Assembly (NCBI GenBank): GCA_963997415.1
Contig: CAXEMN010000004.1
Coordinates: 2,969 to 66,968 of the forward strand
Source: an uncultured Candidatus Poseidoniales archaeon
Lineage (GTDB): Archaea > Thermoplasmatota > Poseidoniia > Poseidoniales > Poseidoniaceae
Direction of reading: 5' to 3'
DNA: 64,000 nt
Under the pieces are notes generated by a model, which did not search any database, was not told where the DNA came from, and worked only from the letters and a program-made list of their open reading frames with translations. Positions 1-64,000 of the stretch are shown piece by piece. The first letter of the stretch is position 1; the number at the start of each line of letters is the position of its first letter. The translations under genes were made by a program, and so were the position numbers.

Positions 1-246
1 ACGCTCAGCATCAACTCCACTTCTGGAGTAAGTGTGATTCGGGATGCTTTGCTCGCTGCAGAATCTTTTTCTTCACCGGAGGAAGAAATTGAAATCACCT
101 GCCACTACAATGGCGCACCAGAATACAGAATTGAGCTGAAGGCACCAGATTTCAAAACTGCTGAAGCACTATGGGAGCAAGCAACATCGGCAACAGTGAC
201 CCACGTCATCGATGCTGGTGGCGAAGCCGATGCCCACCGTGAGTGA
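1..246 (+). CDS. eif2a: translation initiation factor aIF-2 alpha subunit, C-terminal fragment (gene starts upstream of window)
   Basis: Frame-1 reading frame open from nt 1 to stop at 246. Sequence resembles the aIF2-alpha C-terminal domain (ITCHYNGAPEYRIELKAPDFKTAEAL). It lies immediately upstream of Nop10, as in the conserved archaeal gene order. Confidence 0.5.
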   Translation, partial: TLSINSTSGVSVIRDALLAAESFSSPEEEIEITCHYNGAPEYRIELKAPDFKTAEALWEQATSATVTHVIDAGGEADAHRE

Positions 247-264
247 ACAAACTGAGGTGGAAAT

Positions 265-507
265 ATGGCAAGGCAAATCCTTCAACAATGCCTTTCATGC
301 AAAGCATGGTCATTGGCAACCACGTGCCCAGCATGTGGAAAAACTGCTCAGGCAGCGGCCCCTTTGAAGTGGTCTCCCGAAGATAACCGGGCTCAAATTC
401 GGAGGAAAATGTATGCTGTTGAGTCAAAAGAATGGGTCGAAGGCTTACCAACACTGCCTTCATTACAAGAGATGAAAGACGCCCATACTCCGTCCGAAGA
501 AGAGTGA
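265..507 (+). CDS. nop10: H/ACA ribonucleoprotein subunit Nop10 (zinc-ribbon)
   Basis: N-terminus CLSCKAWSLATTCPACGKTAQAAAPLKWSPEDNRAQIRRK matches the Nop10 CxxC...CPxCG...SPED motif. Position right after aIF2-alpha is typical. Confidence 0.55.
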   Translation: MARQILQQCLSCKAWSLATTCPACGKTAQAAAPLKWSPEDNRAQIRRKMYAVESKEWVEGLPTLPSLQEMKDAHTPSEEE

Positions 508-653
508 TGCTCGCTCAAAACCAAAGTGTGCCAAAAACGGTCCTGTGGGCACATCTCAACATCAAACATTATAGCGCGGCGCGATTCGTTCGAATGTTTA
601 TGGGATTGCACATTGAATGGAGAAAGCAGCCCAACACACTTGGCGATCATCGC

Positions 654-1355
654 ATGATGTTGTTCGCCCTACCTGGCGTTGGTAATGTGGGGAAATCAGC
701 CCTAGAAGGGCTGACTCAAGTCAATGAGTGCACAGAATTGGTGCGGCTGCATCACACCGCCTTACCACCTCTCGCTATGCTTGACGAGGACGGGCTTTTG
801 ACACCACCTCACCTCTCGCTATGCTCTATAGAGTCATCGACTGGAGTTCGCATCCTCACACTCACAGGCACTTCGCAACCTTTGGAGCCTGAGCATCAAG
901 GAAGTTTAGCTCAAGCGCTCATGGCATGGTTATCCGAACAAGGCGTCTCTGAATTGTATGTCCTTGCGGGATTGATGGACGCACCGACCCGTAAAGAGTG
1001 CTTCATTGTGCCTTCAAGCATCGAACATCGCATGGATTTGGAAGCAAAGGGTGTCGATGTACGAAGGGATGAACCAAAGTCTGGAGCCATTGGTTTGACG
1101 GCTTTGATGGCATCGATAGGCCCGCTTCACAGCGTTCAATCAGCCTGTGCCATTGCAACAACTGTTGGTTCCAGCGGAGATGTATTCGCCTCACAAAGGC
1201 TCCTCGAAGCACTTGATGGCTGGTTTGATCTTGGTATCGCCCTCCCGGCCGATGCTCAAGCCATGCTTTCTGAGAAACTAGCGGCACTCGCTCCTGATAC
1301 AAAGGAAGATTATGTCGCGGACCTGACTGAGTCGCCTGATGCATTTTACATGTAA
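654..1355 (+). CDS. PAC2-family (proteasome assembly chaperone 2-like) protein
   Basis: Start placed at MMLFALPGVGNVGKSALEGL, which matches the N-terminal GFPGVGxVG signature of archaeal PAC2-family proteins. The ORF frame is open from 432 but upstream residues look non-coding. Confidence 0.4.
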   Translation: MMLFALPGVGNVGKSALEGLTQVNECTELVRLHHTALPPLAMLDEDGLLTPPHLSLCSIESSTGVRILTLTGTSQPLEPEHQGSLAQALMAWLSEQGVSELYVLAGLMDAPTRKECFIVPSSIEHRMDLEAKGVDVRRDEPKSGAIGLTALMASIGPLHSVQSACAIATTVGSSGDVFASQRLLEALDGWFDLGIALPADAQAMLSEKLAALAPDTKEDYVADLTESPDAFYM

Positions 1356-1375
1356 ACAGCCCAAGCAGCCATCAA

Positions 1376-1458
1376 TTATCGATGGCGCCGAGAGAGAGAT
1401 TTGAACTCCCGTGTCCAAGGGACAGTGGATTTCGAATCCACCGCAATACCGGGCTATG
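1376..1458 (-). tRNA. tRNA-Ser (anticodon CGA); CCA encoded if extended to 1373
   Basis: Hand-folded reverse complement of 1376-1458. Acceptor stem GCCGAGA/TCTCGGC is 7 bp perfect. Anticodon stem GTGGA/TCCAC carries loop TTCGAAA, giving anticodon CGA. A long variable arm (TGTCC-CTT-GGACA) is typical of tRNA-Ser. T-arm is GGGAG-TTCAAAT-CTCTC, with discriminator G followed by CCA. Confidence 0.75.
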
Positions 1459-1522
1459 CGATCTCGGCCGCAAACTTGGGTTTAGCGCCACCGTCATAAG
1501 CATGGTGCTACACCAAACAGCC

Positions 1523-1723
1523 ATGCAGGTCCAGTTCACAGGCCGAGACCACAACCTCACCGTGGAGTGTAAGCAAGGTGCAAGCGTGAGGGATGCACTT
1601 GGAAAGGCAGGAATTCTTGCATCAACGGTCATTGTGAGCCATGAAGGCGTCGTCCTACCTCATGCGACAACACTCAACAGCGACATCACACTGCTCGTAA
1701 CCACGGTCTCATCCGGTGGTTGA
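1523..1723 (+). CDS. ThiS/MoaD/SAMP-like small ubiquitin-fold protein with C-terminal Gly-Gly
   Basis: 66-aa product MQVQFTGRDHNLTVECKQG...ITLLVTTVSSGG ends in GG immediately before the stop. Length and hydrophobic pattern fit a beta-grasp sulfur-carrier/SAMP. The upstream part of the 1382-1723 ORF overlaps the tRNA and is discarded. Confidence 0.45.
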   Translation: MQVQFTGRDHNLTVECKQGASVRDALGKAGILASTVIVSHEGVVLPHATTLNSDITLLVTTVSSGG

Positions 1724-1725
1724 TC

Positions 1726-3576
1726 TTAGCGGTCGACGCGTTCAGTGATCTGAATCTTTGAATTACGATTGATTTGTCCTTTGACATCGATGGCCCAAGC
1801 ATCGAGGCTTATATTGGCTGCAACGAGCGTATCCCCTATTTCTGCCAGATCGTATTGTGGGCCCCAATCCGCAGCCCAGCCTTCGACTTTCATTGAACCG
1901 TGAGCATCCATCAACATCATGCCCTTGCGATGCCATGACTTTCCATTTCTGCCAACACCTTTCTTTTCAAACCGATAGACGAGCCTTCCCGTGACGTTCC
2001 ATCTGGCTCTGAAATCCAACAAAGTGGCTTCGAGATGCTCATTCTTTCCGGCATAGACAACAATTGCATGCGGGTCGACTTTGAGTTGGAGTTCACCTTT
2101 GTAATTCGCTGAAGGTACAACGCCATCAAGCCGGACTCTATCCCCCTTTGCAAGATCCGTAGGCCATGCTGGTTGACCATCTTGATGTGTATCAACAAGC
2201 AGTTGCAAGGTAGCGAAATGGCCACCTTGCTCAATCTTTATCTTTGGGCGACGTCCATCGCCACCCCCGATAATACTGAACACTTCAGCGATCAGGGTCA
2301 TGCGTGGTTCGAGCTCTTGAATTGGCGTGAGATCGAACGTGGCTGAGGAACCTGGAAGACGTACTGATCCACCATCCGGAAGATGTTCAGGTCCATCGCC
2401 GCCCGGGCAAACAAGATTCCAATCACAACTTGAGCATCGCTTTTCCATCGGTGCTTCTGCTGGTACACCGCCTGAGGTGAAGCCCCTCATGGGCATTGGG
2501 TCAGGAGGGCAGTCCTCCATCGACGGTGTGGTCGCTTTGAGTTGCTTCCATAATGTTTCGAGATCAGATTCCATCACTTCCATTTCAGCGACGGTTGGAA
2601 CTTCGATTTCTTTGATGCTATTGGCGCCCAAGTACCAGATCTGTAATGCGTCAACTTGTTGTTCTCGATCGTGAGTGACCCACCACAACATGGCATACAT
2701 TCTGAGTTGCTCCACGTAATTTCCCGAGCGGTCCCCTGCACCTATACTGGCTTTGAGGTCAACGATGTTGATTCGCCCATCCCAACGATAGACTAGATCG
2801 TATTCACCCTGAAACCAATGTTCAGGATGAATGGCATTCATTGCGAATTTGCCTGCATGCGGGTCAACAAACCATGGACGGGTGATTTCCCAAGCCTCGA
2901 CCCACGCCAAAGGACCTTCTTGAGCGAGCGGGTGACGAAGGGACATCTCGTACCTTCGGCCGTCTGGAGCTGGCCATTCTGGACGGACCCCTTTTCTCCA
3001 TTGTTCAAGGTTGGGCCCCCCATTGGCATCATGACAACGTTGGACTTCTGCAAGATGCATCTCCAATCCTTTGAGGCACATATCCAAGCATCGTTCAGGG
3101 TCAACACTCGACCAATCCCCTGCTTTTCGCTCATCCTTTTCCCACTCTTCTTTCATAGCTTGCAGAGCTAATGGCAGGTGAACTTTGAGTCGATTTTGAG
3201 CCCAAGAGCGTAGCGCTTCAAGATCTGAAGGCCACATCTTCACGGGGAGTGCAAGAAGGCGATCGGCTGGCCATGGGCCTTCTGAGTTCCTGCTTGGCAC
3301 TCCATCTTCATCCAGAGGGATGTTCGAAAGCGTATCTGAGGAAGCTGTGTCAATCAACAAGGCAGGAGATTCCTGAAGCATCCTACAGAACGCTTCTTCA
3401 ACAGCCCTGCCGACAAAAAGCACTGGAATCTGAGGCATCTTGAACCGCAGAACTTTTTGATAAAACCAGAGCCTTGAACATGTCTTGTAGGCATTGACTT
3501 GGCTTGCACTCAAGCGGTTATATGGACCAACTGAATCCACATCTTTGACCGCAAGTCGAACAGGCATACACTGCAA
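1726..3576 (-). CDS. Cas4/RecB-family PD-(D/E)xK nuclease with Fe-S cysteine signature fused to C-terminal OB-fold-like domain (paralog 1)
   Basis: 616 aa. N-terminal LSASQVNAYKTCSRLWFYQKV is a Cas4/AddB-type S-x-S...C motif. Core motifs are GEYDLVYRWDG (D260), IVDLK (D273-x-K275) and QLRMY (QxxxY). C-terminal CSSCDWNLVC is CxxCx5C. The last ~220 aa are OB-like. No Walker A motif. Confidence 0.5.
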   Translation of the reverse strand: MQCMPVRLAVKDVDSVGPYNRLSASQVNAYKTCSRLWFYQKVLRFKMPQIPVLFVGRAVEEAFCRMLQESPALLIDTASSDTLSNIPLDEDGVPSRNSEGPWPADRLLALPVKMWPSDLEALRSWAQNRLKVHLPLALQAMKEEWEKDERKAGDWSSVDPERCLDMCLKGLEMHLAEVQRCHDANGGPNLEQWRKGVRPEWPAPDGRRYEMSLRHPLAQEGPLAWVEAWEITRPWFVDPHAGKFAMNAIHPEHWFQGEYDLVYRWDGRINIVDLKASIGAGDRSGNYVEQLRMYAMLWWVTHDREQQVDALQIWYLGANSIKEIEVPTVAEMEVMESDLETLWKQLKATTPSMEDCPPDPMPMRGFTSGGVPAEAPMEKRCSSCDWNLVCPGGDGPEHLPDGGSVRLPGSSATFDLTPIQELEPRMTLIAEVFSIIGGGDGRRPKIKIEQGGHFATLQLLVDTHQDGQPAWPTDLAKGDRVRLDGVVPSANYKGELQLKVDPHAIVVYAGKNEHLEATLLDFRARWNVTGRLVYRFEKKGVGRNGKSWHRKGMMLMDAHGSMKVEGWAADWGPQYDLAEIGDTLVAANISLDAWAIDVKGQINRNSKIQITERVDR

Positions 3577-3604
3577 TGTAAACCGACGCTTCTTAAAGTC
3601 TAAG

Positions 3605-5374
3605 TTAAGAATTGGAATCCTTGATGGTCAATCGGGTTTTTCGGTTGTCAATTCGTAGTTGAGGCAAACCTGCACGCCAACCGAGTTCCGCCGCCATGAG
3701 AGAGACCCGATCGCCCGGGCGAAGGCCTTCCATCTGCCCAGAGATGCTGGAGCCGAAGGCTGCGATTTCGACCACATGGGTGCCATCCCAAAGGTGCATA
3801 GCGAACATCGTCCATGGTTTTTCATCCAAACGGACCCCTGAGCGTTTTCGTAAACTAAGAACAATACCCTCAACATTTGCCCGTGTTCGAAGAAGCCCAA
3901 TCCTTGTTGTTTCCGATTTCAGTTCCCGTCCTGATTTCGAAAAATGCGCTTCAGCATCCGCAACGGTGAGGATCTCACTCTTCGAATCAAGGTACAAACG
4001 GGGGCTTCCCCTCCACACTCCCGGGAGCGCATTCAGGATGACAATCTCACCTTTTGGTCCATCATGCAGCGCAGAATACGAACCTGGTTCGCTCTCTTCG
4101 ACTGTTATTTGTGCCCCACCTGCAACCAGCATAGCGCCAAGCACCGGTTCTCCAAAGTGATTTGGCAATGGCCCCCAAGCACCGGTGAATGTACCATGGA
4201 CATGCACTCTGTTTGGGATTGATGAAAGAGGTTGGCTCGGTGAGGCGATCTCCATTGAACGGGTCGAGGTAATCGACGCCAACAATTCATCATTCACAAT
4301 CGAACCATCTTGATCAGTACCGAGGCTGCACCAGTGGCAACCTGCTGCTTCCCCAGAACACGCTTTACCGGGCGGTGCTGGAAGTGCGACTGGTCCAGAA
4401 CCCATGGACATCATGGATTTGTTAATCGAATAGAATTCTTCGGTCATGGTTTCAATTTCATGCTTCGTTGGTGGGTCATAGGTGAGGCGATGTGGTCCTG
4501 TAAGGTACCATCCTTCCAGACCATCGATGGTTTGACCAGAATGCGTTTCATGCCATAGCCAAGCATAAAATCGAAGTTGATGTTGAAGCGAGGCAGCAAA
4601 CCTCGATGTCGGGTCACCTGATTTGATATCAACCAGCCGTATGTTCCCATCCCAGCGCAACACCAAATCCAATTCCCCAGCAGCCCAGCCTTCTGGGTGG
4701 TAGAGGCGCTGTGGTTGATGAACACGTGGGTCTTTGATCCAAGGGCGCGCAATCTCCCAAGCCTCATGCCACGAGACCTCATCTCCAGGCTCATTCCAAA
4801 CCATAGGTTCGTCTTTCGCCCATGTGCGCATACCGAAGCTTCGCACTTTATCCGGCAGAGGGAAACGAGGCTCGTCGCCCCAAGCGGGTGAAGGGATCTC
4901 GAAAGGGCATTCGCCTCGACGATATTGCTCGATGTAGGGGCCTCCACCTTCGATCTTACATCGATTGACCTCTTCCATGAATAACGTCAAACCAGAGCGC
5001 AGTTTTTCTTCCATCGTCGAACGTTCGATTTCTTCCCAAACCCAATCTGAGGTTCGCCAAAGAGATTCTTCCCATGCCACCTTACCAATTTCTTGAGCAC
5101 GCTGAGCTGCAGCCGGTATTTTTTCTGCGATCCAATGGGTCAAATCAGTAAGTGAGTTTATACTTGCATCGGGCCTATGCATCAAAAGGCCACATAATTC
5201 ATCTTCGATAACGATACCAAGAATTTGCGAAGGCGTTGTGGGTCCAGAGAGCCCCAGTTTTGAACCTAAAAACCATTGTCGCTCACACCTCAAAAAGGTG
5301 GTCAAGCCGCTTGCTGAGATCCTTGAACGGGATCGGCCCAATGGGCCACCAAGCGGTGGAAGTCCAACTGGCAT
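3605..5374 (-). CDS. Cas4/RecB-family PD-(D/E)xK nuclease with Fe-S cysteine signature fused to two C-terminal OB-fold-like repeats (paralog 2)
   Basis: 589 aa, collinear with the neighbour. Motifs are ISASGLTTFLRCERQWFL, GELDLVLRWDG, LVDIK, QLRFY, and a CSGEAAGCHWC cysteine cluster. The C-terminal repeats (LWDGTHVVEIAAFG...GDRVSLMAAELGWRAG) resemble ssDNA-binding OB folds such as the RPA OB domains in this window. Confidence 0.5.
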   Translation of the reverse strand: MPVGLPPLGGPLGRSRSRISASGLTTFLRCERQWFLGSKLGLSGPTTPSQILGIVIEDELCGLLMHRPDASINSLTDLTHWIAEKIPAAAQRAQEIGKVAWEESLWRTSDWVWEEIERSTMEEKLRSGLTLFMEEVNRCKIEGGGPYIEQYRRGECPFEIPSPAWGDEPRFPLPDKVRSFGMRTWAKDEPMVWNEPGDEVSWHEAWEIARPWIKDPRVHQPQRLYHPEGWAAGELDLVLRWDGNIRLVDIKSGDPTSRFAASLQHQLRFYAWLWHETHSGQTIDGLEGWYLTGPHRLTYDPPTKHEIETMTEEFYSINKSMMSMGSGPVALPAPPGKACSGEAAGCHWCSLGTDQDGSIVNDELLASITSTRSMEIASPSQPLSSIPNRVHVHGTFTGAWGPLPNHFGEPVLGAMLVAGGAQITVEESEPGSYSALHDGPKGEIVILNALPGVWRGSPRLYLDSKSEILTVADAEAHFSKSGRELKSETTRIGLLRTRANVEGIVLSLRKRSGVRLDEKPWTMFAMHLWDGTHVVEIAAFGSSISGQMEGLRPGDRVSLMAAELGWRAGLPQLRIDNRKTRLTIKDSNS

Positions 5375-5387
5375 TCATTTCACCTCA

Positions 5388-7166
5388 TCAATGGTTGAAG
5401 GAGTAGAAATCACCTGATGTGCGTTGTTCTCGGTCCTTACGTGATTCTGATTTGTTGATTCGAGGGCGTTTGGAATCGTGGTCACGACGGAATGTGACAT
5501 TGACGCCTTCAAGGAAGCGATTCATACCCTCTTGCAACTTGAAGGGGCCTTCGGCTTTTCCATGACGGCCCCCTTCGCCTTCAAAGACCAGCAAAGAATC
5601 GCTTACAATATCGATGAAGTATACGTCGTGATCGATGACGAAAGCCGATTTCTCGTTGGCTTCCATCGTTCTACGAATGGCTTTTGCTGCTTCCATACGA
5701 GCGTTTGCATCCAAATGCGCTGAAGGTTCGTCAAGGAGGTAGAGGTCTGCTTCACGGCCAAGGCATATGGCAATTGAGACCGCTTGCCGTTCACCACCAG
5801 AGAGCTTCTTCACCCTCTTTGGTAGCAATTCGTCAACACCCAATGCACGAATCACGTTGACGTTGAATTCGCCGGTTCGCCATCGTGGCCCGATTTCACT
5901 GTCGAGCCACAATTGGACGCTTCCGTCGATGTCGACATCGATATGTTGTGGTTTGTAGGAAATTGAAGCATCCGAAGTTACCCAGCCCTCATCGTAATCG
6001 TGTTCACCTGCGAGCACTTTGATCATGGTGGATTTCCCAGTTCCGTTAGGACCGACAACGCCGACAACCTCGGAGCGATGGACTGCACCTTCACCGGTTT
6101 GGAGTGTGAAATCTCCAAGTTTTTTACCAAGGCCTCCCCAGGAGACGACTTGAGAACCAAGATCAGCGACTCGGTCGCTATGATTGAGGAACTTGATTGG
6201 CTTGTCTCGAATTCGGACATTTTGTTCTGGAAGGAATCCATCAAGGTAGGTGTTGATGGCTTGTCGAGTTGACCTAGCTGGTGTGAAAATTCCGAAAGCC
6301 CCTTTCTTACCATAGACGATGTGCACGAGGTCACAAAGCACGTCAAGAACAGCTAAATCGTGTTCAATGACGATGACGCGTTTGGTTTCTGAGAGGTGTT
6401 GAATGATTCGAACAATTCGCATGCGTTCATGGATGTCAAGGTACGAAGAGGGTTCGTCAAAGAAGTAGACATCAACATCACGGAGCAATGTGGCACAAAT
6501 GGCCATGCGTTGAAGTTCACCACCAGAGAGTTGTTGAATGGTTCGATCGAGCAAATGGTCAATGCCGAGTTTTTTGGTCATTTCATCAAACATCTTTCGT
6601 TCGTCGACCTTGGAAAGAAGTTCTCGAACGGTTCCCTTGACCCTTTTTGGAAGGCGGTCGACGTTCTGTGGTTTGAGAGCCACTTTGATTTTACCCGCTT
6701 TCACAGCAACAAAGAAATCCCTTAATTCACCTCGTGGTAAGGACTCAATCACCCCGTCCCAATCTGCTTCCTTGTCGAGCCAATCACCAAGGTTTGGGAT
6801 CATCCGCCCAGATAAGGCATTGATGGCAGTCGATTTCCCCATCCCGTTCGGACCGAGAATGCCGACCACGCTCTCTTTCGAAGGTGTAGGCAAGCGAAAC
6901 AGTCGAAATCCATTCATGGAATATCGGTGAATCATATCCGTCTCAAGTTCACTGGGCAACTGTTCGATGATCAATGCATCATGGGGGCATTTGTTGACGC
7001 AAATCCCGCAACCAATGCAGAGGCTTTCTGAGATATGTGGTTTACCGGTTTTGTCATCAAGGATGATGCACTCTTGTCCGTTTCGAACGGGTGGACAAAA
7101 GGCGTGACACTCGTCATTGCACTTCTTTGGTTGACAACTGTCTTCCTTCAGAACGGCTACTCTCAT
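5388..7166 (-). CDS. abcE1: ABCE1/RLI ribosome-recycling ATPase (4Fe-4S ferredoxin N-terminus plus twin ABC ATPase)
   Basis: 592 aa. N-terminal CxxCxxC ferredoxin motifs (CQPKKCNDEC..CIGCGICVNKCP). Two Walker A motifs (GPNGMGKST, GPNGTGKST) and ABC signatures LSGGELQR / LSGGERQ. Confidence 0.9.
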   Translation of the reverse strand: MRVAVLKEDSCQPKKCNDECHAFCPPVRNGQECIILDDKTGKPHISESLCIGCGICVNKCPHDALIIEQLPSELETDMIHRYSMNGFRLFRLPTPSKESVVGILGPNGMGKSTAINALSGRMIPNLGDWLDKEADWDGVIESLPRGELRDFFVAVKAGKIKVALKPQNVDRLPKRVKGTVRELLSKVDERKMFDEMTKKLGIDHLLDRTIQQLSGGELQRMAICATLLRDVDVYFFDEPSSYLDIHERMRIVRIIQHLSETKRVIVIEHDLAVLDVLCDLVHIVYGKKGAFGIFTPARSTRQAINTYLDGFLPEQNVRIRDKPIKFLNHSDRVADLGSQVVSWGGLGKKLGDFTLQTGEGAVHRSEVVGVVGPNGTGKSTMIKVLAGEHDYDEGWVTSDASISYKPQHIDVDIDGSVQLWLDSEIGPRWRTGEFNVNVIRALGVDELLPKRVKKLSGGERQAVSIAICLGREADLYLLDEPSAHLDANARMEAAKAIRRTMEANEKSAFVIDHDVYFIDIVSDSLLVFEGEGGRHGKAEGPFKLQEGMNRFLEGVNVTFRRDHDSKRPRINKSESRKDREQRTSGDFYSFNH

Positions 7167-7282
7167 TGTGTCACCTCCTTCTCCGTTATCTTGCTGTTAT
7201 TCGCTGGGACTTATGGAACTCGCGCCCAAACAACACAGTGCACGGGGATTCGCGCACGGATTGGGCTGAGCCCAACTTGTTC

Positions 7283-7822
7283 TCAAATGAGACCTTTCAG
7301 GTGTTCGTGTCCCTTGATGAGGCGCACGGTGCATGGCGTTGGGAACTTCATGCTTGCCTTGCGGAGTGCATCACGGGCTGTGAGGTAATATTCTGGGTGA
7401 ACTTGCAGTGAAATAACTCGTTGTCCTCGCTTTACACGAGCTGCTGTTCCGACGTTCTTTCCAAACGCACATCGCATACCTTGAGACACACGGTCTGCAC
7501 CTGCACCGGTTGCTTGCTTGTTTTCGCGGAGAACATGGTGAGGGAAGGTGTGAACTCGAAGAGCATAGCCTTGAGTTCCTGCGACCTTACGGATCGTGGA
7601 ATTCGAAATAACACGTGCTGCTTCCAAAGCAGTGTGACGAATTTGGACGTTGTTGTCAGCGCGCAATTCAAGGATGACAGGGAACTTTCCTGTCTCTGCA
7701 GCAACACGGTTTCCAACGTGGTACTGGTGGATTCTGTTGTTTGGGACACCACCGATGAACTTACGTCGAGTGTATGCAGGTCCCTTGAGTCGGCGATACA
7801 TAGATGCTGGTTTACGTGCCAT
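7283..7822 (-). CDS. rpl10e: 50S ribosomal protein L10e (uL16)
   Basis: Start trimmed to MARKPASMYRRLKGPAYTRRKFIGGVP, the canonical L10e N-terminus. The upstream ORF extension to 8077 is rejected. Confidence 0.85.
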   Translation of the reverse strand: MARKPASMYRRLKGPAYTRRKFIGGVPNNRIHQYHVGNRVAAETGKFPVILELRADNNVQIRHTALEAARVISNSTIRKVAGTQGYALRVHTFPHHVLRENKQATGAGADRVSQGMRCAFGKNVGTAARVKRGQRVISLQVHPEYYLTARDALRKASMKFPTPCTVRLIKGHEHLKGLI

Positions 7823-7972
7823 AATGAACTCTCCAAGCAACCCTGCGACCAATGGTTCCCTTATCATCCCTCCGCCTCGGCCACTGCGACCGAATATGCC
7901 CCGAATCAAAGTCAAAAGATACCTCGAACACCGACAAAAGCATTCATGTGCTCCGTTCATTTGTTTGCGAAC

Positions 7973-9256
7973 ATGGCGAAAGGATGGCGTGGATACCTCG
8001 AAGAGGAATCCGAGTTTCAATGGATAGCCATGGCAGGATTTCTGGTCTTCATTCTTCTTGGAGCACTGGCGATTCAAGGTACGAGTAATTTGCCTGGTGT
8101 CGAGGTTGGCTCAAGCGATTCAAGCCATTATGGCAAACGTATTCTTGATATCGAGTACACAGGAGATGAATCATTCACCGCCAAGATTCTAAACGACGGG
8201 GGCATTGACCTTTTCCAGCAAAACGATCGAACAACAGTCACTCAAATCATGACTGCTGAAGATGGTTTGCCAGCAGACGACATCAACTTCATCACATCGC
8301 TAGAAAACGGAAACACAGCCATTTCCCCTTCAACAAACACCATCCAAGTCATTCATTCGCCTCAAAATGAAGCTGCTTCGGCAACCACAATCACCACATT
8401 CGAACTCGATCGAAGCCACGGGAATTTCACGGTAATGGATCTTGCTGAATCATCAGACGATCAATCCACACAATGGATGATGGTGACTATGGAGGGCTCG
8501 AAAACCAGCCTTCGTGGGTTTGGAACAATTGGGAGTGGATCCGAATCAAGCAGCACCATTGTCGCCTCGATGTCTTCCAGCATCCTTTCCACCCCGATGG
8601 TGAACACCGCAGATGCCGTGTGGCAGAAAGTAATCGCACTTGGAAACGAACAATGGGTCGCCTCTGGCTACCTCTCATACACGAGCAATGAAGCAGGAGC
8701 AAGTCCTGCAGCACCGAAAATTATCCCTGTGCTGGCCGTCATTGATTGGGAAGGCGGACTGACCGCCCCTACAGTTTCAACCATGCATTCGGGAGAAGGT
8801 GGTTTGTACCATTCCTTGATGATTTTAGATGATGGAGACGTCTTTGCTGCAGGAGACCAAGGGAGCACGCTTGTAAGCACATCAGGATCGATGACTCACC
8901 TCAACGTGCCAAGCGTTGCTGCTGTTGTTGATTGCCGTGATCGAGTCTGGTTATTTGGTGATGTTGGAAGCAAAACAATCGTCAGGTACTCTGGAGAAAA
9001 TGCAGAAGAACTGTCGTTGTCGCAAGCATTGACCTTCCAAATCGAAAGCAAAGGACATGGGAAGGAACTGATCTATTTGCATGGTACAGATGAACGTGGA
9101 GAGGCTCAAACCCTGCTCATAGACACCAGCGCACCAGGTTCTATAGAGAGTGGCCGTGGATTCTTGAACTTCCTTTTCCTCACTGTATTCAGCATCACCA
9201 TGGGTGTCATGGCATGGACGGCAGGATCGAGATTATTGGCTGCCCGTCGGCCCTAG
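7973..9256 (+). CDS. secreted/surface protein, Ser/Thr-rich, N-terminal signal-anchor and C-terminal TM
   Basis: Start moved to MAKGWRGY (7973) because upstream codons are antisense to L10e. Hydrophobic N-terminus FQWIAMAGFLVFILLGALAIQG and C-terminal helix FLNFLFLTVFSITMGVMAW. No recognised catalytic motif. Confidence 0.4.
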   Translation: MAKGWRGYLEEESEFQWIAMAGFLVFILLGALAIQGTSNLPGVEVGSSDSSHYGKRILDIEYTGDESFTAKILNDGGIDLFQQNDRTTVTQIMTAEDGLPADDINFITSLENGNTAISPSTNTIQVIHSPQNEAASATTITTFELDRSHGNFTVMDLAESSDDQSTQWMMVTMEGSKTSLRGFGTIGSGSESSSTIVASMSSSILSTPMVNTADAVWQKVIALGNEQWVASGYLSYTSNEAGASPAAPKIIPVLAVIDWEGGLTAPTVSTMHSGEGGLYHSLMILDDGDVFAAGDQGSTLVSTSGSMTHLNVPSVAAVVDCRDRVWLFGDVGSKTIVRYSGENAEELSLSQALTFQIESKGHGKELIYLHGTDERGEAQTLLIDTSAPGSIESGRGFLNFLFLTVFSITMGVMAWTAGSRLLAARRP

Positions 9257-9370
9257 GAAAAAAACACTGACGCATCGTTTTTTATCGCCCTTGCAAGAAT
9301 TCGTTTGAGAACCTTCATTTGCTCTCGGCAACGACAGAAAACTCCAGCGGAAGCAAGGAGGTGAATCAAG

Positions 9371-12022
9371 ATGGCAAAACGGGGGATGATGGACCAATTC
9401 ACTGACATAAAACTCGAGCATCCGGATTCAGTTTTATTTTTCCGAATGGGCGACTTCTATGAATTGTTTCATGAGGATGCCGTGACTGGTTCTGATGTTC
9501 TTGGTTTAGCTCTCACCTCTCGAGATAAAAAAGCAGACCAGCCAATCAAGATGGCAGGCTTTCCGTGGCATGCTTTGGAAGACAATATTCGCACCATGCT
9601 CAAAGCAGGACACAAGGTCACTGTTGCTGAACAAGAACAGGAACTACGGGAAGGTGCGAAGTTGCTTGAGCGGGTCGTAACACGCGTCTACACCCCTGGA
9701 AGTTTGTATGAAGAATCCTTACTAGGAACTGAAGAAAGATCCTTGCTCGCAAGTATCTGTTTGGACAAAAACGCCATTGGGATTGGCATTATCGATGCCT
9801 CGACCGGCCAAGCTTGGGCTTCAAATTTAGAAGGCGATGACCGGTTTTCAAGAGCACTTGATGAGGTCCTTCGATGGCGTCCGACAGAAGTTGTTGTGTC
9901 GCCAAAAGATGCCGAAGATGCCACATTACGAGCATTATTTACGCATCTCGACGGCGTGACAATCAGCCAGCATAAGGCTTCAAACGCCAAACGAAGAGAC
10001 CGCCTAACTAAGGTGCTCAAGGTCGCTGATCTTGGACATATTGACCTTGATGATGCACCACTGGCTCTTGCTGCGGCGGGACTGGCCGCAGACTACCTCG
10101 CTTCGATGCATCTCACAGAAGAAGTCCCGCTCAGAGATCTTGAAGTCATGGAAGAGAGCGCTCATTTGGTACTCGACCAAACTACATTACGGAACTTGGA
10201 ACTCACCTCAACGCTCGCAGGTGAGTACGAAGGAAGCCTGCTGTCAACCATGAACGCCTGCAGAAGTGCAATGGGACGTAGGCTTCTCAAAACATGGATT
10301 TTGAGACCGCTTGCCGACCTCGAAGCCATTGCAGCTCGTCACGATGCTGTAGCCAGCCTCTCTCGTTCTGCTCGGCGTTTGGATGGTTTACGTGAGGCTT
10401 TACGAGGCTTGAGAGATATGGAACGCTTGGCCACACAACTGGCATACAATCGTTCGAATGGTCGGGATTTACTTGCCGTCGCAGATGCACTCGAACGGAT
10501 GCCAGCCATCATCAACTTGTGCAATGAAACCGAAAACCCGTTGCTGCTCCATCTTTCTTCCAACCTCGATGCTCTAGATCAGCTCGCAGAAGACATTCGA
10601 AGGACCATCGTCGATGAGCCCCCACTCAGCGTACGGGACGGGGGTTTGCTTCGCACCGGATTTGACGACAAGGTCGACGAACTTAGAGAAATAGCCACCA
10701 ATGGCCATAATTGGTTTTCCGAACTTGAAGCAAGCCTCAGAATCAACTTGCAAATCCCTTCGTTGAAGGTCAAAATGAACCGACAAATTGGGTGGTTTAT
10801 TGAAGTGACAAAGGTGAATGAAGCAAAGGTCCCAGAAGACTGGAAGCGCAAACAGCAAATGACAAACGGTTCGAGGTACGTCACTGATGAACTGCTTCAA
10901 CGGGATGATGCATTGCTTACAGCAGATACAAAATTGAAGGAATTGGAATACAGAGCGTTCATTCAATTGAGAGAACTATGCAAACAGCACGCCCCAACAT
11001 TGGCACAAATTGCTGGGAAGGTTGCCGCTATTGATGTGTTGCAATGTTTCGGAACCATTGCACGGAATCGAGCATGGACACGCCCAGAAATGGCGCAACA
11101 CGACCAAATGAAGGTGCAAGGGGCACGGCATCCTGTGCTTGAACAACAATCTGGCTTTGTGCCAAATGATTTGGATCTTTCAAAGAAGCGGAAGTTTTTG
11201 CTTATCACAGGACCGAATATGGGTGGTAAGTCGACCTATTTACGGACCACTGCGTTGATGAGTATCCTGGCCCAAAGTGGTTCATTCGTTCCAGCCAGCA
11301 AGGCGAAAATAGGTCTTGTTGACCGGATATTCACACGAGTTGGAGCAAGCGATGACCTTCGAAGAGGCCGTTCAACCTTCATGATGGAGATGATCGAAGT
11401 CGCTCATATATTACGTCGGGCGACCTCAAATTCATTGGTTCTACTCGATGAAATTGGACGAGGCACCTCAACCTTCGACGGGTTGTCTATTGCTTGGTCG
11501 GTCACTGAAGACATATGCAAGCGGATCCAGGCAAGGACCCTTTTTGCAACGCATTACCATCAATTAATTGGCTTGGAAGGCGAGGTCGAAGGTCTTGTGA
11601 ACGTCCACGTTCAAGTGGCTCAAGCCAATGGTGAACTTCGATTCATGCACACGGTTGCAGATGGTCCTTGTGACGACTCTTATGGTGTCCAAGTGGCGGC
11701 TTTAGCAGGTCTTCCTCGTCCGGTGGTTGAACGAGCGACTGATTTGCTTGCTTTCTTAGAACGGCAAGCCCAGGGTGCGAAGGCTGGAGAATCGGGCACA
11801 CCAACCGCCCGAGACCACGGCCAAGCGAGTTTGATGGGCTACTTTGCTGCTGCTGCAATGAACAATAATCCAGCAAAAGAAACGCCACCCGGGCCCCCGC
11901 AATCCCACCTTGATGTCATTGAAAACATCGCAGGATTGGATGTCGATGAGATGACACCAAGACAAGCGCACGATGCACTGTATCAATTGAAGAAGTTACT
12001 TGGAAGTGAAAACAGTGAGTGA
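9371..12022 (+). CDS. mutS: DNA mismatch repair protein MutS (bacterial MutS1 type)
   Basis: 883 aa. N-terminal mismatch-binding motif FFRMGDFYELF. Walker A GPNMGGKST and ABC-like DEIGRGTSTFDG. SD-like GGAGGTGA sits 8 nt upstream of the ATG. Confidence 0.9.
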   Translation: MAKRGMMDQFTDIKLEHPDSVLFFRMGDFYELFHEDAVTGSDVLGLALTSRDKKADQPIKMAGFPWHALEDNIRTMLKAGHKVTVAEQEQELREGAKLLERVVTRVYTPGSLYEESLLGTEERSLLASICLDKNAIGIGIIDASTGQAWASNLEGDDRFSRALDEVLRWRPTEVVVSPKDAEDATLRALFTHLDGVTISQHKASNAKRRDRLTKVLKVADLGHIDLDDAPLALAAAGLAADYLASMHLTEEVPLRDLEVMEESAHLVLDQTTLRNLELTSTLAGEYEGSLLSTMNACRSAMGRRLLKTWILRPLADLEAIAARHDAVASLSRSARRLDGLREALRGLRDMERLATQLAYNRSNGRDLLAVADALERMPAIINLCNETENPLLLHLSSNLDALDQLAEDIRRTIVDEPPLSVRDGGLLRTGFDDKVDELREIATNGHNWFSELEASLRINLQIPSLKVKMNRQIGWFIEVTKVNEAKVPEDWKRKQQMTNGSRYVTDELLQRDDALLTADTKLKELEYRAFIQLRELCKQHAPTLAQIAGKVAAIDVLQCFGTIARNRAWTRPEMAQHDQMKVQGARHPVLEQQSGFVPNDLDLSKKRKFLLITGPNMGGKSTYLRTTALMSILAQSGSFVPASKAKIGLVDRIFTRVGASDDLRRGRSTFMMEMIEVAHILRRATSNSLVLLDEIGRGTSTFDGLSIAWSVTEDICKRIQARTLFATHYHQLIGLEGEVEGLVNVHVQVAQANGELRFMHTVADGPCDDSYGVQVAALAGLPRPVVERATDLLAFLERQAQGAKAGESGTPTARDHGQASLMGYFAAAAMNNNPAKETPPGPPQSHLDVIENIAGLDVDEMTPRQAHDALYQLKKLLGSENSE

Positions 12023-14039
12023 ACCAAAGCGAATTATGCAACTCGATGAAGCGACCATCGGGCACATTGCTGCTGGTGAAGTGGTTGAACGGCCTGCACA
12101 AGTGGTGAAGGAATTGCTGGAAAATAGCCTTGATGCAGAGGCTCAAAAAATTGTCATCACTGTGGAAAGAGGTGGCTTTGATTTGATTCGAATTGAAGAT
12201 GATGGCAGTGGTATCGATGCTGACGACCTTCCATTAGCACTCGATCGTCACGCCACTTCAAAACTCAAAAAACGTGAAGACCTCAATTCAATTCACACGC
12301 TTGGCTTCAGGGGTGAGGCGTTAGCAAGCATCGGCATGGTGTCTGGACTTGGCATAGCAAGCCGACCTGTCGGTACAGAGGGAAAACGAATTGTGATGAA
12401 TGATGGAATCAAAGGCGGGATTGAACCCTTTGGAATGCCTCATGGCACGCGTATTGATGTCGAGCATTTGTTTCAAAATACCCCTGCTCGCTTAGCATTC
12501 CAACGACGACCAGCCACAGAAAATGCACGCATTGTTGACGTCGTTGTTGCTCATGCAATGGCGCACAAAGAAGTGGCTTTCAGACTCCTCATCGATGAAC
12601 GGGTCGTTCTCGATGTGCCAGCATCAGAAGCGATGACTGACCGTCTTTACGATCTGCTTGGGGGCCAAGCCCAATCCATGCTTGAACTCGATGCACCCGA
12701 AGCGGATGCAAAAGCCCCTGGTGAGGAAACATGGTCCGGCTGGATCAGCACCCCTGATATCACACGTGGCAAAGGTGATGATATTCACATCCTCATCAAT
12801 GATCGACCAGTTGCTTCAGGACCATTCTTGCAGGCCATTCGAAGAGGATACAGAACTCGGTTAATGCAAGGACGGCACCCGTTAGCAGTGCTTTCACTCA
12901 CACTGCCCCCAAATGAGGTCGATGTCAACGTTCACCCCACAAAAAGAGAAGTTCGTCTTCGTCATTCATGGCGGGTTCTCGAGCGATTAGAAAGGGCCAT
13001 TGCCCACACTTTGGAGTCGGTGCCGACCCAACCGGATGCCGCAGGGGGTATCCCCGGATTGCAAGGCTTGAGTCAACATCAGGCCCCAAGCATTCAGGAA
13101 CACTTCAAACCACAACCCAGTCAAACGTCGGATGAACCAATCGATCCGATTGCCGCAGCTGCCGGTACAACACCTGTTCTTCTGCCAAAACAGCAAGTGG
13201 CGCAACAGACGCCTCCTGCATGGGCGATTGCTGCAGGAGCCCAGTTGAACCTCCATGGCGGAGAAGCTGAACCGATCACCAAACCCGCTAAGCAGCGACC
13301 TCAATCGACTGCTCCTTCGGCACAGAATACCTTACCTGGAATGGATGAAAAACCAACTGCTCCTGCTTTATCACCAGCGGAAAGGGACCTGCACAGACAT
13401 TCTGGAAAAGGCGTGCGAACATCGCCAAACGATGAATCGCCACTTGGCGACATCATCAACGAATTACCTAAGATGGAGCCATTGGCCCAATTTGCAGATT
13501 CATACATCCTTGTTCAGGCCGAGGATGAATTGTTATTGATCGATCAGCATGCACTCCATGAACGAATTCGCTACGAGCGATTAAGGAATGATGAATCAAT
13601 TTGGGCAAGCCAAACACGACTTGAACCGCTCACATTGGACCTTGATGCGCGACAGAGCACGCGTATGGAAGCCGCACAGGATCGATTCAGATCTGTAGGT
13701 TTCGAACTCCAAAATTCGAATCAGGGATGGTCGGTCACGGCAACGCCACAATTGCTTGTCGGAAAAGAGGTCATCCCATTCATGCTTGATCTCCTTCAGG
13801 ACACCTCAGAGGATGGCGCACCATTGACCACTGTGGACGATCGTAAAGACCACCTCGCGTTTTTGAACGCATGCCGTGGCGCTGTGAAAGCAAACGAGAA
13901 ACTTACTCTGCCTGAAATGAGGCGCTTGCTGGATGATATGCGCCGCATCCCAAACCCATGGGCATGTGTTCATGGCCGACCTACCGCACTCAGACTTCCG
14001 CTTGACGCACTTGACCACCATTTCGGACGGCACGGCTAA
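12000..14039 (+). CDS. mutL: DNA mismatch repair protein MutL
   Basis: GHKL ATPase motifs (ELLENSLDA, DDGSGI, GFRGEAL). C-terminal dimerisation region. Overlaps the mutS stop by 23 nt; an alternative start is MQLDE at 12036. Confidence 0.85.
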   Translation: MEVKTVSEPKRIMQLDEATIGHIAAGEVVERPAQVVKELLENSLDAEAQKIVITVERGGFDLIRIEDDGSGIDADDLPLALDRHATSKLKKREDLNSIHTLGFRGEALASIGMVSGLGIASRPVGTEGKRIVMNDGIKGGIEPFGMPHGTRIDVEHLFQNTPARLAFQRRPATENARIVDVVVAHAMAHKEVAFRLLIDERVVLDVPASEAMTDRLYDLLGGQAQSMLELDAPEADAKAPGEETWSGWISTPDITRGKGDDIHILINDRPVASGPFLQAIRRGYRTRLMQGRHPLAVLSLTLPPNEVDVNVHPTKREVRLRHSWRVLERLERAIAHTLESVPTQPDAAGGIPGLQGLSQHQAPSIQEHFKPQPSQTSDEPIDPIAAAAGTTPVLLPKQQVAQQTPPAWAIAAGAQLNLHGGEAEPITKPAKQRPQSTAPSAQNTLPGMDEKPTAPALSPAERDLHRHSGKGVRTSPNDESPLGDIINELPKMEPLAQFADSYILVQAEDELLLIDQHALHERIRYERLRNDESIWASQTRLEPLTLDLDARQSTRMEAAQDRFRSVGFELQNSNQGWSVTATPQLLVGKEVIPFMLDLLQDTSEDGAPLTTVDDRKDHLAFLNACRGAVKANEKLTLPEMRRLLDDMRRIPNPWACVHGRPTALRLPLDALDHHFGRHG

Positions 14040-15466
14040 TCTTCAATCGGTGGCATTGTGATCTGCTCGACGCCAACACCCGAAGCAATCAATCGATCGA
14101 TAAATGGCTCATCAGCAACCATGTGCAAGGACTGTCCAACGACGTCACCACCGCAAGCAGAAGCCAAGAGGACTGCTGTCATGAACAAACGATGATCGCC
14201 GTAGGTTTCGACTGGTTTGTCTGGCCTTTGCGGGCGTTGTCCCCCTTGAATGGTCAAGCCATCACTGTTGACTTCCGCTGTCATTCCGAATTGGGCAAGC
14301 ACATCTGCAGTTCTTTGGAGTCGATTGCTTTCTTTGAACGCCGCATGTGCTGCGCCTTTGAGCCTACCACCTTTGTTGAGGCCCAGAATGGCGGCGAGTG
14401 GAGGCAGCAAATCGTTCGCATCCTTGAGATCGAGCTCGACTGGTTTGTTCGCTTCAATTCTGGACAATGTAGATTGATTCCAATTGACCCCGAGTGATGG
14501 TGCATGTTCTTGCAAGATCTCGTGACCAATGGCATCTTTTTGGGTAGGCCAGCCAATCAAATCAATATCTCTGTTTGAGACCGTACAAGCCAACATTGCG
14601 AAGGCGGCCATTGATGCATCGCCTGGAACTGTGTATTCATTCAATCCTTTCAGTGGTGAAGGTGTGATGACAAGTTGGTTCTCTTCCATTGATGCATCGC
14701 CCCCAAACATGCTCAGCATCTGAAGGCTGAGTGCAGAATGGCGAGAGGACACTTGAGTGCCCTCTAGCGTAATTTCGGTTTGGCAAGGTACGGTTGGTGC
14801 CGCAAGAATCCATGAGGATACTGGTTGGCTCGAACGGCTGACATCAAGCGCCAATCCTGCTTCGAGCTGAGTGGGATTCATTGGACCATCAATGAGTGCG
14901 GGAAGACGTTCTTCGCCCATACCAATGGACAAGGTAGCACCCGATTGCTCGATGGTCGCCCAGAGTTCACTTGATGAACGCTTTCGAAGAGAGCCATCGC
15001 CATCCAGCATAACTGGGCCGCCAATCATCGCCGCATGTGGGGCAAGAAGACGCAATGTGGTGCCTGAATTTCCTGCATTGAGAACGCTCGCTGGACGTTT
15101 GAAACCAGAGTCACCAACGCCGTGAACAATCCATTTCACTGAATCAGGATGATGTTCAAAGTGAACTGGATTCACCTGATGCAGAAGTTCTCCTTCTTGA
15201 TCAACATCTTCGATGTGCACGCCAAGTTGTTGTAAGCATCGACGCATGGCTCGCGCATCTTCTCCCGCACAACCAACATTGTGTAACTCGACTGATTCTA
15301 ACGATTGAGACGCCAGAAGAAGGGCACGGATCAGATGGCTTTTCGATGGAGGGAGAGACCATTGAACCGGTTCGGTTGAACTGGGAGGCGTGACCCTTAA
15401 TGCATGAACATCGTTTCTGCGATGGCCCTTGCCGCTTGAGGTCCAGCGCTTTGCCCAACGCTTGCC
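14036..15466 (-). CDS. aroA: 3-phosphoshikimate 1-carboxyvinyltransferase (EPSP synthase)
   Basis: N-terminal SLPPSKSHLIRALLLASQS matches the EPSP synthase LPGSKSxxxRALLLAAL signature. Start is uncertain (MGKRW at 15466, or a GTG nearer the motif). ORF extension up to 15844 rejected. Confidence 0.7.
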   Translation of the reverse strand, partial: GKRWAKRWTSSGKGHRRNDVHALRVTPPSSTEPVQWSLPPSKSHLIRALLLASQSLESVELHNVGCAGEDARAMRRCLQQLGVHIEDVDQEGELLHQVNPVHFEHHPDSVKWIVHGVGDSGFKRPASVLNAGNSGTTLRLLAPHAAMIGGPVMLDGDGSLRKRSSSELWATIEQSGATLSIGMGEERLPALIDGPMNPTQLEAGLALDVSRSSQPVSSWILAAPTVPCQTEITLEGTQVSSRHSALSLQMLSMFGGDASMEENQLVITPSPLKGLNEYTVPGDASMAAFAMLACTVSNRDIDLIGWPTQKDAIGHEILQEHAPSLGVNWNQSTLSRIEANKPVELDLKDANDLLPPLAAILGLNKGGRLKGAAHAAFKESNRLQRTADVLAQFGMTAEVNSDGLTIQGGQRPQRPDKPVETYGDHRLFMTAVLLASACGGDVVGQSLHMVADEPFIDRLIASGVGVEQITMPPIED

Positions 15467-15542
15467 CATGATGTGGCCACAGTCCCTTTCCCCATCAACC
15501 CTTGCAACACAGCATAAAGACCGACGAGCCATAGCCTGCCAC

Positions 15543-16547
15543 ATGGCCCTTCTCGATGCGTTGATGCGTCCGCTGTTGGACCTGCGCATTTCTGTCACCG
15601 ACCGATGCAATTTCCGTTGTAGGTATTGCATGCCCAGAGAACATTTTGGCAGTGAGCATGTCTTCCTCGAGAAGACTGAAATTCTTTCATATGAAGAAAT
15701 CACAAAGGTTGCATCTGCAATGCTCCCCCTTGGCCTGCGTAAACTACGAATCACAGGCGGTGAACCGCTTGTTCGCAAAGATCTTTCCAACTTGATTGAA
15801 ATGCTGCGCAGCCTCGATTCAAACCTTGATATCGCCCTCACCACGAACGGTATACTTCTTGCAAAGCATGCTCAAAAACTGAAAGATTCCGGCCTAAATC
15901 GAGTCACAATAAGCCTCGATGCCTTGGATACTGAAGTCTTTCAGCACATGGGTGACACAGCACACAGGCCAGATGAAGTTGTGGAAGGCATTGATGCTGC
16001 CCTCAAAGCAGGTTTGGGTGTGAAAATTAATACTGTTGTTCAGCGAAATGTAAATGAAAACCAACTTGGTAAAATTGCCCTGATGGCGCATAAGCGCCAG
16101 ATTATTCCTCGCTTCATTGAGTTCATGGATGTTGGAACTACGAATCAATGGAACCTGGAATCTGTGGTTTCTGGAGAACAAATAAGAAAAATCCTAAGCG
16201 AATCAATCGGCCCACTCACACCAGTATCATCTGACCATCCCTCGGATGTGGCGAAACGCTGGAAGACCGACGATGGAGATCATATTGGCCTTATTCAGTC
16301 GGTGACAGCGCCTTTTTGCGGCGATTGTTCACGAGCGAGACTTTCGGCAAATGGTTCGATGTACACGTGCCTCTTTGCTACACAAGGCAATGATCTACGA
16401 TCTTTGATTCGCATGGGTGCGAATAAGTTCGACCTCCAAGAAGCTGTGAGCACCATCTGGTCAAAGCGCAACGATCGATATTCTGAGGGACGAACACAAA
16501 TCACTCAATCTTCGAGAAAGGTGGAAATGTCGTTCATCGGCGGATGA
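15543..16547 (+). CDS. moaA: GTP 3',8-cyclase MoaA (radical SAM)
   Basis: LRISVTDRCNFRCRYCMP radical-SAM CxxxCxxC motif and C-terminal cysteine cluster (FCGDCSRARLSANGSMYTC). Start set at MALLDALMRPLLDL. Confidence 0.8.
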   Translation: MALLDALMRPLLDLRISVTDRCNFRCRYCMPREHFGSEHVFLEKTEILSYEEITKVASAMLPLGLRKLRITGGEPLVRKDLSNLIEMLRSLDSNLDIALTTNGILLAKHAQKLKDSGLNRVTISLDALDTEVFQHMGDTAHRPDEVVEGIDAALKAGLGVKINTVVQRNVNENQLGKIALMAHKRQIIPRFIEFMDVGTTNQWNLESVVSGEQIRKILSESIGPLTPVSSDHPSDVAKRWKTDDGDHIGLIQSVTAPFCGDCSRARLSANGSMYTCLFATQGNDLRSLIRMGANKFDLQEAVSTIWSKRNDRYSEGRTQITQSSRKVEMSFIGG

Positions 16548-17045
16548 TTAAACATCCATCGGTGGCAACATCACATTGACCAAGACGCTTTGCGAGTTAG
16601 TATCAACTAACTTGAATCGCCATGTCCCCGAATCCGAACCTATCGTTGTCGAGTCGATGACAAAATAATCACCTTGACTCACCGAATAACCAGCATCTCG
16701 ATCGTGGAATGAAACATTGGCACCTATCAATCCATAGACGTCGGCGTCAGCAACCTTTCCTCCTAACGGATTACCATCTTCTGAGGAATCTGGTGCGAGG
16801 TTCCATTGGAGTTTAGCAGGATCAATGGTTTGGTCGAGGCTTGTTAAACGGACCACATGAAAGCCGTTTGACAACCCACGTACGCTCACTGTGGCTTGTG
16901 GGGCGCTTTTTTCTGTCGTTGTGAGGGCGCCTTGCATCAGTACAAACACCATACTGGATAGCATCACCGTGATGGCAAGCAGCAATACAGTAGCGATGAC
17001 GGGGCTCACGGCCTCGTCATTTCCCGCCCTCCGCATGCTGCGCAT
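16548..17045 (-). CDS. archaeal type IV pilin-like protein (class III signal peptide)
   Basis: N-terminus RRAGNDEAVSPVIATVLLLAITVMLSSMVFVLM has a prepilin-peptidase-type charged stretch followed by a hydrophobic helix (DUF1628-like). Confidence 0.65.
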   Translation of the reverse strand: MRSMRRAGNDEAVSPVIATVLLLAITVMLSSMVFVLMQGALTTTEKSAPQATVSVRGLSNGFHVVRLTSLDQTIDPAKLQWNLAPDSSEDGNPLGGKVADADVYGLIGANVSFHDRDAGYSVSQGDYFVIDSTTIGSDSGTWRFKLVDTNSQSVLVNVMLPPMDV

Positions 17046-17120
17046 GATTCCACTGTGTCAACGATGGGACTTGAATCAACCGATGGCAAGAGAGCGATTT
17101 GAAGGGTTTTCAAATCGTTT

Positions 17121-18272
17121 TTAGAAGAGCCAAACTGGTTTGTCGCATTCCATGGCTCGCTTGATGCCACCGATGGGACCAAGGATCCTCAGAATTCCCT
17201 CGGTCATCAAATCGCCTTTGAAGAATGCATAACCCATGTTTTTGGTGCGCAGTGAATTTTTCAGCGCACGACCAAGAGAAGCTCGAAGACGGTCTTCATA
17301 GGCTGTGAGAGGTGCTCCTGTGTCCAGATGATCGAGGATTGCCTCTGCTGCAAAACAACCTGAGATGATCGCTTGTGAGATACCACCGCCATTGCTCGGC
17401 ATCACAAGACCTGCAGCATCACCCACTGCAAGGGTGGTCCCGTCCACCATGGTTTTCACAGGACCGCCCATTGGAATCCAACCGCCTCCCCATGAAAGCA
17501 CTTCAAATCCAAGTTCATCGCAAAATGCTTGCAAGTGTTCTTTCAAATTGCCTTTGAGGTATCCAGCACGAACACCAAGCCCGACGTTCGCAGTGTTAGG
17601 TCCCTTTGGAATGATCCATGCATAACCGGACGGGGCGACTGAGCCCAAGAACACATCAAAGGTTTCAGGGACATCTCCTTGAACTTGAGCGTACATTGTA
17701 GGAACTTGGTCTTTAGGTCTATAGCGTTCATCATCGCCATGCCGAAGTCGTCCCACATGGGCCAAAGAGCCACTCGCATCAATCAAAAAGTCGAATGTGT
17801 ATCTGCCTTTTGTGGTTACTAAGACGTCCCTATTCGATTTCCGTTGGTGTTGAATTCGAGTCATCGCTTCATCCATTTGAATGTCTGCACCGGCATGAAT
17901 GGCTTTGTCACAGAGATAGCCGTCAAAGTGTAAACGATGGCCAGCGAAGGCATCAAGTTCGAAATGGTAGGCCTTTCCAGATGGAAGGAATACCCTCATA
18001 TTATCGAGGTTGTGAAGTTTTAGACGATCGGGGAATTGAAAATAATCATACAGCCAAGTATGATCGTCAAGATTGGAAAAGGTGCCAACAACCTCACCCC
18101 AGTTTGGAATGCACTCTCCGCATTGAGCAGGGTTGCCAACAATTGAGCGTCGTTCAATCATCAGTACATCGATGCCATCTTCTGCAAGGCGTTGGGCGCA
18201 AGCAGCGCCTGCAGGACCTGCACCAATGATGATGACTTGCCTGTGTTTGATTTCTTTTCGTGCCATTGACAT
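17121..18272 (-). CDS. digeranylgeranylglycerophospholipid reductase (geranylgeranyl reductase family, FAD-dependent)
   Basis: VIIIGAGPAGAACAQRLAEDGIDVLMIER Rossmann FAD motif. GGR-family length and conserved GDAAG region. Confidence 0.8.
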   Translation of the reverse strand: MSMARKEIKHRQVIIIGAGPAGAACAQRLAEDGIDVLMIERRSIVGNPAQCGECIPNWGEVVGTFSNLDDHTWLYDYFQFPDRLKLHNLDNMRVFLPSGKAYHFELDAFAGHRLHFDGYLCDKAIHAGADIQMDEAMTRIQHQRKSNRDVLVTTKGRYTFDFLIDASGSLAHVGRLRHGDDERYRPKDQVPTMYAQVQGDVPETFDVFLGSVAPSGYAWIIPKGPNTANVGLGVRAGYLKGNLKEHLQAFCDELGFEVLSWGGGWIPMGGPVKTMVDGTTLAVGDAAGLVMPSNGGGISQAIISGCFAAEAILDHLDTGAPLTAYEDRLRASLGRALKNSLRTKNMGYAFFKGDLMTEGILRILGPIGGIKRAMECDKPVWLF

Positions 18273-18275
18273 CCC

Positions 18276-19217
18276 TCACACATGTCGTTGCATCACATAA
18301 TCGGTGATGTGAAGCATCAAGCTCTTTGCTTGGCTCTCAGGAAAGGCATCGAGTTCTAAGACGGCGCGCTCGAGATGGGTTTTGACAAGAATCTCAGCGT
18401 AGGTTAAACTGCTTGAGCGATCAAGTAATTGCATGAGTTCTTCGAAGTGTTTGTCACTAAACGATTCAATCAATTGTGCTAATCGTTGGCGTTCTTTTCC
18501 ATGCGAGAGGGTCAACGCATGAATCAAGGGCAACGTCATTTTCCCCTCTAGAACATCCGCACCACGCGGTTTACCCATGCGCTCATCACCCCGAAGATCG
18601 AGAAGATCGTCGACCAGTTGGAAGGCAATGCCGAGTTCCATTCCGAAGCGACCAAGCCCTGCCGCTTGCTGCTCTGTTAAACCAGCAACAAGACCTGCAG
18701 CATGACACCCTGCAGCAAATGGACCTGCTGTCTTTCCACGGACAATGGAGAGGTAATCTTCAGGCGAGGTAGCAAGATTGAGAACGTGATCAAGCTGATG
18801 GAATTCTGCAACTGCTATGTCAGCACAACATTTCGCCATCAAGCGTACAATGTTCTCGTCATAGCGGCCTCCAAGGCCAAAACCTTGGACAAAGAGCCAG
18901 TCGCCGGCGATGACCGCCTTGGCGAGGCCTGCCCTGGTGTGAATGGTTTCAACACCACGTCGAAGTGACGCCTCATCATTGATATCATCGTGAACAAGGG
19001 TTGCCGTGTGGATCATTTCGAAAGCGAGGGCAAGTGGCATGACTTCCTCAACATCTTCACCACCTGCAATTTCATGCGCAAGCAGAATCAGCAGAGGACG
19101 CAGGCGTTTTCCACCTGCAAGTAACATCGAAGCGCAGAGCTCTGCGACTTGCCCTGCGCCGTTTTGAATTTCGTCATCAACAAGCGCTTCGAGTGCGGCG
19201 TCTACGTGCAGACGCAT
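18276..19217 (-). CDS. idsA: geranylgeranyl diphosphate synthase (trans-polyprenyl synthetase)
   Basis: First and second Asp-rich motifs LVHDDINDE and FQLVDDLLD. Start trimmed to MRLHVDAALE; ORF extension to 19385 rejected. Confidence 0.75.
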   Translation of the reverse strand: MRLHVDAALEALVDDEIQNGAGQVAELCASMLLAGGKRLRPLLILLAHEIAGGEDVEEVMPLALAFEMIHTATLVHDDINDEASLRRGVETIHTRAGLAKAVIAGDWLFVQGFGLGGRYDENIVRLMAKCCADIAVAEFHQLDHVLNLATSPEDYLSIVRGKTAGPFAAGCHAAGLVAGLTEQQAAGLGRFGMELGIAFQLVDDLLDLRGDERMGKPRGADVLEGKMTLPLIHALTLSHGKERQRLAQLIESFSDKHFEELMQLLDRSSSLTYAEILVKTHLERAVLELDAFPESQAKSLMLHITDYVMQRHV

Positions 19218-19338
19218 GACCTCCAACTGGTCGCTCGCTTCCAAACCAATGCTCGCCACGAAGGCTCCTACAACGGTGCCCTTCTTAACCGGTAGTCTCC
19301 GCCCTTGTAATGTGAGGAGCAATCCTCGCCGAGGTGAG

Positions 19339-20460
19339 ATGATGACAGAAAAGGTACGCCTTGAGGTCCTCACCACGCCGTCCAACAGGGACGGAGTACG
19401 CCGTCAGATTGAGAAAACAATCGAGACAAACCGTACCAAATTTGACTTTGTCATGAAGCAAGTTCCTCACATGGAAAGTGCCATTGAGACCCTCAAGGAT
19501 GGGAACTGTGATTTCTTAGCCATGAGCGCTCACCAGTGGAGGGACTTAGAGCATAATGGATTGAACATCATTGGTGTTTTGCCTCGAAGAGAACCAACAT
19601 GGGTTCTCGTTTCTGAAGACAAACCAGAATACCTCCAATCAAAAGCCATTGTTGTCTGCGACCACATGCTTTTGCGCCGGCAAATGAGGCGTCTTCGTTC
19701 AGATTTGATATTGATGACCTCGCAAGCATTTGCGGAATCCATAGGCAAGGGCGAGACGTTTGCTCAACTTGATGAGGAGGATCGAGTGCCTTGGCTTGAA
19801 GAGTGTCGACAAGAGGAGATGCTTGATGGCTACATTGTCAATCGAGGAGAACACGCAGCTCTGAAGTTCAAGGCTCGCAGACACACGCTTGGTTTGCAAA
19901 GAGACAATCCAGAACGAACACACTTTGTGCCCCCTCCATTGCATGGTTTTACTCTCTTAGTGGCTCGCAGCGGATTCCCAAGCGCAACCGTACAATCCAT
20001 GTGCGACCAGGGCGCATTCATTGCCCACAGGATGGAAATGGCCTTCCTTGCATCAATTTCGGAAGACCTCCACCCCATCACTGGGATCTTTGTTGAACAA
20101 CGCAAGGTTGCTGCAATTCTTCGTGAAGCCAACCGTTCCAAGGACGAACATACGCTTGAGAGCGTTCTCGATGTTGAACAAAAAATCAAGTTTGCTGGGC
20201 CGAGATTGGAAATGCGAATTGAAACGCTCAACCATCATGGAACAGTCACTGCTGCCGCTGAACGAGTCTGTCTGGTTGAGGAAAGCCACATGGGCATGGT
20301 CAATGTCCTCAAGGAATTCCAAATTCTTCTCGAAACGATGCAAAGCGAGCACGAGGAAATTCCACGCACCCATGCTGGTTTACCAGAGGAGTTCAGTCAC
20401 GCACGAGGCCCACTGTTGGACTTGAGCGTAGTTCATTCTGATTCATTGGAAGAAGAGTGA
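19339..20460 (+). CDS. hypothetical protein, periplasmic-binding-protein type-2 fold, distantly HemC (porphobilinogen deaminase)-like
   Basis: Order of segments (RLEVLTTPSNRD, DFLAMSAHQWRDLE, VLPRREPTWVLV, VVCDHMLLRRQ) parallels HemC blocks (IGTRGSxLA, DIAVHSxKD, RxDPRDVLV, GTSSLRR), but key catalytic residues are not all conserved. Weak call. Confidence 0.2.
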   Translation: MMTEKVRLEVLTTPSNRDGVRRQIEKTIETNRTKFDFVMKQVPHMESAIETLKDGNCDFLAMSAHQWRDLEHNGLNIIGVLPRREPTWVLVSEDKPEYLQSKAIVVCDHMLLRRQMRRLRSDLILMTSQAFAESIGKGETFAQLDEEDRVPWLEECRQEEMLDGYIVNRGEHAALKFKARRHTLGLQRDNPERTHFVPPPLHGFTLLVARSGFPSATVQSMCDQGAFIAHRMEMAFLASISEDLHPITGIFVEQRKVAAILREANRSKDEHTLESVLDVEQKIKFAGPRLEMRIETLNHHGTVTAAAERVCLVEESHMGMVNVLKEFQILLETMQSEHEEIPRTHAGLPEEFSHARGPLLDLSVVHSDSLEEE

Positions 20461-21077
20461 GCTTCACCCAGCAGGGCGTTGTATCCCTGTCGTTCGATGT
20501 ATGCTTCAAGTTCAACCATCTCAGCAGGTTGATTTTCCTGACTGAGTTCCATAATCGCATCATCGATTTCACGGCCATGGCGCTCCCATGTGCCTGCAGA
20601 ACGTTGTAAATCTGAGGCAAAACGCTCAACGACTTCGACGGCAGAAAGTGTTGGATTCAAAACAGTGCTCAGCGATTCTACAACCTCACTGTTGGTGCTT
20701 CTGAGTTTAGCAAGACTGTTTGAAAGAGCGACCAATGCCGTACGTAATTCCTCGACATCATTTGATTTGGCGAATTTGCGTTGAGCACGATCTAAGTCCT
20801 TCCTCATTACACCAACACCGGCGATAATGGCCACCTTAGCCTTCGCAGATTGAAGAATGACATCCTCGGCTTGATCAAGTCTCGAAGCAAGGGCTTCCTC
20901 AAAACCAGAGCGTTGTGCGCGAAGGTCTGCGCGAATCATTTCTTTGAGGGATTCAACCATGTCATGTGCATCTTTCAGGCCAGCCTTTGTTGCCTTGACG
21001 TTCTTGCCCATGAACCCTGATTTGGTCGACAGGTTTTGAAGCCATTGGCGTTCATCGAAAGAAGCATCGAATTTCAC
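20433..21077 (-). CDS. hypothetical coiled-coil protein
   Basis: 214-aa product with heptad-like Ala/Leu/charged repeats. No catalytic motif. Confidence 0.35.
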   Translation of the reverse strand: MKFDASFDERQWLQNLSTKSGFMGKNVKATKAGLKDAHDMVESLKEMIRADLRAQRSGFEEALASRLDQAEDVILQSAKAKVAIIAGVGVMRKDLDRAQRKFAKSNDVEELRTALVALSNSLAKLRSTNSEVVESLSTVLNPTLSAVEVVERFASDLQRSAGTWERHGREIDDAIMELSQENQPAEMVELEAYIERQGYNALLGEAHSSSNESE

Positions 21078-21180
21078 GCTTGAAGATAAATCATCAGGCT
21101 CCGAAACGGCGATTTAGCCATCGCATCACGGCGAAGGCACATATACCCCTTTGAGCCGAAACCCAAAGGAAGGTGCTGTG

Positions 21181-22962
21181 ATGGTCGACAAGGGCGAACT
21201 CCTATCCGAACTCTATCAAGCACGGTTTGATGGTTTGAAGGAAATCGCTGTGGCCTACAATCTTCCAAAAACTGGTTCAGTTGAAACCTTGAGAGCAAGG
21301 CTGATTCAACACCTCATTCTTGATGAATGGGACCTTTCGCCTGAAGGTATTGGAAACCTCATGAATAACGAATTGGGGGAACTCCTGGGGGTCTTTGGAA
21401 TCAAGAAATCTGGCTCACTTCGTGCACGAAGGCAACGGCTCTACCTCCACCTCAACCATGATGCTAAGCGGCTCATCCCTGAATCTCTTGATTCAATGAC
21501 ACGCGATGAATTACATGCCATGTGTAAAATTCTCGAATTACCTCTTTCTGGTGCAAAGCAGACACTTCTCGTGCGTGTTGCCGGAGTACTGGCCTCCCAA
21601 GATGGGGGATGGGGCAAGGTCAAGAAGAGCCTACGAAGGCCTCGTTCCAACGCCAAAGCACTCCCTTCACCCGCATCGCCTGTACCAAAGCCAAGCGAGC
21701 CGAAAACAAATCCTACTCACGATCATGAAGCAGTGATTGAAGCGGCAGAACATTTTGTTTCCGAACACCCAGAAGGGTGGACGTTCGAAGAAGAAACTGA
21801 ACTCCGAACCGAACTCGCCCAAGAAGGTATTCCGATTTCAAAGGCCCCGATAGCATCCACACTCGATGAAGCTCTGCGCAAGGGCGGTATCGAAGAGACC
21901 GATCTCGCCGAAGCACCGTCCATGGTCCAAGTCGCAGAAGCAGGAAAAGAGGAACACACCCTTGAGGTTGAAGCCTTATTGCTGGACATTAAGGCGCGCT
22001 TGCCGGAGATTGAAGCTGCTGGAAGAGACTTCCTCGCCGTGAGCACCACCAGCGAGCCCGATGACCTCCAAGCGTTCATTCAGAGTCTGAAAAGCCATGG
22101 TTTTGCGACCGATGTTCCTGCTGTACAAGATTCGATTCGAACGACGTTAATGGATCTCGAATTCCGGTCTGAGAGTGAGAAACAAGCAATCCACACCATG
22201 CCAAATTCATGGCGAGAGCGAGAAGCGCTCAGGGTGTTCGAAAACGCTAGAGAAAGCCTCAGAGGTCAACTTGACGATACACTCGCAGCACATAATGGCG
22301 ACTTGGTCAAAGCCCGAATGGCGTTTGAAGACGTCGGACGAACAATGAATCTCGACCTTTCGATACCAAGTGTATCTGGTCGACTTCATGCCCTCTTTGA
22401 TCTGCATGTTGACATCAACCAAGCGCAAGCCCTTCAGGACCCTGCAATCGCTCGAAGAAACCGAATTTTGAGGATCCTCCAGCATGGTGCAGTTCACCTG
22501 AGCAACACTGAACGGAGCACACTCGATCGATTAGAACGAAACATTGCTGCCTTCGAAGAACTTGTTGAGACCATTCTGGAGAGCAGTGAGGGGACGTTCA
22601 GTGAAGCTCAACAGGCGTTAGTCATACGTTTCCTTGAATCACGTGGATATGAAGTGAACACCGTTGATCTCCGCCCACGTATTTTGGCATGTGCTGGAAT
22701 TATTGGAGCCGAACTTGGCTTCATTTCACCTGCAGAAATTCCAAGAATTGCACCAGGAATTATGATTTCAGACACCCAAGTCGATGCGATTGTTGCCGAA
22801 CTCAAAGCCTTGGCTGAGGCGTTCAAGCCCGTTGAAAGGACCGAGATTACTGAGCCTGAGATGGAAATTGCTTCATCGGTCGCAGATGCTTCTGACCGAC
22901 TCAAGTCTGCCCGCAGCAAAATCGATCATATCGATGATTTACTCGCACGTTTGCGAGGATAA
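21181..22962 (+). CDS. hypothetical protein with two N-terminal SAP-like DNA-binding motifs and a long helical C-terminus
   Basis: LPKTGSVETLRARLIQHL and LSGAKQTLLVRVAGVL resemble the SAP LxxLxVxELRxxL helix-extension-helix. The remainder is acidic and helical. Confidence 0.35.
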   Translation: MVDKGELLSELYQARFDGLKEIAVAYNLPKTGSVETLRARLIQHLILDEWDLSPEGIGNLMNNELGELLGVFGIKKSGSLRARRQRLYLHLNHDAKRLIPESLDSMTRDELHAMCKILELPLSGAKQTLLVRVAGVLASQDGGWGKVKKSLRRPRSNAKALPSPASPVPKPSEPKTNPTHDHEAVIEAAEHFVSEHPEGWTFEEETELRTELAQEGIPISKAPIASTLDEALRKGGIEETDLAEAPSMVQVAEAGKEEHTLEVEALLLDIKARLPEIEAAGRDFLAVSTTSEPDDLQAFIQSLKSHGFATDVPAVQDSIRTTLMDLEFRSESEKQAIHTMPNSWREREALRVFENARESLRGQLDDTLAAHNGDLVKARMAFEDVGRTMNLDLSIPSVSGRLHALFDLHVDINQAQALQDPAIARRNRILRILQHGAVHLSNTERSTLDRLERNIAAFEELVETILESSEGTFSEAQQALVIRFLESRGYEVNTVDLRPRILACAGIIGAELGFISPAEIPRIAPGIMISDTQVDAIVAELKALAEAFKPVERTEITEPEMEIASSVADASDRLKSARSKIDHIDDLLARLRG

Positions 22963-24201
22963 TCAGCGGCTTGCGTAGAAACTCTGGATGAGTTTTGTGA
23001 CCCTTTGAATGTCATTGATGTCTCTTGAGATCATGTCTCTAAGAATTTCTTCTCGTTGAGTGACATGCTGTTCGAAGACATCTGGAGAAATTCCTGCAGC
23101 TTTGCAGATAGTTTCACGTAGTTTGGATGGAATTCCCGTTTCCTCAATTCGATCGGTTGCAGCGTTGTACTTCCAAATAATGTTCAAGCGGGGTTTGTCA
23201 CCCTCCATTCCTGCCACCTCTGCTACTTCAGTAATCTTACGAGCGGTTTTCCCGTTGACGTGAAGACGTGCCTGGATGATGATGAGATCAAGACCACTCA
23301 ACATGATTGGAGGGACGCTCATTGGAGGGTTGATCATCCGTGTCACGGTCTCCTGAGCTGTATTAGCGTGCAGGGAACCGAACGAGCCATCGTGGCCCGT
23401 GTTCATTGCAGTGAGAAGCGTCGCCGCTTCAGGGCCACGCACTTCACCCACAATGATTCGGTCAGGGCGCATTCGCAAACTGGATTTCAGGCAGTCGTTC
23501 ATGTCAATTTCTGAAGTTCCATCTGGGCGTTCTCGGCGTGTTTCCATTCGTAGCCAGTGGTCGTGATAGACTTGCAATTCAGCCGTGTCTTCCACTGTGA
23601 GCAGGCGTCGGTGCCATGGAATGTACATTCCAAGACAGTTGAGCGTTGTCGTTTTACCAGAACCTGTACCACCCGCAATGACAAAGTTTGCAGGGCGACT
23701 ATCGAGGCCTTCAATCCAAACCCACATCATTGCAGCGAGGCGGGTATTCACCGTTCCGAACTTAATCAAATCAATCATTGTCAATGGATCTTCCTTGAAC
23801 TTACGAATCGTGAGGGTTGGTCCGTCAGGTGAGACTGGTGGAATGGTTCCATTGACACGGGAACCATCATGAAGACGACCGTCGAAAATTGGAACCATGC
23901 CCGGTCCGTCCCCAAGTGGGACATTCGTATAGGAAGCAATATTCTTGGCAATTTGCAATCCAGATTCATTATCGATGATCAGATTGGTTCGACACATACC
24001 GAACTTTCGGTGTGCAACCTTGACCTCTTGTTCCCCACCGTTGTACATGACTTCTTCCAAATTATCGTCATCGAGGAGAAGTTGCAAGTCGCCATGTGGA
24101 TTGGGTTCAGCAACCCCGTCTACATGGTAAATTGGCGAGGGGTGGTTGCCTTCAGTGTAAATCGTCACTCTTCCGTACTGCTCTAAAATTGTTTGAGACA
24201 T
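22963..24201 (-). CDS. type II/IV secretion-system family ATPase (TadA/CpaF/FlaI-like, archaeal pilus assembly)
   Basis: Walker A GGTGSGKTTTLNCL. Asp box and His box are characteristic of VirB11/PilB-family ATPases. 412-aa length is closer to TadA than FlaI. Confidence 0.8.
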   Translation of the reverse strand: MSQTILEQYGRVTIYTEGNHPSPIYHVDGVAEPNPHGDLQLLLDDDNLEEVMYNGGEQEVKVAHRKFGMCRTNLIIDNESGLQIAKNIASYTNVPLGDGPGMVPIFDGRLHDGSRVNGTIPPVSPDGPTLTIRKFKEDPLTMIDLIKFGTVNTRLAAMMWVWIEGLDSRPANFVIAGGTGSGKTTTLNCLGMYIPWHRRLLTVEDTAELQVYHDHWLRMETRRERPDGTSEIDMNDCLKSSLRMRPDRIIVGEVRGPEAATLLTAMNTGHDGSFGSLHANTAQETVTRMINPPMSVPPIMLSGLDLIIIQARLHVNGKTARKITEVAEVAGMEGDKPRLNIIWKYNAATDRIEETGIPSKLRETICKAAGISPDVFEQHVTQREEILRDMISRDINDIQRVTKLIQSFYASR

Positions 24202-24204
24202 TAT

Positions 24205-24936
24205 TCATCCTCCAATCATCACTACTGCACCGAGGTAAAGGCCCATGGACAAAGCAATCCAAAGTGGCATCCACCATAGTGCGTCTTTGAAGCGCCCTAA
24301 CATGCGTCCTGAAACACCGAGAGCAACCGCTGATGCGGCTCCAAAGAAGAGAGAAAAGGTTTGATTGAAACTGTCAATCTGAAAACCACTGGAAGCTGGG
24401 GCGAACAGCCCGACAATGAAAGCGATCAATACAGGGAGTCCGACGGATACGAACATGACGATAAGAAGCCCCCGTCCAAGAAGTTCTTCTTCACGTGTGT
24501 TCATCAAATCGTTCAAGCGTTCGTAATCCATAGCGAGGTCTGAAAGGATTTGTTGCAGAGGTGCATCCTGCTCAATAGCGGTTTCAATCAACACCATCAC
24601 CCTTTGAACCTGAGAGGAACGAGTCTTGGCTGCAAAAGCCGATAGTGCTGCTTCGAACGAAGAAGAATGGCTCTCTTCGAGGGTTTCAAGGAGGAGTTTA
24701 CCAAGTGGCCCGGGGACGTTTCGAGATTGTTCCATCATGGCTTCTTGAATACCTCGACCTGCGCCAACGGTATCCGAGAGCCCTTCGAGCAGGCCAGGAA
24801 GTGCGTTCTCTATAGAGCGGCGTCTTTTGCGCTCCATCATAGGAGGAATGCCGCCTGCTGCACAAGCAATACCGATCACAGAGAGGTAAAGGAGGAGCGG
24901 ACTTCCATTAAAGGTCTCAAGCAATCCAAAAATCAT
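24205..24936 (-). CDS. TadC/FlaJ-like pilus platform membrane protein, C-terminal T2SS-F domain half
   Basis: Polytopic, with a T2SS-F-like cytoplasmic helical domain. Starts 4 nt after the stop of the upstream half but in a different frame. Confidence 0.6.
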   Translation of the reverse strand: MIFGLLETFNGSPLLLYLSVIGIACAAGGIPPMMERKRRRSIENALPGLLEGLSDTVGAGRGIQEAMMEQSRNVPGPLGKLLLETLEESHSSSFEAALSAFAAKTRSSQVQRVMVLIETAIEQDAPLQQILSDLAMDYERLNDLMNTREEELLGRGLLIVMFVSVGLPVLIAFIVGLFAPASSGFQIDSFNQTFSLFFGAASAVALGVSGRMLGRFKDALWWMPLWIALSMGLYLGAVVMIGG

Positions 24937-24940
24937 CGAA

Positions 24941-25549
24941 TCACAACCCTGGGTCCTTTGTATGTGCTTTCAGACCAATTAACATCATGCCAATCAACGT
25001 GAAGACGAGACCGCCATTGACAACGGAATTGATCATGCCTTGATCGATCGAACCGACAATGGCTTCAGCACCATCACCAAGCAATTGTGGGACCAATCCA
25101 ACAATGGCGAGAATAATTGGTCCAATCATACCAATTGAGAGCAGGGTTTCAGGAACCGCACCGAGTTCCTCGATGTATTTCTTTACCGATTCAGTTCGCT
25201 CATTTTCCATCCTGACGCCTTGCTTTCTCAAGGTTTCAACGATGTCTGTGTTCTGTGTAACGTTGGAATACATAGTGTTGAGAAGACGTCGGTAGCCTTC
25301 GGATTCTGCTTTTTTCAGCAACACTTTGAGTTCTTTATCCAAACCACCAGAGGTTCCTTTGCGTAATCGCTTCATCATCGACGAAAAATCCTCAGAAATA
25401 ACGCCGTAGCCTCCGCTCCCAATCGTGTGAATAGCAGCTTCAAGACCAACACCTGATGACATTAAGACGTCGAGTGTGCGGATGACGTAGAGAATTTCTC
25501 TCTGCTCGTCTAACTTCCGCATCAAGTTCACCTCAAACAATATCTTCAA
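24941..25549 (-). CDS. TadC/FlaJ-like pilus platform membrane protein, N-terminal T2SS-F domain half
   Basis: T2SS-F-like domain followed by TM helices (IGMIGPIILAIVGLVPQLL...LVFTLIGMMLIGL). Confidence 0.6.
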   Translation of the reverse strand: MKILFEVNLMRKLDEQREILYVIRTLDVLMSSGVGLEAAIHTIGSGGYGVISEDFSSMMKRLRKGTSGGLDKELKVLLKKAESEGYRRLLNTMYSNVTQNTDIVETLRKQGVRMENERTESVKKYIEELGAVPETLLSIGMIGPIILAIVGLVPQLLGDGAEAIVGSIDQGMINSVVNGGLVFTLIGMMLIGLKAHTKDPGL

Positions 25550-25910
25550 TCAATTCAAACATGAAGGCCTCGCTTGTGCCTTCGTATTCCATTGCAGCAA
25601 ACAGAACTTTGACGTCCCGTTCTTCAAATGGATCGTGAATGTATGGTTGTCCACTTCTGAACATGCTTAGAATTCGCTTGTAATTCTCAAGATCGACTTC
25701 ACCTCTCACGGTGTAGACCGTTGATTCAGAGCCCTCGTCATGGAGGTTGTCGCCCTCTTCGCCACGAATGATGGTTCGTGTCAGTCTTCGGGTCAATCGT
25801 ACGTGAATATCACAATTTGGAATTCGTACCCAATCGGAACTTGTTGTCCCAGTTGCGGGACGAATAAAGAAATCTAATCCAGCCATGCAGTTGACCCCTG
25901 TGCTTTGCAC
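25533..25910 (-). CDS. hypothetical protein (pilus-locus associated)
   Basis: 125-aa ORF overlapping the start of the TadC-like gene by 17 nt. No recognisable motif. Confidence 0.3.
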   Translation of the reverse strand: MQSTGVNCMAGLDFFIRPATGTTSSDWVRIPNCDIHVRLTRRLTRTIIRGEEGDNLHDEGSESTVYTVRGEVDLENYKRILSMFRSGQPYIHDPFEERDVKVLFAAMEYEGTSEAFMFELIEDIV

Positions 25911-25949
25911 ATCACTGAGAAGGTCTTCAATGTTGGGGGGAGAAACAAA

Positions 25950-26879
25950 TCAGGATACGATTCTAAACCAGCCAAATCGAGGCTCGTGAAGAGTGCCTTC
26001 ATTGGACAATTCATCCAATTTCGATTCTGCCAACTGACGATCGATTCCACGAGCATCTGCATTGGTCAAGACGGTCTCAAAATCAACTCCATCACCCTGG
26101 TCAAGTTGAGCGATAATAGCGACGAGCGTCTCTTTGACATCATCTTCATCAGATGCATCGCTCGAATCAGAACTTTCCAGAGTCGTTTGTGGCGCAGGTG
26201 CCGGTTGGCTCGCAGCATCCATTCGTCCTTCAGCGATATCAAGCGCTTGCATCACATTGAGCGTATAGGTCTCAGTGTCAAATTCGCCATAGTGGTTCCT
26301 TGAAAGGAGGAGCCCGTCAATCATGTGTTCTGGGACACCAGCTGCTTTCAGGCCCTCTTGGGTCGGTTCTGCAGAAAGTGAATCATTATGGATTTTCATT
26401 CGCTGAAGTGTACCTTCAGATGCTCGTGTCAGCCAGAGTGCGTATGTTTTCGCATCAATTTCACAGGCTTCTTCGGGACGAAGAGAAGTGTACACTGCAC
26501 CTTCATCTGTTTGATACCAGCGTGATTTTGCGGTCATCAACAAAAGCACAGGTTCACCGACTTCCGTTTTCTCGACGAGCGAAAGCGTAAGTTCCCTCAT
26601 CGATTCCGAGGCGTAATCACCTACGGAGAAGTAATGCAAGCCCGATGGATCTCGCATTTGCCCTTGATAGAGCGTTGAGCCGTTGGATGTTTCTCGAACT
26701 TCAAGACGTTCCAAAAGGCCTGCTACGATGACACGATTGACCTTTGCACCAAGTTTTGTGATCACAAAGGATGGGTCATATTCGCCAGATCCCTTCTCAT
26801 TGAGGGTCGCTTCACTGAATTCAGAAGCGAGCATGTGCCATGCTGGTTGTCGTCGTACTCGACCGCCTGATTGCATCAT
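25950..26879 (-). CDS. RPA-associated protein (RPAP/RPA32-like OB-fold protein with acidic linker and C-terminal winged-helix-like region)
   Basis: OB-fold region VIVAGLLERLEVRETSNGSTLYQGQMRDPSGLHYF. Acidic low-complexity SSDSSDASDEDD. Overlaps the rpa stop by 4 nt (operon). Confidence 0.55.
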   Translation of the reverse strand: MMQSGGRVRRQPAWHMLASEFSEATLNEKGSGEYDPSFVITKLGAKVNRVIVAGLLERLEVRETSNGSTLYQGQMRDPSGLHYFSVGDYASESMRELTLSLVEKTEVGEPVLLLMTAKSRWYQTDEGAVYTSLRPEEACEIDAKTYALWLTRASEGTLQRMKIHNDSLSAEPTQEGLKAAGVPEHMIDGLLLSRNHYGEFDTETYTLNVMQALDIAEGRMDAASQPAPAPQTTLESSDSSDASDEDDVKETLVAIIAQLDQGDGVDFETVLTNADARGIDRQLAESKLDELSNEGTLHEPRFGWFRIVS

Positions 26880-28570
26880 GCCACCCCCCAGTGAGCACGG
26901 AGTTCAGTTGCCCGCATTCCTGCGTCTTCCTCCATGATACTCGCACCGTCGGCAAGCATCATTGCACCTTGTTCATCGACAATAGTGCGACCTGTTGCTT
27001 TGACCATACGTCCAAGCAGTTTGCTTCGTAGAGATTGGACAAAGGCCATCTGACCATCTTCTTCAACGGCGGCTTTCATCTGATCCTCGTCCATGCCTAA
27101 GAGTTCAAGCGTAGCGGCTTTGTTTGTCAGCAACGAAACACTGGAACGGCCATCGTCCATGACCAGCCTCAAACGGATATCGCTGTTCCCGTTGTTTGGC
27201 CCATGTTCTGCACATGCGCCTTCACGGAGCACTCTTCGGCATTCAGTACAACGTAGAATGAAACCTGAATCCTCGCGAACACTCACAATAATTGCGCAAG
27301 TGGAAACGCCGACACGGCTGCTTCCGTTGGCCAGGTCATGGAGTTCAACCTCGGCTGTATGATTGGTCAAATCAAGGGCATCATCCCAAGGTGTTGATTC
27401 AAGGATTTCCACCTGGTCCGTGTTGTCAACGGTGATGTCTGGAATACCTTGCCAAGCCCGAACACGTACGCCCTTAAGCCGGACGGTCACGGGAAGTTGA
27501 TCTTCTGAAATCGGCAATTCGCTCCATGCACTCATTCGACAGCGCCCGGTTGGGTCTGCAATTTGCCCCGACCACAAGAAGCGTTCTTCACCGTCTCGGG
27601 TGAAGGACCTCTTTGCCCATTCAGTAATTTGAACGACGGCGTCAACGTCCCGGGCACCATCTCGTAAGTCGGAGATTGTAAGGACGGTTTGCTGAGACAA
27701 CGATTCGGCGTCTGCAAAATTCTTGTCATGGAAAATCTCAACCTTCGTTGTTCGACCGAAATTGAGCTCGGGCGTGTCCCTAAAGGTTCGTACCTGAGCA
27801 CCATCAATTTTCAGTAAGCTGCCAACTTGGTGTTCAAATGGTTCCCAAGAAAGGAAGCCAATTGTACCAGTTTCGTCAGCGATTCTACCTCTCACGATGT
27901 CAATTGAACCTGATCCATCTTTTTTGTGGATTTGGTCAGGTCGAGAGGCAAGGATGCGTCCGACAACACAGACGTATCCATCGCTTGGCAACGTATTGAT
28001 GTCTTGTGGCTCACCGGGTGCTACAACGGGGCGTGTGCCCTCACGTACCACGGCGATGCGTGTTGATTGGTTGATGTTCAGCGACATTCGTCCTTGGTAT
28101 TCATTCACTGAGGCGCCCTCAATTCGAACGATTGAACCTGGAGCAAGGTTTGCACTTGGGCCCCAGTCTTTGTATTCCCAACGTGTCTTTTCTCCTTTCT
28201 CTTCCCAAGGATTGTCTTCGAGAAGCCCAAATGCAATTTGCTTTTGTTCACCACGAATGGTTTGCTCACGCATGTTGTGGGAGATGATTTCGACTTCGAT
28301 TTCGACGTCCTTATCATTGCCATTCAATTCACTCAATTTGCTGACTTTCTTCGTGTTCCTCGGTGAAGATGTTCCACCTTGTGAGGGGCTGCGATTTGTT
28401 GGAACTGATTTTTCTCCTTTGAAACGACGAAGGATTGAACGCATGGCATCTTGAGGTGGAATGTAAAATTCTGTCTCGTATTTTGCAAAGGCTTCAGCGA
28501 TCTCCTTTGGATCTGCATCTGGACATTCTGACAAAATTGCCTTGACGTGAGTTTCATACTTTTCAGACAT
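26876..28570 (-). CDS. rpa: replication protein A (ssDNA-binding, multiple OB folds plus C4 zinc ribbon)
   Basis: Repeated OB-fold blocks (VVGRILASRPDQI...GSGSIDIVRGRIADETGTIGF). Zinc ribbon CTECRRVLREGACAEHG. Confidence 0.8.
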   Translation of the reverse strand: MSEKYETHVKAILSECPDADPKEIAEAFAKYETEFYIPPQDAMRSILRRFKGEKSVPTNRSPSQGGTSSPRNTKKVSKLSELNGNDKDVEIEVEIISHNMREQTIRGEQKQIAFGLLEDNPWEEKGEKTRWEYKDWGPSANLAPGSIVRIEGASVNEYQGRMSLNINQSTRIAVVREGTRPVVAPGEPQDINTLPSDGYVCVVGRILASRPDQIHKKDGSGSIDIVRGRIADETGTIGFLSWEPFEHQVGSLLKIDGAQVRTFRDTPELNFGRTTKVEIFHDKNFADAESLSQQTVLTISDLRDGARDVDAVVQITEWAKRSFTRDGEERFLWSGQIADPTGRCRMSAWSELPISEDQLPVTVRLKGVRVRAWQGIPDITVDNTDQVEILESTPWDDALDLTNHTAEVELHDLANGSSRVGVSTCAIIVSVREDSGFILRCTECRRVLREGACAEHGPNNGNSDIRLRLVMDDGRSSVSLLTNKAATLELLGMDEDQMKAAVEEDGQMAFVQSLRSKLLGRMVKATGRTIVDEQGAMMLADGASIMEEDAGMRATELRAHWGVA

Positions 28571-28760
28571 GAGCTAATCCCCCGTCAGGCGTTTTCGATT
28601 GATGCCTGTACGGAGAACAGGCTGCGGGCTTTCGTGCGGATTGGTTGAGTCTATACACTCCCTTGACCTCCATGGAGATGAACAAAGATGCCGACAGGAC
28701 TTAAACAATACCGTGAGGAATTTTGAACAATCCACTTCACTCGAGAAAATGGTACTTTCT

Positions 28761-30164
28761 TCATGCTGGGTTGATTCGTAAGCCCTGCATCATCAACACA
28801 TCTGGAAGGTGCATACTTCCAGAGGAATAGGAGCCCTGGACTTGAACATCGTCGCCCAGTCGAACATCACTAGAGAGGGCCTTTGCGAGATTTCCAGACA
28901 AGCCTGCTTGCTTCACCGGACCTAGGATCTCACCTTCGGATACTCGGAGGATGGTGCTGGTCGTGACCGAAAAATCGCCACTCGTTGGATTTGCAGTGTG
29001 GGCGCCCATGACGCTATGCACGATGTAGCCGTCTTGCATTTGTTCCAACAGTGCATCTTGTGAATGACCACCATTTTTCGAAACCATTGTGAAATCACTG
29101 CATCCAGTTCCTGGTGGAGATTGATGGCCGCCACGGACCGCACAACCTGTGGTCTCAGCATGATCAATCCGTCCCTCTGCGACCTGTTGAGCAGCGTCTC
29201 GAGTGGACCACATCGATCCAATCAGGCGCCCATCTTCAACCAAGGTTTGACGGCGGCTTGCTACGCCCTCGCCGTCACGAGAACTGGCTGATTTACCGCC
29301 TTCCATGCGCCCATCATCAATCAGTGAAAGATCGGTAGCAAGGACGACTTCACCTTGTTTTCCTGACCAAAAAGATTCGTTGCGTACCAAACGGTCGCCG
29401 CGTAAGGCGGTTGGCACCACCATTGAGAATAATGGTGAGAACCCTTTGCTGGTCATCAACACCGGCGTATCTTGTGGCTCACTGTTGACCTCAATTGGTC
29501 CTCGAGTCACTTGGGCCCAATGAACTGCACTAGCGATGCAAGGTGGTACTTGAGCAAGCAATTGCCTTCCAGAATCCCCCTCGTAAGAACTGGTGAGTTC
29601 GTCATCAGCATCGATTGAAACTTGGACGCCAAGGCCATGCGATGTTGTAATCCCGGACGATTCGATGCCCTCGCTGGAGAGAATTGCTGAGGCCGTTGCA
29701 CCAACACCAAGGCCACCACCGGTCACGACGGCTCGCTGATCAAGGGAAGCGACTTCACTGAGGACTGCATCAGCTTGCTCAAGCAAATCCTCAGGGCCAA
29801 GATCGAGGATACGACGATCGCAGAGGCCGTTCACTGGATCTGCTTCATCGGCGCTTGGAAGAACAAAACCTTTGATGGCTGGAGAGGCACGGGCAACATC
29901 GAGCGCTTGCTGAATTGCAGGGGTTGCAGAGGTTGCATCCACGAGGTAAGCATAGCCGAATCGCCCATCTTCGACAACCCGGATGCCATAGCCCCCTTCA
30001 CCGCCACCAGCGGCAAGAGATACCTTTCCCGCTTCGATGTCAAGTTGATGACCATAGGATTGGAAAGCGACAACCTCCCATTGAGCAATGCCTTCTTTCT
30101 TGCATAGATCACCGATGAGTTTGCACCCTTCACTGATGCGATCAACTGCGTCATCTGGTAGCAT
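28761..30164 (-). CDS. pmbA: TldD/PmbA-family metallopeptidase (PmbA/TldE-like)
   Basis: Peptidase U62 family similarity and pairing with the adjacent TldD-like gene. Start trimmed to MLPDDAVDRI, directly after the tldD stop. Confidence 0.7.
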   Translation of the reverse strand: MLPDDAVDRISEGCKLIGDLCKKEGIAQWEVVAFQSYGHQLDIEAGKVSLAAGGGEGGYGIRVVEDGRFGYAYLVDATSATPAIQQALDVARASPAIKGFVLPSADEADPVNGLCDRRILDLGPEDLLEQADAVLSEVASLDQRAVVTGGGLGVGATASAILSSEGIESSGITTSHGLGVQVSIDADDELTSSYEGDSGRQLLAQVPPCIASAVHWAQVTRGPIEVNSEPQDTPVLMTSKGFSPLFSMVVPTALRGDRLVRNESFWSGKQGEVVLATDLSLIDDGRMEGGKSASSRDGEGVASRRQTLVEDGRLIGSMWSTRDAAQQVAEGRIDHAETTGCAVRGGHQSPPGTGCSDFTMVSKNGGHSQDALLEQMQDGYIVHSVMGAHTANPTSGDFSVTTSTILRVSEGEILGPVKQAGLSGNLAKALSSDVRLGDDVQVQGSYSSGSMHLPDVLMMQGLRINPA

Positions 30165-30166
30165 CT

Positions 30167-31660
30167 TCACCCCACCAAAGCTTCTGAGATTCGCATAATT
30201 GGACCACCATCGCCAACTGGAACAGTCTGGCCTTTTCCGCAAAATCCAGGGGCAGCAAGCCTTGCATCTTGCGTGAGACCATCAACATCCTTCAGAATTT
30301 GTAAGGTGAGACCGCTAACACTCACATCCTTGAGTGGTTTTGTGAGTTCACCATTTTCGATCAACCATGCTTCTTGTGCTGCGAATTGGAACGAACCGCG
30401 TCCGGTGTCGACTTGGCCTCCACGAGACCCGCATGCGTACACACCGTAACTTATGTCCTCAATCAATTCATCCAAATCATTGTGCGTTCCACCTTGAATC
30501 AAAGTGTTTGACATTCGCACCAAGGGGTGATGCAATCCATCTTGGGCACGCGCTCCTGCGTTTGGAGTGATGCCGAAATGGTGAGCGGTCTCTCTATGAT
30601 TGAGGTATTCAGTGAGGACACCGTTCTTGATCAGACATTTTTCACGTGTATCAAGTCCTTCGTCATCGATTGGATGGGCGCCATAGCCCCCGCGCATTGT
30701 AGGATCATCGACCACAGTAACAATGCTGTTGCCGATCGCCTGACCGAGTTTACCGTCGAGGCATGAGTCTCCAGCAGCAACTAAGTCTGCTTCACAAGGA
30801 TGCCCCAGTGCTTCGTGGATGTAGACACCGGTGAGGTCACGGTCAGCCACAAGAGGAAGTTTACCTGAGGGTGCTCGTTCGGCTTTCAAAAGACGAAGGG
30901 TTGCGATTTGTGCACTTCGTCCAAGTTCGCCAAGGTCACAAGATTCAATCACTTCGAGTCCGCCTTCCCCTCCATGTCTTGTTCTATAGGAAACAACATC
31001 GCCACCATCTCGGCCTGTGACTGTGGCATTGATCAGCGAGCGTTGGAATGACCATGTACGATTCATACCTTCTGAAGTCATCAATTCGGTGTGAAGGTGC
31101 TCATCATGCCACCCACACGTGACCGAAACAATTCGATCGTCTTCGGCTGCACTGTCATGCAAGGTCATCAGGTGGTGAAGTTTCGTGTCAAGATCTGTAT
31201 TTCGCACATCTTTCTTTGGCCTCCAGTGCACTTCATCATCAAAAATTGGAACCTCTGCAAGTGCCACTGGTCGGTCTTTGGACGCCCTACGAGCAGCAAC
31301 TGCCTTGGCGAGTTTCACCGTTGATTCTACTTGACCGGGAAGCGAGAGGATGTCTGTAGTTGAATGCACACCCCAGGCCCCATCTGCGAGAATGCGCATT
31401 GTGACACCGATGTCTTGGCCTGGAATCGCTCGTTCAAGTTTACCATCACGAACGGCTACTGTTGAATCAGTGATGGCCATTAAACGGACTTCTGCATACG
31501 ATGCTCCGAGGTCTTGTGCATGGTCAAGAGCAGCTTGGATTTTCGTTTGTTGGAGGTAGCGACCTGTGCCAAAGGAACGGTCGTCATTGGGGCTTGCGCT
31601 CATCACCATGGAGGTCGGTGCACGCAATAGTGCTTGAACCCTACTCTGATGCGTGCTCAA
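30167..31660 (-). CDS. tldD: TldD/PmbA-family metallopeptidase (TldD-like)
   Basis: Conserved HExxxH-like and GxC motifs of TldD (EALGHPCEADL). 497 aa. Confidence 0.7.
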   Translation of the reverse strand: MSTHQSRVQALLRAPTSMVMSASPNDDRSFGTGRYLQQTKIQAALDHAQDLGASYAEVRLMAITDSTVAVRDGKLERAIPGQDIGVTMRILADGAWGVHSTTDILSLPGQVESTVKLAKAVAARRASKDRPVALAEVPIFDDEVHWRPKKDVRNTDLDTKLHHLMTLHDSAAEDDRIVSVTCGWHDEHLHTELMTSEGMNRTWSFQRSLINATVTGRDGGDVVSYRTRHGGEGGLEVIESCDLGELGRSAQIATLRLLKAERAPSGKLPLVADRDLTGVYIHEALGHPCEADLVAAGDSCLDGKLGQAIGNSIVTVVDDPTMRGGYGAHPIDDEGLDTREKCLIKNGVLTEYLNHRETAHHFGITPNAGARAQDGLHHPLVRMSNTLIQGGTHNDLDELIEDISYGVYACGSRGGQVDTGRGSFQFAAQEAWLIENGELTKPLKDVSVSGLTLQILKDVDGLTQDARLAAPGFCGKGQTVPVGDGGPIMRISEALVG

Positions 31661-32238
31661 GAATTGAACTCTGAGGACAGAACATGGCCAATCAAGAGAT
31701 CACAGGATACGACTGTATGTTCGTCGACTTGAACACCGAGACGTTTCGATCCTTCAATGTTGCATTCAAGCTCGGTATTTTGGATGTCGACGTCCATTGA
31801 GGAGGCAAGTTGCAAGGCTTGCCGTTCAAGTTGTTCAACCTCCCCAGATGATGGTGTGGCTGGCATTTCTCCTTCTTTGCCAATCAAAGGGAGGACGAGA
31901 AAACAACCAGATTGATCTCCATCTCGAACACCTGCTCGCTTGAATGCTTCCGAGACATGATGTGTACCAGCCATGTAGCGAAGGAACTCTGCGTCGAAAG
32001 AACGGGCCAGTGAGGTACCTCTCTGTTGACGCCGTGCAGCACTGTTCCATGCTGTCCAGAGTTGCATATGGCATTGGGCGATGCCTGGGCCGACCAGAAC
32101 CCAATGTTCTGTTGGTCGATGTTTCAAGAACGCCTTAGTGAACACTCCGGCTTCAACTGGTGAAGTGGAATTCCATGAAAAGTGCGGAAAATCAAATCCA
32201 TCCATGAGGGGGCGAAGGTGCCGGGAATTTTCAATCAT
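31657..32238 (-). CDS. cgi121: KEOPS complex subunit Cgi121
   Basis: GTHHVSEAFKRAGVRDGDQSGCFLVL aligns with the Cgi121 block ASGQRQIHEAIKIIGAKDGNVCLICE. Start is uncertain (32238 or 32205); ORF extension to 32427 overlaps hel308. Confidence 0.5.
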   Translation of the reverse strand: MIENSRHLRPLMDGFDFPHFSWNSTSPVEAGVFTKAFLKHRPTEHWVLVGPGIAQCHMQLWTAWNSAARRQQRGTSLARSFDAEFLRYMAGTHHVSEAFKRAGVRDGDQSGCFLVLPLIGKEGEMPATPSSGEVEQLERQALQLASSMDVDIQNTELECNIEGSKRLGVQVDEHTVVSCDLLIGHVLSSEFNS

Positions 32239-34849
32239 CCGATTGCCGTTCGCCTGACAATGGGACATCGTCTTTGTGAATCTGAGGAGACGAGGTTTGT
32301 CCTGCGGCTTGATTCTCTTTTTCAACAACTTTCTCCACTTCAGCCATGATGTTTTGCAACAACACAGGACCCCATCCACGAAGAGCAAGGAGTTCATTTT
32401 TCTGTTTTCTTGACATGCTGAGGACATCTTTAGGCGTTCGAAGCCCTAACTTGGACATCTCACGTGCACGTGATCGTCCAACGTGCTTGATGTTGACGAG
32501 GTTGAGTAAGTCATGCTTACAACCATGCCTAATCCGTTGCCTCAACACATCAATCATGGTTGATAGTTGATCGATTTCGCCGAGATGGTCCTCTGAAAAC
32601 ACATCATCGGTGAGAAGCACCTGACGGGCAGCTGCGAGGAGCCACCCCATGAGGTCGACGCGGTGATTGACATCACCTGGACTCACATCCAGATCAGATT
32701 CAATTTCCCTCATCGTTTCTTCTTCAATCCATTTTTCAAGCATCCAAGCCGATTTGACATAGCCAAGAAGGCGCTCTGCAAGGGTGACGTCGGTCAACAA
32801 TTCATCTTCGATAGCGTTGGCCTTGAGCCAAAGCAGTGAATTTGCTTCCATATCGCTGTTTTTGGCCCATAATGAGCTGAAATCTGGCGTTGTTGTTGCG
32901 AGTTGTAGCAAACTGAATTCTGTGACTGGGCCGTTTTGCCGGACCAATCTTCGAACTGCACGACGCAACCCTGTACGCAGTTGCGACGCTGAAAGTGGGT
33001 CGAGGTACATTTGAGTGACGCGTTCACCCATCATCGTGGCCTCATAGGTCATCCCGTGATGATCAACCCCCGAGGGTTGCTCCCAGCCACCAACTTGCGC
33101 TAAATCTGTAGCTTTTGTAAAACCAAGCGTGGCTTTTGAGAAAGCAGATTCCCCACTCAAGGTTTGAGTTGTCAACGAATTCGAGGGGGCTTGCAAATCG
33201 ACACCGCCCGTGCTTTGAGCAATGGATGCCCAAATTGGCATCTCATCATCCCAATCTTCTTCCAAACCATCTTCTGCAGATTTGTCAGCCCTGCGAGCAA
33301 CATAGTCATCATCGATACCCACGCGCCGAATGAAGCGTTCTTCTACAAGCCAATCGAGCATGCGATCGAGCTGCTCCTTGAGGTAGGTTGGAGAAACTGA
33401 AGCACCCAGGAAGGTCGCCTGGAAAAAGTCGCCAAGCTCACCACGATGACGGAAACCCCCAGCAGCGATGGCGGCTAAAAGATGGGTGCGAAGGGCAGGT
33501 TCGCTCGAGAGTTTTGACGAGATTGATTCAACCGGTCCGAAGAAATACCTTTGACTGACATCATCCGCAATCGCCCAACCATCAGTCCCTTTGCAAAGGA
33601 CCCATGCTTCCCCGAAGGCATCGTATTTTGGGCGTCCAGCTCGCCCAAGCATCTGCCGAACCTCCATGACAGGAAGAGGGCGACTCATCCCGTCATCCCA
33701 CCGCTTCAAATCCCTTACGAGGACCCGACGTGCTGGTAAATTCACTCCCGCAGCAAGCGTAGGTGTGGCTGTTAAACCAACCAGTAAACCTTCTTTGAAC
33801 GCACCCTCAATGGCTTTTCTTTGACCGTGTGTCAACCCTGCGTGATGGAAAGCAACACCTCCTCGAATAGCTGTTGCTAGCCGCTCAGCCATCGCTGTTT
33901 GTTGTCGGCCTTCCAAACTGTCCGCAAAGACGCCAAGGCGTTTGACCCGGTCTGGATCGTCCTTAGTGAGTCGTTTTAAGACTCGCTTCGAGAGTTTCAA
34001 CGCTTCAGATTGAGCACTGCGTCGCGTACCTACAAACACCAGGACCTGCCCATCCTGATCGATGGTGTCGTTCACCACAACCCAAGTTGGGTGGGATTTG
34101 GGACCCTCAAGGTCTCGCGGAGGTTGCAGGGCATCCCCATCTGAAGACATCGCCGAGGATTGGACAAGACGAGGTTCGAGATGAAGATCGTGGAATGTAC
34201 TGTATTCCAAAGCCACGGGTCGCCAATCGGAAAGAATCAATGTTGCGTCAAGCCAATTGGCTAATTCTTGACAATTACCAACTGTGGCTGAAAGCGCAAT
34301 GATTTGCGCTTTTGGCCGAAGGTGGCGCAGTCGGGTCAAATTGATTTCAAGAGTTGGCCCACGGGTTGAATCATTCATCAGATGGAATTCATCTGCAACA
34401 ACAATTGAAACGTTAGCCATAATTTCCGAACGGTTTCTCATCAAGGAATCTAATTTTTCCGACGTACAGACCAAAACATCACATTCGTCAATTTTCTTTG
34501 CCTCGGCCGAAGCATCACCAATGCCCAAGCCCACAGTTAATCCCACAGCAGAACAGAGTTCGGACAAGTCGTCGAATTTTTCACTCGCAAGCGCTTTCAA
34601 CGGTACTATGTAGACCGCTTTTGAACCCGGTTCCTCTACTAAAATTCGCTTCATTATTCCAATGTAAGCAACTAATGACTTACCGCTTGCCGTGGGAATA
34701 GCCAACAATGTGTTGTCCCCACCAAGCACGCTTGACATCGCTTCGAATTGAGGAGGGTGAAGCGTGGAAATACCCCATGAGGTCGTCAAGAATTGCTTGA
34801 CGTTTTCTGGCAAATCCAGCCGAGAAACCGCTCGCTTCGCCCCCTCCAT
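32231..34849 (-). CDS. hel308: Hel308/Hjm-type Ski2-like DNA helicase (872 aa, with extended C-terminus)
   Basis: Q-motif plus Walker A (AIPTASGKSLVA). DEFH box (VVADEFHLMND). SAT and helicase C motifs. C-terminal HhH/WH-like region. Confidence 0.85.
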   Translation of the reverse strand: MEGAKRAVSRLDLPENVKQFLTTSWGISTLHPPQFEAMSSVLGGDNTLLAIPTASGKSLVAYIGIMKRILVEEPGSKAVYIVPLKALASEKFDDLSELCSAVGLTVGLGIGDASAEAKKIDECDVLVCTSEKLDSLMRNRSEIMANVSIVVADEFHLMNDSTRGPTLEINLTRLRHLRPKAQIIALSATVGNCQELANWLDATLILSDWRPVALEYSTFHDLHLEPRLVQSSAMSSDGDALQPPRDLEGPKSHPTWVVVNDTIDQDGQVLVFVGTRRSAQSEALKLSKRVLKRLTKDDPDRVKRLGVFADSLEGRQQTAMAERLATAIRGGVAFHHAGLTHGQRKAIEGAFKEGLLVGLTATPTLAAGVNLPARRVLVRDLKRWDDGMSRPLPVMEVRQMLGRAGRPKYDAFGEAWVLCKGTDGWAIADDVSQRYFFGPVESISSKLSSEPALRTHLLAAIAAGGFRHRGELGDFFQATFLGASVSPTYLKEQLDRMLDWLVEERFIRRVGIDDDYVARRADKSAEDGLEEDWDDEMPIWASIAQSTGGVDLQAPSNSLTTQTLSGESAFSKATLGFTKATDLAQVGGWEQPSGVDHHGMTYEATMMGERVTQMYLDPLSASQLRTGLRRAVRRLVRQNGPVTEFSLLQLATTTPDFSSLWAKNSDMEANSLLWLKANAIEDELLTDVTLAERLLGYVKSAWMLEKWIEEETMREIESDLDVSPGDVNHRVDLMGWLLAAARQVLLTDDVFSEDHLGEIDQLSTMIDVLRQRIRHGCKHDLLNLVNIKHVGRSRAREMSKLGLRTPKDVLSMSRKQKNELLALRGWGPVLLQNIMAEVEKVVEKENQAAGQTSSPQIHKDDVPLSGERQSDD

Positions 34850-34940
34850 AGAATCGCTTCTGCGTCAACAGTCCAAAAGGACAACGCTTAATCTGGTTCA
34901 ATCCGACAGCGCTAAGACCTGCCTACATGTGTCAAGATGC

Positions 34941-35552
34941 ATGAGCGACGATGTAGAGACCATGGTTGACGAGCGACTCTCTGTTTTTGACGATGAACCA
35001 GATTTGAACGATTGGGTCGAAGTCATGTGTGGGGCTGCCATGGTTGTCCTTGGTATGTTTCACCTGATTCAACCTGGTGAACTGGTCAATCCTGATGTCA
35101 TGCGTTGGTTCGCTGCTGCTGTCGTTGCAGCTGGCGGCGTGTGGGCTGGTCATGGATTGAAAGACATGGCTGTCAAAGAGATTCGACGTTCCATCGCTAT
35201 CCTCGAAATGTCAGAAGCCGAAACTGGACCAGATCATGGATTGATTCGTGATGTTCTGCTCAACCCAGGAGCGTACAGCGAATTTCTTCTTGAATCCTAT
35301 GCTGCTGCCTGGGAAGATGGTATCATCACTGAAGAAGAACTGAAGGAATTGCGTTCCTTCCAAGAAATCTTGGGCATCACAGATGAAGACGCTGCGAAGA
35401 TGAACCTTGAGGCTGCGATCTCCTCTGCTGCAAAAGATGGAGAGATCACAGAGCAAGAAGAAGAGCAAATCAAGAAGGCTGCAAAGGAAGCAAAAGAGGA
35501 TGCTGATGCTGTGGTCGAAGACGTCAAGAAGAAGACGAAGAAAAAGAAGTGA
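34941..35552 (+). CDS. hypothetical membrane protein with Glu/Lys-rich C-terminal tail
   Basis: Two hydrophobic helices (VMCGAAMVVLGMFHL, WFAAAVVAAGGVWAG). Tail is EEEQIKKAAKEAKED...KKKTKKKK. Start set at MSDDVETMV to avoid overlap with hel308. Confidence 0.35.
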   Translation: MSDDVETMVDERLSVFDDEPDLNDWVEVMCGAAMVVLGMFHLIQPGELVNPDVMRWFAAAVVAAGGVWAGHGLKDMAVKEIRRSIAILEMSEAETGPDHGLIRDVLLNPGAYSEFLLESYAAAWEDGIITEEELKELRSFQEILGITDEDAAKMNLEAAISSAAKDGEITEQEEEQIKKAAKEAKEDADAVVEDVKKKTKKKK

Positions 35553-35559
35553 ACTGGCT

Positions 35560-37608
35560 TTAGGACCACTTTTCCGAGGACTCAAACATTGATTGAGCGA
35601 GGTCTCTGGCCTTCTTTCTTCTCGTGTACTCGATTCGGGCAGAAAGCGAAAGGAAGACAAAACCAAGCATTGCGAATGGTGTGGCCATGGGAATCAGTCC
35701 TGATGCGTTTCGTAGCCCCAACCCCTTTGGAACATCCCTCGCATCAAACCCGTCCGAAGGGGTGAACCGTACATCGAGAAGATCGAGATCGCAGTCACAA
35801 AGTGTCACGGAAATTTGGTCGGGAAAAAGTGAGGATTGAAGCAGGACCCAGTCATTATTCGAAATTGTGGATGGCCGAGTGCCCCATGCAGGCACACTCA
35901 CCGAACCTGTCGCTGGAGCAGTCACCATTTCTACATCAAGATGGAAGACGGTGGAAGTGGGCCTCTCATCGACAACCAGAAGACCCTCAAGCATCAGTAG
36001 ATCGAGTAACAATGAACGCCCGGCGAGAAGGATGAATCGGACCGTCTGATCTTCCAGAAGCCCTTGGTCCGTGGTTTGTACACCTCCTCGTGCAACCTGA
36101 CCGAAAATAGCCTCATCAAGCCTCAAATCTTCAAGTTCTGGAACAACAAGTTGCCATCTCCCGTCCTCCATTGGCCGAACCTCATCAACTTCCAAACGTA
36201 GTTGTAACCGCTCACCATCGAGCATACCCCACGTCGCTCCGGTCTGCTTGACCAGCACCTGTTCAGGCACACCAGGATAGGATACATCCCACAATTGTTG
36301 TAATCGGTATTCCACGAGTTCATCAAGGGAATATTCCTCATCCAGTTGAACCTCATCAGCCCCCGCCCATAATGGATGGAATACGCCTCCAAGAAGCATC
36401 AAAACAACCCCCGGGGCGAACAGACCAAAACGAAGTGAAGTGGATGTTGAATGGCGAAGGCCATCAACACAGAACAAGATCAAAACAAAGAGACAGAGAA
36501 TAAGAAATCCATAGGTGGTGGTCTCGAGTTGAACAGCACCGTTTTCATCACCGAGTGAAGCGGCACCCACTGGATAAAATGAGGTGCCTGAAAAACCACT
36601 GGGGTCAAGGGGTCCAAGGCCTTCGTAAGCCAATTGTCCCGTCCAAGTGTAGGGTTGAAACTTCTCTGCTACACCCCCGAGACATAACGTGTAATCGCCA
36701 AGTGGTAAGGCTCGCCAACGGTAGGTGATTCTGGTCTCAGTCCCATCTTCTGAAACAATCACCTCAGGCGCTGGAGCTTCTCTGCCATTGGGCATGAATA
36801 AATTTGGCAATTGATGTGGTTGTTCGATTTCTATGGGTACCGCCTCCCATATGACAAAGACGCTCAAGACTTCATGCTGTTCAACTTCAAAAGCCCAACA
36901 GTCCCGGTCATTTTCCACAAGTGCACCCTTATGGGAAGTTTCGAACTCAGTCGATTGTGGTTCAAGGTCGCTTGAAGGTTCATCAGAGTTTCTCGATTCA
37001 ATATCTTCCGACCATTCGATGTCGATTTGGAAAAAGGAATTTCCACGCATGTGTAATTCCCAAGTTCCAGGGCGATCGAGGACAAAGGTGAGCCGCAAAC
37101 GAACCACATCTTCCGGCCACAGTACCCGATTACCGTTCAGATTCAATGGTTCATCTTCGAGAATGTAGGGTTCATTCACAGATTGTCCTGGAATGGGTTG
37201 GGCATCAAATTCCCAGTCTGTAACCGATTGACCAAGAATCAGTGATACGTCGAGTTCGGGCCTTGCAGCCCCTGTTGCATCTCCTGAAAACCGAAAGTCA
37301 ATCTCCATTGATGTAAGCACCGAGGGCAATAAAGCAAGTTGATTTTGCTCTGGATCCATATCAAATTCAAACGTTAGACTGCGTGGTTGGGCGGGTGATG
37401 CAAATACGGTATCGGAAAGGACCTCTTCACCTATCGGAGTTGGTGTCAAAAGGCATTCATCATCTTCCACGCAGGAGAGATAGACATCGGATTGTGCTGT
37501 GGTTAACGAAGCACTTACTGATACAAATGGCACCAAAAGTATGGTCGCCATCAGCCCTGCGAGAAGTATCGCAGTGGTACGAGTATTCCCCCGCACCACA
37601 GCTTCCAT
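35560..37608 (-). CDS. hypothetical polytopic membrane/surface protein (signal peptide, large extracytoplasmic domain)
   Basis: N-terminal signal-like LLAGLMATILLVPFVSVSAS. Several TM helices. No catalytic motif recognised. Confidence 0.4.
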   Translation of the reverse strand: MEAVVRGNTRTTAILLAGLMATILLVPFVSVSASLTTAQSDVYLSCVEDDECLLTPTPIGEEVLSDTVFASPAQPRSLTFEFDMDPEQNQLALLPSVLTSMEIDFRFSGDATGAARPELDVSLILGQSVTDWEFDAQPIPGQSVNEPYILEDEPLNLNGNRVLWPEDVVRLRLTFVLDRPGTWELHMRGNSFFQIDIEWSEDIESRNSDEPSSDLEPQSTEFETSHKGALVENDRDCWAFEVEQHEVLSVFVIWEAVPIEIEQPHQLPNLFMPNGREAPAPEVIVSEDGTETRITYRWRALPLGDYTLCLGGVAEKFQPYTWTGQLAYEGLGPLDPSGFSGTSFYPVGAASLGDENGAVQLETTTYGFLILCLFVLILFCVDGLRHSTSTSLRFGLFAPGVVLMLLGGVFHPLWAGADEVQLDEEYSLDELVEYRLQQLWDVSYPGVPEQVLVKQTGATWGMLDGERLQLRLEVDEVRPMEDGRWQLVVPELEDLRLDEAIFGQVARGGVQTTDQGLLEDQTVRFILLAGRSLLLDLLMLEGLLVVDERPTSTVFHLDVEMVTAPATGSVSVPAWGTRPSTISNNDWVLLQSSLFPDQISVTLCDCDLDLLDVRFTPSDGFDARDVPKGLGLRNASGLIPMATPFAMLGFVFLSLSARIEYTRRKKARDLAQSMFESSEKWS

Positions 37609-37654
37609 GCCACCCCGACAAGGGCCTCCCGCATCAATTCAATGGTGGTTCTGC

Positions 37655-38212
37655 TCAAACCTTGTCAGGATTGATTCGATCGGTCAAAACGGTCGAACAC
37701 ACTCTGCATTTGTATCGGCCGCGAGAACGTTTCTGTCGGGGATAGGTTGTGTCGCAAGTGGCGCAAACCCAAAGCCAATCCGCTCGACTTCGCCTCATCA
37801 ATTCGGTGAACTCACGTGCATGTTTTGATGCTCTTCGTCCAGGCCAAGCAGACTCCAACGCCCTGAAGGTGGAATCATGTGCTCTAAATCCGAGAGCATG
37901 GATGTATTCATGATGGAGGACAAATGCGCCATAGGGTCGCCATTCTTCATCCAAGAGGCGTGGATGCAAATCGATCACATCCACATCTGAAACGCGCATT
38001 TGATTGAGATTGACCCCCCGTTTCCAGCGGGTCACGCCATGACGCTGTGTAGCGTTTTTGCGGAGAACCCCAAGAGGAATGTCCCGAAGTTCCTCAATTG
38101 GAGCGTCAGCCCATACTGGCATATCCAGCATGATGTCGACAACAGCATCTCTGAGTTCTTTCAGGTTGGCCTTCGCTTCAATGCTTGGCCGCACCAAACC
38201 GCTCAACTCCAT
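37655..38212 (-). CDS. SprT-like zinc metallopeptidase-domain protein with C-terminal zinc ribbon
   Basis: HHEYIH (HExxH) motif and CATCDTTYPRQKRSRGRYKCRVC zinc ribbon. Start is uncertain. Confidence 0.45.
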   Translation of the reverse strand: MELSGLVRPSIEAKANLKELRDAVVDIMLDMPVWADAPIEELRDIPLGVLRKNATQRHGVTRWKRGVNLNQMRVSDVDVIDLHPRLLDEEWRPYGAFVLHHEYIHALGFRAHDSTFRALESAWPGRRASKHAREFTELMRRSRADWLWVCATCDTTYPRQKRSRGRYKCRVCSTVLTDRINPDKV

Positions 38213-38667
38213 CGGTGGTAAGCGGGATGGCCTTCCTTCACAGCAACGAATAGCCCTTTGCCTGTGGCGCAAACTTTTCCATCTGCCTCCAGAAGCAACT
38301 CGACCTGTACCTTGCTTCCTTCGATAGAAATCACTTGACTTGTGATATGCAAAGCTGTGTCTTTGGGTGTCGGCCTCCGGAGCTGAACGGAGTAAGAGGC
38401 AGTCACGGTGCAGGGTGGCTCATCTGCGCCATCACGGTCCATCAGAGCTACCGCTGCTGTCCAGTTCCCATGGCAATCGAGCAATGTTCCGATGATCCCT
38501 CCATTCACCATGCCTGGAAATGCTTGGTGATGTGGCTCCGGGGTGTATTCCATACGCAGGCCATTCTCAATGCGATGGCTATCAATTCTGAGGCCTTTCT
38601 CATTGGCAGGCCCACAACCAAAACAGATGGATGAGGGAGCGTACTGTTGTTGCACTCCGGGTTGGCT
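38203..38667 (-). CDS. PaaI/hotdog-fold acyl-CoA thioesterase family protein
   Basis: GGIIGTLLDCHGNWTAAVA matches the hotdog thioesterase signature. Start trimmed to MSQPGV. Confidence 0.55.
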   Translation of the reverse strand, partial: SQPGVQQQYAPSSICFGCGPANEKGLRIDSHRIENGLRMEYTPEPHHQAFPGMVNGGIIGTLLDCHGNWTAAVALMDRDGADEPPCTVTASYSVQLRRPTPKDTALHITSQVISIEGSKVQVELLLEADGKVCATGKGLFVAVKEGHPAYHRWS

Positions 38668-38762
38668 CATGGTTGACGGTGAGGGCCAAAGCACTTCTTT
38701 TCTTTGCTCTTATCGAGTGAAACAAACGCAGTGTTCATGGGGGGTGCGGTCGTGAGAGAAGC

Positions 38763-40097
38763 ATGGCAGCAAAGAAATCACGTCGAAAGACGAAGGTTCG
38801 AGTTGCCCATGAACTTCCTAAACGTAGACGAATCGCGATTCAAGAAGCGATGAATGCACACAAATTGGAAGACAGGCCAGAATGGGATCGAAGTGCTGAT
38901 TGGGGCAATGTCAAATTCTATAGAAAGACAATCAAGCCAGGCACTATGCGAACCATATCCCTGCCACTTCTCGAAACCGACCTCGGCGATCCTTGGCCAA
39001 TCCCAGTCACCATCCTGCACGGCATTCGCCCCGGTCCAACCATCACCGTGCTTGGAGGTGTTCACGGTGACGAACTCACAGGGCCATCCGCTTGTACACA
39101 CTTACTTTCAAACGCATTCACAGATATTGGTAAACCACTCGATCCTGCGCAGATGGCAGGCACAATACGAATTGTGCCAATCATTAATCTGCCAGGATAC
39201 CGGTCGAAATCTCGATACTTCCCCGATGGCCGTGATTTGAATAGGCAATTTCCTGGAGATTTCAAGGGTTCCACGACACGAAGAGTTGCTGCTCAACTGT
39301 GGAAGTATTTGCTGAATGACGTCGACGCTATCGTTGATCTACACAGCGCTGGAAAAGGCAGGTCAAACATGCCACAAGTTCGTGCAGACTTGGCTCATGC
39401 TGGTTCGAACATCCTCGCGAAGACCTTTGGAATTGAAATCATTCTTGATTCGAAGCCACCATCCGGATCACTACGAAAAGTGGCGGTAAGCAAGGACATT
39501 CCATCAATCACCTACGAGGGAGGTGGGGCAAATTTACTCGATCATGAATCGGTCAATGTCGCCATCCAAGGCGTGGTTAATGTGTTGAAATCTCTTCGCA
39601 TGATCCCCGGTAACCCGAACCGTCCACGTTTCAGGATGTTAGCGAGTGGGTCTCATTGGCTACGGTCTGGCGAAGGTGGACTTCTCGACATGTTCGTGAG
39701 TTCTGGTTCTGTGATGCGAGAGGGCGAAGTCATTGCAACAGTTTCCGACCCTGCAAACCCTGGCCTCACCGTCGATATTGTCGCTCCGGAAGATGGATTG
39801 CTGATCGGTGCTGCCACGAACCCGTTCACCGCTGCTGGCATGCCAGTTGGACATTTCCTTCCAATATCGAAGCACATCAAGTTGCTTCAAGATCAGATTG
39901 ACCAGCACGGTAGGTTCCTTGTCTGCGGTTCACAAAATGATGCTGTATGGCGCGAAGAAACCGATATTGATGAAGTTGCACTCGAAGGCGAGTGGAGCGG
40001 CGGTGGGGTTGATTCTGAATGGGTTGGCTCTAAACCCACCTTGCATCACGCATCAGAGGACGCCTTTGCTGAGCAAGAAGAAGAGAATGAATCGTAA
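38763..40097 (+). CDS. succinylglutamate desuccinylase/aspartoacylase (AstE/AspA, M14-like) family protein
   Basis: ITVLGGVHGDELTGPSA and IVPIINLPGY motifs of the AstE/AspA zinc hydrolase family. Confidence 0.6.
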   Translation: MAAKKSRRKTKVRVAHELPKRRRIAIQEAMNAHKLEDRPEWDRSADWGNVKFYRKTIKPGTMRTISLPLLETDLGDPWPIPVTILHGIRPGPTITVLGGVHGDELTGPSACTHLLSNAFTDIGKPLDPAQMAGTIRIVPIINLPGYRSKSRYFPDGRDLNRQFPGDFKGSTTRRVAAQLWKYLLNDVDAIVDLHSAGKGRSNMPQVRADLAHAGSNILAKTFGIEIILDSKPPSGSLRKVAVSKDIPSITYEGGGANLLDHESVNVAIQGVVNVLKSLRMIPGNPNRPRFRMLASGSHWLRSGEGGLLDMFVSSGSVMREGEVIATVSDPANPGLTVDIVAPEDGLLIGAATNPFTAAGMPVGHFLPISKHIKLLQDQIDQHGRFLVCGSQNDAVWREETDIDEVALEGEWSGGGVDSEWVGSKPTLHHASEDAFAEQEEENES

Positions 40098-41357
40098 TCA
40101 CGATTGGAAGGCTGCGACAGCAGACTCGACTTCTTCATCGGTCATGTTTCGTCGTTGGCTCTTGGCCACTTCAAACAGATGAGCAACAAGTTCGTCAGTT
40201 GCTTCGTGACCGTTTTGTTCCAACCACCAAATGATGTTGGAGCGACCTGCCATATGGCCGATTCGGATCACTTGTTTCAAGCCGAAGTCGCCTGCTGGGA
40301 CACCAGAGTAGACACGATCTGCTAACCAATCATCACCCTTGCGCATGGCCTTGATGACCGCTGAGGCGTGAACTCCTGTTCCTGTTTCGAAGGCATCCTC
40401 GCCAAAGACTGGATAATTCCGTGACAGTGGAACCTCAATGTACTCGTGAGCTTTCTTGACATAGGCATCAAGCTTTGTGAGGTCATTATCGATGACCCCC
40501 ATGAGTTTGAGGTTGACGAGGGTTTGGTCGAGTGGTGCATTCCCTGCACGCTCCCCGACACCCAAAGCAGTGCCATGAATCACATCTGCACCGGCTTCGA
40601 CGGCTGCGATATTGTTGGCAACACCCAATCCTCGGTCTTGATGACCATGCCAGTTGACCTCGATTTCGTTTCGCTTGTATCCACCATCTTTGATGACCTC
40701 TTCGTCGATGAAATGGAGCAGTTGCTTCACACCGTTTGGCGTGACGTGACCACAGGTGTCACAGACGCAGAGTCTTCGAGCACCAAGTTCCATGGCTCGC
40801 AAGTAAATCTGTTTGACATCCTCAGGTTTTGAACGGGTTGTGTCTTCGGTAACAAACATGACTGGAACATCGTTGTCAACAGCGTAGGATACTGCTTTCT
40901 CCATCGTGGAGAGGAGCTTTTCCATGGTCCAACCTTCAGTGTACTGTCGAATCGGACTTGTACCCAAGAACGCACTTGCTTGAATCGGCACGCCGTATTT
41001 CTGTTGAAGATCAACCAATGGTTCAATGTCGTTCATCAGTGTACGCACCGCTGCACCTGGTCGAATGTTGAAATCGTTGTCGATGATGTGGGAGACCATG
41101 GCTTCAATGTGCTCCAAGTGGAATGGTCCTGCCCCAGGTAGCCCGAGATCGACCTTCTGCATGCCAAGGTCTTCCATGAAGGTCAAAAGTTCAATCTTTT
41201 GTTCAATGGTGGGGTTTCGTGCGCTTGGGCTCTGCAATCCATCACGGAGAGTTTCATCATCAAACCAAACACCATGAGGGTGATTTGCAGGGTTTCGCGC
41301 AAGATCATACTCGACTTTATTCCAATCGTAAATCAAAGAACGTTCATCCATAGACAA
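40098..41357 (-). CDS. HMGL-like (2-isopropylmalate/homocitrate/citramalate synthase family) protein
   Basis: DETLRDGLQS TIM-barrel metal-site motif and WHGHQDRGLGVANNIAAVEAGA block of the DRE-TIM/HMGL-like family. Lacks the long LeuA regulatory domain. Confidence 0.65.
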   Translation of the reverse strand: MSMDERSLIYDWNKVEYDLARNPANHPHGVWFDDETLRDGLQSPSARNPTIEQKIELLTFMEDLGMQKVDLGLPGAGPFHLEHIEAMVSHIIDNDFNIRPGAAVRTLMNDIEPLVDLQQKYGVPIQASAFLGTSPIRQYTEGWTMEKLLSTMEKAVSYAVDNDVPVMFVTEDTTRSKPEDVKQIYLRAMELGARRLCVCDTCGHVTPNGVKQLLHFIDEEVIKDGGYKRNEIEVNWHGHQDRGLGVANNIAAVEAGADVIHGTALGVGERAGNAPLDQTLVNLKLMGVIDNDLTKLDAYVKKAHEYIEVPLSRNYPVFGEDAFETGTGVHASAVIKAMRKGDDWLADRVYSGVPAGDFGLKQVIRIGHMAGRSNIIWWLEQNGHEATDELVAHLFEVAKSQRRNMTDEEVESAVAAFQS

Positions 41358-41435
41358 TCACCACGCTCGCCAAATCATGGCCGGCGCATTCGATGACAAA
41401 CCGAAGTCATGTTTGAAGGCGTCGCTGCGCCATCA

Positions 41436-46275
<4,840 letters not shown>

Positions 46276-46491
46276 CTATACCTCGCACTCCCCTACAATA
46301 TTACCCTGTGACGAGGGGGTATAAAGGTAGTGCAATATCCCCTTCTTAGACCCGTAAAAAACCCCTAAATTAAGACATTCAAAACCATCAATTCCAACCC
46401 CAATCTCGGCGTCAAAAAGACATGAATTTCAACCAATCTCAGCGAACAGCCCATGCGAGAGCGTTAAGAAGCGGGCCCAAGTCCGAAAGGC

Positions 46492-47289
46492 ATGGCTGAC
46501 CCGTTGGTTTGTGTGTCCCTCGAAGGAACAACTGTGAAAGAAATGCTCGATGAAGCGGCCCGTGCAGGAATTGCAGGCGCTGATTTGATCGAAGTTCGAT
46601 TCGACCGATTGTACCTGAGTCGACCTGAGCCAACCGTCACAGAAAACGAAGAAGGTGAAGTGACAAAAACCATGCCTCCCGCCAATGAGTGGCCTGTTCG
46701 AGACTTCACCGATATCGATGTTGATGCATCGATTACTGCTCTAAAAGAAGGCATTGCCCTTCCTGTCATTTTCACTGCCCGACCCGTTCGAGAAGGTGGA
46801 TACTTTTCAGGTGACGAAGCACAACGTATTGACGTGCTCAAGCAAGGCATCGCTTCGGGAGCGACCTGGGTTGATCTCGAACTCTCCATCAAGGAAAAAG
46901 ACCGCACAGCCCTCGTAGAAGAAGCAAAGAAAGCATCCTGCAAGATCGTCGCATCGATGCACGACACCGATAGCACACCAAGCGCCGAAGAGATTCAAAA
47001 CATCATCACATCGAACGCTGAAATGGGCGACATGGTCAAATTCTGCGGCACAGTCAACGATCACCAAGATGCGCTTCAGATTGTTGAAGCCACTCACGCA
47101 TTGGCCTCAGAAAAAGTAGCCTACGCTGCAATGGCCCTTGGCAACGGTGGCGATTGGGCTCGTTTGCACGCTCCAGTCCTCAACCAAGCCATGGTTTATG
47201 CAACGATGCGCAACGAATTCCGACTCTCCGATAAAGGGCTTGTCAACGTACGGGACCTCAAGGAAGCCTGGAATTTGCTAGAATACTGA
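46492..47289 (+). CDS. aroD: 3-dehydroquinate dehydratase, type I
   Basis: N-terminal LVCVSLEGTTVKEMLDEA...ADLIEVRFD. Schiff-base lysine context CKIVASMHDTDSTP matches the AKVVMSNHDF of type I DHQase. Confidence 0.7.
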   Translation: MADPLVCVSLEGTTVKEMLDEAARAGIAGADLIEVRFDRLYLSRPEPTVTENEEGEVTKTMPPANEWPVRDFTDIDVDASITALKEGIALPVIFTARPVREGGYFSGDEAQRIDVLKQGIASGATWVDLELSIKEKDRTALVEEAKKASCKIVASMHDTDSTPSAEEIQNIITSNAEMGDMVKFCGTVNDHQDALQIVEATHALASEKVAYAAMALGNGGDWARLHAPVLNQAMVYATMRNEFRLSDKGLVNVRDLKEAWNLLEY

Positions 47290-47340
47290 GCCATAAGGGC
47301 GTCTGAGAGGCGAGCAGGGCTTGTCAGCCCCCGATTGTCG

Positions 47341-48549
47341 TCAAAGGTCCAATTCTTCACCTGAAGGCACATTCATCGACTCGGGCGGAGGCGTTGTCAA
47401 CAACTGACCTGCCTGAGGTGGCACAGCAACTCCTGGTAATTGATCGGGCAAGGGTGAATTTGGTTGACCAATCGTTTGTGGCATTGGGGCCACAGGCATT
47501 GTCGGCGAGGGGACCTCTTGGCCAAATTGAGGCAAATCTGCTGGCCGTTCAAGTGAAGGGACAAGCCCCTCCGAGGCATCTTTGGGCGAGAGCCCTGCTT
47601 TCATGTACCTTGCATTAAGGATGAAAGGAGCTGCTAAAGCACCAAGTAAAACAACCATGAAGGTAAGAGCAACGGTGTAAGGAGGCAGGATCAATGAACG
47701 GCTTGTCGTGACAATAGTGACATCAGCAGCAATCGTTACATCTGGCGCATCTGAATCATAGTCATGGATATTGTCCCAAGCATCAACAATGAGGTAGAAG
47801 TCTTGCCAGTCCGCACCCCCCCATATTGGAGTGTAAACCTCGGCTTTGTCGAGGTTCAAGGCAAAGTTGACCGAACTTACACGCTCATATTCATGTGAAT
47901 CGCGGTATGATTTCCAGCCAAGTGGATTCCAACTTCGCCATTCTGGAGGGATGTCGCTCAACGACTCTTCCAAGTCACCTTCGTAGCACCACCAGGTTTC
48001 TCGCTGGCTACATTCATAGGAGGAACGGTAGGAATCATATTCTGCTGTTGTCAGCAAGTAGACATCGCCTGTGACGGGGTTTGCATCTGCATCTTGTAGC
48101 GTCACACAGATGGTTGTACGGTGGGTTGCTGAAAGATTCAATCGCAGTACGCCAGCACTGTTGTTGCCGATCAGCATCGTTGTGTAGTGGCTTGTTTCAA
48201 GTGGCTCAAGAACTGGTAAGTTCCACATGTTTTGTTGGTACATCCATGGCTCTTCGGGCCCAAGACCGGATTGAGCGGCATTTTGTTGGGAGGGCCCATT
48301 TTGATCCTCCTCGTAATAGTAATCGTCTTCGTAGTACCTTCCATCATAATACGGGTCATAACTGCCAGAATAATGTGGAACGAGAGCCATGCGTTGCATG
48401 GTTTGATTCCATTCAATTGCTTGCGTATCACCTTGGCAAGCATCTGCAGCTTGGGCATGAGTGAGGATTGGCGTTGAAAACGCACCCGATAAAACAGGCA
48501 TCATCATGATGAGGACCAATGTCAAAGCCATGTGATTTCGCATACTCAT
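47341..48549 (-). CDS. hypothetical secreted protein with C-terminal TM anchor and Pro-rich cytoplasmic tail
   Basis: Signal peptide MALTLVLIMMMPVLSGAFS. TM helix VALTFMVVLLGALAAPFIL. Tail rich in P/Q/G. Confidence 0.4.
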   Translation of the reverse strand: MSMRNHMALTLVLIMMMPVLSGAFSTPILTHAQAADACQGDTQAIEWNQTMQRMALVPHYSGSYDPYYDGRYYEDDYYYEEDQNGPSQQNAAQSGLGPEEPWMYQQNMWNLPVLEPLETSHYTTMLIGNNSAGVLRLNLSATHRTTICVTLQDADANPVTGDVYLLTTAEYDSYRSSYECSQRETWWCYEGDLEESLSDIPPEWRSWNPLGWKSYRDSHEYERVSSVNFALNLDKAEVYTPIWGGADWQDFYLIVDAWDNIHDYDSDAPDVTIAADVTIVTTSRSLILPPYTVALTFMVVLLGALAAPFILNARYMKAGLSPKDASEGLVPSLERPADLPQFGQEVPSPTMPVAPMPQTIGQPNSPLPDQLPGVAVPPQAGQLLTTPPPESMNVPSGEELDL

Positions 48550-48597
48550 GACCTCCCTACAAAGTTCGCTGAACTTGAAGGTTCAAGGTAGTAGCGG

Positions 48598-51500
48598 TCA
48601 ACCGCGCCTTCGAAGTGGGCGAACATACCCACTGTCATCGCTTCGACGCTCATCTTTTGATAAAATCCCTGGTGCAGGCGGTGGCGTGTGGTGATCCATG
48701 CCGAGTAAACCACCTTGGTTCTCAACGAGTTCCACATCTGCATAAGATTCTGCGGCCTGCTTTGCTTCATCTTCAAGATCCGAAGGTTCACGCATAACGA
48801 GGTATCCAAGGATAAGGGCCACGGCAATGAGGGCGACAAAGGTAGCAAGGTCTGAGCCCGCTTCTGTAAGCCAACTCTTCCAATCATCAACACTGAAATC
48901 CGAAAGGGAAGGAGCTGCATTTGGTGGCGTACTTACTTCGATGTCTTGAGTCATCTCAACACACATGCCTAGGCCATCACAGACCTGAATCATGAGCGTG
49001 TAGACGCCCGGGTCTTCATAGGTCGCTGATATTCGAGAGGTCGAACCAGAAAGTGGGTCAACCCAATCGTCCGCAGGGTCGCCATTTTCATTTTCATCGA
49101 CCTCAATGTCCAAGTCCCATCGCACAACAAGGTCTGGGTTCAATGATTCATCCCGATCTGAAATTGAACCATCGTTGACGTTGGTATCCCTGTAGAGGGC
49201 AATGCCGAGATCAACTTCCAAATCTGAGATGTTTGCACTCAATGAGTTTGAATCCCCCGAGAAGATTTCATCAGGTATCAAGAGGTTATGAATCACAGGA
49301 GGGTGATCAACCAACACAGTGAATGATGCCCGACTCACATCGCCAGTGCCAAAGGCATCACGGACAGTGAGGGTCACGGTGTATTCACCTGGAAGCGTGA
49401 ATGCGTGCCAAGGCGAGGGTTCCGAGTTAATCGGCGATCCATCACCAAAGTCCCACGTGTACTGAACAAGGCCGTTCCAATCGGGAGATTCTGCCTCAAG
49501 TGGAATGTATTTGCCTTCGAACATACGGTCACCATCCCGGGTGCCATCCGAGTCAAAATAGAGCAGTGTGTGTGGTGCAGCGTAGGTATCGCCTGCTTCG
49601 TTGAAGGTTCTCGACCACATGTCCGGCATCGTTCCTTCTTCGAAGGTGGTCGAATCTGTGATTAATTCTCCATCGATCCAAGCATCCAAGATTCGAACGG
49701 AGATAATTGGTAGTGGATTGGCCATCTCAATCGTAAGGATTCGTGGAGTGCTTGCCTCGCCCGCCTCATCAAAGACGACAAGGGTCACACTGTGAATGCC
49801 CGGTTCGGTGAAGGTGTGAGTGACCTGTGGTCGATCCCCAAAGGTCCCATCAGAAAAGGTCCAGTTGAATGTCAAATCTGATGAATCTCCGACGGTGCCA
49901 TCCGGATCAAATGAATCCCTGCCATCGAAAGTGTAGGGGGTATCCACCTGGCCATCTTCGACTCTAAAATCAACCGTCGAAGAGCCTGTTGTCGCCGTTG
50001 TTCGGACAATGAAATCACTCACGGGGAGCTGATTGTGGACCATGACGCTCAGGGTGGTTGTAACGGAACTACCATCGTCATCTGTGACAGTCAGTACAAC
50101 GGATTTCAACCCTGGAGAGTTCCAAGCAGGCATTGGGTTCGCGCTGTTCGAGGTTGTGGAGATAAATTCGTCCGTTCGGTCGCTAATACCTCCATCGAGG
50201 TTGACTCCATCCGGGAACGACCACTCGTAGGCAACAATAGTACCATCATCATCAGTGAATACATCCGGCATGACAATGGCCGTGTAGGTGTAGGTGGAAA
50301 GGTTATCAGTGAAAATTTGGAACGGGATTCTGTTATTGACATTCACAATGATTTCTTTGATGCCCGTGTTGATTCCATCTGAAACTGTAAGCGTCAGGTT
50401 GTAGGTCGCAACAGTACCTGAAATATCGCCCCATTCGTGGGCATATTCGTAAACGCCGATGCCCGAATCGATTGTACCATCGCCCCAGTCCCAACTGTAC
50501 TCCAGTCGATCCGTTGGAACATTGTCGATGGTTCGAGCAGCAGAGAAGAGAATCAATTGATTGGTCAAGATGTTAATTTCATTCTCAATGACGACATTGT
50601 TCACCGTGATGATTGGCAATGGCGGGGTTGTGTCACTGACATTGATTTGCAGGACCGATGTTTCCGACCACGTGTTGCCTTGATCCATGACACGCAGCGT
50701 GACGTTGTAGACGCCAGCTGATTCGTAAGATCGCAGAGGTGATTTTAGACCCGAGGTGCTGTTATCTCCGAAATCCCAAGCATAGGCGATTGGAGCATCG
50801 AGGTAGGGCAACGAGTTGTTGTCCAAGGACAAGCCCCATGCGTCAAATCCATCGCCTGTGAACTGAACATTTTCCCACGTCTGCGTAGCGTTCGGGTCGA
50901 GGGTCCCATTTGCCGTTGGCTTCATGTTGTTGAGGACTTGGGGCGCTGTGGTAATGCTGTCAACAGTGGTTCCAATCATGTCCACCATGTCCATTTTGAA
51001 GGTGTATTGTCCGTTCAGAGGTGCGGTGAACCAAAACGATTCTTCTGTGGCCACACCGCCGCCTGCTGCAACCCTCTTGGTGAGGCGATCAACCTCAACA
51101 CCTGACGCGTCAAGCACAGTCATGGTCACATCAAGGTCTTCAAAGAAGGCGTTCGAGAAGACCTCGTAGTCAATTTGAGCAGTATCGGGGGCGCCATCAC
51201 CATCACGGTCGATTTGTGCGTCCGTTGCGGTCACAGTGAGGCTTGCAGGTGCTGTGATGCGTGCAGCTTCGATATCCACGGTGCCTTGAGGATACGATGA
51301 GCCGCACGAAGTGTAATCGCAATCAGCGACCGTACTTGCATACCATGTGATGGCCCATACCTCATTCGTGAGGTTCCCAAACCCTGGAACAAGAGCAGTA
51401 GCCACATTGTTTTGGAAATTAAGGTCGGTCACCGACCAAAGCCCGTCAGCAGTGGATTGACTGACGACAACACCATCGAATTGGCTCACATCAGCAGTCA

Positions 51501-52830
51501 AGCGCATGGTGAGAGGGGCTGGTGATGCGCTACCGGGTGTGAACTTGAAGGCACGAATCCCCCATCCTTCTACGGTATGTCCAGTCGAGGACCAAGGTCC
51601 AGCCCAATCGCTATTGGTATCGGCAGGTTGGACCCTACAGAACGAGTTTGAAGAGCAGGTCGGGGTTAAATCAAGGTTTGAAAATCCGTAAATGCCCTGT
51701 GTTGAATCCAGGACGGCTGCGATTGAGAAATTAGCAAAGATCTCGCCCATGGTTCGGCCTAACATCCCACTCTGTCCGCTGACTGGTGACAAAGCAAGGT
51801 TTTCGACACCCAAACCGCCTGTCGCAGAATCCTGAACAAGTTGTCGAACCGCTGGACCGCCGCCAAGGTGGTCGGCAAGGTACATTGTGAAAATGAATCC
51901 TGCGCCGTAATCAGCAAACCGTTGATTCCACCATCGCACCGAGAGTTCGGAGGCTGATGTCCATTGATTCAGGTGGGACACAAGGGTTGAATCGGCCCCG
52001 AAGCACAGGTAAATCGCAACATCCGCATTGCCTTCATCGATCCATAGATTTTCATAAGGATCCTGCGCATTGTGCAAGAGATGTTCCATTTCGTGCGCTA
52101 AAATCGATTTGCCCCATGAGAGGGTGATATCGGCGTAATCAACGTACAAGGCTTCTCTTGAAGTCGCCAGAGAAGGTGCGAAGTAGCCTCCGATGTTGAA
52201 GGCACCATCGATGTCATAGATGACGATCTGTACTTGACAGTTATTGTCGACATCTGGCGGTGCAAGGCCACGTCCATCGGAGTAATCCTTTCCATAATAG
52301 GTGGTCATGGTAGGGTAAATTGTGCTGTCCCAAGAGGATGCGAGGTTGTTGAGTACGGTGGATGAGAGCGTTCTACCACTCTGGACCAAGAACGCAACGG
52401 TGTTGGTTGTTTTTGCCACATACACATCAATAGAGCCTCCTGAAGTTGGTACGGTGAGCTGGTCGTTCACCACGTGAGGGTTACAGGCTCGCCCTGCCGC
52501 ACGAGCGGAGGTTTGAGGTTGAATGACCATCTCTTCTGCCCCTGGCCGCCCCTCTTCAATCCAGGCGTTTTTCAAGAAAGAAAACGCTGAAACCACCGGG
52601 ACTTCTTCTTCGATCATGATGTATTCTCGCCCTTGCGAGGGGTCGAAATCCGCAATATCTCCAATAATGGTTCCACCTGCATCATAGACCTCAACGACCT
52701 CGGTTTCGGACGACGCAGAGGCTGCGGGAGCAAGAAGCGGCGCGAATAATGCTGCGCAGAGAACAGTGACGAGAAAGAGGGCAGATGTAGAGCGCGGTTC
52801 CGACATTGATGACACCTCAGGTATTCGCAT
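48598..52830 (-). CDS. large cell-surface zinc metalloprotease (HExxH...E, gluzincin-like) with multiple PKD repeats and C-terminal TM anchor
   Basis: 1410 aa. Signal peptide. HEMEHLLHNAQDPYENLWIDEGNAD zinc-binding motif. At least five PKD-like repeats (WDFGDNS, WDWGDGT, WSFPDG, WTFSDGT, WDFGDGS). TM LATFVALIAVALILGYLVM near the C-terminus. Confidence 0.65.
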   Translation of the reverse strand: MRIPEVSSMSEPRSTSALFLVTVLCAALFAPLLAPAASASSETEVVEVYDAGGTIIGDIADFDPSQGREYIMIEEEVPVVSAFSFLKNAWIEEGRPGAEEMVIQPQTSARAAGRACNPHVVNDQLTVPTSGGSIDVYVAKTTNTVAFLVQSGRTLSSTVLNNLASSWDSTIYPTMTTYYGKDYSDGRGLAPPDVDNNCQVQIVIYDIDGAFNIGGYFAPSLATSREALYVDYADITLSWGKSILAHEMEHLLHNAQDPYENLWIDEGNADVAIYLCFGADSTLVSHLNQWTSASELSVRWWNQRFADYGAGFIFTMYLADHLGGGPAVRQLVQDSATGGLGVENLALSPVSGQSGMLGRTMGEIFANFSIAAVLDSTQGIYGFSNLDLTPTCSSNSFCRVQPADTNSDWAGPWSSTGHTVEGWGIRAFKFTPGSASPAPLTMRLTADVSQFDGVVVSQSTADGLWSVTDLNFQNNVATALVPGFGNLTNEVWAITWYASTVADCDYTSCGSSYPQGTVDIEAARITAPASLTVTATDAQIDRDGDGAPDTAQIDYEVFSNAFFEDLDVTMTVLDASGVEVDRLTKRVAAGGGVATEESFWFTAPLNGQYTFKMDMVDMIGTTVDSITTAPQVLNNMKPTANGTLDPNATQTWENVQFTGDGFDAWGLSLDNNSLPYLDAPIAYAWDFGDNSTSGLKSPLRSYESAGVYNVTLRVMDQGNTWSETSVLQINVSDTTPPLPIITVNNVVIENEINILTNQLILFSAARTIDNVPTDRLEYSWDWGDGTIDSGIGVYEYAHEWGDISGTVATYNLTLTVSDGINTGIKEIIVNVNNRIPFQIFTDNLSTYTYTAIVMPDVFTDDDGTIVAYEWSFPDGVNLDGGISDRTDEFISTTSNSANPMPAWNSPGLKSVVLTVTDDDGSSVTTTLSVMVHNQLPVSDFIVRTTATTGSSTVDFRVEDGQVDTPYTFDGRDSFDPDGTVGDSSDLTFNWTFSDGTFGDRPQVTHTFTEPGIHSVTLVVFDEAGEASTPRILTIEMANPLPIISVRILDAWIDGELITDSTTFEEGTMPDMWSRTFNEAGDTYAAPHTLLYFDSDGTRDGDRMFEGKYIPLEAESPDWNGLVQYTWDFGDGSPINSEPSPWHAFTLPGEYTVTLTVRDAFGTGDVSRASFTVLVDHPPVIHNLLIPDEIFSGDSNSLSANISDLEVDLGIALYRDTNVNDGSISDRDESLNPDLVVRWDLDIEVDENENGDPADDWVDPLSGSTSRISATYEDPGVYTLMIQVCDGLGMCVEMTQDIEVSTPPNAAPSLSDFSVDDWKSWLTEAGSDLATFVALIAVALILGYLVMREPSDLEDEAKQAAESYADVELVENQGGLLGMDHHTPPPAPGILSKDERRSDDSGYVRPLRRRG

Positions 52831-52894
52831 TACTGCTTAACAACTGCACGACTTGAAAAGAGGTATTTAAGACTGGGTCTATGAGGCTTCACAT

Positions 52895-54124
52895 ATGCTC
52901 ACGCGAACTCGGAGTGGTTTACGCCCCCCGAATCATGCCATAGAGGCGCTTATTCTCGCATTTTTGATGCTTACAGCTTGCCTGAGTACGACCCAAGCCC
53001 AGAGCATCAAGGAACCGTACCAAATTGTCGATGCTTGTGAGCAGGTTGATTCGTTGGAATTCAACGGCACGATTGCCAATGCCTCGATTACGGAACAAGT
53101 AAACTTGGGACCAAGAACAACTGGATCCAACGGCAGCGCCGACCTTCGCACGATGATCCATTCGGAATTAAGTCACTTAGAGGTTGCAAATAACACCTAC
53201 ACTGAAGACAACATCACGTTCACTAACGTGGTCGCAAAGTACTCGCCTGGTGAAGCCAATGCATCACGACCAAGAGTTGTACTGGTTGCCCATTATGACT
53301 CACGTGATGTTGCTGAACGAGATCCTGATCAGAATCGGACCATGGAACCAATCCCTGGCGCAAACGATGCGGCAAGCGGTGTTGCAGTCCTGCTTGAACT
53401 TGGAAGAATCATACCATCTATGAATCTTGAATACGATGTTGAACTGCTGTTCACTGATGCTGAAGATCAGAATTTTTCGACTGGGAGCCTGTACGGCGCA
53501 AGAGCATGGGTCGATAACCAAAGTGAATCTGAGGTGAATCGGACAACGGCATACATCGTCGTGGACATGGTTGGCGATATTTTTCTACAACTCACCCATG
53601 TCTACCCCGGCGACAACGCCTTGTGGACCACAATCCCGCCGCTTGCTGCCGCCATTGGCCTCATGGACACCGAAACCGATTGCAATGGTAACTTGGGCAG
53701 AGACATTGTCAACATGACCATCAGCACTGGTGTCATCGATGACCATGTGCCAGCACTCAACAGAGGCATCAGGGCGATTGATTTGATCGACATACGCTTT
53801 GGCGAAGGTGCTGAACCCTTCGGAGGCCATTGGCATACTCATGAAGATACACCTGACAAAGTCAGCGCTCAATCCTTGCAGGATGTTGGTTCACTGGTGG
53901 AACTTGGACTTCGCTCGAATGCCTGGATTTTTGATTTCCAGGCCATTGAAGAAAACCAAGACCAAATCGATGAAACCGAGGCTGAAGAATCAGATTCTTC
54001 CTCACAAGAACTGGAGGTCGAACGATACACAGGGTTGGCCGTTGTAGCACTCCTCGGTATTGGAGCGGCAATGACCCTGATGCTGGTGCTTGGCTATGCT
54101 GTCAATTTACGACGGGAACAATAA
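52895..54124 (+). CDS. M28-family zinc peptidase (aminopeptidase-like), membrane anchored
   Basis: VLVAHYDSRD and GANDAASGVAVLLELGRI are M28 metal-ligand blocks. C-terminal TM. Confidence 0.7.
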   Translation: MLTRTRSGLRPPNHAIEALILAFLMLTACLSTTQAQSIKEPYQIVDACEQVDSLEFNGTIANASITEQVNLGPRTTGSNGSADLRTMIHSELSHLEVANNTYTEDNITFTNVVAKYSPGEANASRPRVVLVAHYDSRDVAERDPDQNRTMEPIPGANDAASGVAVLLELGRIIPSMNLEYDVELLFTDAEDQNFSTGSLYGARAWVDNQSESEVNRTTAYIVVDMVGDIFLQLTHVYPGDNALWTTIPPLAAAIGLMDTETDCNGNLGRDIVNMTISTGVIDDHVPALNRGIRAIDLIDIRFGEGAEPFGGHWHTHEDTPDKVSAQSLQDVGSLVELGLRSNAWIFDFQAIEENQDQIDETEAEESDSSSQELEVERYTGLAVVALLGIGAAMTLMLVLGYAVNLRREQ

Positions 54125-54190
54125 AGCGCGGACAAGAAGGGAAAGGCGTATTATCCGCGCACGCACCCAGTTCAACATAGCGGGGGTGAG

Positions 54191-55075
54191 ATGATGGCGG
54201 ATGACTCTGATTTTGACGAGCGGCGAGAAGCCCTCAAAGCCCGTGTTCAAGCCCAAATCGAAGCTTCAAAAGAAGCTAAATTAGAACGTCAACAAAACGC
54301 TTCTGAAGAACTTGTGGTCGATGAATCCGATTTGAACGATGCCATTGCCCAAGCCAATGAAGAATTCAACGAGCATATGGCATCGATGGAAAATGCCAAC
54401 GCCTCCCAACTACGAACGCTTGCTGCATCCCTCATTCTTGTCGGTAGCATCCTTGGAATGGCGTCTGGCGGATTGATTCTCCAAGGCAATCCTGCAGATC
54501 TCATCAACGCATTTAGCGTGATTGGGAACGATGAATCGGTCGACGTTTCGGGAATTGTCCTCGAACCAGACGGGAGTGCGGTCGCGGACGTCAATGTGGA
54601 GTTGATGAACGTAGACTCCGGCGAAGTGATCGGTTTAACAACGACGGATTCCAATGGCTATTTTTGGTTCAAATCGATCGACGTCACAGAATTACAACTG
54701 ACATTCACGCTCGATGGTCATACAACCGTCGAACGGATCTTCATTCCCGATGGAGCACAAATCAAGCCAATCACGCTCCGTGAAGGAACCGGTACCGTTG
54801 TCGAAAATGAAATCGTTTCAAGGGACGGTTGGAATACAGAAAACGCAGTTGCATTATCTACCGCAGTTGGCGTGTTGACCGTGCTCACTGGCTTGATTGG
54901 GGTGCAATCAGCAGTCGAGGCTCGAAGGGCAAAACGATACAGACGAACCCAGTACCTCGCTGGCCTTGCCCTGTTTAGCAGGGGCCTGATTATCTTTGGA
55001 CCTGCTTTGATCCTTGCAGGCATGATGTTACTCATGAAGAGTCGTGATCAATTTTCCGATGTAGGCGGTGAGTGA
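54191..55075 (+). CDS. hypothetical membrane protein with carboxypeptidase-regulatory-like (CarboxypepD_reg) beta domain
   Basis: VSGIVLEPDGSAVADVNVELMNVDSGEVIGLTTTDSNGYFWFKSI matches the Cna-B/CarboxypepD_reg pattern. Flanking TM helices. Confidence 0.4.
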   Translation: MMADDSDFDERREALKARVQAQIEASKEAKLERQQNASEELVVDESDLNDAIAQANEEFNEHMASMENANASQLRTLAASLILVGSILGMASGGLILQGNPADLINAFSVIGNDESVDVSGIVLEPDGSAVADVNVELMNVDSGEVIGLTTTDSNGYFWFKSIDVTELQLTFTLDGHTTVERIFIPDGAQIKPITLREGTGTVVENEIVSRDGWNTENAVALSTAVGVLTVLTGLIGVQSAVEARRAKRYRRTQYLAGLALFSRGLIIFGPALILAGMMLLMKSRDQFSDVGGE

Positions 55076-56428
55076 ATGTACCTGATCAGCGTCGAGGGCG
55101 GCGATGGTTCTGGGAAGGGTGAAGCTGCTCGTTTACTGCTTGAATTAGCAGCGGAATTTCCGTTCCCTCAAATCCATGCCACACACGAGCCAAGGAGACA
55201 CAGTGAACTTGGTAAGTTGGCACTTACATCTGTAAAATTAGGCGATAAGACACCGTTGGAAGAAGCAGGTCTTTTTGCCGCAGATCGACTTGACCATTCA
55301 CACACATGGATCCGGCCTTTGCTTCAGCAAGGCCATATTGTCATTTCAGACCGCAACATCCACTCATCACTCATCTACCAGGGTGTTGTTGGCAATCTTG
55401 GGGTTGAACAGGTCGCAAAAATGAACGCTGCTGCGATGGTCCCAGACCTTGTGTTGTGGATCGATTGTGACCCTGCCAAAGCGATAAAACGTATTCGAAC
55501 CGGCACATTGCGAATGACGAGTGAGAAGCAAGAGTATTTCGAAACCCCCGAAATTCAAACGACAATTCGCCAAGGTTTCAACGACCTTTTGTCGGGAAAA
55601 ATCACAGTACCTGCGCCTTTTGACAAGTGCTGCGTCGTGGGCCCGATTCTCAATGAAGGTGGATTGGATGATTTGAAGAAAAAATTGAGGACCGAACTTC
55701 GCGCCTTCTTCAACCGAAAGCCGACACCACTCAATGTTGATCCAGATGAAGTTGATCGCCATCTGTTGAGCACCTTAGTCCGGGATGTCAAAAAACAAAC
55801 GCGACTCCCTGGTGCCCCTCAAGAGAGAACTGCGATTCACATCGGTTGGCTATCAGGCCGTTCCCCCTCACAATGGATGCAAGAGGCAGAAGACAAGTGG
55901 CCTGTTGAAAGTGCCCGTGCATACGATGTCCCTGCCACCCCACATGCACAATCATGTTGGTCTGTTCTTGGCACCCTCTCGCTGATTGTCGGGTCAAGTG
56001 AAGTGCCTCGACTCCACCGCGCTTTTGGACCTCATAGGATGGTAACCCAACGGCACACGCAACGACTCGTCAAGTGGTTGGAAGAAGAACGTTGGATCCA
56101 TAAACAACAATCTCACGTTCCTTTTGCTGAGGCCCAAGTGTTCAAACTTCGAGATGAACGGCTCGGTTATGGTCGCCTAGCACTGGCCATGTGGCCCCTA
56201 CGTGCCCAACTCGCCTCATGGCGAAGAGCCAATCCCAAGGCAAACTGGAGTCATGCCTTGTCCGCAATTGCATCCCCCGAAGATGGTAGGACGCCTCCGC
56301 CAGCCGTTCGTAAAGGACTTGAAGACATCATGAAACGACTTCACATGCTTTCCAGTGGACATGAGCATTGCCCCGTCCCAAATTCACTTGAGGAATTGCT
56401 GGCATGGTGGCAAATCCCACCACCGTGA
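55076..56428 (+). CDS. tmk: thymidylate (dTMP) kinase fused to a ~240-aa C-terminal domain of unknown function
   Basis: N-terminal ISVEGGDGSGKG P-loop and the dTMP-kinase fold over ~210 aa. The C-terminal half has no recognised motif. Confidence 0.6.
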   Translation: MYLISVEGGDGSGKGEAARLLLELAAEFPFPQIHATHEPRRHSELGKLALTSVKLGDKTPLEEAGLFAADRLDHSHTWIRPLLQQGHIVISDRNIHSSLIYQGVVGNLGVEQVAKMNAAAMVPDLVLWIDCDPAKAIKRIRTGTLRMTSEKQEYFETPEIQTTIRQGFNDLLSGKITVPAPFDKCCVVGPILNEGGLDDLKKKLRTELRAFFNRKPTPLNVDPDEVDRHLLSTLVRDVKKQTRLPGAPQERTAIHIGWLSGRSPSQWMQEAEDKWPVESARAYDVPATPHAQSCWSVLGTLSLIVGSSEVPRLHRAFGPHRMVTQRHTQRLVKWLEEERWIHKQQSHVPFAEAQVFKLRDERLGYGRLALAMWPLRAQLASWRRANPKANWSHALSAIASPEDGRTPPPAVRKGLEDIMKRLHMLSSGHEHCPVPNSLEELLAWWQIPPP

Positions 56429-57211
56429 TTACTCTTCTTCGGATTTCAATTGAAACCTTGCATTGCCTGGAAGGACGACATCCGAGGCATGGTCGAATTT
56501 TTCTGCACGAGCGCCAATCGATGCTCCAATCAAAATGGCCAAACCTAGTCCAAACGGAGCCCCTGTCAGGGGCCTTGTGAGATTATTCGATTCATAGCCG
56601 GTCAACAGTTGGGTAAAACCATCAATGATCAATGGCATACACAAAACGATACCACAAGCAAGCCAAGCCAGTGTTCTGCGGTTTTTGACATAGACATCCA
56701 CCAACCATTCATCTGGCAGCAACGAGAGGCAAGTATCTCGCACTGTCCACCGATTATACGAGCGCCTCGAGAAGAGAACACCCCCCATCATCAAACCAAA
56801 GAAAATGCCGACATCACGCGTGCAAACTGGCATTTGATTGCCACCGATCATCCATGAACGTTCATGATTTTGGTGGCAATTCAGATCCGCAAAGGCATAG
56901 ATAAAACCGGTGTAAAGGTCCAATTCACTCCAACTGAAGTGATCGTGTTGGTGAAGTGTTCCGTCAGCATGCTCATGAAGTGACCCCTGTGGAGAATTAC
57001 CGTATGAATTCGAACCGTCTTTGGATGCAAAGTCAAACGTATTTGCTCTGCCGTTGATATCAACGACCGTCCCCTCAGGGAGGATTAATGGTGCAGCGAA
57101 GAAGGAAAAGAAAAAGAATCCAGATATTCCTGCAATCCACAGGCCAATTTTCCGCTCCCTTAAGCGGTGTTCGAGCCCGTTTTTCTCCACGTTCCTACTA
57201 AACGAATTCAA
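56429..57211 (-). CDS. DUF2085-like polytopic membrane protein
   Basis: Conserved-cysteine pattern LNCHQNH...MPVCTRDVGIFFGLMMG resembles the DUF2085 CHQ / CxRCxGiy signature. Confidence 0.35.
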   Translation of the reverse strand: MNSFSRNVEKNGLEHRLRERKIGLWIAGISGFFFFSFFAAPLILPEGTVVDINGRANTFDFASKDGSNSYGNSPQGSLHEHADGTLHQHDHFSWSELDLYTGFIYAFADLNCHQNHERSWMIGGNQMPVCTRDVGIFFGLMMGGVLFSRRSYNRWTVRDTCLSLLPDEWLVDVYVKNRRTLAWLACGIVLCMPLIIDGFTQLLTGYESNNLTRPLTGAPFGLGLAILIGASIGARAEKFDHASDVVLPGNARFQLKSEEE

Positions 57212-57234
57212 TAGATATAGTTTGGTACCAAACA

Positions 57235-57906
57235 GTGGGAGGCTTGATGTGCATCCGCCTTAGAACAACAACCATGGAGCTTGAGGAGGGTGAGCCAGTT
57301 GGCCTCGTCACAGGCCTTCAAGCAGGGGCCTTTTTGGGACTTTATCTTGGATTCAGTCTTGCGGTGATCTCGGTGCTGACCGACCCCACGCAGCTCAAGC
57401 GTTTAGGCGGACTCATGTGCACCCCTCCAGTGCTTGGAGCTGTGTGCTTGGGACCTTTTTTGGCCCGGCGCAGAAAACCTGTCGACCTTGGAAAGCGCCC
57501 ACTTTCCCACGCAAGAGAAACATTGGCTTCGTTCAACGAAGGTCAAGGCCGATGGCGAGTGCTCAGTCATGTGAAGAGCGATGGCATGTCCATTCGGATC
57601 GATATGCACGACCTTACAAATTTACGTGGGGTTGTTGATGCGGCACTTCCTTTATCCAATCATTGTTCAGTCAAATTCATTGTTGGCCGAGGCGTACAAA
57701 CCTCTCGTCAACCTGAATTAAGGCAACGTGTGCTTGAATTGGTGGAGGAACGTGTGGTTTTGACTCGGAGAAAAAGAACAGCAAAGTCAATCGAGATTTC
57801 GCCCATTCCAACAGTCAAGTATGTCGACCAACAAAGGAAGATTAACCGGGCCTTGTTGATTCTTTTACCGATTTTCTCGTTCTTTGCTTGGCTTGAAATG
57901 AAATAA
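57235..57906 (+). CDS. membrane protein with Smr (small MutS-related)-like domain
   Basis: IRIDMHDLTNLRGVVDAALPLSNHCSVKFIVGRGVQTSRQPELRQRVLELVEE resembles the Smr LDLHG...IIHGKG pattern. N-terminal TM helices. Confidence 0.35.
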   Translation: MGGLMCIRLRTTTMELEEGEPVGLVTGLQAGAFLGLYLGFSLAVISVLTDPTQLKRLGGLMCTPPVLGAVCLGPFLARRRKPVDLGKRPLSHARETLASFNEGQGRWRVLSHVKSDGMSIRIDMHDLTNLRGVVDAALPLSNHCSVKFIVGRGVQTSRQPELRQRVLELVEERVVLTRRKRTAKSIEISPIPTVKYVDQQRKINRALLILLPIFSFFAWLEMK

Positions 57907-58035
57907 ATAGTTCACCGCAGTAGAATTTAAGCACCCAACTACGCTAACATCTCCATGCGCGAGGTCACCTTCTTTTGGAAGCGGTCAAATGTCAGCCACC
58001 TCGTGACTGGGCCAATCACTGAAGTAATACAAAGC

Positions 58036-58878
58036 ATGTACTTCATCTCATACGCCCGAAGAGTTCCTAAGGATATTCGATGTATTTTCAAAGTCCACTT
58101 CCAGCCTGGAATGGGTCCAGCGGACATCGAACGGATCGGTTTCATTGAACTGATTGAAGTGCTCATGGATGCTGAAAATGATGGCGATGGGACAATCCTT
58201 CTTGCACGTTTAAGCCACCCTGCATCTAACCTAAGCGCAAGAATCAATGGCACTTCAGCAGTTCCAGGGGCCTGTTTTCTAGACGGCGAGGGGATCACCT
58301 ATACCATACAAGGCCCACCCATTAGTCTGCGTCTGTTCAGTGGGTTTTTGCGCATGATTGCAAAACCAGATCGGACAAGTGCAAGGAGTGTGAAATTTGC
58401 TGTGAATGAAGAAAACGGTGCGCTGTCTCGCAAACAACTCAAACTTGCCAAATTCGCCTACGATCGAGGCTATTTCGATACGCCAAAGCGAATTCGAATC
58501 GCCGAATTAGCCCAAGAACTCGGCTTAGCACGAGCCACCATCTCTGAGCACATGGCACGCATTGAATCTACAATTATGGACGACATGTTTTCTTCATTTT
58601 CTGAAATCTATGTGCCGCCAGAAACACTCAGAGAATTGCTTGAGGTGGTGGCCGATGATCATGATGATTCGAAAAATCAAGACAAAGATGCATACCGTGC
58701 TGTCATGCAACAAATTCGCACCTCGGTTCAGGACGAATTATCGAGAATCGAGATCGTTGAAGAAAACCAAATGGATGTCCAAGCCTATGTCGAAGAATCG
58801 ATGAGAGCACACAAAGAAAACATCACCTACATCGATGACCTGACTGCCAATAAAAACAATGGAATCAATCAACTTTGA
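58036..58878 (+). CDS. HTH_10 (Bat-type) transcriptional regulator with N-terminal sensory domain
   Basis: C-terminal KRIRIAELAQELGLARATISEHMARIEST helix-turn-helix typical of archaeal HTH_10 regulators. Start is uncertain (ORF opens at 57955). Confidence 0.5.
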   Translation: MYFISYARRVPKDIRCIFKVHFQPGMGPADIERIGFIELIEVLMDAENDGDGTILLARLSHPASNLSARINGTSAVPGACFLDGEGITYTIQGPPISLRLFSGFLRMIAKPDRTSARSVKFAVNEENGALSRKQLKLAKFAYDRGYFDTPKRIRIAELAQELGLARATISEHMARIESTIMDDMFSSFSEIYVPPETLRELLEVVADDHDDSKNQDKDAYRAVMQQIRTSVQDELSRIEIVEENQMDVQAYVEESMRAHKENITYIDDLTANKNNGINQL

Positions 58879-59894
58879 GCCGATGCTTTACATGGGCCGG
58901 CGAATCTGTGCAGTTCATGACCGACATAGCGGGGTTGCTGCGACGTTTGGAAAAGGGCGGTATTCCGATGACGGCCTCTATTCGTGAAGCAATGCTGAAC
59001 GTGGAAATTGAGGATTTCACAGATTATGAAACAGAACCGTTCTATGTTGACCGCCCTGTGCCATTTATGGAAACTGATGCAGGTGCAGTGAAGACAATCT
59101 CAGCACCGCACATGGTGGCCACTTTACTCCACCACATGGAACTAAACTCCGGTGATGATGTCGTCATTGTTGGAGCCAAAGGAGGTTACATTGCAGCACT
59201 GATCGCCACCATCGTCGGAGAACACGGCTTTGTGCGCGTGCTCGATCCTTCGCAAGATGCGGTGCTCCATGTTCGCCAGCGACTTACACATTGGCCAACG
59301 GTTGAAGTGCGCGAGTTAGAATCAGTCGATGTCGCCCCTGTCGCTTTCCCTGGTGACCTGCACCGAGTTCTCGTCACGGGCCAAATCAATTCACTTCCAC
59401 ATTGGATTTCTGACCGAGTCATCGAGGGCGGCTTTATCTTAGCACCACTTGGTCCGAAAAGTAGCCAACAACTCATGAAAATGGAACTTCAAGATGGAGA
59501 ATTGATGCCAACCGATCTTGGCCCCGTGGCCTTTGGGCCTGTCGATGTCCGTCGAGGAGAGCCTGGTCCTATGAGTGCTGATGAACTTGCAGACATGATT
59601 GAATTGACGATACAAACATGTGAGGATTTAGGTTTGATTGAAGATGATGAACGTCATGCAATGCAAGACTTGGTCGTCAATCTTAGGAATCTACCCGATG
59701 ACTTGCCACCACCTGGAGAAGGCATGATACCGATGGAAGAGCACCCAATGATTCAGTTGATGTGGGAAGCTGCACCATCGTTCTTCCGATTGTGGCCCAT
59801 GCTACAAACGATGCTGCACCCGAACCTCGCCCAACCAGGAGCAGAGGATTGGGACGATGAAAACGAGAGCGATGATGGTGAATTCAAACCCTAA
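58875..59894 (+). CDS. pcm: protein-L-isoaspartate O-methyltransferase with C-terminal extension
   Basis: ISAPHMVATLL and VVIVGAKGGYIAALIA match the PIMT pre-motif and SAM motif I. 339 aa, versus ~215 aa for the typical enzyme. Confidence 0.6.
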   Translation: MSRCFTWAGESVQFMTDIAGLLRRLEKGGIPMTASIREAMLNVEIEDFTDYETEPFYVDRPVPFMETDAGAVKTISAPHMVATLLHHMELNSGDDVVIVGAKGGYIAALIATIVGEHGFVRVLDPSQDAVLHVRQRLTHWPTVEVRELESVDVAPVAFPGDLHRVLVTGQINSLPHWISDRVIEGGFILAPLGPKSSQQLMKMELQDGELMPTDLGPVAFGPVDVRRGEPGPMSADELADMIELTIQTCEDLGLIEDDERHAMQDLVVNLRNLPDDLPPPGEGMIPMEEHPMIQLMWEAAPSFFRLWPMLQTMLHPNLAQPGAEDWDDENESDDGEFKP

Positions 59895-59899
59895 ATCGA

Positions 59900-60946
59900 T
59901 TGATAACAATACCACAGGCCTATGAACATGGGCTCGCTGGAGAAAACATGGCTGGTGGCTTGGACGGTGAAATCTCCAAACTTCGGCACAAGGATGTTCG
60001 TCAACGAAGACGAGCAGTCCGTGTCCTTTTCGATACGGACTTGCCTCGTGCCTTGGAAGGGTTTGTCCCACTGCTGAATGATCGTGACCCATGGTTCCGT
60101 TCTAAAGCCCTTGATGCACATCGTCGTTGGGCTCCTTTGCAAGGCCCTTCAGCACTCAAGGTCCTTGCAGAGCACTCTTCTATAGAGGCAAGGCGATGCG
60201 CTGCTAACCTTTTGTCCGAATTCAATGAAGATGTCTCAGAAATTGCGCTTCTCATGATTGATGATGAGGACCTCACCTGTCGAAGAAAAAGCGCATCTGC
60301 CCTCCTTGACAGCGCACAGGCAAGTGAATATGTTGAACGATTCCTCGCCTCCGAAGACGCCTATTTGCGGCGATTGGCCGTGTCGAGCAAGGGTGCAACA
60401 CATGAACACAGAACACTTGGCATTCGAGACAAAAACCAATCTGTTTGTGAAGCTGCGCTGCAATCGATGAACGAATTGAATGAACCCCTCGACAGCGAGG
60501 ATCTCCTCATGCTCATGGACCAAGGCATCACTGGGCCATCATTGATTCATTCAGTGATGGAATCAGATGGAGAAGCCCTGGTGAAGTTTGCTATGGCTGC
60601 AAAAGGGCCAACGATGAAGAAATTCGTTAAGGCACTCAAAGAGAGGTGTGATTCTCCAGAAGATCGGCTCATTAAAACCCTAAGGGATGCAGAAGAATGG
60701 ATTGTCGTAGGGCGATGGCTCCAAGGTTTGCGTGGTGAAGAACACGACGCATTGAGATGGGAACTGATTCGGAACCCAAACGTCGACCAAATCGAGCGAA
60801 GCAGATGGATTGAACGTTTAATTGGACGCTGTGATGAACCTATATTGGTCGAGGAAGCACGCCGTTTTATCGGCGAAGAGCACCCAGATTTGCTTCTTCA
60901 AGCAGCACAGAACCTTTCTACCGCCTATGACAAACTCGATTTATGA
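59900..60946 (+). CDS. HEAT-repeat (PBS-lyase-like) protein
   Basis: Repeated helical units with DVRQRRRAVRVL / DPWFRSKALDA / IEARRCAANLL periodicity. Confidence 0.45.
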   Translation: MITIPQAYEHGLAGENMAGGLDGEISKLRHKDVRQRRRAVRVLFDTDLPRALEGFVPLLNDRDPWFRSKALDAHRRWAPLQGPSALKVLAEHSSIEARRCAANLLSEFNEDVSEIALLMIDDEDLTCRRKSASALLDSAQASEYVERFLASEDAYLRRLAVSSKGATHEHRTLGIRDKNQSVCEAALQSMNELNEPLDSEDLLMLMDQGITGPSLIHSVMESDGEALVKFAMAAKGPTMKKFVKALKERCDSPEDRLIKTLRDAEEWIVVGRWLQGLRGEEHDALRWELIRNPNVDQIERSRWIERLIGRCDEPILVEEARRFIGEEHPDLLLQAAQNLSTAYDKLDL

Positions 60947-62778
60947 GCAGCCAAAGTTCAGGGATTCGGTTCCAAATCGATGCCACCAAGGGCCCAACCC
61001 GACGCCTCGATGTCGGCATAGAAATCAACGGGCCATTCACTTCAAGGACTGTGATGTTGCATTTCCCAAGATGGGTCCCTGGATCGTATTTCTTGAGGGA
61101 ACCGATTCAGCACATGACTGAATTTTACGCTGAAACAGATGCAGGGGTACCAGTTGCTCATAAGCGCCACAATGTGGATGCAATGCGTCTCAAACTACCT
61201 GAAAATGCGAGTAAAGTCATTGTTCGGTACAAGCTACTTGCCGATGATCTTTCAGTCCGATCCAATCACCTCGATGAGGGGCATCTCCACATGATGCCGC
61301 CCTTCACCTGGTTCTTGCCGACCAACGGAATCGAAGGGGGACGGTTGGATATGGAACACACCATCGAACTTCACGCCCCTGTCGATTGGATCCCAGCAAC
61401 ACAATATCACCTTGTCAAATCATCAGAAGGAAAAGGAAGCCTCACTGAAAACCATGGGAAAACACATACCTTCACTTGCCCCAATCGAGATGAACTTCTC
61501 GACGGTATTGTCGAAATCAATCCATACCCAATCGACTCTTGGGTCGTGGATGGGCGCACACATCACCTCAAACTGTGGGACAGTGGAGGCCATCCTATCG
61601 ATGAGGCAATGCTTCAGCGATTCAAAGAAGACATGGATCGAATCGTCAAGGAACATCATGCGCTCTTTGGAATACCCTCGTGGGACAATTACATCACAGT
61701 CATCCAGTTAACTGAAAAATCAAGGGGGGGGTTGGAACACCTTAACTCCCAAACTTCGATGCTCCCACGTCAATGCCTTATGCCAGGTCATGACGATGAA
61801 TACAGAGATTTAGTGAGTCTATTCAGTCATGAATACCTCCATCAGTGGAATGTAAAACGACTTCGCCCTCGAAGCTTCTTGGATTACGACTTGCAAACAG
61901 AAGGCCATTCTGATCTTCTATGGTGGTTTGAAGGAGGAACCTCCTGGCTTGGAGACATGTTGTGCGTTCGCTCGGGCGCTTGGTCTGAAGAAGATTGGCG
62001 CAAGGACTTCCTCAGAAAAATGAAGCGTCACACTGGTCGGCACGGCATGAACTATGAGTCCCTCACCGAATCAAGCCATGATGCTTGGATTCACCTCTAT
62101 CGCGGCCATGCATTCTCTCGTGAAACGCAAATCTCCTACTACCTTGAGGGTGAACTCACCATCATGGAACTCGACATGGAATTGCGCAAACGTTCCAAAG
62201 GGCTGCATGGCATTTGTGATTTGATGGCATTGCTATGTCAACGCCATGGCCTAGAATGCGAACCAACGATGAGGCTGGGCATCACCCACTCAGACATACG
62301 AAAAGCCCTGACCTCAATGAAAGGAGGAAGGCGTCTTGGAACAATGCTTGATGACATGGTCAACCGAAAACAGGCACCTGATATGGAGCGAACTATGGCT
62401 TATTTTGGATTGAAATTGGAACCTGAGCACGCCAGCAAAGAAGGCGAAGTCAAGTCTGGATGGCTTGGCCTTAACCTTTCCAACAAAGCAGGAAAGGTTG
62501 TCATGAGCACACACATGACTGGCAGCCCACTTCGAGCAGTGATGATGCCAGGGGACGAGGTTGTTGCCATCAACGGTGTGAGAACCTCAACAATGAAAAC
62601 CCTGCAGACGGCCTTGAAAGGAAAAATTGGCCAAGAGGTCGAGATCACCTTCACTCATGAGGGCATGCTACGGACATGTTCAATCGAACTTCCAGAAGCT
62701 CCAAAACACAAAGTGAAATTGGCCGGAAAAGGCAACAAAAATTGGCAAAGTTACATTGCTTCTCGCCAAGACAAGTGA
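60943..62778 (+). CDS. M61 glycyl-aminopeptidase-family metalloprotease with C-terminal PDZ domain
   Basis: HEYLHQWNVKRLRP matches the M61 HEFFHxWNVKRIRP signature. C-terminal PDZ-like GDEVVAINGV. Confidence 0.7.
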   Translation: MSSQSSGIRFQIDATKGPTRRLDVGIEINGPFTSRTVMLHFPRWVPGSYFLREPIQHMTEFYAETDAGVPVAHKRHNVDAMRLKLPENASKVIVRYKLLADDLSVRSNHLDEGHLHMMPPFTWFLPTNGIEGGRLDMEHTIELHAPVDWIPATQYHLVKSSEGKGSLTENHGKTHTFTCPNRDELLDGIVEINPYPIDSWVVDGRTHHLKLWDSGGHPIDEAMLQRFKEDMDRIVKEHHALFGIPSWDNYITVIQLTEKSRGGLEHLNSQTSMLPRQCLMPGHDDEYRDLVSLFSHEYLHQWNVKRLRPRSFLDYDLQTEGHSDLLWWFEGGTSWLGDMLCVRSGAWSEEDWRKDFLRKMKRHTGRHGMNYESLTESSHDAWIHLYRGHAFSRETQISYYLEGELTIMELDMELRKRSKGLHGICDLMALLCQRHGLECEPTMRLGITHSDIRKALTSMKGGRRLGTMLDDMVNRKQAPDMERTMAYFGLKLEPEHASKEGEVKSGWLGLNLSNKAGKVVMSTHMTGSPLRAVMMPGDEVVAINGVRTSTMKTLQTALKGKIGQEVEITFTHEGMLRTCSIELPEAPKHKVKLAGKGNKNWQSYIASRQDK

Positions 62779-62838
62779 GTCGAGCACGGCGTTCGAAAGA
62801 AGAATCTGCTCGCCACAAAGACGCTGGTCCTGAGTGAC

Positions 62839-63279
62839 TTATTCCAGAGGCATCGTTGGTGCTGGTTCTGCTAATTGCTCAAGAGGTATGTGGATCGGAG
62901 GCAAATGATCCGCCATGCGATGGCGACTTGTTTTCGCAGGAAACACATGCCCTGAAAGGCTCATGGCAATAACTTCCTCTTTCGTAAGTGATTCAATAGC
63001 AGCTGAAGGCCAAACATCGACTTCAATCCGATCATCATTGAGATAATCAACGGCAATGACTGGAATTTGAGCGAGGTTAAGTTCGCTGGCAATCGAATGG
63101 CGATGATGGCCATCAAGGATTGCACCTGTCACTTTGTCGACGATGAGTGGTTTGGTGTAGCCACCCCAGCGTTTGGTCATCTCGAGGAGTTTGTCACGAT
63201 TACGCGGTTTAATTTCCTCGTGGGGTTTTAGCCATTCCAGTGGCACGAGTTGCACGTCGACTTCATCCCACATTACCAC
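62839..63279 (-). CDS. ParB/sulfiredoxin-fold (ParB N-terminal nuclease-like) domain protein
   Basis: LKPHEEI...ILDGHHRHSIA matches the ParB-N/Srx GxxR-less DGHHR motif. 146 aa. Confidence 0.5.
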   Translation of the reverse strand: MVMWDEVDVQLVPLEWLKPHEEIKPRNRDKLLEMTKRWGGYTKPLIVDKVTGAILDGHHRHSIASELNLAQIPVIAVDYLNDDRIEVDVWPSAAIESLTKEEVIAMSLSGHVFPAKTSRHRMADHLPPIHIPLEQLAEPAPTMPLE

Positions 63280-63346
63280 GAGCGAACGGCTTGTGTGCGA
63301 TAATGCTATTCATTAAGCGTCCATGGTTCACTTCGGAAGGAGGCTC

Positions 63347-64000
63347 ATGTCGTCAGACCACGAAGAAGGGCACCTCCCATTGTTGGGTGATGCGAAGAGT
63401 GAACCTTTGCCCCAAAAATTAGTTCATTGGGTTGAGAATTTGCCTGACGACATCAACACCATCATTGATCAAATTGCCAAAGCAGATGGTGGAGTTTGGA
63501 TTGTTGGCGGTGCTGTCCGCGATGCTTTCTTGGGCCTCGGCGACCAAGATATTGACCTTGCAGTGACCCTTACACCTCATGAAATGCTCAAGATTTTTCC
63601 AGATGCATTACCGACTGGAATTGACTATGGTACGCTTACCCTTCGAGGAGAGGGTGGGCGCTTTTACGAGGCAACAACACTGAGAACGGAATCAGAATAC
63701 AACGACGGGCGCCGACCAGAGGTGGTTGATTTTGGCACCTCATTACTTGGGGACTTAGAGCGGCGTGATTTCACATTTAATGCGATGGCGATCGATACGA
63801 GAAGGATGCTGCTCCATGACCCATTCAATGGAAAAATCGACCTTGAGCGAGAACGTGTAAAAGCAGTAGGTCAAGCCTATCAACGCCTCTCTGAAGATGG
63901 ATTACGTATTCTTCGTGCTTACAGATTCCTTGACCGAGCAGATGCAGGGGTCTGGCGCTTTGATCCAGAACTTTCTGAAGCTTTACAACAGCACCGTTCA
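63347..64000 (+). CDS. cca: class-II nucleotidyltransferase (CCA-adding enzyme / poly(A) polymerase head-domain family), 5' partial, continues past window end
   Basis: ATG at 63347. GGAVRDAFLG, DQDIDLAV and RRDFTFNAMAI are the Pol-beta-like class-II tRNA nucleotidyltransferase motifs. RPEVVDFG and EDGLRILRAYRF blocks are conserved. No stop before nt 64000. Confidence 0.7.
   Translation, partial: MSSDHEEGHLPLLGDAKSEPLPQKLVHWVENLPDDINTIIDQIAKADGGVWIVGGAVRDAFLGLGDQDIDLAVTLTPHEMLKIFPDALPTGIDYGTLTLRGEGGRFYEATTLRTESEYNDGRRPEVVDFGTSLLGDLERRDFTFNAMAIDTRRMLLHDPFNGKIDLERERVKAVGQAYQRLSEDGLRILRAYRFLDRADAGVWRFDPELSEALQQHRS

What the first reader, a model, noticed from the sequence alone, without database searches (positions are those of the whole stretch)
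1726..5374. Tandem paralogous Cas4/RecB-type Fe-S nucleases fused to OB-fold modules, without helicase or cas partners, close behind ABCE1
Two adjacent same-strand genes of 616 and 589 aa are clear paralogs, collinear over their full length. Each carries the full Cas4/AddB-nuclease signature: an N-terminal S-x-S...C block, the PD-(D/E)xK core (D, D-x-K, QxxxY), and a C-terminal three-cysteine cluster. Together these form the four-Cys Fe-S ligand set. Each also has an unusually long ~150-aa insertion before the core and a ~220-aa C-terminal extension. That extension reads like one or two ssDNA-binding OB folds; in paralog 2 it resembles the RPA OB domains encoded elsewhere in this window. There is no Walker A/helicase domain, and no cas1/cas2 or CRISPR array nearby. 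The genes sit 14 nt and 29 nt apart directly downstream of ABCE1/RLI, suggesting co-transcription. A nuclease-plus-OB heterodimer without a motor is not a family I can name. It looks like an AddAB- or Dna2-style end-processing nuclease module stripped of helicases. Possible roles include DNA end resection or repair, a defence nuclease, or, given the ABCE1 linkage, something ribosome- or RNA-associated.
Basis: partly seen in the sequence, partly recalled or inferred. Interest (0 to 1): 0.8.

Follow-up and report, generated by a model that had tools for sequence, protein, structure and literature searches.

The report
Paired iron-sulfur nucleases with OB folds
Marine Group II archaea (Poseidoniales) all carry, right behind the ribosome-recycling gene ABCE1, two sister genes for a Dna2/AddB/Cas4-type DNA-cutting enzyme fused to two RPA-like single-strand-binding modules instead of a helicase; this architecture is uncharacterised and probably trims DNA ends during replication or repair.

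Summary
The two adjacent minus-strand genes, which I call nucA (3605-5374, 589 aa) and nucB (1726-3567, 613 aa from the ATG), are full-length paralogs (25% identity, E 3e-39). Both match Pfam PDDEXK_1.

The catalytic residues and a four-cysteine set are conserved across the whole order, and dN/dS is 0.03-0.08.

The order ABCE1 → nucA → nucB is kept wherever the contig reaches: in the 80 species loci examined and in three divergent loci (one from a cluster named Thalassarchaeaceae). Intergenic gaps are short, or the genes overlap by 4 nt.

Outside Poseidoniales the only relatives are a small family of single ~440-aa genes, one of them in a Planctomycetes genome. None occurs in the phage, plasmid or viral collections searched.

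Most likely this is a housekeeping nuclease pair that processes single-stranded DNA ends. The heterodimer and the biological role remain inferred. I rate it a new variant of a known kind, of moderate-to-high interest.

The parts
3605..5374 (-). nucA: upstream paralog, 589 aa. Fe-S PD-(D/E)XK nuclease with two C-terminal OB folds.
4259..5323 (-). nucA nuclease domain (aa 18-372). Includes the N-terminal Cys helix (C30), a helical insert (about aa 66-210), the catalytic core (E234, D236, D249, K251, Q266, Y270) and the Cys cluster C339/C346/C349.
3929..4237 (-). nucA OB fold 1 (aa 380-482).
3608..3913 (-). nucA OB fold 2 (aa 488-589).
1726..3567 (-). nucB: downstream paralog, 613 aa from the ATG at 3567 (the ORF list gives a TTG at 3576). 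Same architecture as nucA.
2383..3516 (-). nucB nuclease domain (aa 18-395): C30, a helical insert (about aa 66-240), E255, D257, D270, K272, Q287, Y291 and C378-x2-C381-x5-C387.
   Evidence: Invariant in 21 orthologs and in 15 of 15 representatives (13 of 15 for C30; the other two are N-terminally truncated). hhalign to the nucA nuclease domain E 3e-48.
2032..2382 (-). nucB OB fold 1 (aa 396-512).
   Evidence: AF2 strands 400-505. Foldseek aligns the tandem OB module to RPA70 DBD-A/B (4gop_C, 9e-9), HIN-200 and Teb1 AB.
1729..2031 (-). nucB OB fold 2 (aa 513-613).
5388..7166 (-). ABCE1/RLI (592 aa), the gene immediately upstream and the probable first gene of the operon.
   Evidence: Fer4_RLI plus two ABC_tran domains. 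Directly upstream of nucA in every locus where the contig reaches.
5380..5386 (-). Shine-Dalgarno-like GAGGTGA, 5 nt before the nucA ATG and inside the 13-nt ABCE1-nucA spacer.
   Evidence: Sequence. GAGGTG/GGAGG-type motifs recur in the 8-52 nt spacers of 66 of 68 loci.
3590..3597 (-). TTTAAGAA box centred about 27 nt upstream of the nucB ATG. Possibly an internal archaeal TATA-type promoter (inferred).
   Evidence: Sequence. A TTTAAGAA, TTCAAGAA or TTCAAAAG box sits at the same distance in most Poseidoniaceae loci. It is absent where the genes are 16-22 nt apart or overlap.

Best explanation
nucA and nucB are two catalytically intact, iron-sulfur-cluster PD-(D/E)XK nucleases of the Cas4/AddB/Dna2 structural class. 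Each is fused at its C-terminus to a tandem pair of RPA-like OB folds.

**Proposed mechanism.**
- The single N-terminal Cys and the three Cys after the core hold an Fe-S cluster. As in AddB and Dna2, the cluster staples the N- and C-terminal extensions and closes the catalytic groove into a tunnel, so the enzyme needs a free single-stranded end (inferred from topology and fold).
- The tandem OB module supplies the single-strand DNA grip. In Dna2, AddAB and AdnAB that grip comes from the helicase domains. The OB module holds a tail or flap and feeds it to the tunnel (inferred).
- The two paralogs probably act together, as a heterodimer or as two specialised enzymes for the two strand polarities, like AddA/AddB and AdnA/AdnB (inferred only from obligate adjacency and parallel conservation).
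- Unwinding, if needed, would come from a separate helicase.

**Expression and role.** The genes are expressed as housekeeping genes, nucA at least in one message with ABCE1. The most likely role is DNA-end or flap processing in recombinational repair, fork rescue or Okazaki maturation in Poseidoniales.

**Shown versus inferred.** Shown: gene structure, paralogy, fold class, motif conservation, lack of a helicase, order-wide synteny, purifying selection. Inferred: the Fe-S cluster, the tunnel, the DNA substrate, the heterodimer and the pathway.
For: **Family and fold.**
- Paralogy E 3e-39. PDDEXK_1 above threshold in both.
- Confident AF2 models.
- Foldseek aligns the C-terminal ~210-240 residues to two-OB modules: RPA70 DBD-A/B, Teb1 AB and HIN-200.

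**Conservation.**
- Catalytic E/D, D-x-K and Q-x3-Y are 15/15 in representatives of both orthogroups across the order.
- A 1+3 Cys set is always present. In Poseidoniaceae nucA the third Cys has moved to the other side of the CxxC.
- dN/dS is 0.03-0.08, similar in the nuclease and OB parts.

**No motor.** No helicase fold or P-loop.

**Pairing and operon.**
- nucA lies directly upstream of nucB in 78 of 80 species loci (the other two end at nucB). ABCE1 lies upstream in every locus that reaches that far.
- The same order is kept in a locus from a cluster named Thalassarchaeaceae and in the most divergent members, at 34% identity. Their upstream flank is different, and in one of them nucA and nucB overlap by 4 nt.
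- Spacers are short and carry SD motifs.

**Setting.**
- Housekeeping neighbours: uL16, ABCE1, aIF2alpha-Nop10-PAC2, MutS-MutL.
- No relatives in IMG/VR, phage or plasmid collections.

**Literature.**
- In Dna2 the Fe-S domain makes the tunnel, and the helicase domain mainly provides DNA affinity (PMC4716839).
- The L44E-S27E-aIF2alpha-Nop10 cluster is habitually next to replication genes in archaea (PMC2643942).
Against: - No biochemical or expression data exist.
- The heterodimer was not modelled, because no multimer tool was available.
- OB folds and PD-(D/E)XK nucleases can also act on RNA. AspRS/AsnRS anticodon-binding OBs score almost as well as RPA, and HIN-type tandem OBs bind double-stranded DNA.
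- The deep ABCE1 linkage could mean a translation-linked role.
- The bacterial relatives are single genes about 440 aa long, so a pair is not intrinsically required.
- I could not test whether Poseidoniales lack HerA-NurA, Dna2 or other resection systems.
Confidence: 0.5

Rival explanations
1. An ABCE1-coupled RNA or ribosome-associated nuclease. The pair would cut mRNA or rRNA on stalled or recycled ribosomes, with the OB folds binding RNA. The conserved operon with ABCE1 would then reflect a shared pathway.
For: - ABCE1 → nucA → nucB is kept across the whole order, even where the upstream flank changes. Spacers are 8-52 nt with SD motifs, or the genes overlap.
- Neighbours on the other side are also translation genes: aIF2alpha, Nop10, S27e, L44e.
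Against: - Every close structural neighbour of the nuclease domain is a DNA enzyme: Dna2, AdnAB, ACE1, Cas4, MGME1, Exo5.
- The best OB matches are ssDNA binders, and the only sequence-level hint is to archaeal RPA.
- The related ~440-aa family includes a Planctomycetes genome, and the three contexts examined show no ABCE1 gene beside it.
- Archaeal operons often mix translation and DNA-replication genes (PMC2643942).
Confidence: 0.12
2. An antiviral or anti-plasmid defence nuclease, acting like solo-Cas4, ACE1 or DruK-type effectors that degrade invading DNA ends.
For: - Weak partial matches to PADLOC Cas4 and DruK models.
- Solo-Cas4 genes have been proposed to have defence or repair roles (PMC5704561).
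Against: - One fixed chromosomal locus between core housekeeping genes in 80 of 80 species loci, with no defence genes nearby.
- Strong purifying selection, dN/dS 0.03-0.08.
- The orthogroups track the family-level divergence.
- No homologs in viral, phage or plasmid collections.
- The PADLOC hits cover only the catalytic core (about 50-100 residues) at 14-29 bits.
Confidence: 0.08
3. Two independent, subfunctionalised nucleases. They would be neighbours only because of an old tandem duplication, each acting alone or as a homo-oligomer on different substrates, with no heterodimer.
For: - The related ~440-aa family consists of single genes with no paralog nearby.
- Many Poseidoniaceae have a conserved TATA-like box before nucB, which suggests separate transcription.
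- The OB modules of the two paralogs have diverged beyond sequence recognition, except OB2.
Against: - The pair is never separated in about 85 loci spanning 30-99% identity.
- In some lineages the genes are 16-22 nt apart or overlap by 4 nt, which suggests translational coupling.
- Both keep intact active sites and evolve at similar rates.
- The known two-nuclease end processors AddAB and AdnAB are heterodimers of paralogs (established knowledge).
Confidence: 0.3

Closest known systems
Dna2 nuclease domain (eukaryotic Dna2, PDB 5EAN; also bacterial Bad)
   Different: There is no SF1B helicase domain, no beta-barrel/stalk and no P-loop. The OB folds are C-terminal, tandem and RPA DBD-like, whereas Dna2 has a single N-terminal OB that binds RPA rather than DNA. 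Sequence identity is only about 12%, and there is no sequence-level hit to Dna2.
AddAB / AdnAB two-nuclease helicase-nuclease complexes
   Different: There are no UvrD-like motor domains at all. OB folds occupy the remaining ~210 residues. The subunits are about 600 aa, not about 1,050-1,250 aa. A heterodimer has not been shown here.
Cas4 / solo-Cas4 / ACE1 (stand-alone Cas4-family Fe-S nucleases)
   Different: The proteins are three times longer, with a 150-170 aa helical insert and two OB folds. They score far below the cas4 model cut-off: 17-24 bits against 65. There is no cas1, cas2, Argonaute or CRISPR nearby. OB-fold fusions are not mentioned in the text of the Cas4 phylogenomic survey.
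RPA70 DBD-A/DBD-B (and archaeal RPA1 OB folds)
   Same: The C-terminal module is a tandem of two OB barrels. It superposes on RPA70 DBD-A/B, Teb1 AB and P. abyssi RPA, and OB2 shows faint sequence similarity to archaeal RPA1.
   Different: It is fused to a nuclease. It has no zinc-ribbon OB and no trimerisation core. It passes no Pfam RPA or SSB model. It has no significant similarity to the RPA-like ORF of the same window.
Related ~440-aa single-gene family (P0346, P0447 and others; one member in a Planctomycetes MAG)
   Same: Its nuclease domain is clearly homologous, including the helical insert and the C-x2-C-x5-C cluster: hhalign E 3e-42 to nucB and 2e-22 to nucA. It has no helicase or cas partner.
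   Different: It is a single gene of about 430-480 aa, with a C-terminal tail of only about 110 residues. That tail may be one OB; it was not modelled, and hhalign is inconclusive. The extra conserved Cys of the helical insert is missing. The three contexts examined are bacterial housekeeping genes.

Membership tests
Pfam PF12705 PDDEXK_1 (AddB/Cas4-like PD-(D/E)XK nuclease superfamily) | Score above the curated gathering threshold. | tested here: met
   nucA 50.0 bits and nucB 58.7 bits against a cut-off of 22. nucB covers profile positions 1-247 of 247.
Pfam PF12705 PDDEXK_1 (AddB/Cas4-like PD-(D/E)XK nuclease superfamily) | Catalytic D/E ... D-x-K and Q-x3-Y motifs are present and conserved. 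| tested here: met
   Invariant in 21 and 27 orthologs and in 15/15 plus 15/15 representatives at 50% identity.
Fe-S cluster nucleases of the Cas4/AddB/Dna2 type | Four Cys ligands: one in the N-terminal helix and three after the core. | tested here: met
   nucB has C30 plus C378/C381/C387, all invariant. nucA has C30 plus CxxC invariant, with a third Cys always present but on either side of the CxxC depending on the clade.
Fe-S cluster nucleases of the Cas4/AddB/Dna2 type | A bound [4Fe-4S] or [2Fe-2S] cluster. | not testable with these tools
   Needs UV-vis or EPR spectroscopy, or iron analysis, of purified protein.
Fe-S cluster nucleases of the Cas4/AddB/Dna2 type | RecB-like fold, with structural neighbours in this class. 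| tested here: met
CRISPR-associated Cas4 (TIGR00372) | Score above the equivalog cut-off. | tested here: not met
   16.9 and 23.6 bits against a cut-off of 65.
CRISPR-associated Cas4 (TIGR00372) | Encoded next to cas1/cas2 or a CRISPR array. | tested here: not met
   No cas family among the window ORFs of 180 aa or more. No repeated 18-mers in the window. The conserved neighbours are housekeeping genes in 80 loci. Small ORFs such as cas2 were not scanned.
CRISPR-associated Cas4 (TIGR00372) | A single-domain protein of about 170-220 aa. | tested here: not met
   589 and 613 aa, with a helical insert and two OB folds.
AddAB / AdnAB / RecBCD helicase-nucleases | SF1 helicase or translocase domains with Walker A/B motifs. 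| tested here: not met
AddAB / AdnAB / RecBCD helicase-nucleases | Two paralogous nuclease-bearing subunits forming a heterodimer. | tested here: inconclusive
   Paralogy and invariable adjacency are shown. The physical complex was not tested, because no multimer prediction was available.
Dna2 | Fe-S nuclease domain fused to an SF1B helicase. | tested here: not met
RPA/SSB OB-fold ssDNA-binding proteins | OB-fold barrel(s) structurally matching DNA-binding OB domains. | tested here: met
RPA/SSB OB-fold ssDNA-binding proteins | A sequence-family match (Pfam REPA_OB, SSB or tRNA_anti-codon) above threshold. | tested here: not met
   No such Pfam hit at E up to 1. NCBIfam replication factor A E 0.11. 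Profile against PDB RPA E 0.19 and 1.3.
RPA/SSB OB-fold ssDNA-binding proteins | Binds single-stranded DNA. | not testable with these tools
   Needs EMSA or fluorescence anisotropy with ssDNA, dsDNA and RNA.

The most novel reading that the evidence does not exclude
The pair is a motor-less, two-nuclease DNA-end resection machine. Tandem RPA-like OB folds replace helicase domains, and the machine is the Poseidoniales-specific substitute for HerA-NurA or AddAB-type resection. Alternatively, and more radically, it is a nuclease physically coupled to ABCE1 that links ribosome recycling to nucleic-acid cleavage. Either would be a new type of end-processing or quality-control machine in the most abundant archaea of the surface ocean.
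Probability: 0.2. Interest if true: 0.8.

Novelty: new variant of a known kind. Interest (0 to 1): 0.58.

Why it matters
Fe-S PD-(D/E)XK nucleases of the Cas4/AddB/Dna2 class are known either as small stand-alone enzymes or fused to helicases. A version with tandem RPA-like OB folds in place of the motor, present as an obligate paralog pair, has not been described in the sources I searched. It would show another way to build a DNA-end processor.

The pair is a conserved, strongly constrained core feature of Poseidoniales (Marine Group II). These archaea are uncultured but are among the most abundant in surface oceans, and their replication and repair machinery is essentially unstudied. The pair therefore fills a gap in their informational gene set.

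The deep operon link with ABCE1 is a concrete, testable example of the puzzling coupling of translation genes with DNA-metabolism genes in archaea. The related single-gene family that includes a Planctomycetes genome points to an inter-domain transfer followed by duplication and domain accretion.

Tried and rejected
**Searches that found nothing useful.**
- Sequence searches of both proteins and both family profiles against all PDB chains gave no significant hit. Fold comparison was needed instead.
- An exhaustive HMMER search of 1.84 billion cluster representatives found only 204 hits. No third archaeal clade and no helicase-fused relatives appeared.
- Scans of IMG/VR, phages and plasmids found no relatives.
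- Literature searches for Poseidoniales nucleases or repair, and for Cas4-OB fusions, found no description of this family.

**Checks that came out negative or inconclusive.**
- PADLOC gave only weak core-only Cas4 and DruK hits. I rejected these as evidence for defence.
- hhalign between individual OB domains, and with the C-terminal tail of the related ~440-aa family, was inconclusive.
- BLAST of the C-terminal extensions against this window's RPA-like ORFs was negative.
- dN/dS against loci at 69-86% identity was saturated. I repeated it with the two closest loci.

- Multimer prediction of nucA with nucB.
- Access to model coordinates, to measure Cys-Cys distances or look for a tunnel.
- A whole-genome census of HerA, NurA, Mre11, Rad50 and Dna2 in Poseidoniales.

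Full report
**1. What is in the sequence**

Two minus-strand ORFs lie directly downstream of ABCE1.
- ABCE1 is 5388-7166: Fer4_RLI, Fer4 and two ABC_tran domains.
- I call the upstream ORF nucA (3605-5374, 589 aa) and the downstream one nucB (1726-3576 from a TTG).
- Every ortholog of nucB begins MPV.... The true start is therefore almost certainly the ATG at 3567, giving 613 aa.
- The spacers are 13 nt (ABCE1 stop to nucA ATG, containing GAGGTGA) and 37 nt (nucA stop to nucB ATG).
- The two proteins align over their full length at 25% identity, E 3e-39.
- Both pass the Pfam PDDEXK_1 threshold: 50 and 58.7 bits against 22.
- The CRISPR cas4 equivalog model is hit far below its cut-off: 17 and 24 bits against 65.
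- Neither protein, nor either family profile, has a significant sequence match to any PDB chain.

**2. Structure**

AlphaFold2 models built on alignments of 59-62 homologs are confident. nucB has pLDDT 85.7 and pTM 0.80. nucA has pLDDT 85.5 and pTM 0.85. Both show the same layout:
- an N-terminal helix pair carrying the first Cys;
- a 150-170-residue, mostly helical insert;
- the alpha/beta PD-(D/E)XK core;
- a long helix and the Cys-rich loop;
- two all-beta barrels.

| Model | Dna2 (5EAN) | AdnA | ACE1 | AdnB | Call |
|---|---|---|---|---|---|

- Foldseek aligns the whole C-terminal ~210-240 residues to two-OB modules: RPA70 DBD-A/B 9e-9, then HIN-200 and Teb1 AB.
- At sequence level only OB2 shows a faint likeness to archaeal RPA1: E 0.19 for nucB and 1.3 for nucA.
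- No helicase domain is matched anywhere.
- nucA has no Walker A. The one G-x4-GKS string in nucB (residue 537) sits in the OB2 loop that aligns with the RPA OB.

**3. Conservation**

Each paralog has hundreds of 90%-identity clusters of near-constant length. Where they are named, the names are Poseidoniales, Poseidoniaceae or Euryarchaeota MAGs.

An exhaustive HMMER scan of 1.84 billion 50%-identity representatives with the nucB profile found only 204 proteins at E ≤ 1e-3.
- Every full-length archaeal hit sorts cleanly into the nucA or the nucB orthogroup, down to about 30-34% identity.
- These include clusters named Thalassarchaeaceae.

Motif conservation across those representatives:
- E/D, D-x-K and Q-x3-Y are 15/15 in both groups.
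- nucB keeps C30 and C-x2-C-x5-C.
- nucA keeps C30 and C-x-x-C, plus a third Cys. That Cys lies downstream (C-x2-C-x5-C) in divergent lineages but upstream (C-x6-C-x2-C) in Poseidoniaceae, including this window.
- A further Cys in the helical insert (motif EVxxC...GGP) is conserved in 15/15 nucA and 12/15 nucB representatives.
- That insert Cys is missing in P0346, the one member of the related ~440-aa family that I checked. Its role is unexplained.

Against the two closest loci, dN/dS is 0.03-0.05 for nucA and 0.06-0.08 for nucB. The values are alike for the nuclease and OB parts. At matched divergence the two proteins diverge at about the rate of the neighbouring PAC2 protein and faster than MutS or ABCE1.

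**4. Genomic context**

In the 80 best species-level genome loci the order is: MutS ← unknown 611-aa gene ← | uL16 → ABCE1 → nucA → nucB | ← small ORF ← PAC2.
- All 80 are Poseidoniales by name or synteny. One is labelled Verrucomicrobiales and one Thermoplasmatota.
- nucA lies directly upstream of nucB in 78 of 80. The other two contigs end at nucB.
- ABCE1 is upstream whenever the contig reaches that far.
- ABCE1-nucA spacers are 8-52 nt in 66 of 68 loci, usually with a GAGGTG/GGAGG motif.
- nucA-nucB spacers are mostly 16-61 nt.

Most Poseidoniaceae carry a conserved TTTAAGAA, TTCAAGAA or TTCAAAAG box about 27 nt before the nucB ATG. This may be an internal TATA-type promoter, which is an inference.

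In three divergent loci the upstream flank is different (squalene/phytoene synthases instead of uL16), yet ABCE1 → nucA → nucB → 66-aa ORF | ← PAC2 ← (Nop10) ← aIF2alpha ← S27e ← L44e persists.
- One locus comes from a cluster named Thalassarchaeaceae. The other two carry the most divergent nucA members, at 34% identity.
- In one locus nucA and nucB overlap by 4 nt.

In this window the same neighbours are present:
- an aIF2alpha C-terminus (1-243), Nop10 (265-507) and PAC2 (to 1355);
- a small ORF ending in Gly-Gly (1523-1723) that corresponds to the SAMP2-like 66-aa gene.

This L44E-S27E-aIF2alpha-Nop10(+COG2047) cluster is the one that Berthon et al. found habitually adjacent to replication genes in archaea (PMC2643942).

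Elsewhere the window holds bacterial-type MutS/MutL, a Hel308-like helicase, gyrase and a SprT-like protein. It holds no cas genes among the ORFs scanned and no CRISPR-like repeats.

**5. Relatives outside Poseidoniales**

The only outgroup is a small family of 23 clusters, about 430-480 aa.
- One member is from a Planctomycetes MAG.
- All three members examined are single genes among ordinary bacterial housekeeping genes, with no helicase, cas or paralog nearby.
- Their nuclease domain, including the insert, is clearly homologous: hhalign E 3e-42 to nucB and 2e-22 to nucA.
- Their ~110-residue tail could be a single OB, but this is unverified.
- No relatives exist in IMG/VR, the phage collection or the plasmid collection.

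**6. Interpretation**

The molecular identity is well supported: an Fe-S-type Cas4/AddB/Dna2-class nuclease domain, tandem RPA-like OB folds and no motor.

In Dna2 and AddB the Fe-S cluster staples the N- and C-terminal extensions and supports the loop that turns the catalytic groove into a tunnel. The tunnel admits only a free single-stranded end, and the Dna2 helicase domain mainly contributes DNA affinity (PMC4716839).

nucA and nucB have the same 1+3 Cys topology and match Dna2 over more residues than any other nuclease. I therefore infer three things:
- they are end-dependent single-strand nucleases;
- the OB tandem plays the DNA-holding role;
- the two paralogs divide labour, possibly as a heterodimer handling the two strand polarities, as in AddAB and AdnAB.

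A housekeeping role in DNA-end, flap or fork processing fits the fixed locus, the strong constraint, the absence from mobile elements and the informational-gene neighbourhood.

The heterodimer, the Fe-S cluster, the substrate and the pathway are all untested here.

The main alternatives are:
- an RNA or ribosome-linked role suggested by the very deep ABCE1 operon link (about 0.12);
- independent, subfunctionalised enzymes (about 0.3, overlapping with the main model);
- defence (about 0.08).

**7. Comparison and novelty**

The proteins are members of the PDDEXK_1 superfamily and of the Fe-S Cas4/AddB/Dna2 structural class.
- They fail the tests for CRISPR Cas4 on score, size and context.
- They fail the tests for AddAB, AdnAB, RecBCD and Dna2 because they have no helicase.

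A phylogenomic survey of the Cas4 family describes pfam12705 members fused to UvrD, or linked to COG1205 helicases, but does not mention OB fusions in its text (PMC5704561). Databases name these proteins only 'PD-(D/E)XK nuclease family protein' or 'hypothetical protein'.

I therefore rate the finding a new variant of a known kind: a lineage-wide, uncharacterised domain architecture and gene pair, not a categorically new system.

Noticed in passing
window 1-1723 (+): The window opens with the end of aIF2alpha (1-243), then Nop10 (265-507), PAC2/COG2047 (to 1355) and a small ORF whose last 66 aa (1523-1723) end in Gly-Gly. That ORF corresponds to a SAMP2-like ubiquitin-like gene in related loci. 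This is the archaeal 'LSIN + COG2047' cluster, and it converges on the 3' end of nucB in the 80 loci and the three divergent loci examined.
   Followed up: partly
window 3590-3597 (-), and L001-L080 nucA-nucB spacers: A conserved TTTAAGAA, TTCAAGAA or TTCAAAAG box lies about 27 nt upstream of the nucB ATG in most Poseidoniaceae. This suggests an internal TATA-type promoter and a leaderless or short-leader nucB message. Other lineages have 16-22 nt spacers or a 4-nt overlap instead.
   Followed up: partly
nucA aa 139 (window ~4958-4960) and nucB aa 178 (window ~3034-3036): An extra Cys in the helical insert (motif EVxxC...GGP) is conserved in 15/15 nucA and 12/15 nucB representatives. It is absent from P0346, the one member of the related ~440-aa family checked. 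C61 is also conserved in many members. Its function (a second metal site, a disulfide or redox sensing) is unknown.
   Followed up: no
nucA aa 339-349 (window ~4328-4360): The third Cys of the cluster is permuted. Poseidoniaceae nucA has C-x6-C-x2-C, whereas divergent nucA orthologs, nucB and the related ~440-aa family have the canonical C-x2-C-x5-C.
   Followed up: yes
L081, L082 (Planctomycetes-type contigs): The only relatives outside Poseidoniales are single ~440-aa genes. One is from a Planctomycetes MAG. The three contexts examined are bacterial housekeeping genes with no partner genes. This hints at inter-domain transfer followed by duplication and gain of an OB fold, or the reverse.
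   Followed up: partly
L070 (NZEQ01000046.1): A contig filed under a 'Verrucomicrobiales bacterium' MAG carries the complete Poseidoniales synteny (uL16, ABCE1, nucA, nucB, PAC2, MutS) at 50-90% identity. The contig is almost certainly mis-binned.
   Followed up: no
window 9371-14039 (+): Bacterial-type MutS (883 aa) and MutL (679 aa) lie about 2 kb upstream of the uL16-ABCE1-nuclease block, on the opposite strand. This arrangement is conserved in the Poseidoniaceae loci.
   Followed up: partly
window 7421-9256 (+): A 611-aa ORF with no Pfam match lies between uL16 and MutS, and its 5' part overlaps uL16 on the opposite strand. It is conserved in position across the loci but diverges quickly (30-90% identity). 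Its real start is probably well downstream of the listed TTG.
   Followed up: no
window 25950-28570 (-): ORFs of 564 and 309 aa have only sub-threshold OB-fold hits (Ssb-like_OB E 0.003, REPA_OB_2 E 0.15). They may be this organism's divergent RPA. They show no significant similarity to the OB modules of nucA or nucB.
   Followed up: partly
window 32231-38272 (-): A Hel308-type helicase (872 aa), an unannotated 682-aa ORF and a SprT-like zinc protease lie together. Gyrase A/B are at 41436-46170. Overall the window is rich in DNA-metabolism genes.
   Followed up: no
nucA aa 1-18 (window 5321-5374): The N-terminal peptide of nucA (MPxGxPPLGGPLGRSRSR) is almost invariant across the family but is predicted to be disordered (pLDDT about 50). 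It could be a partner- or nucleic-acid-binding motif.
   Followed up: no
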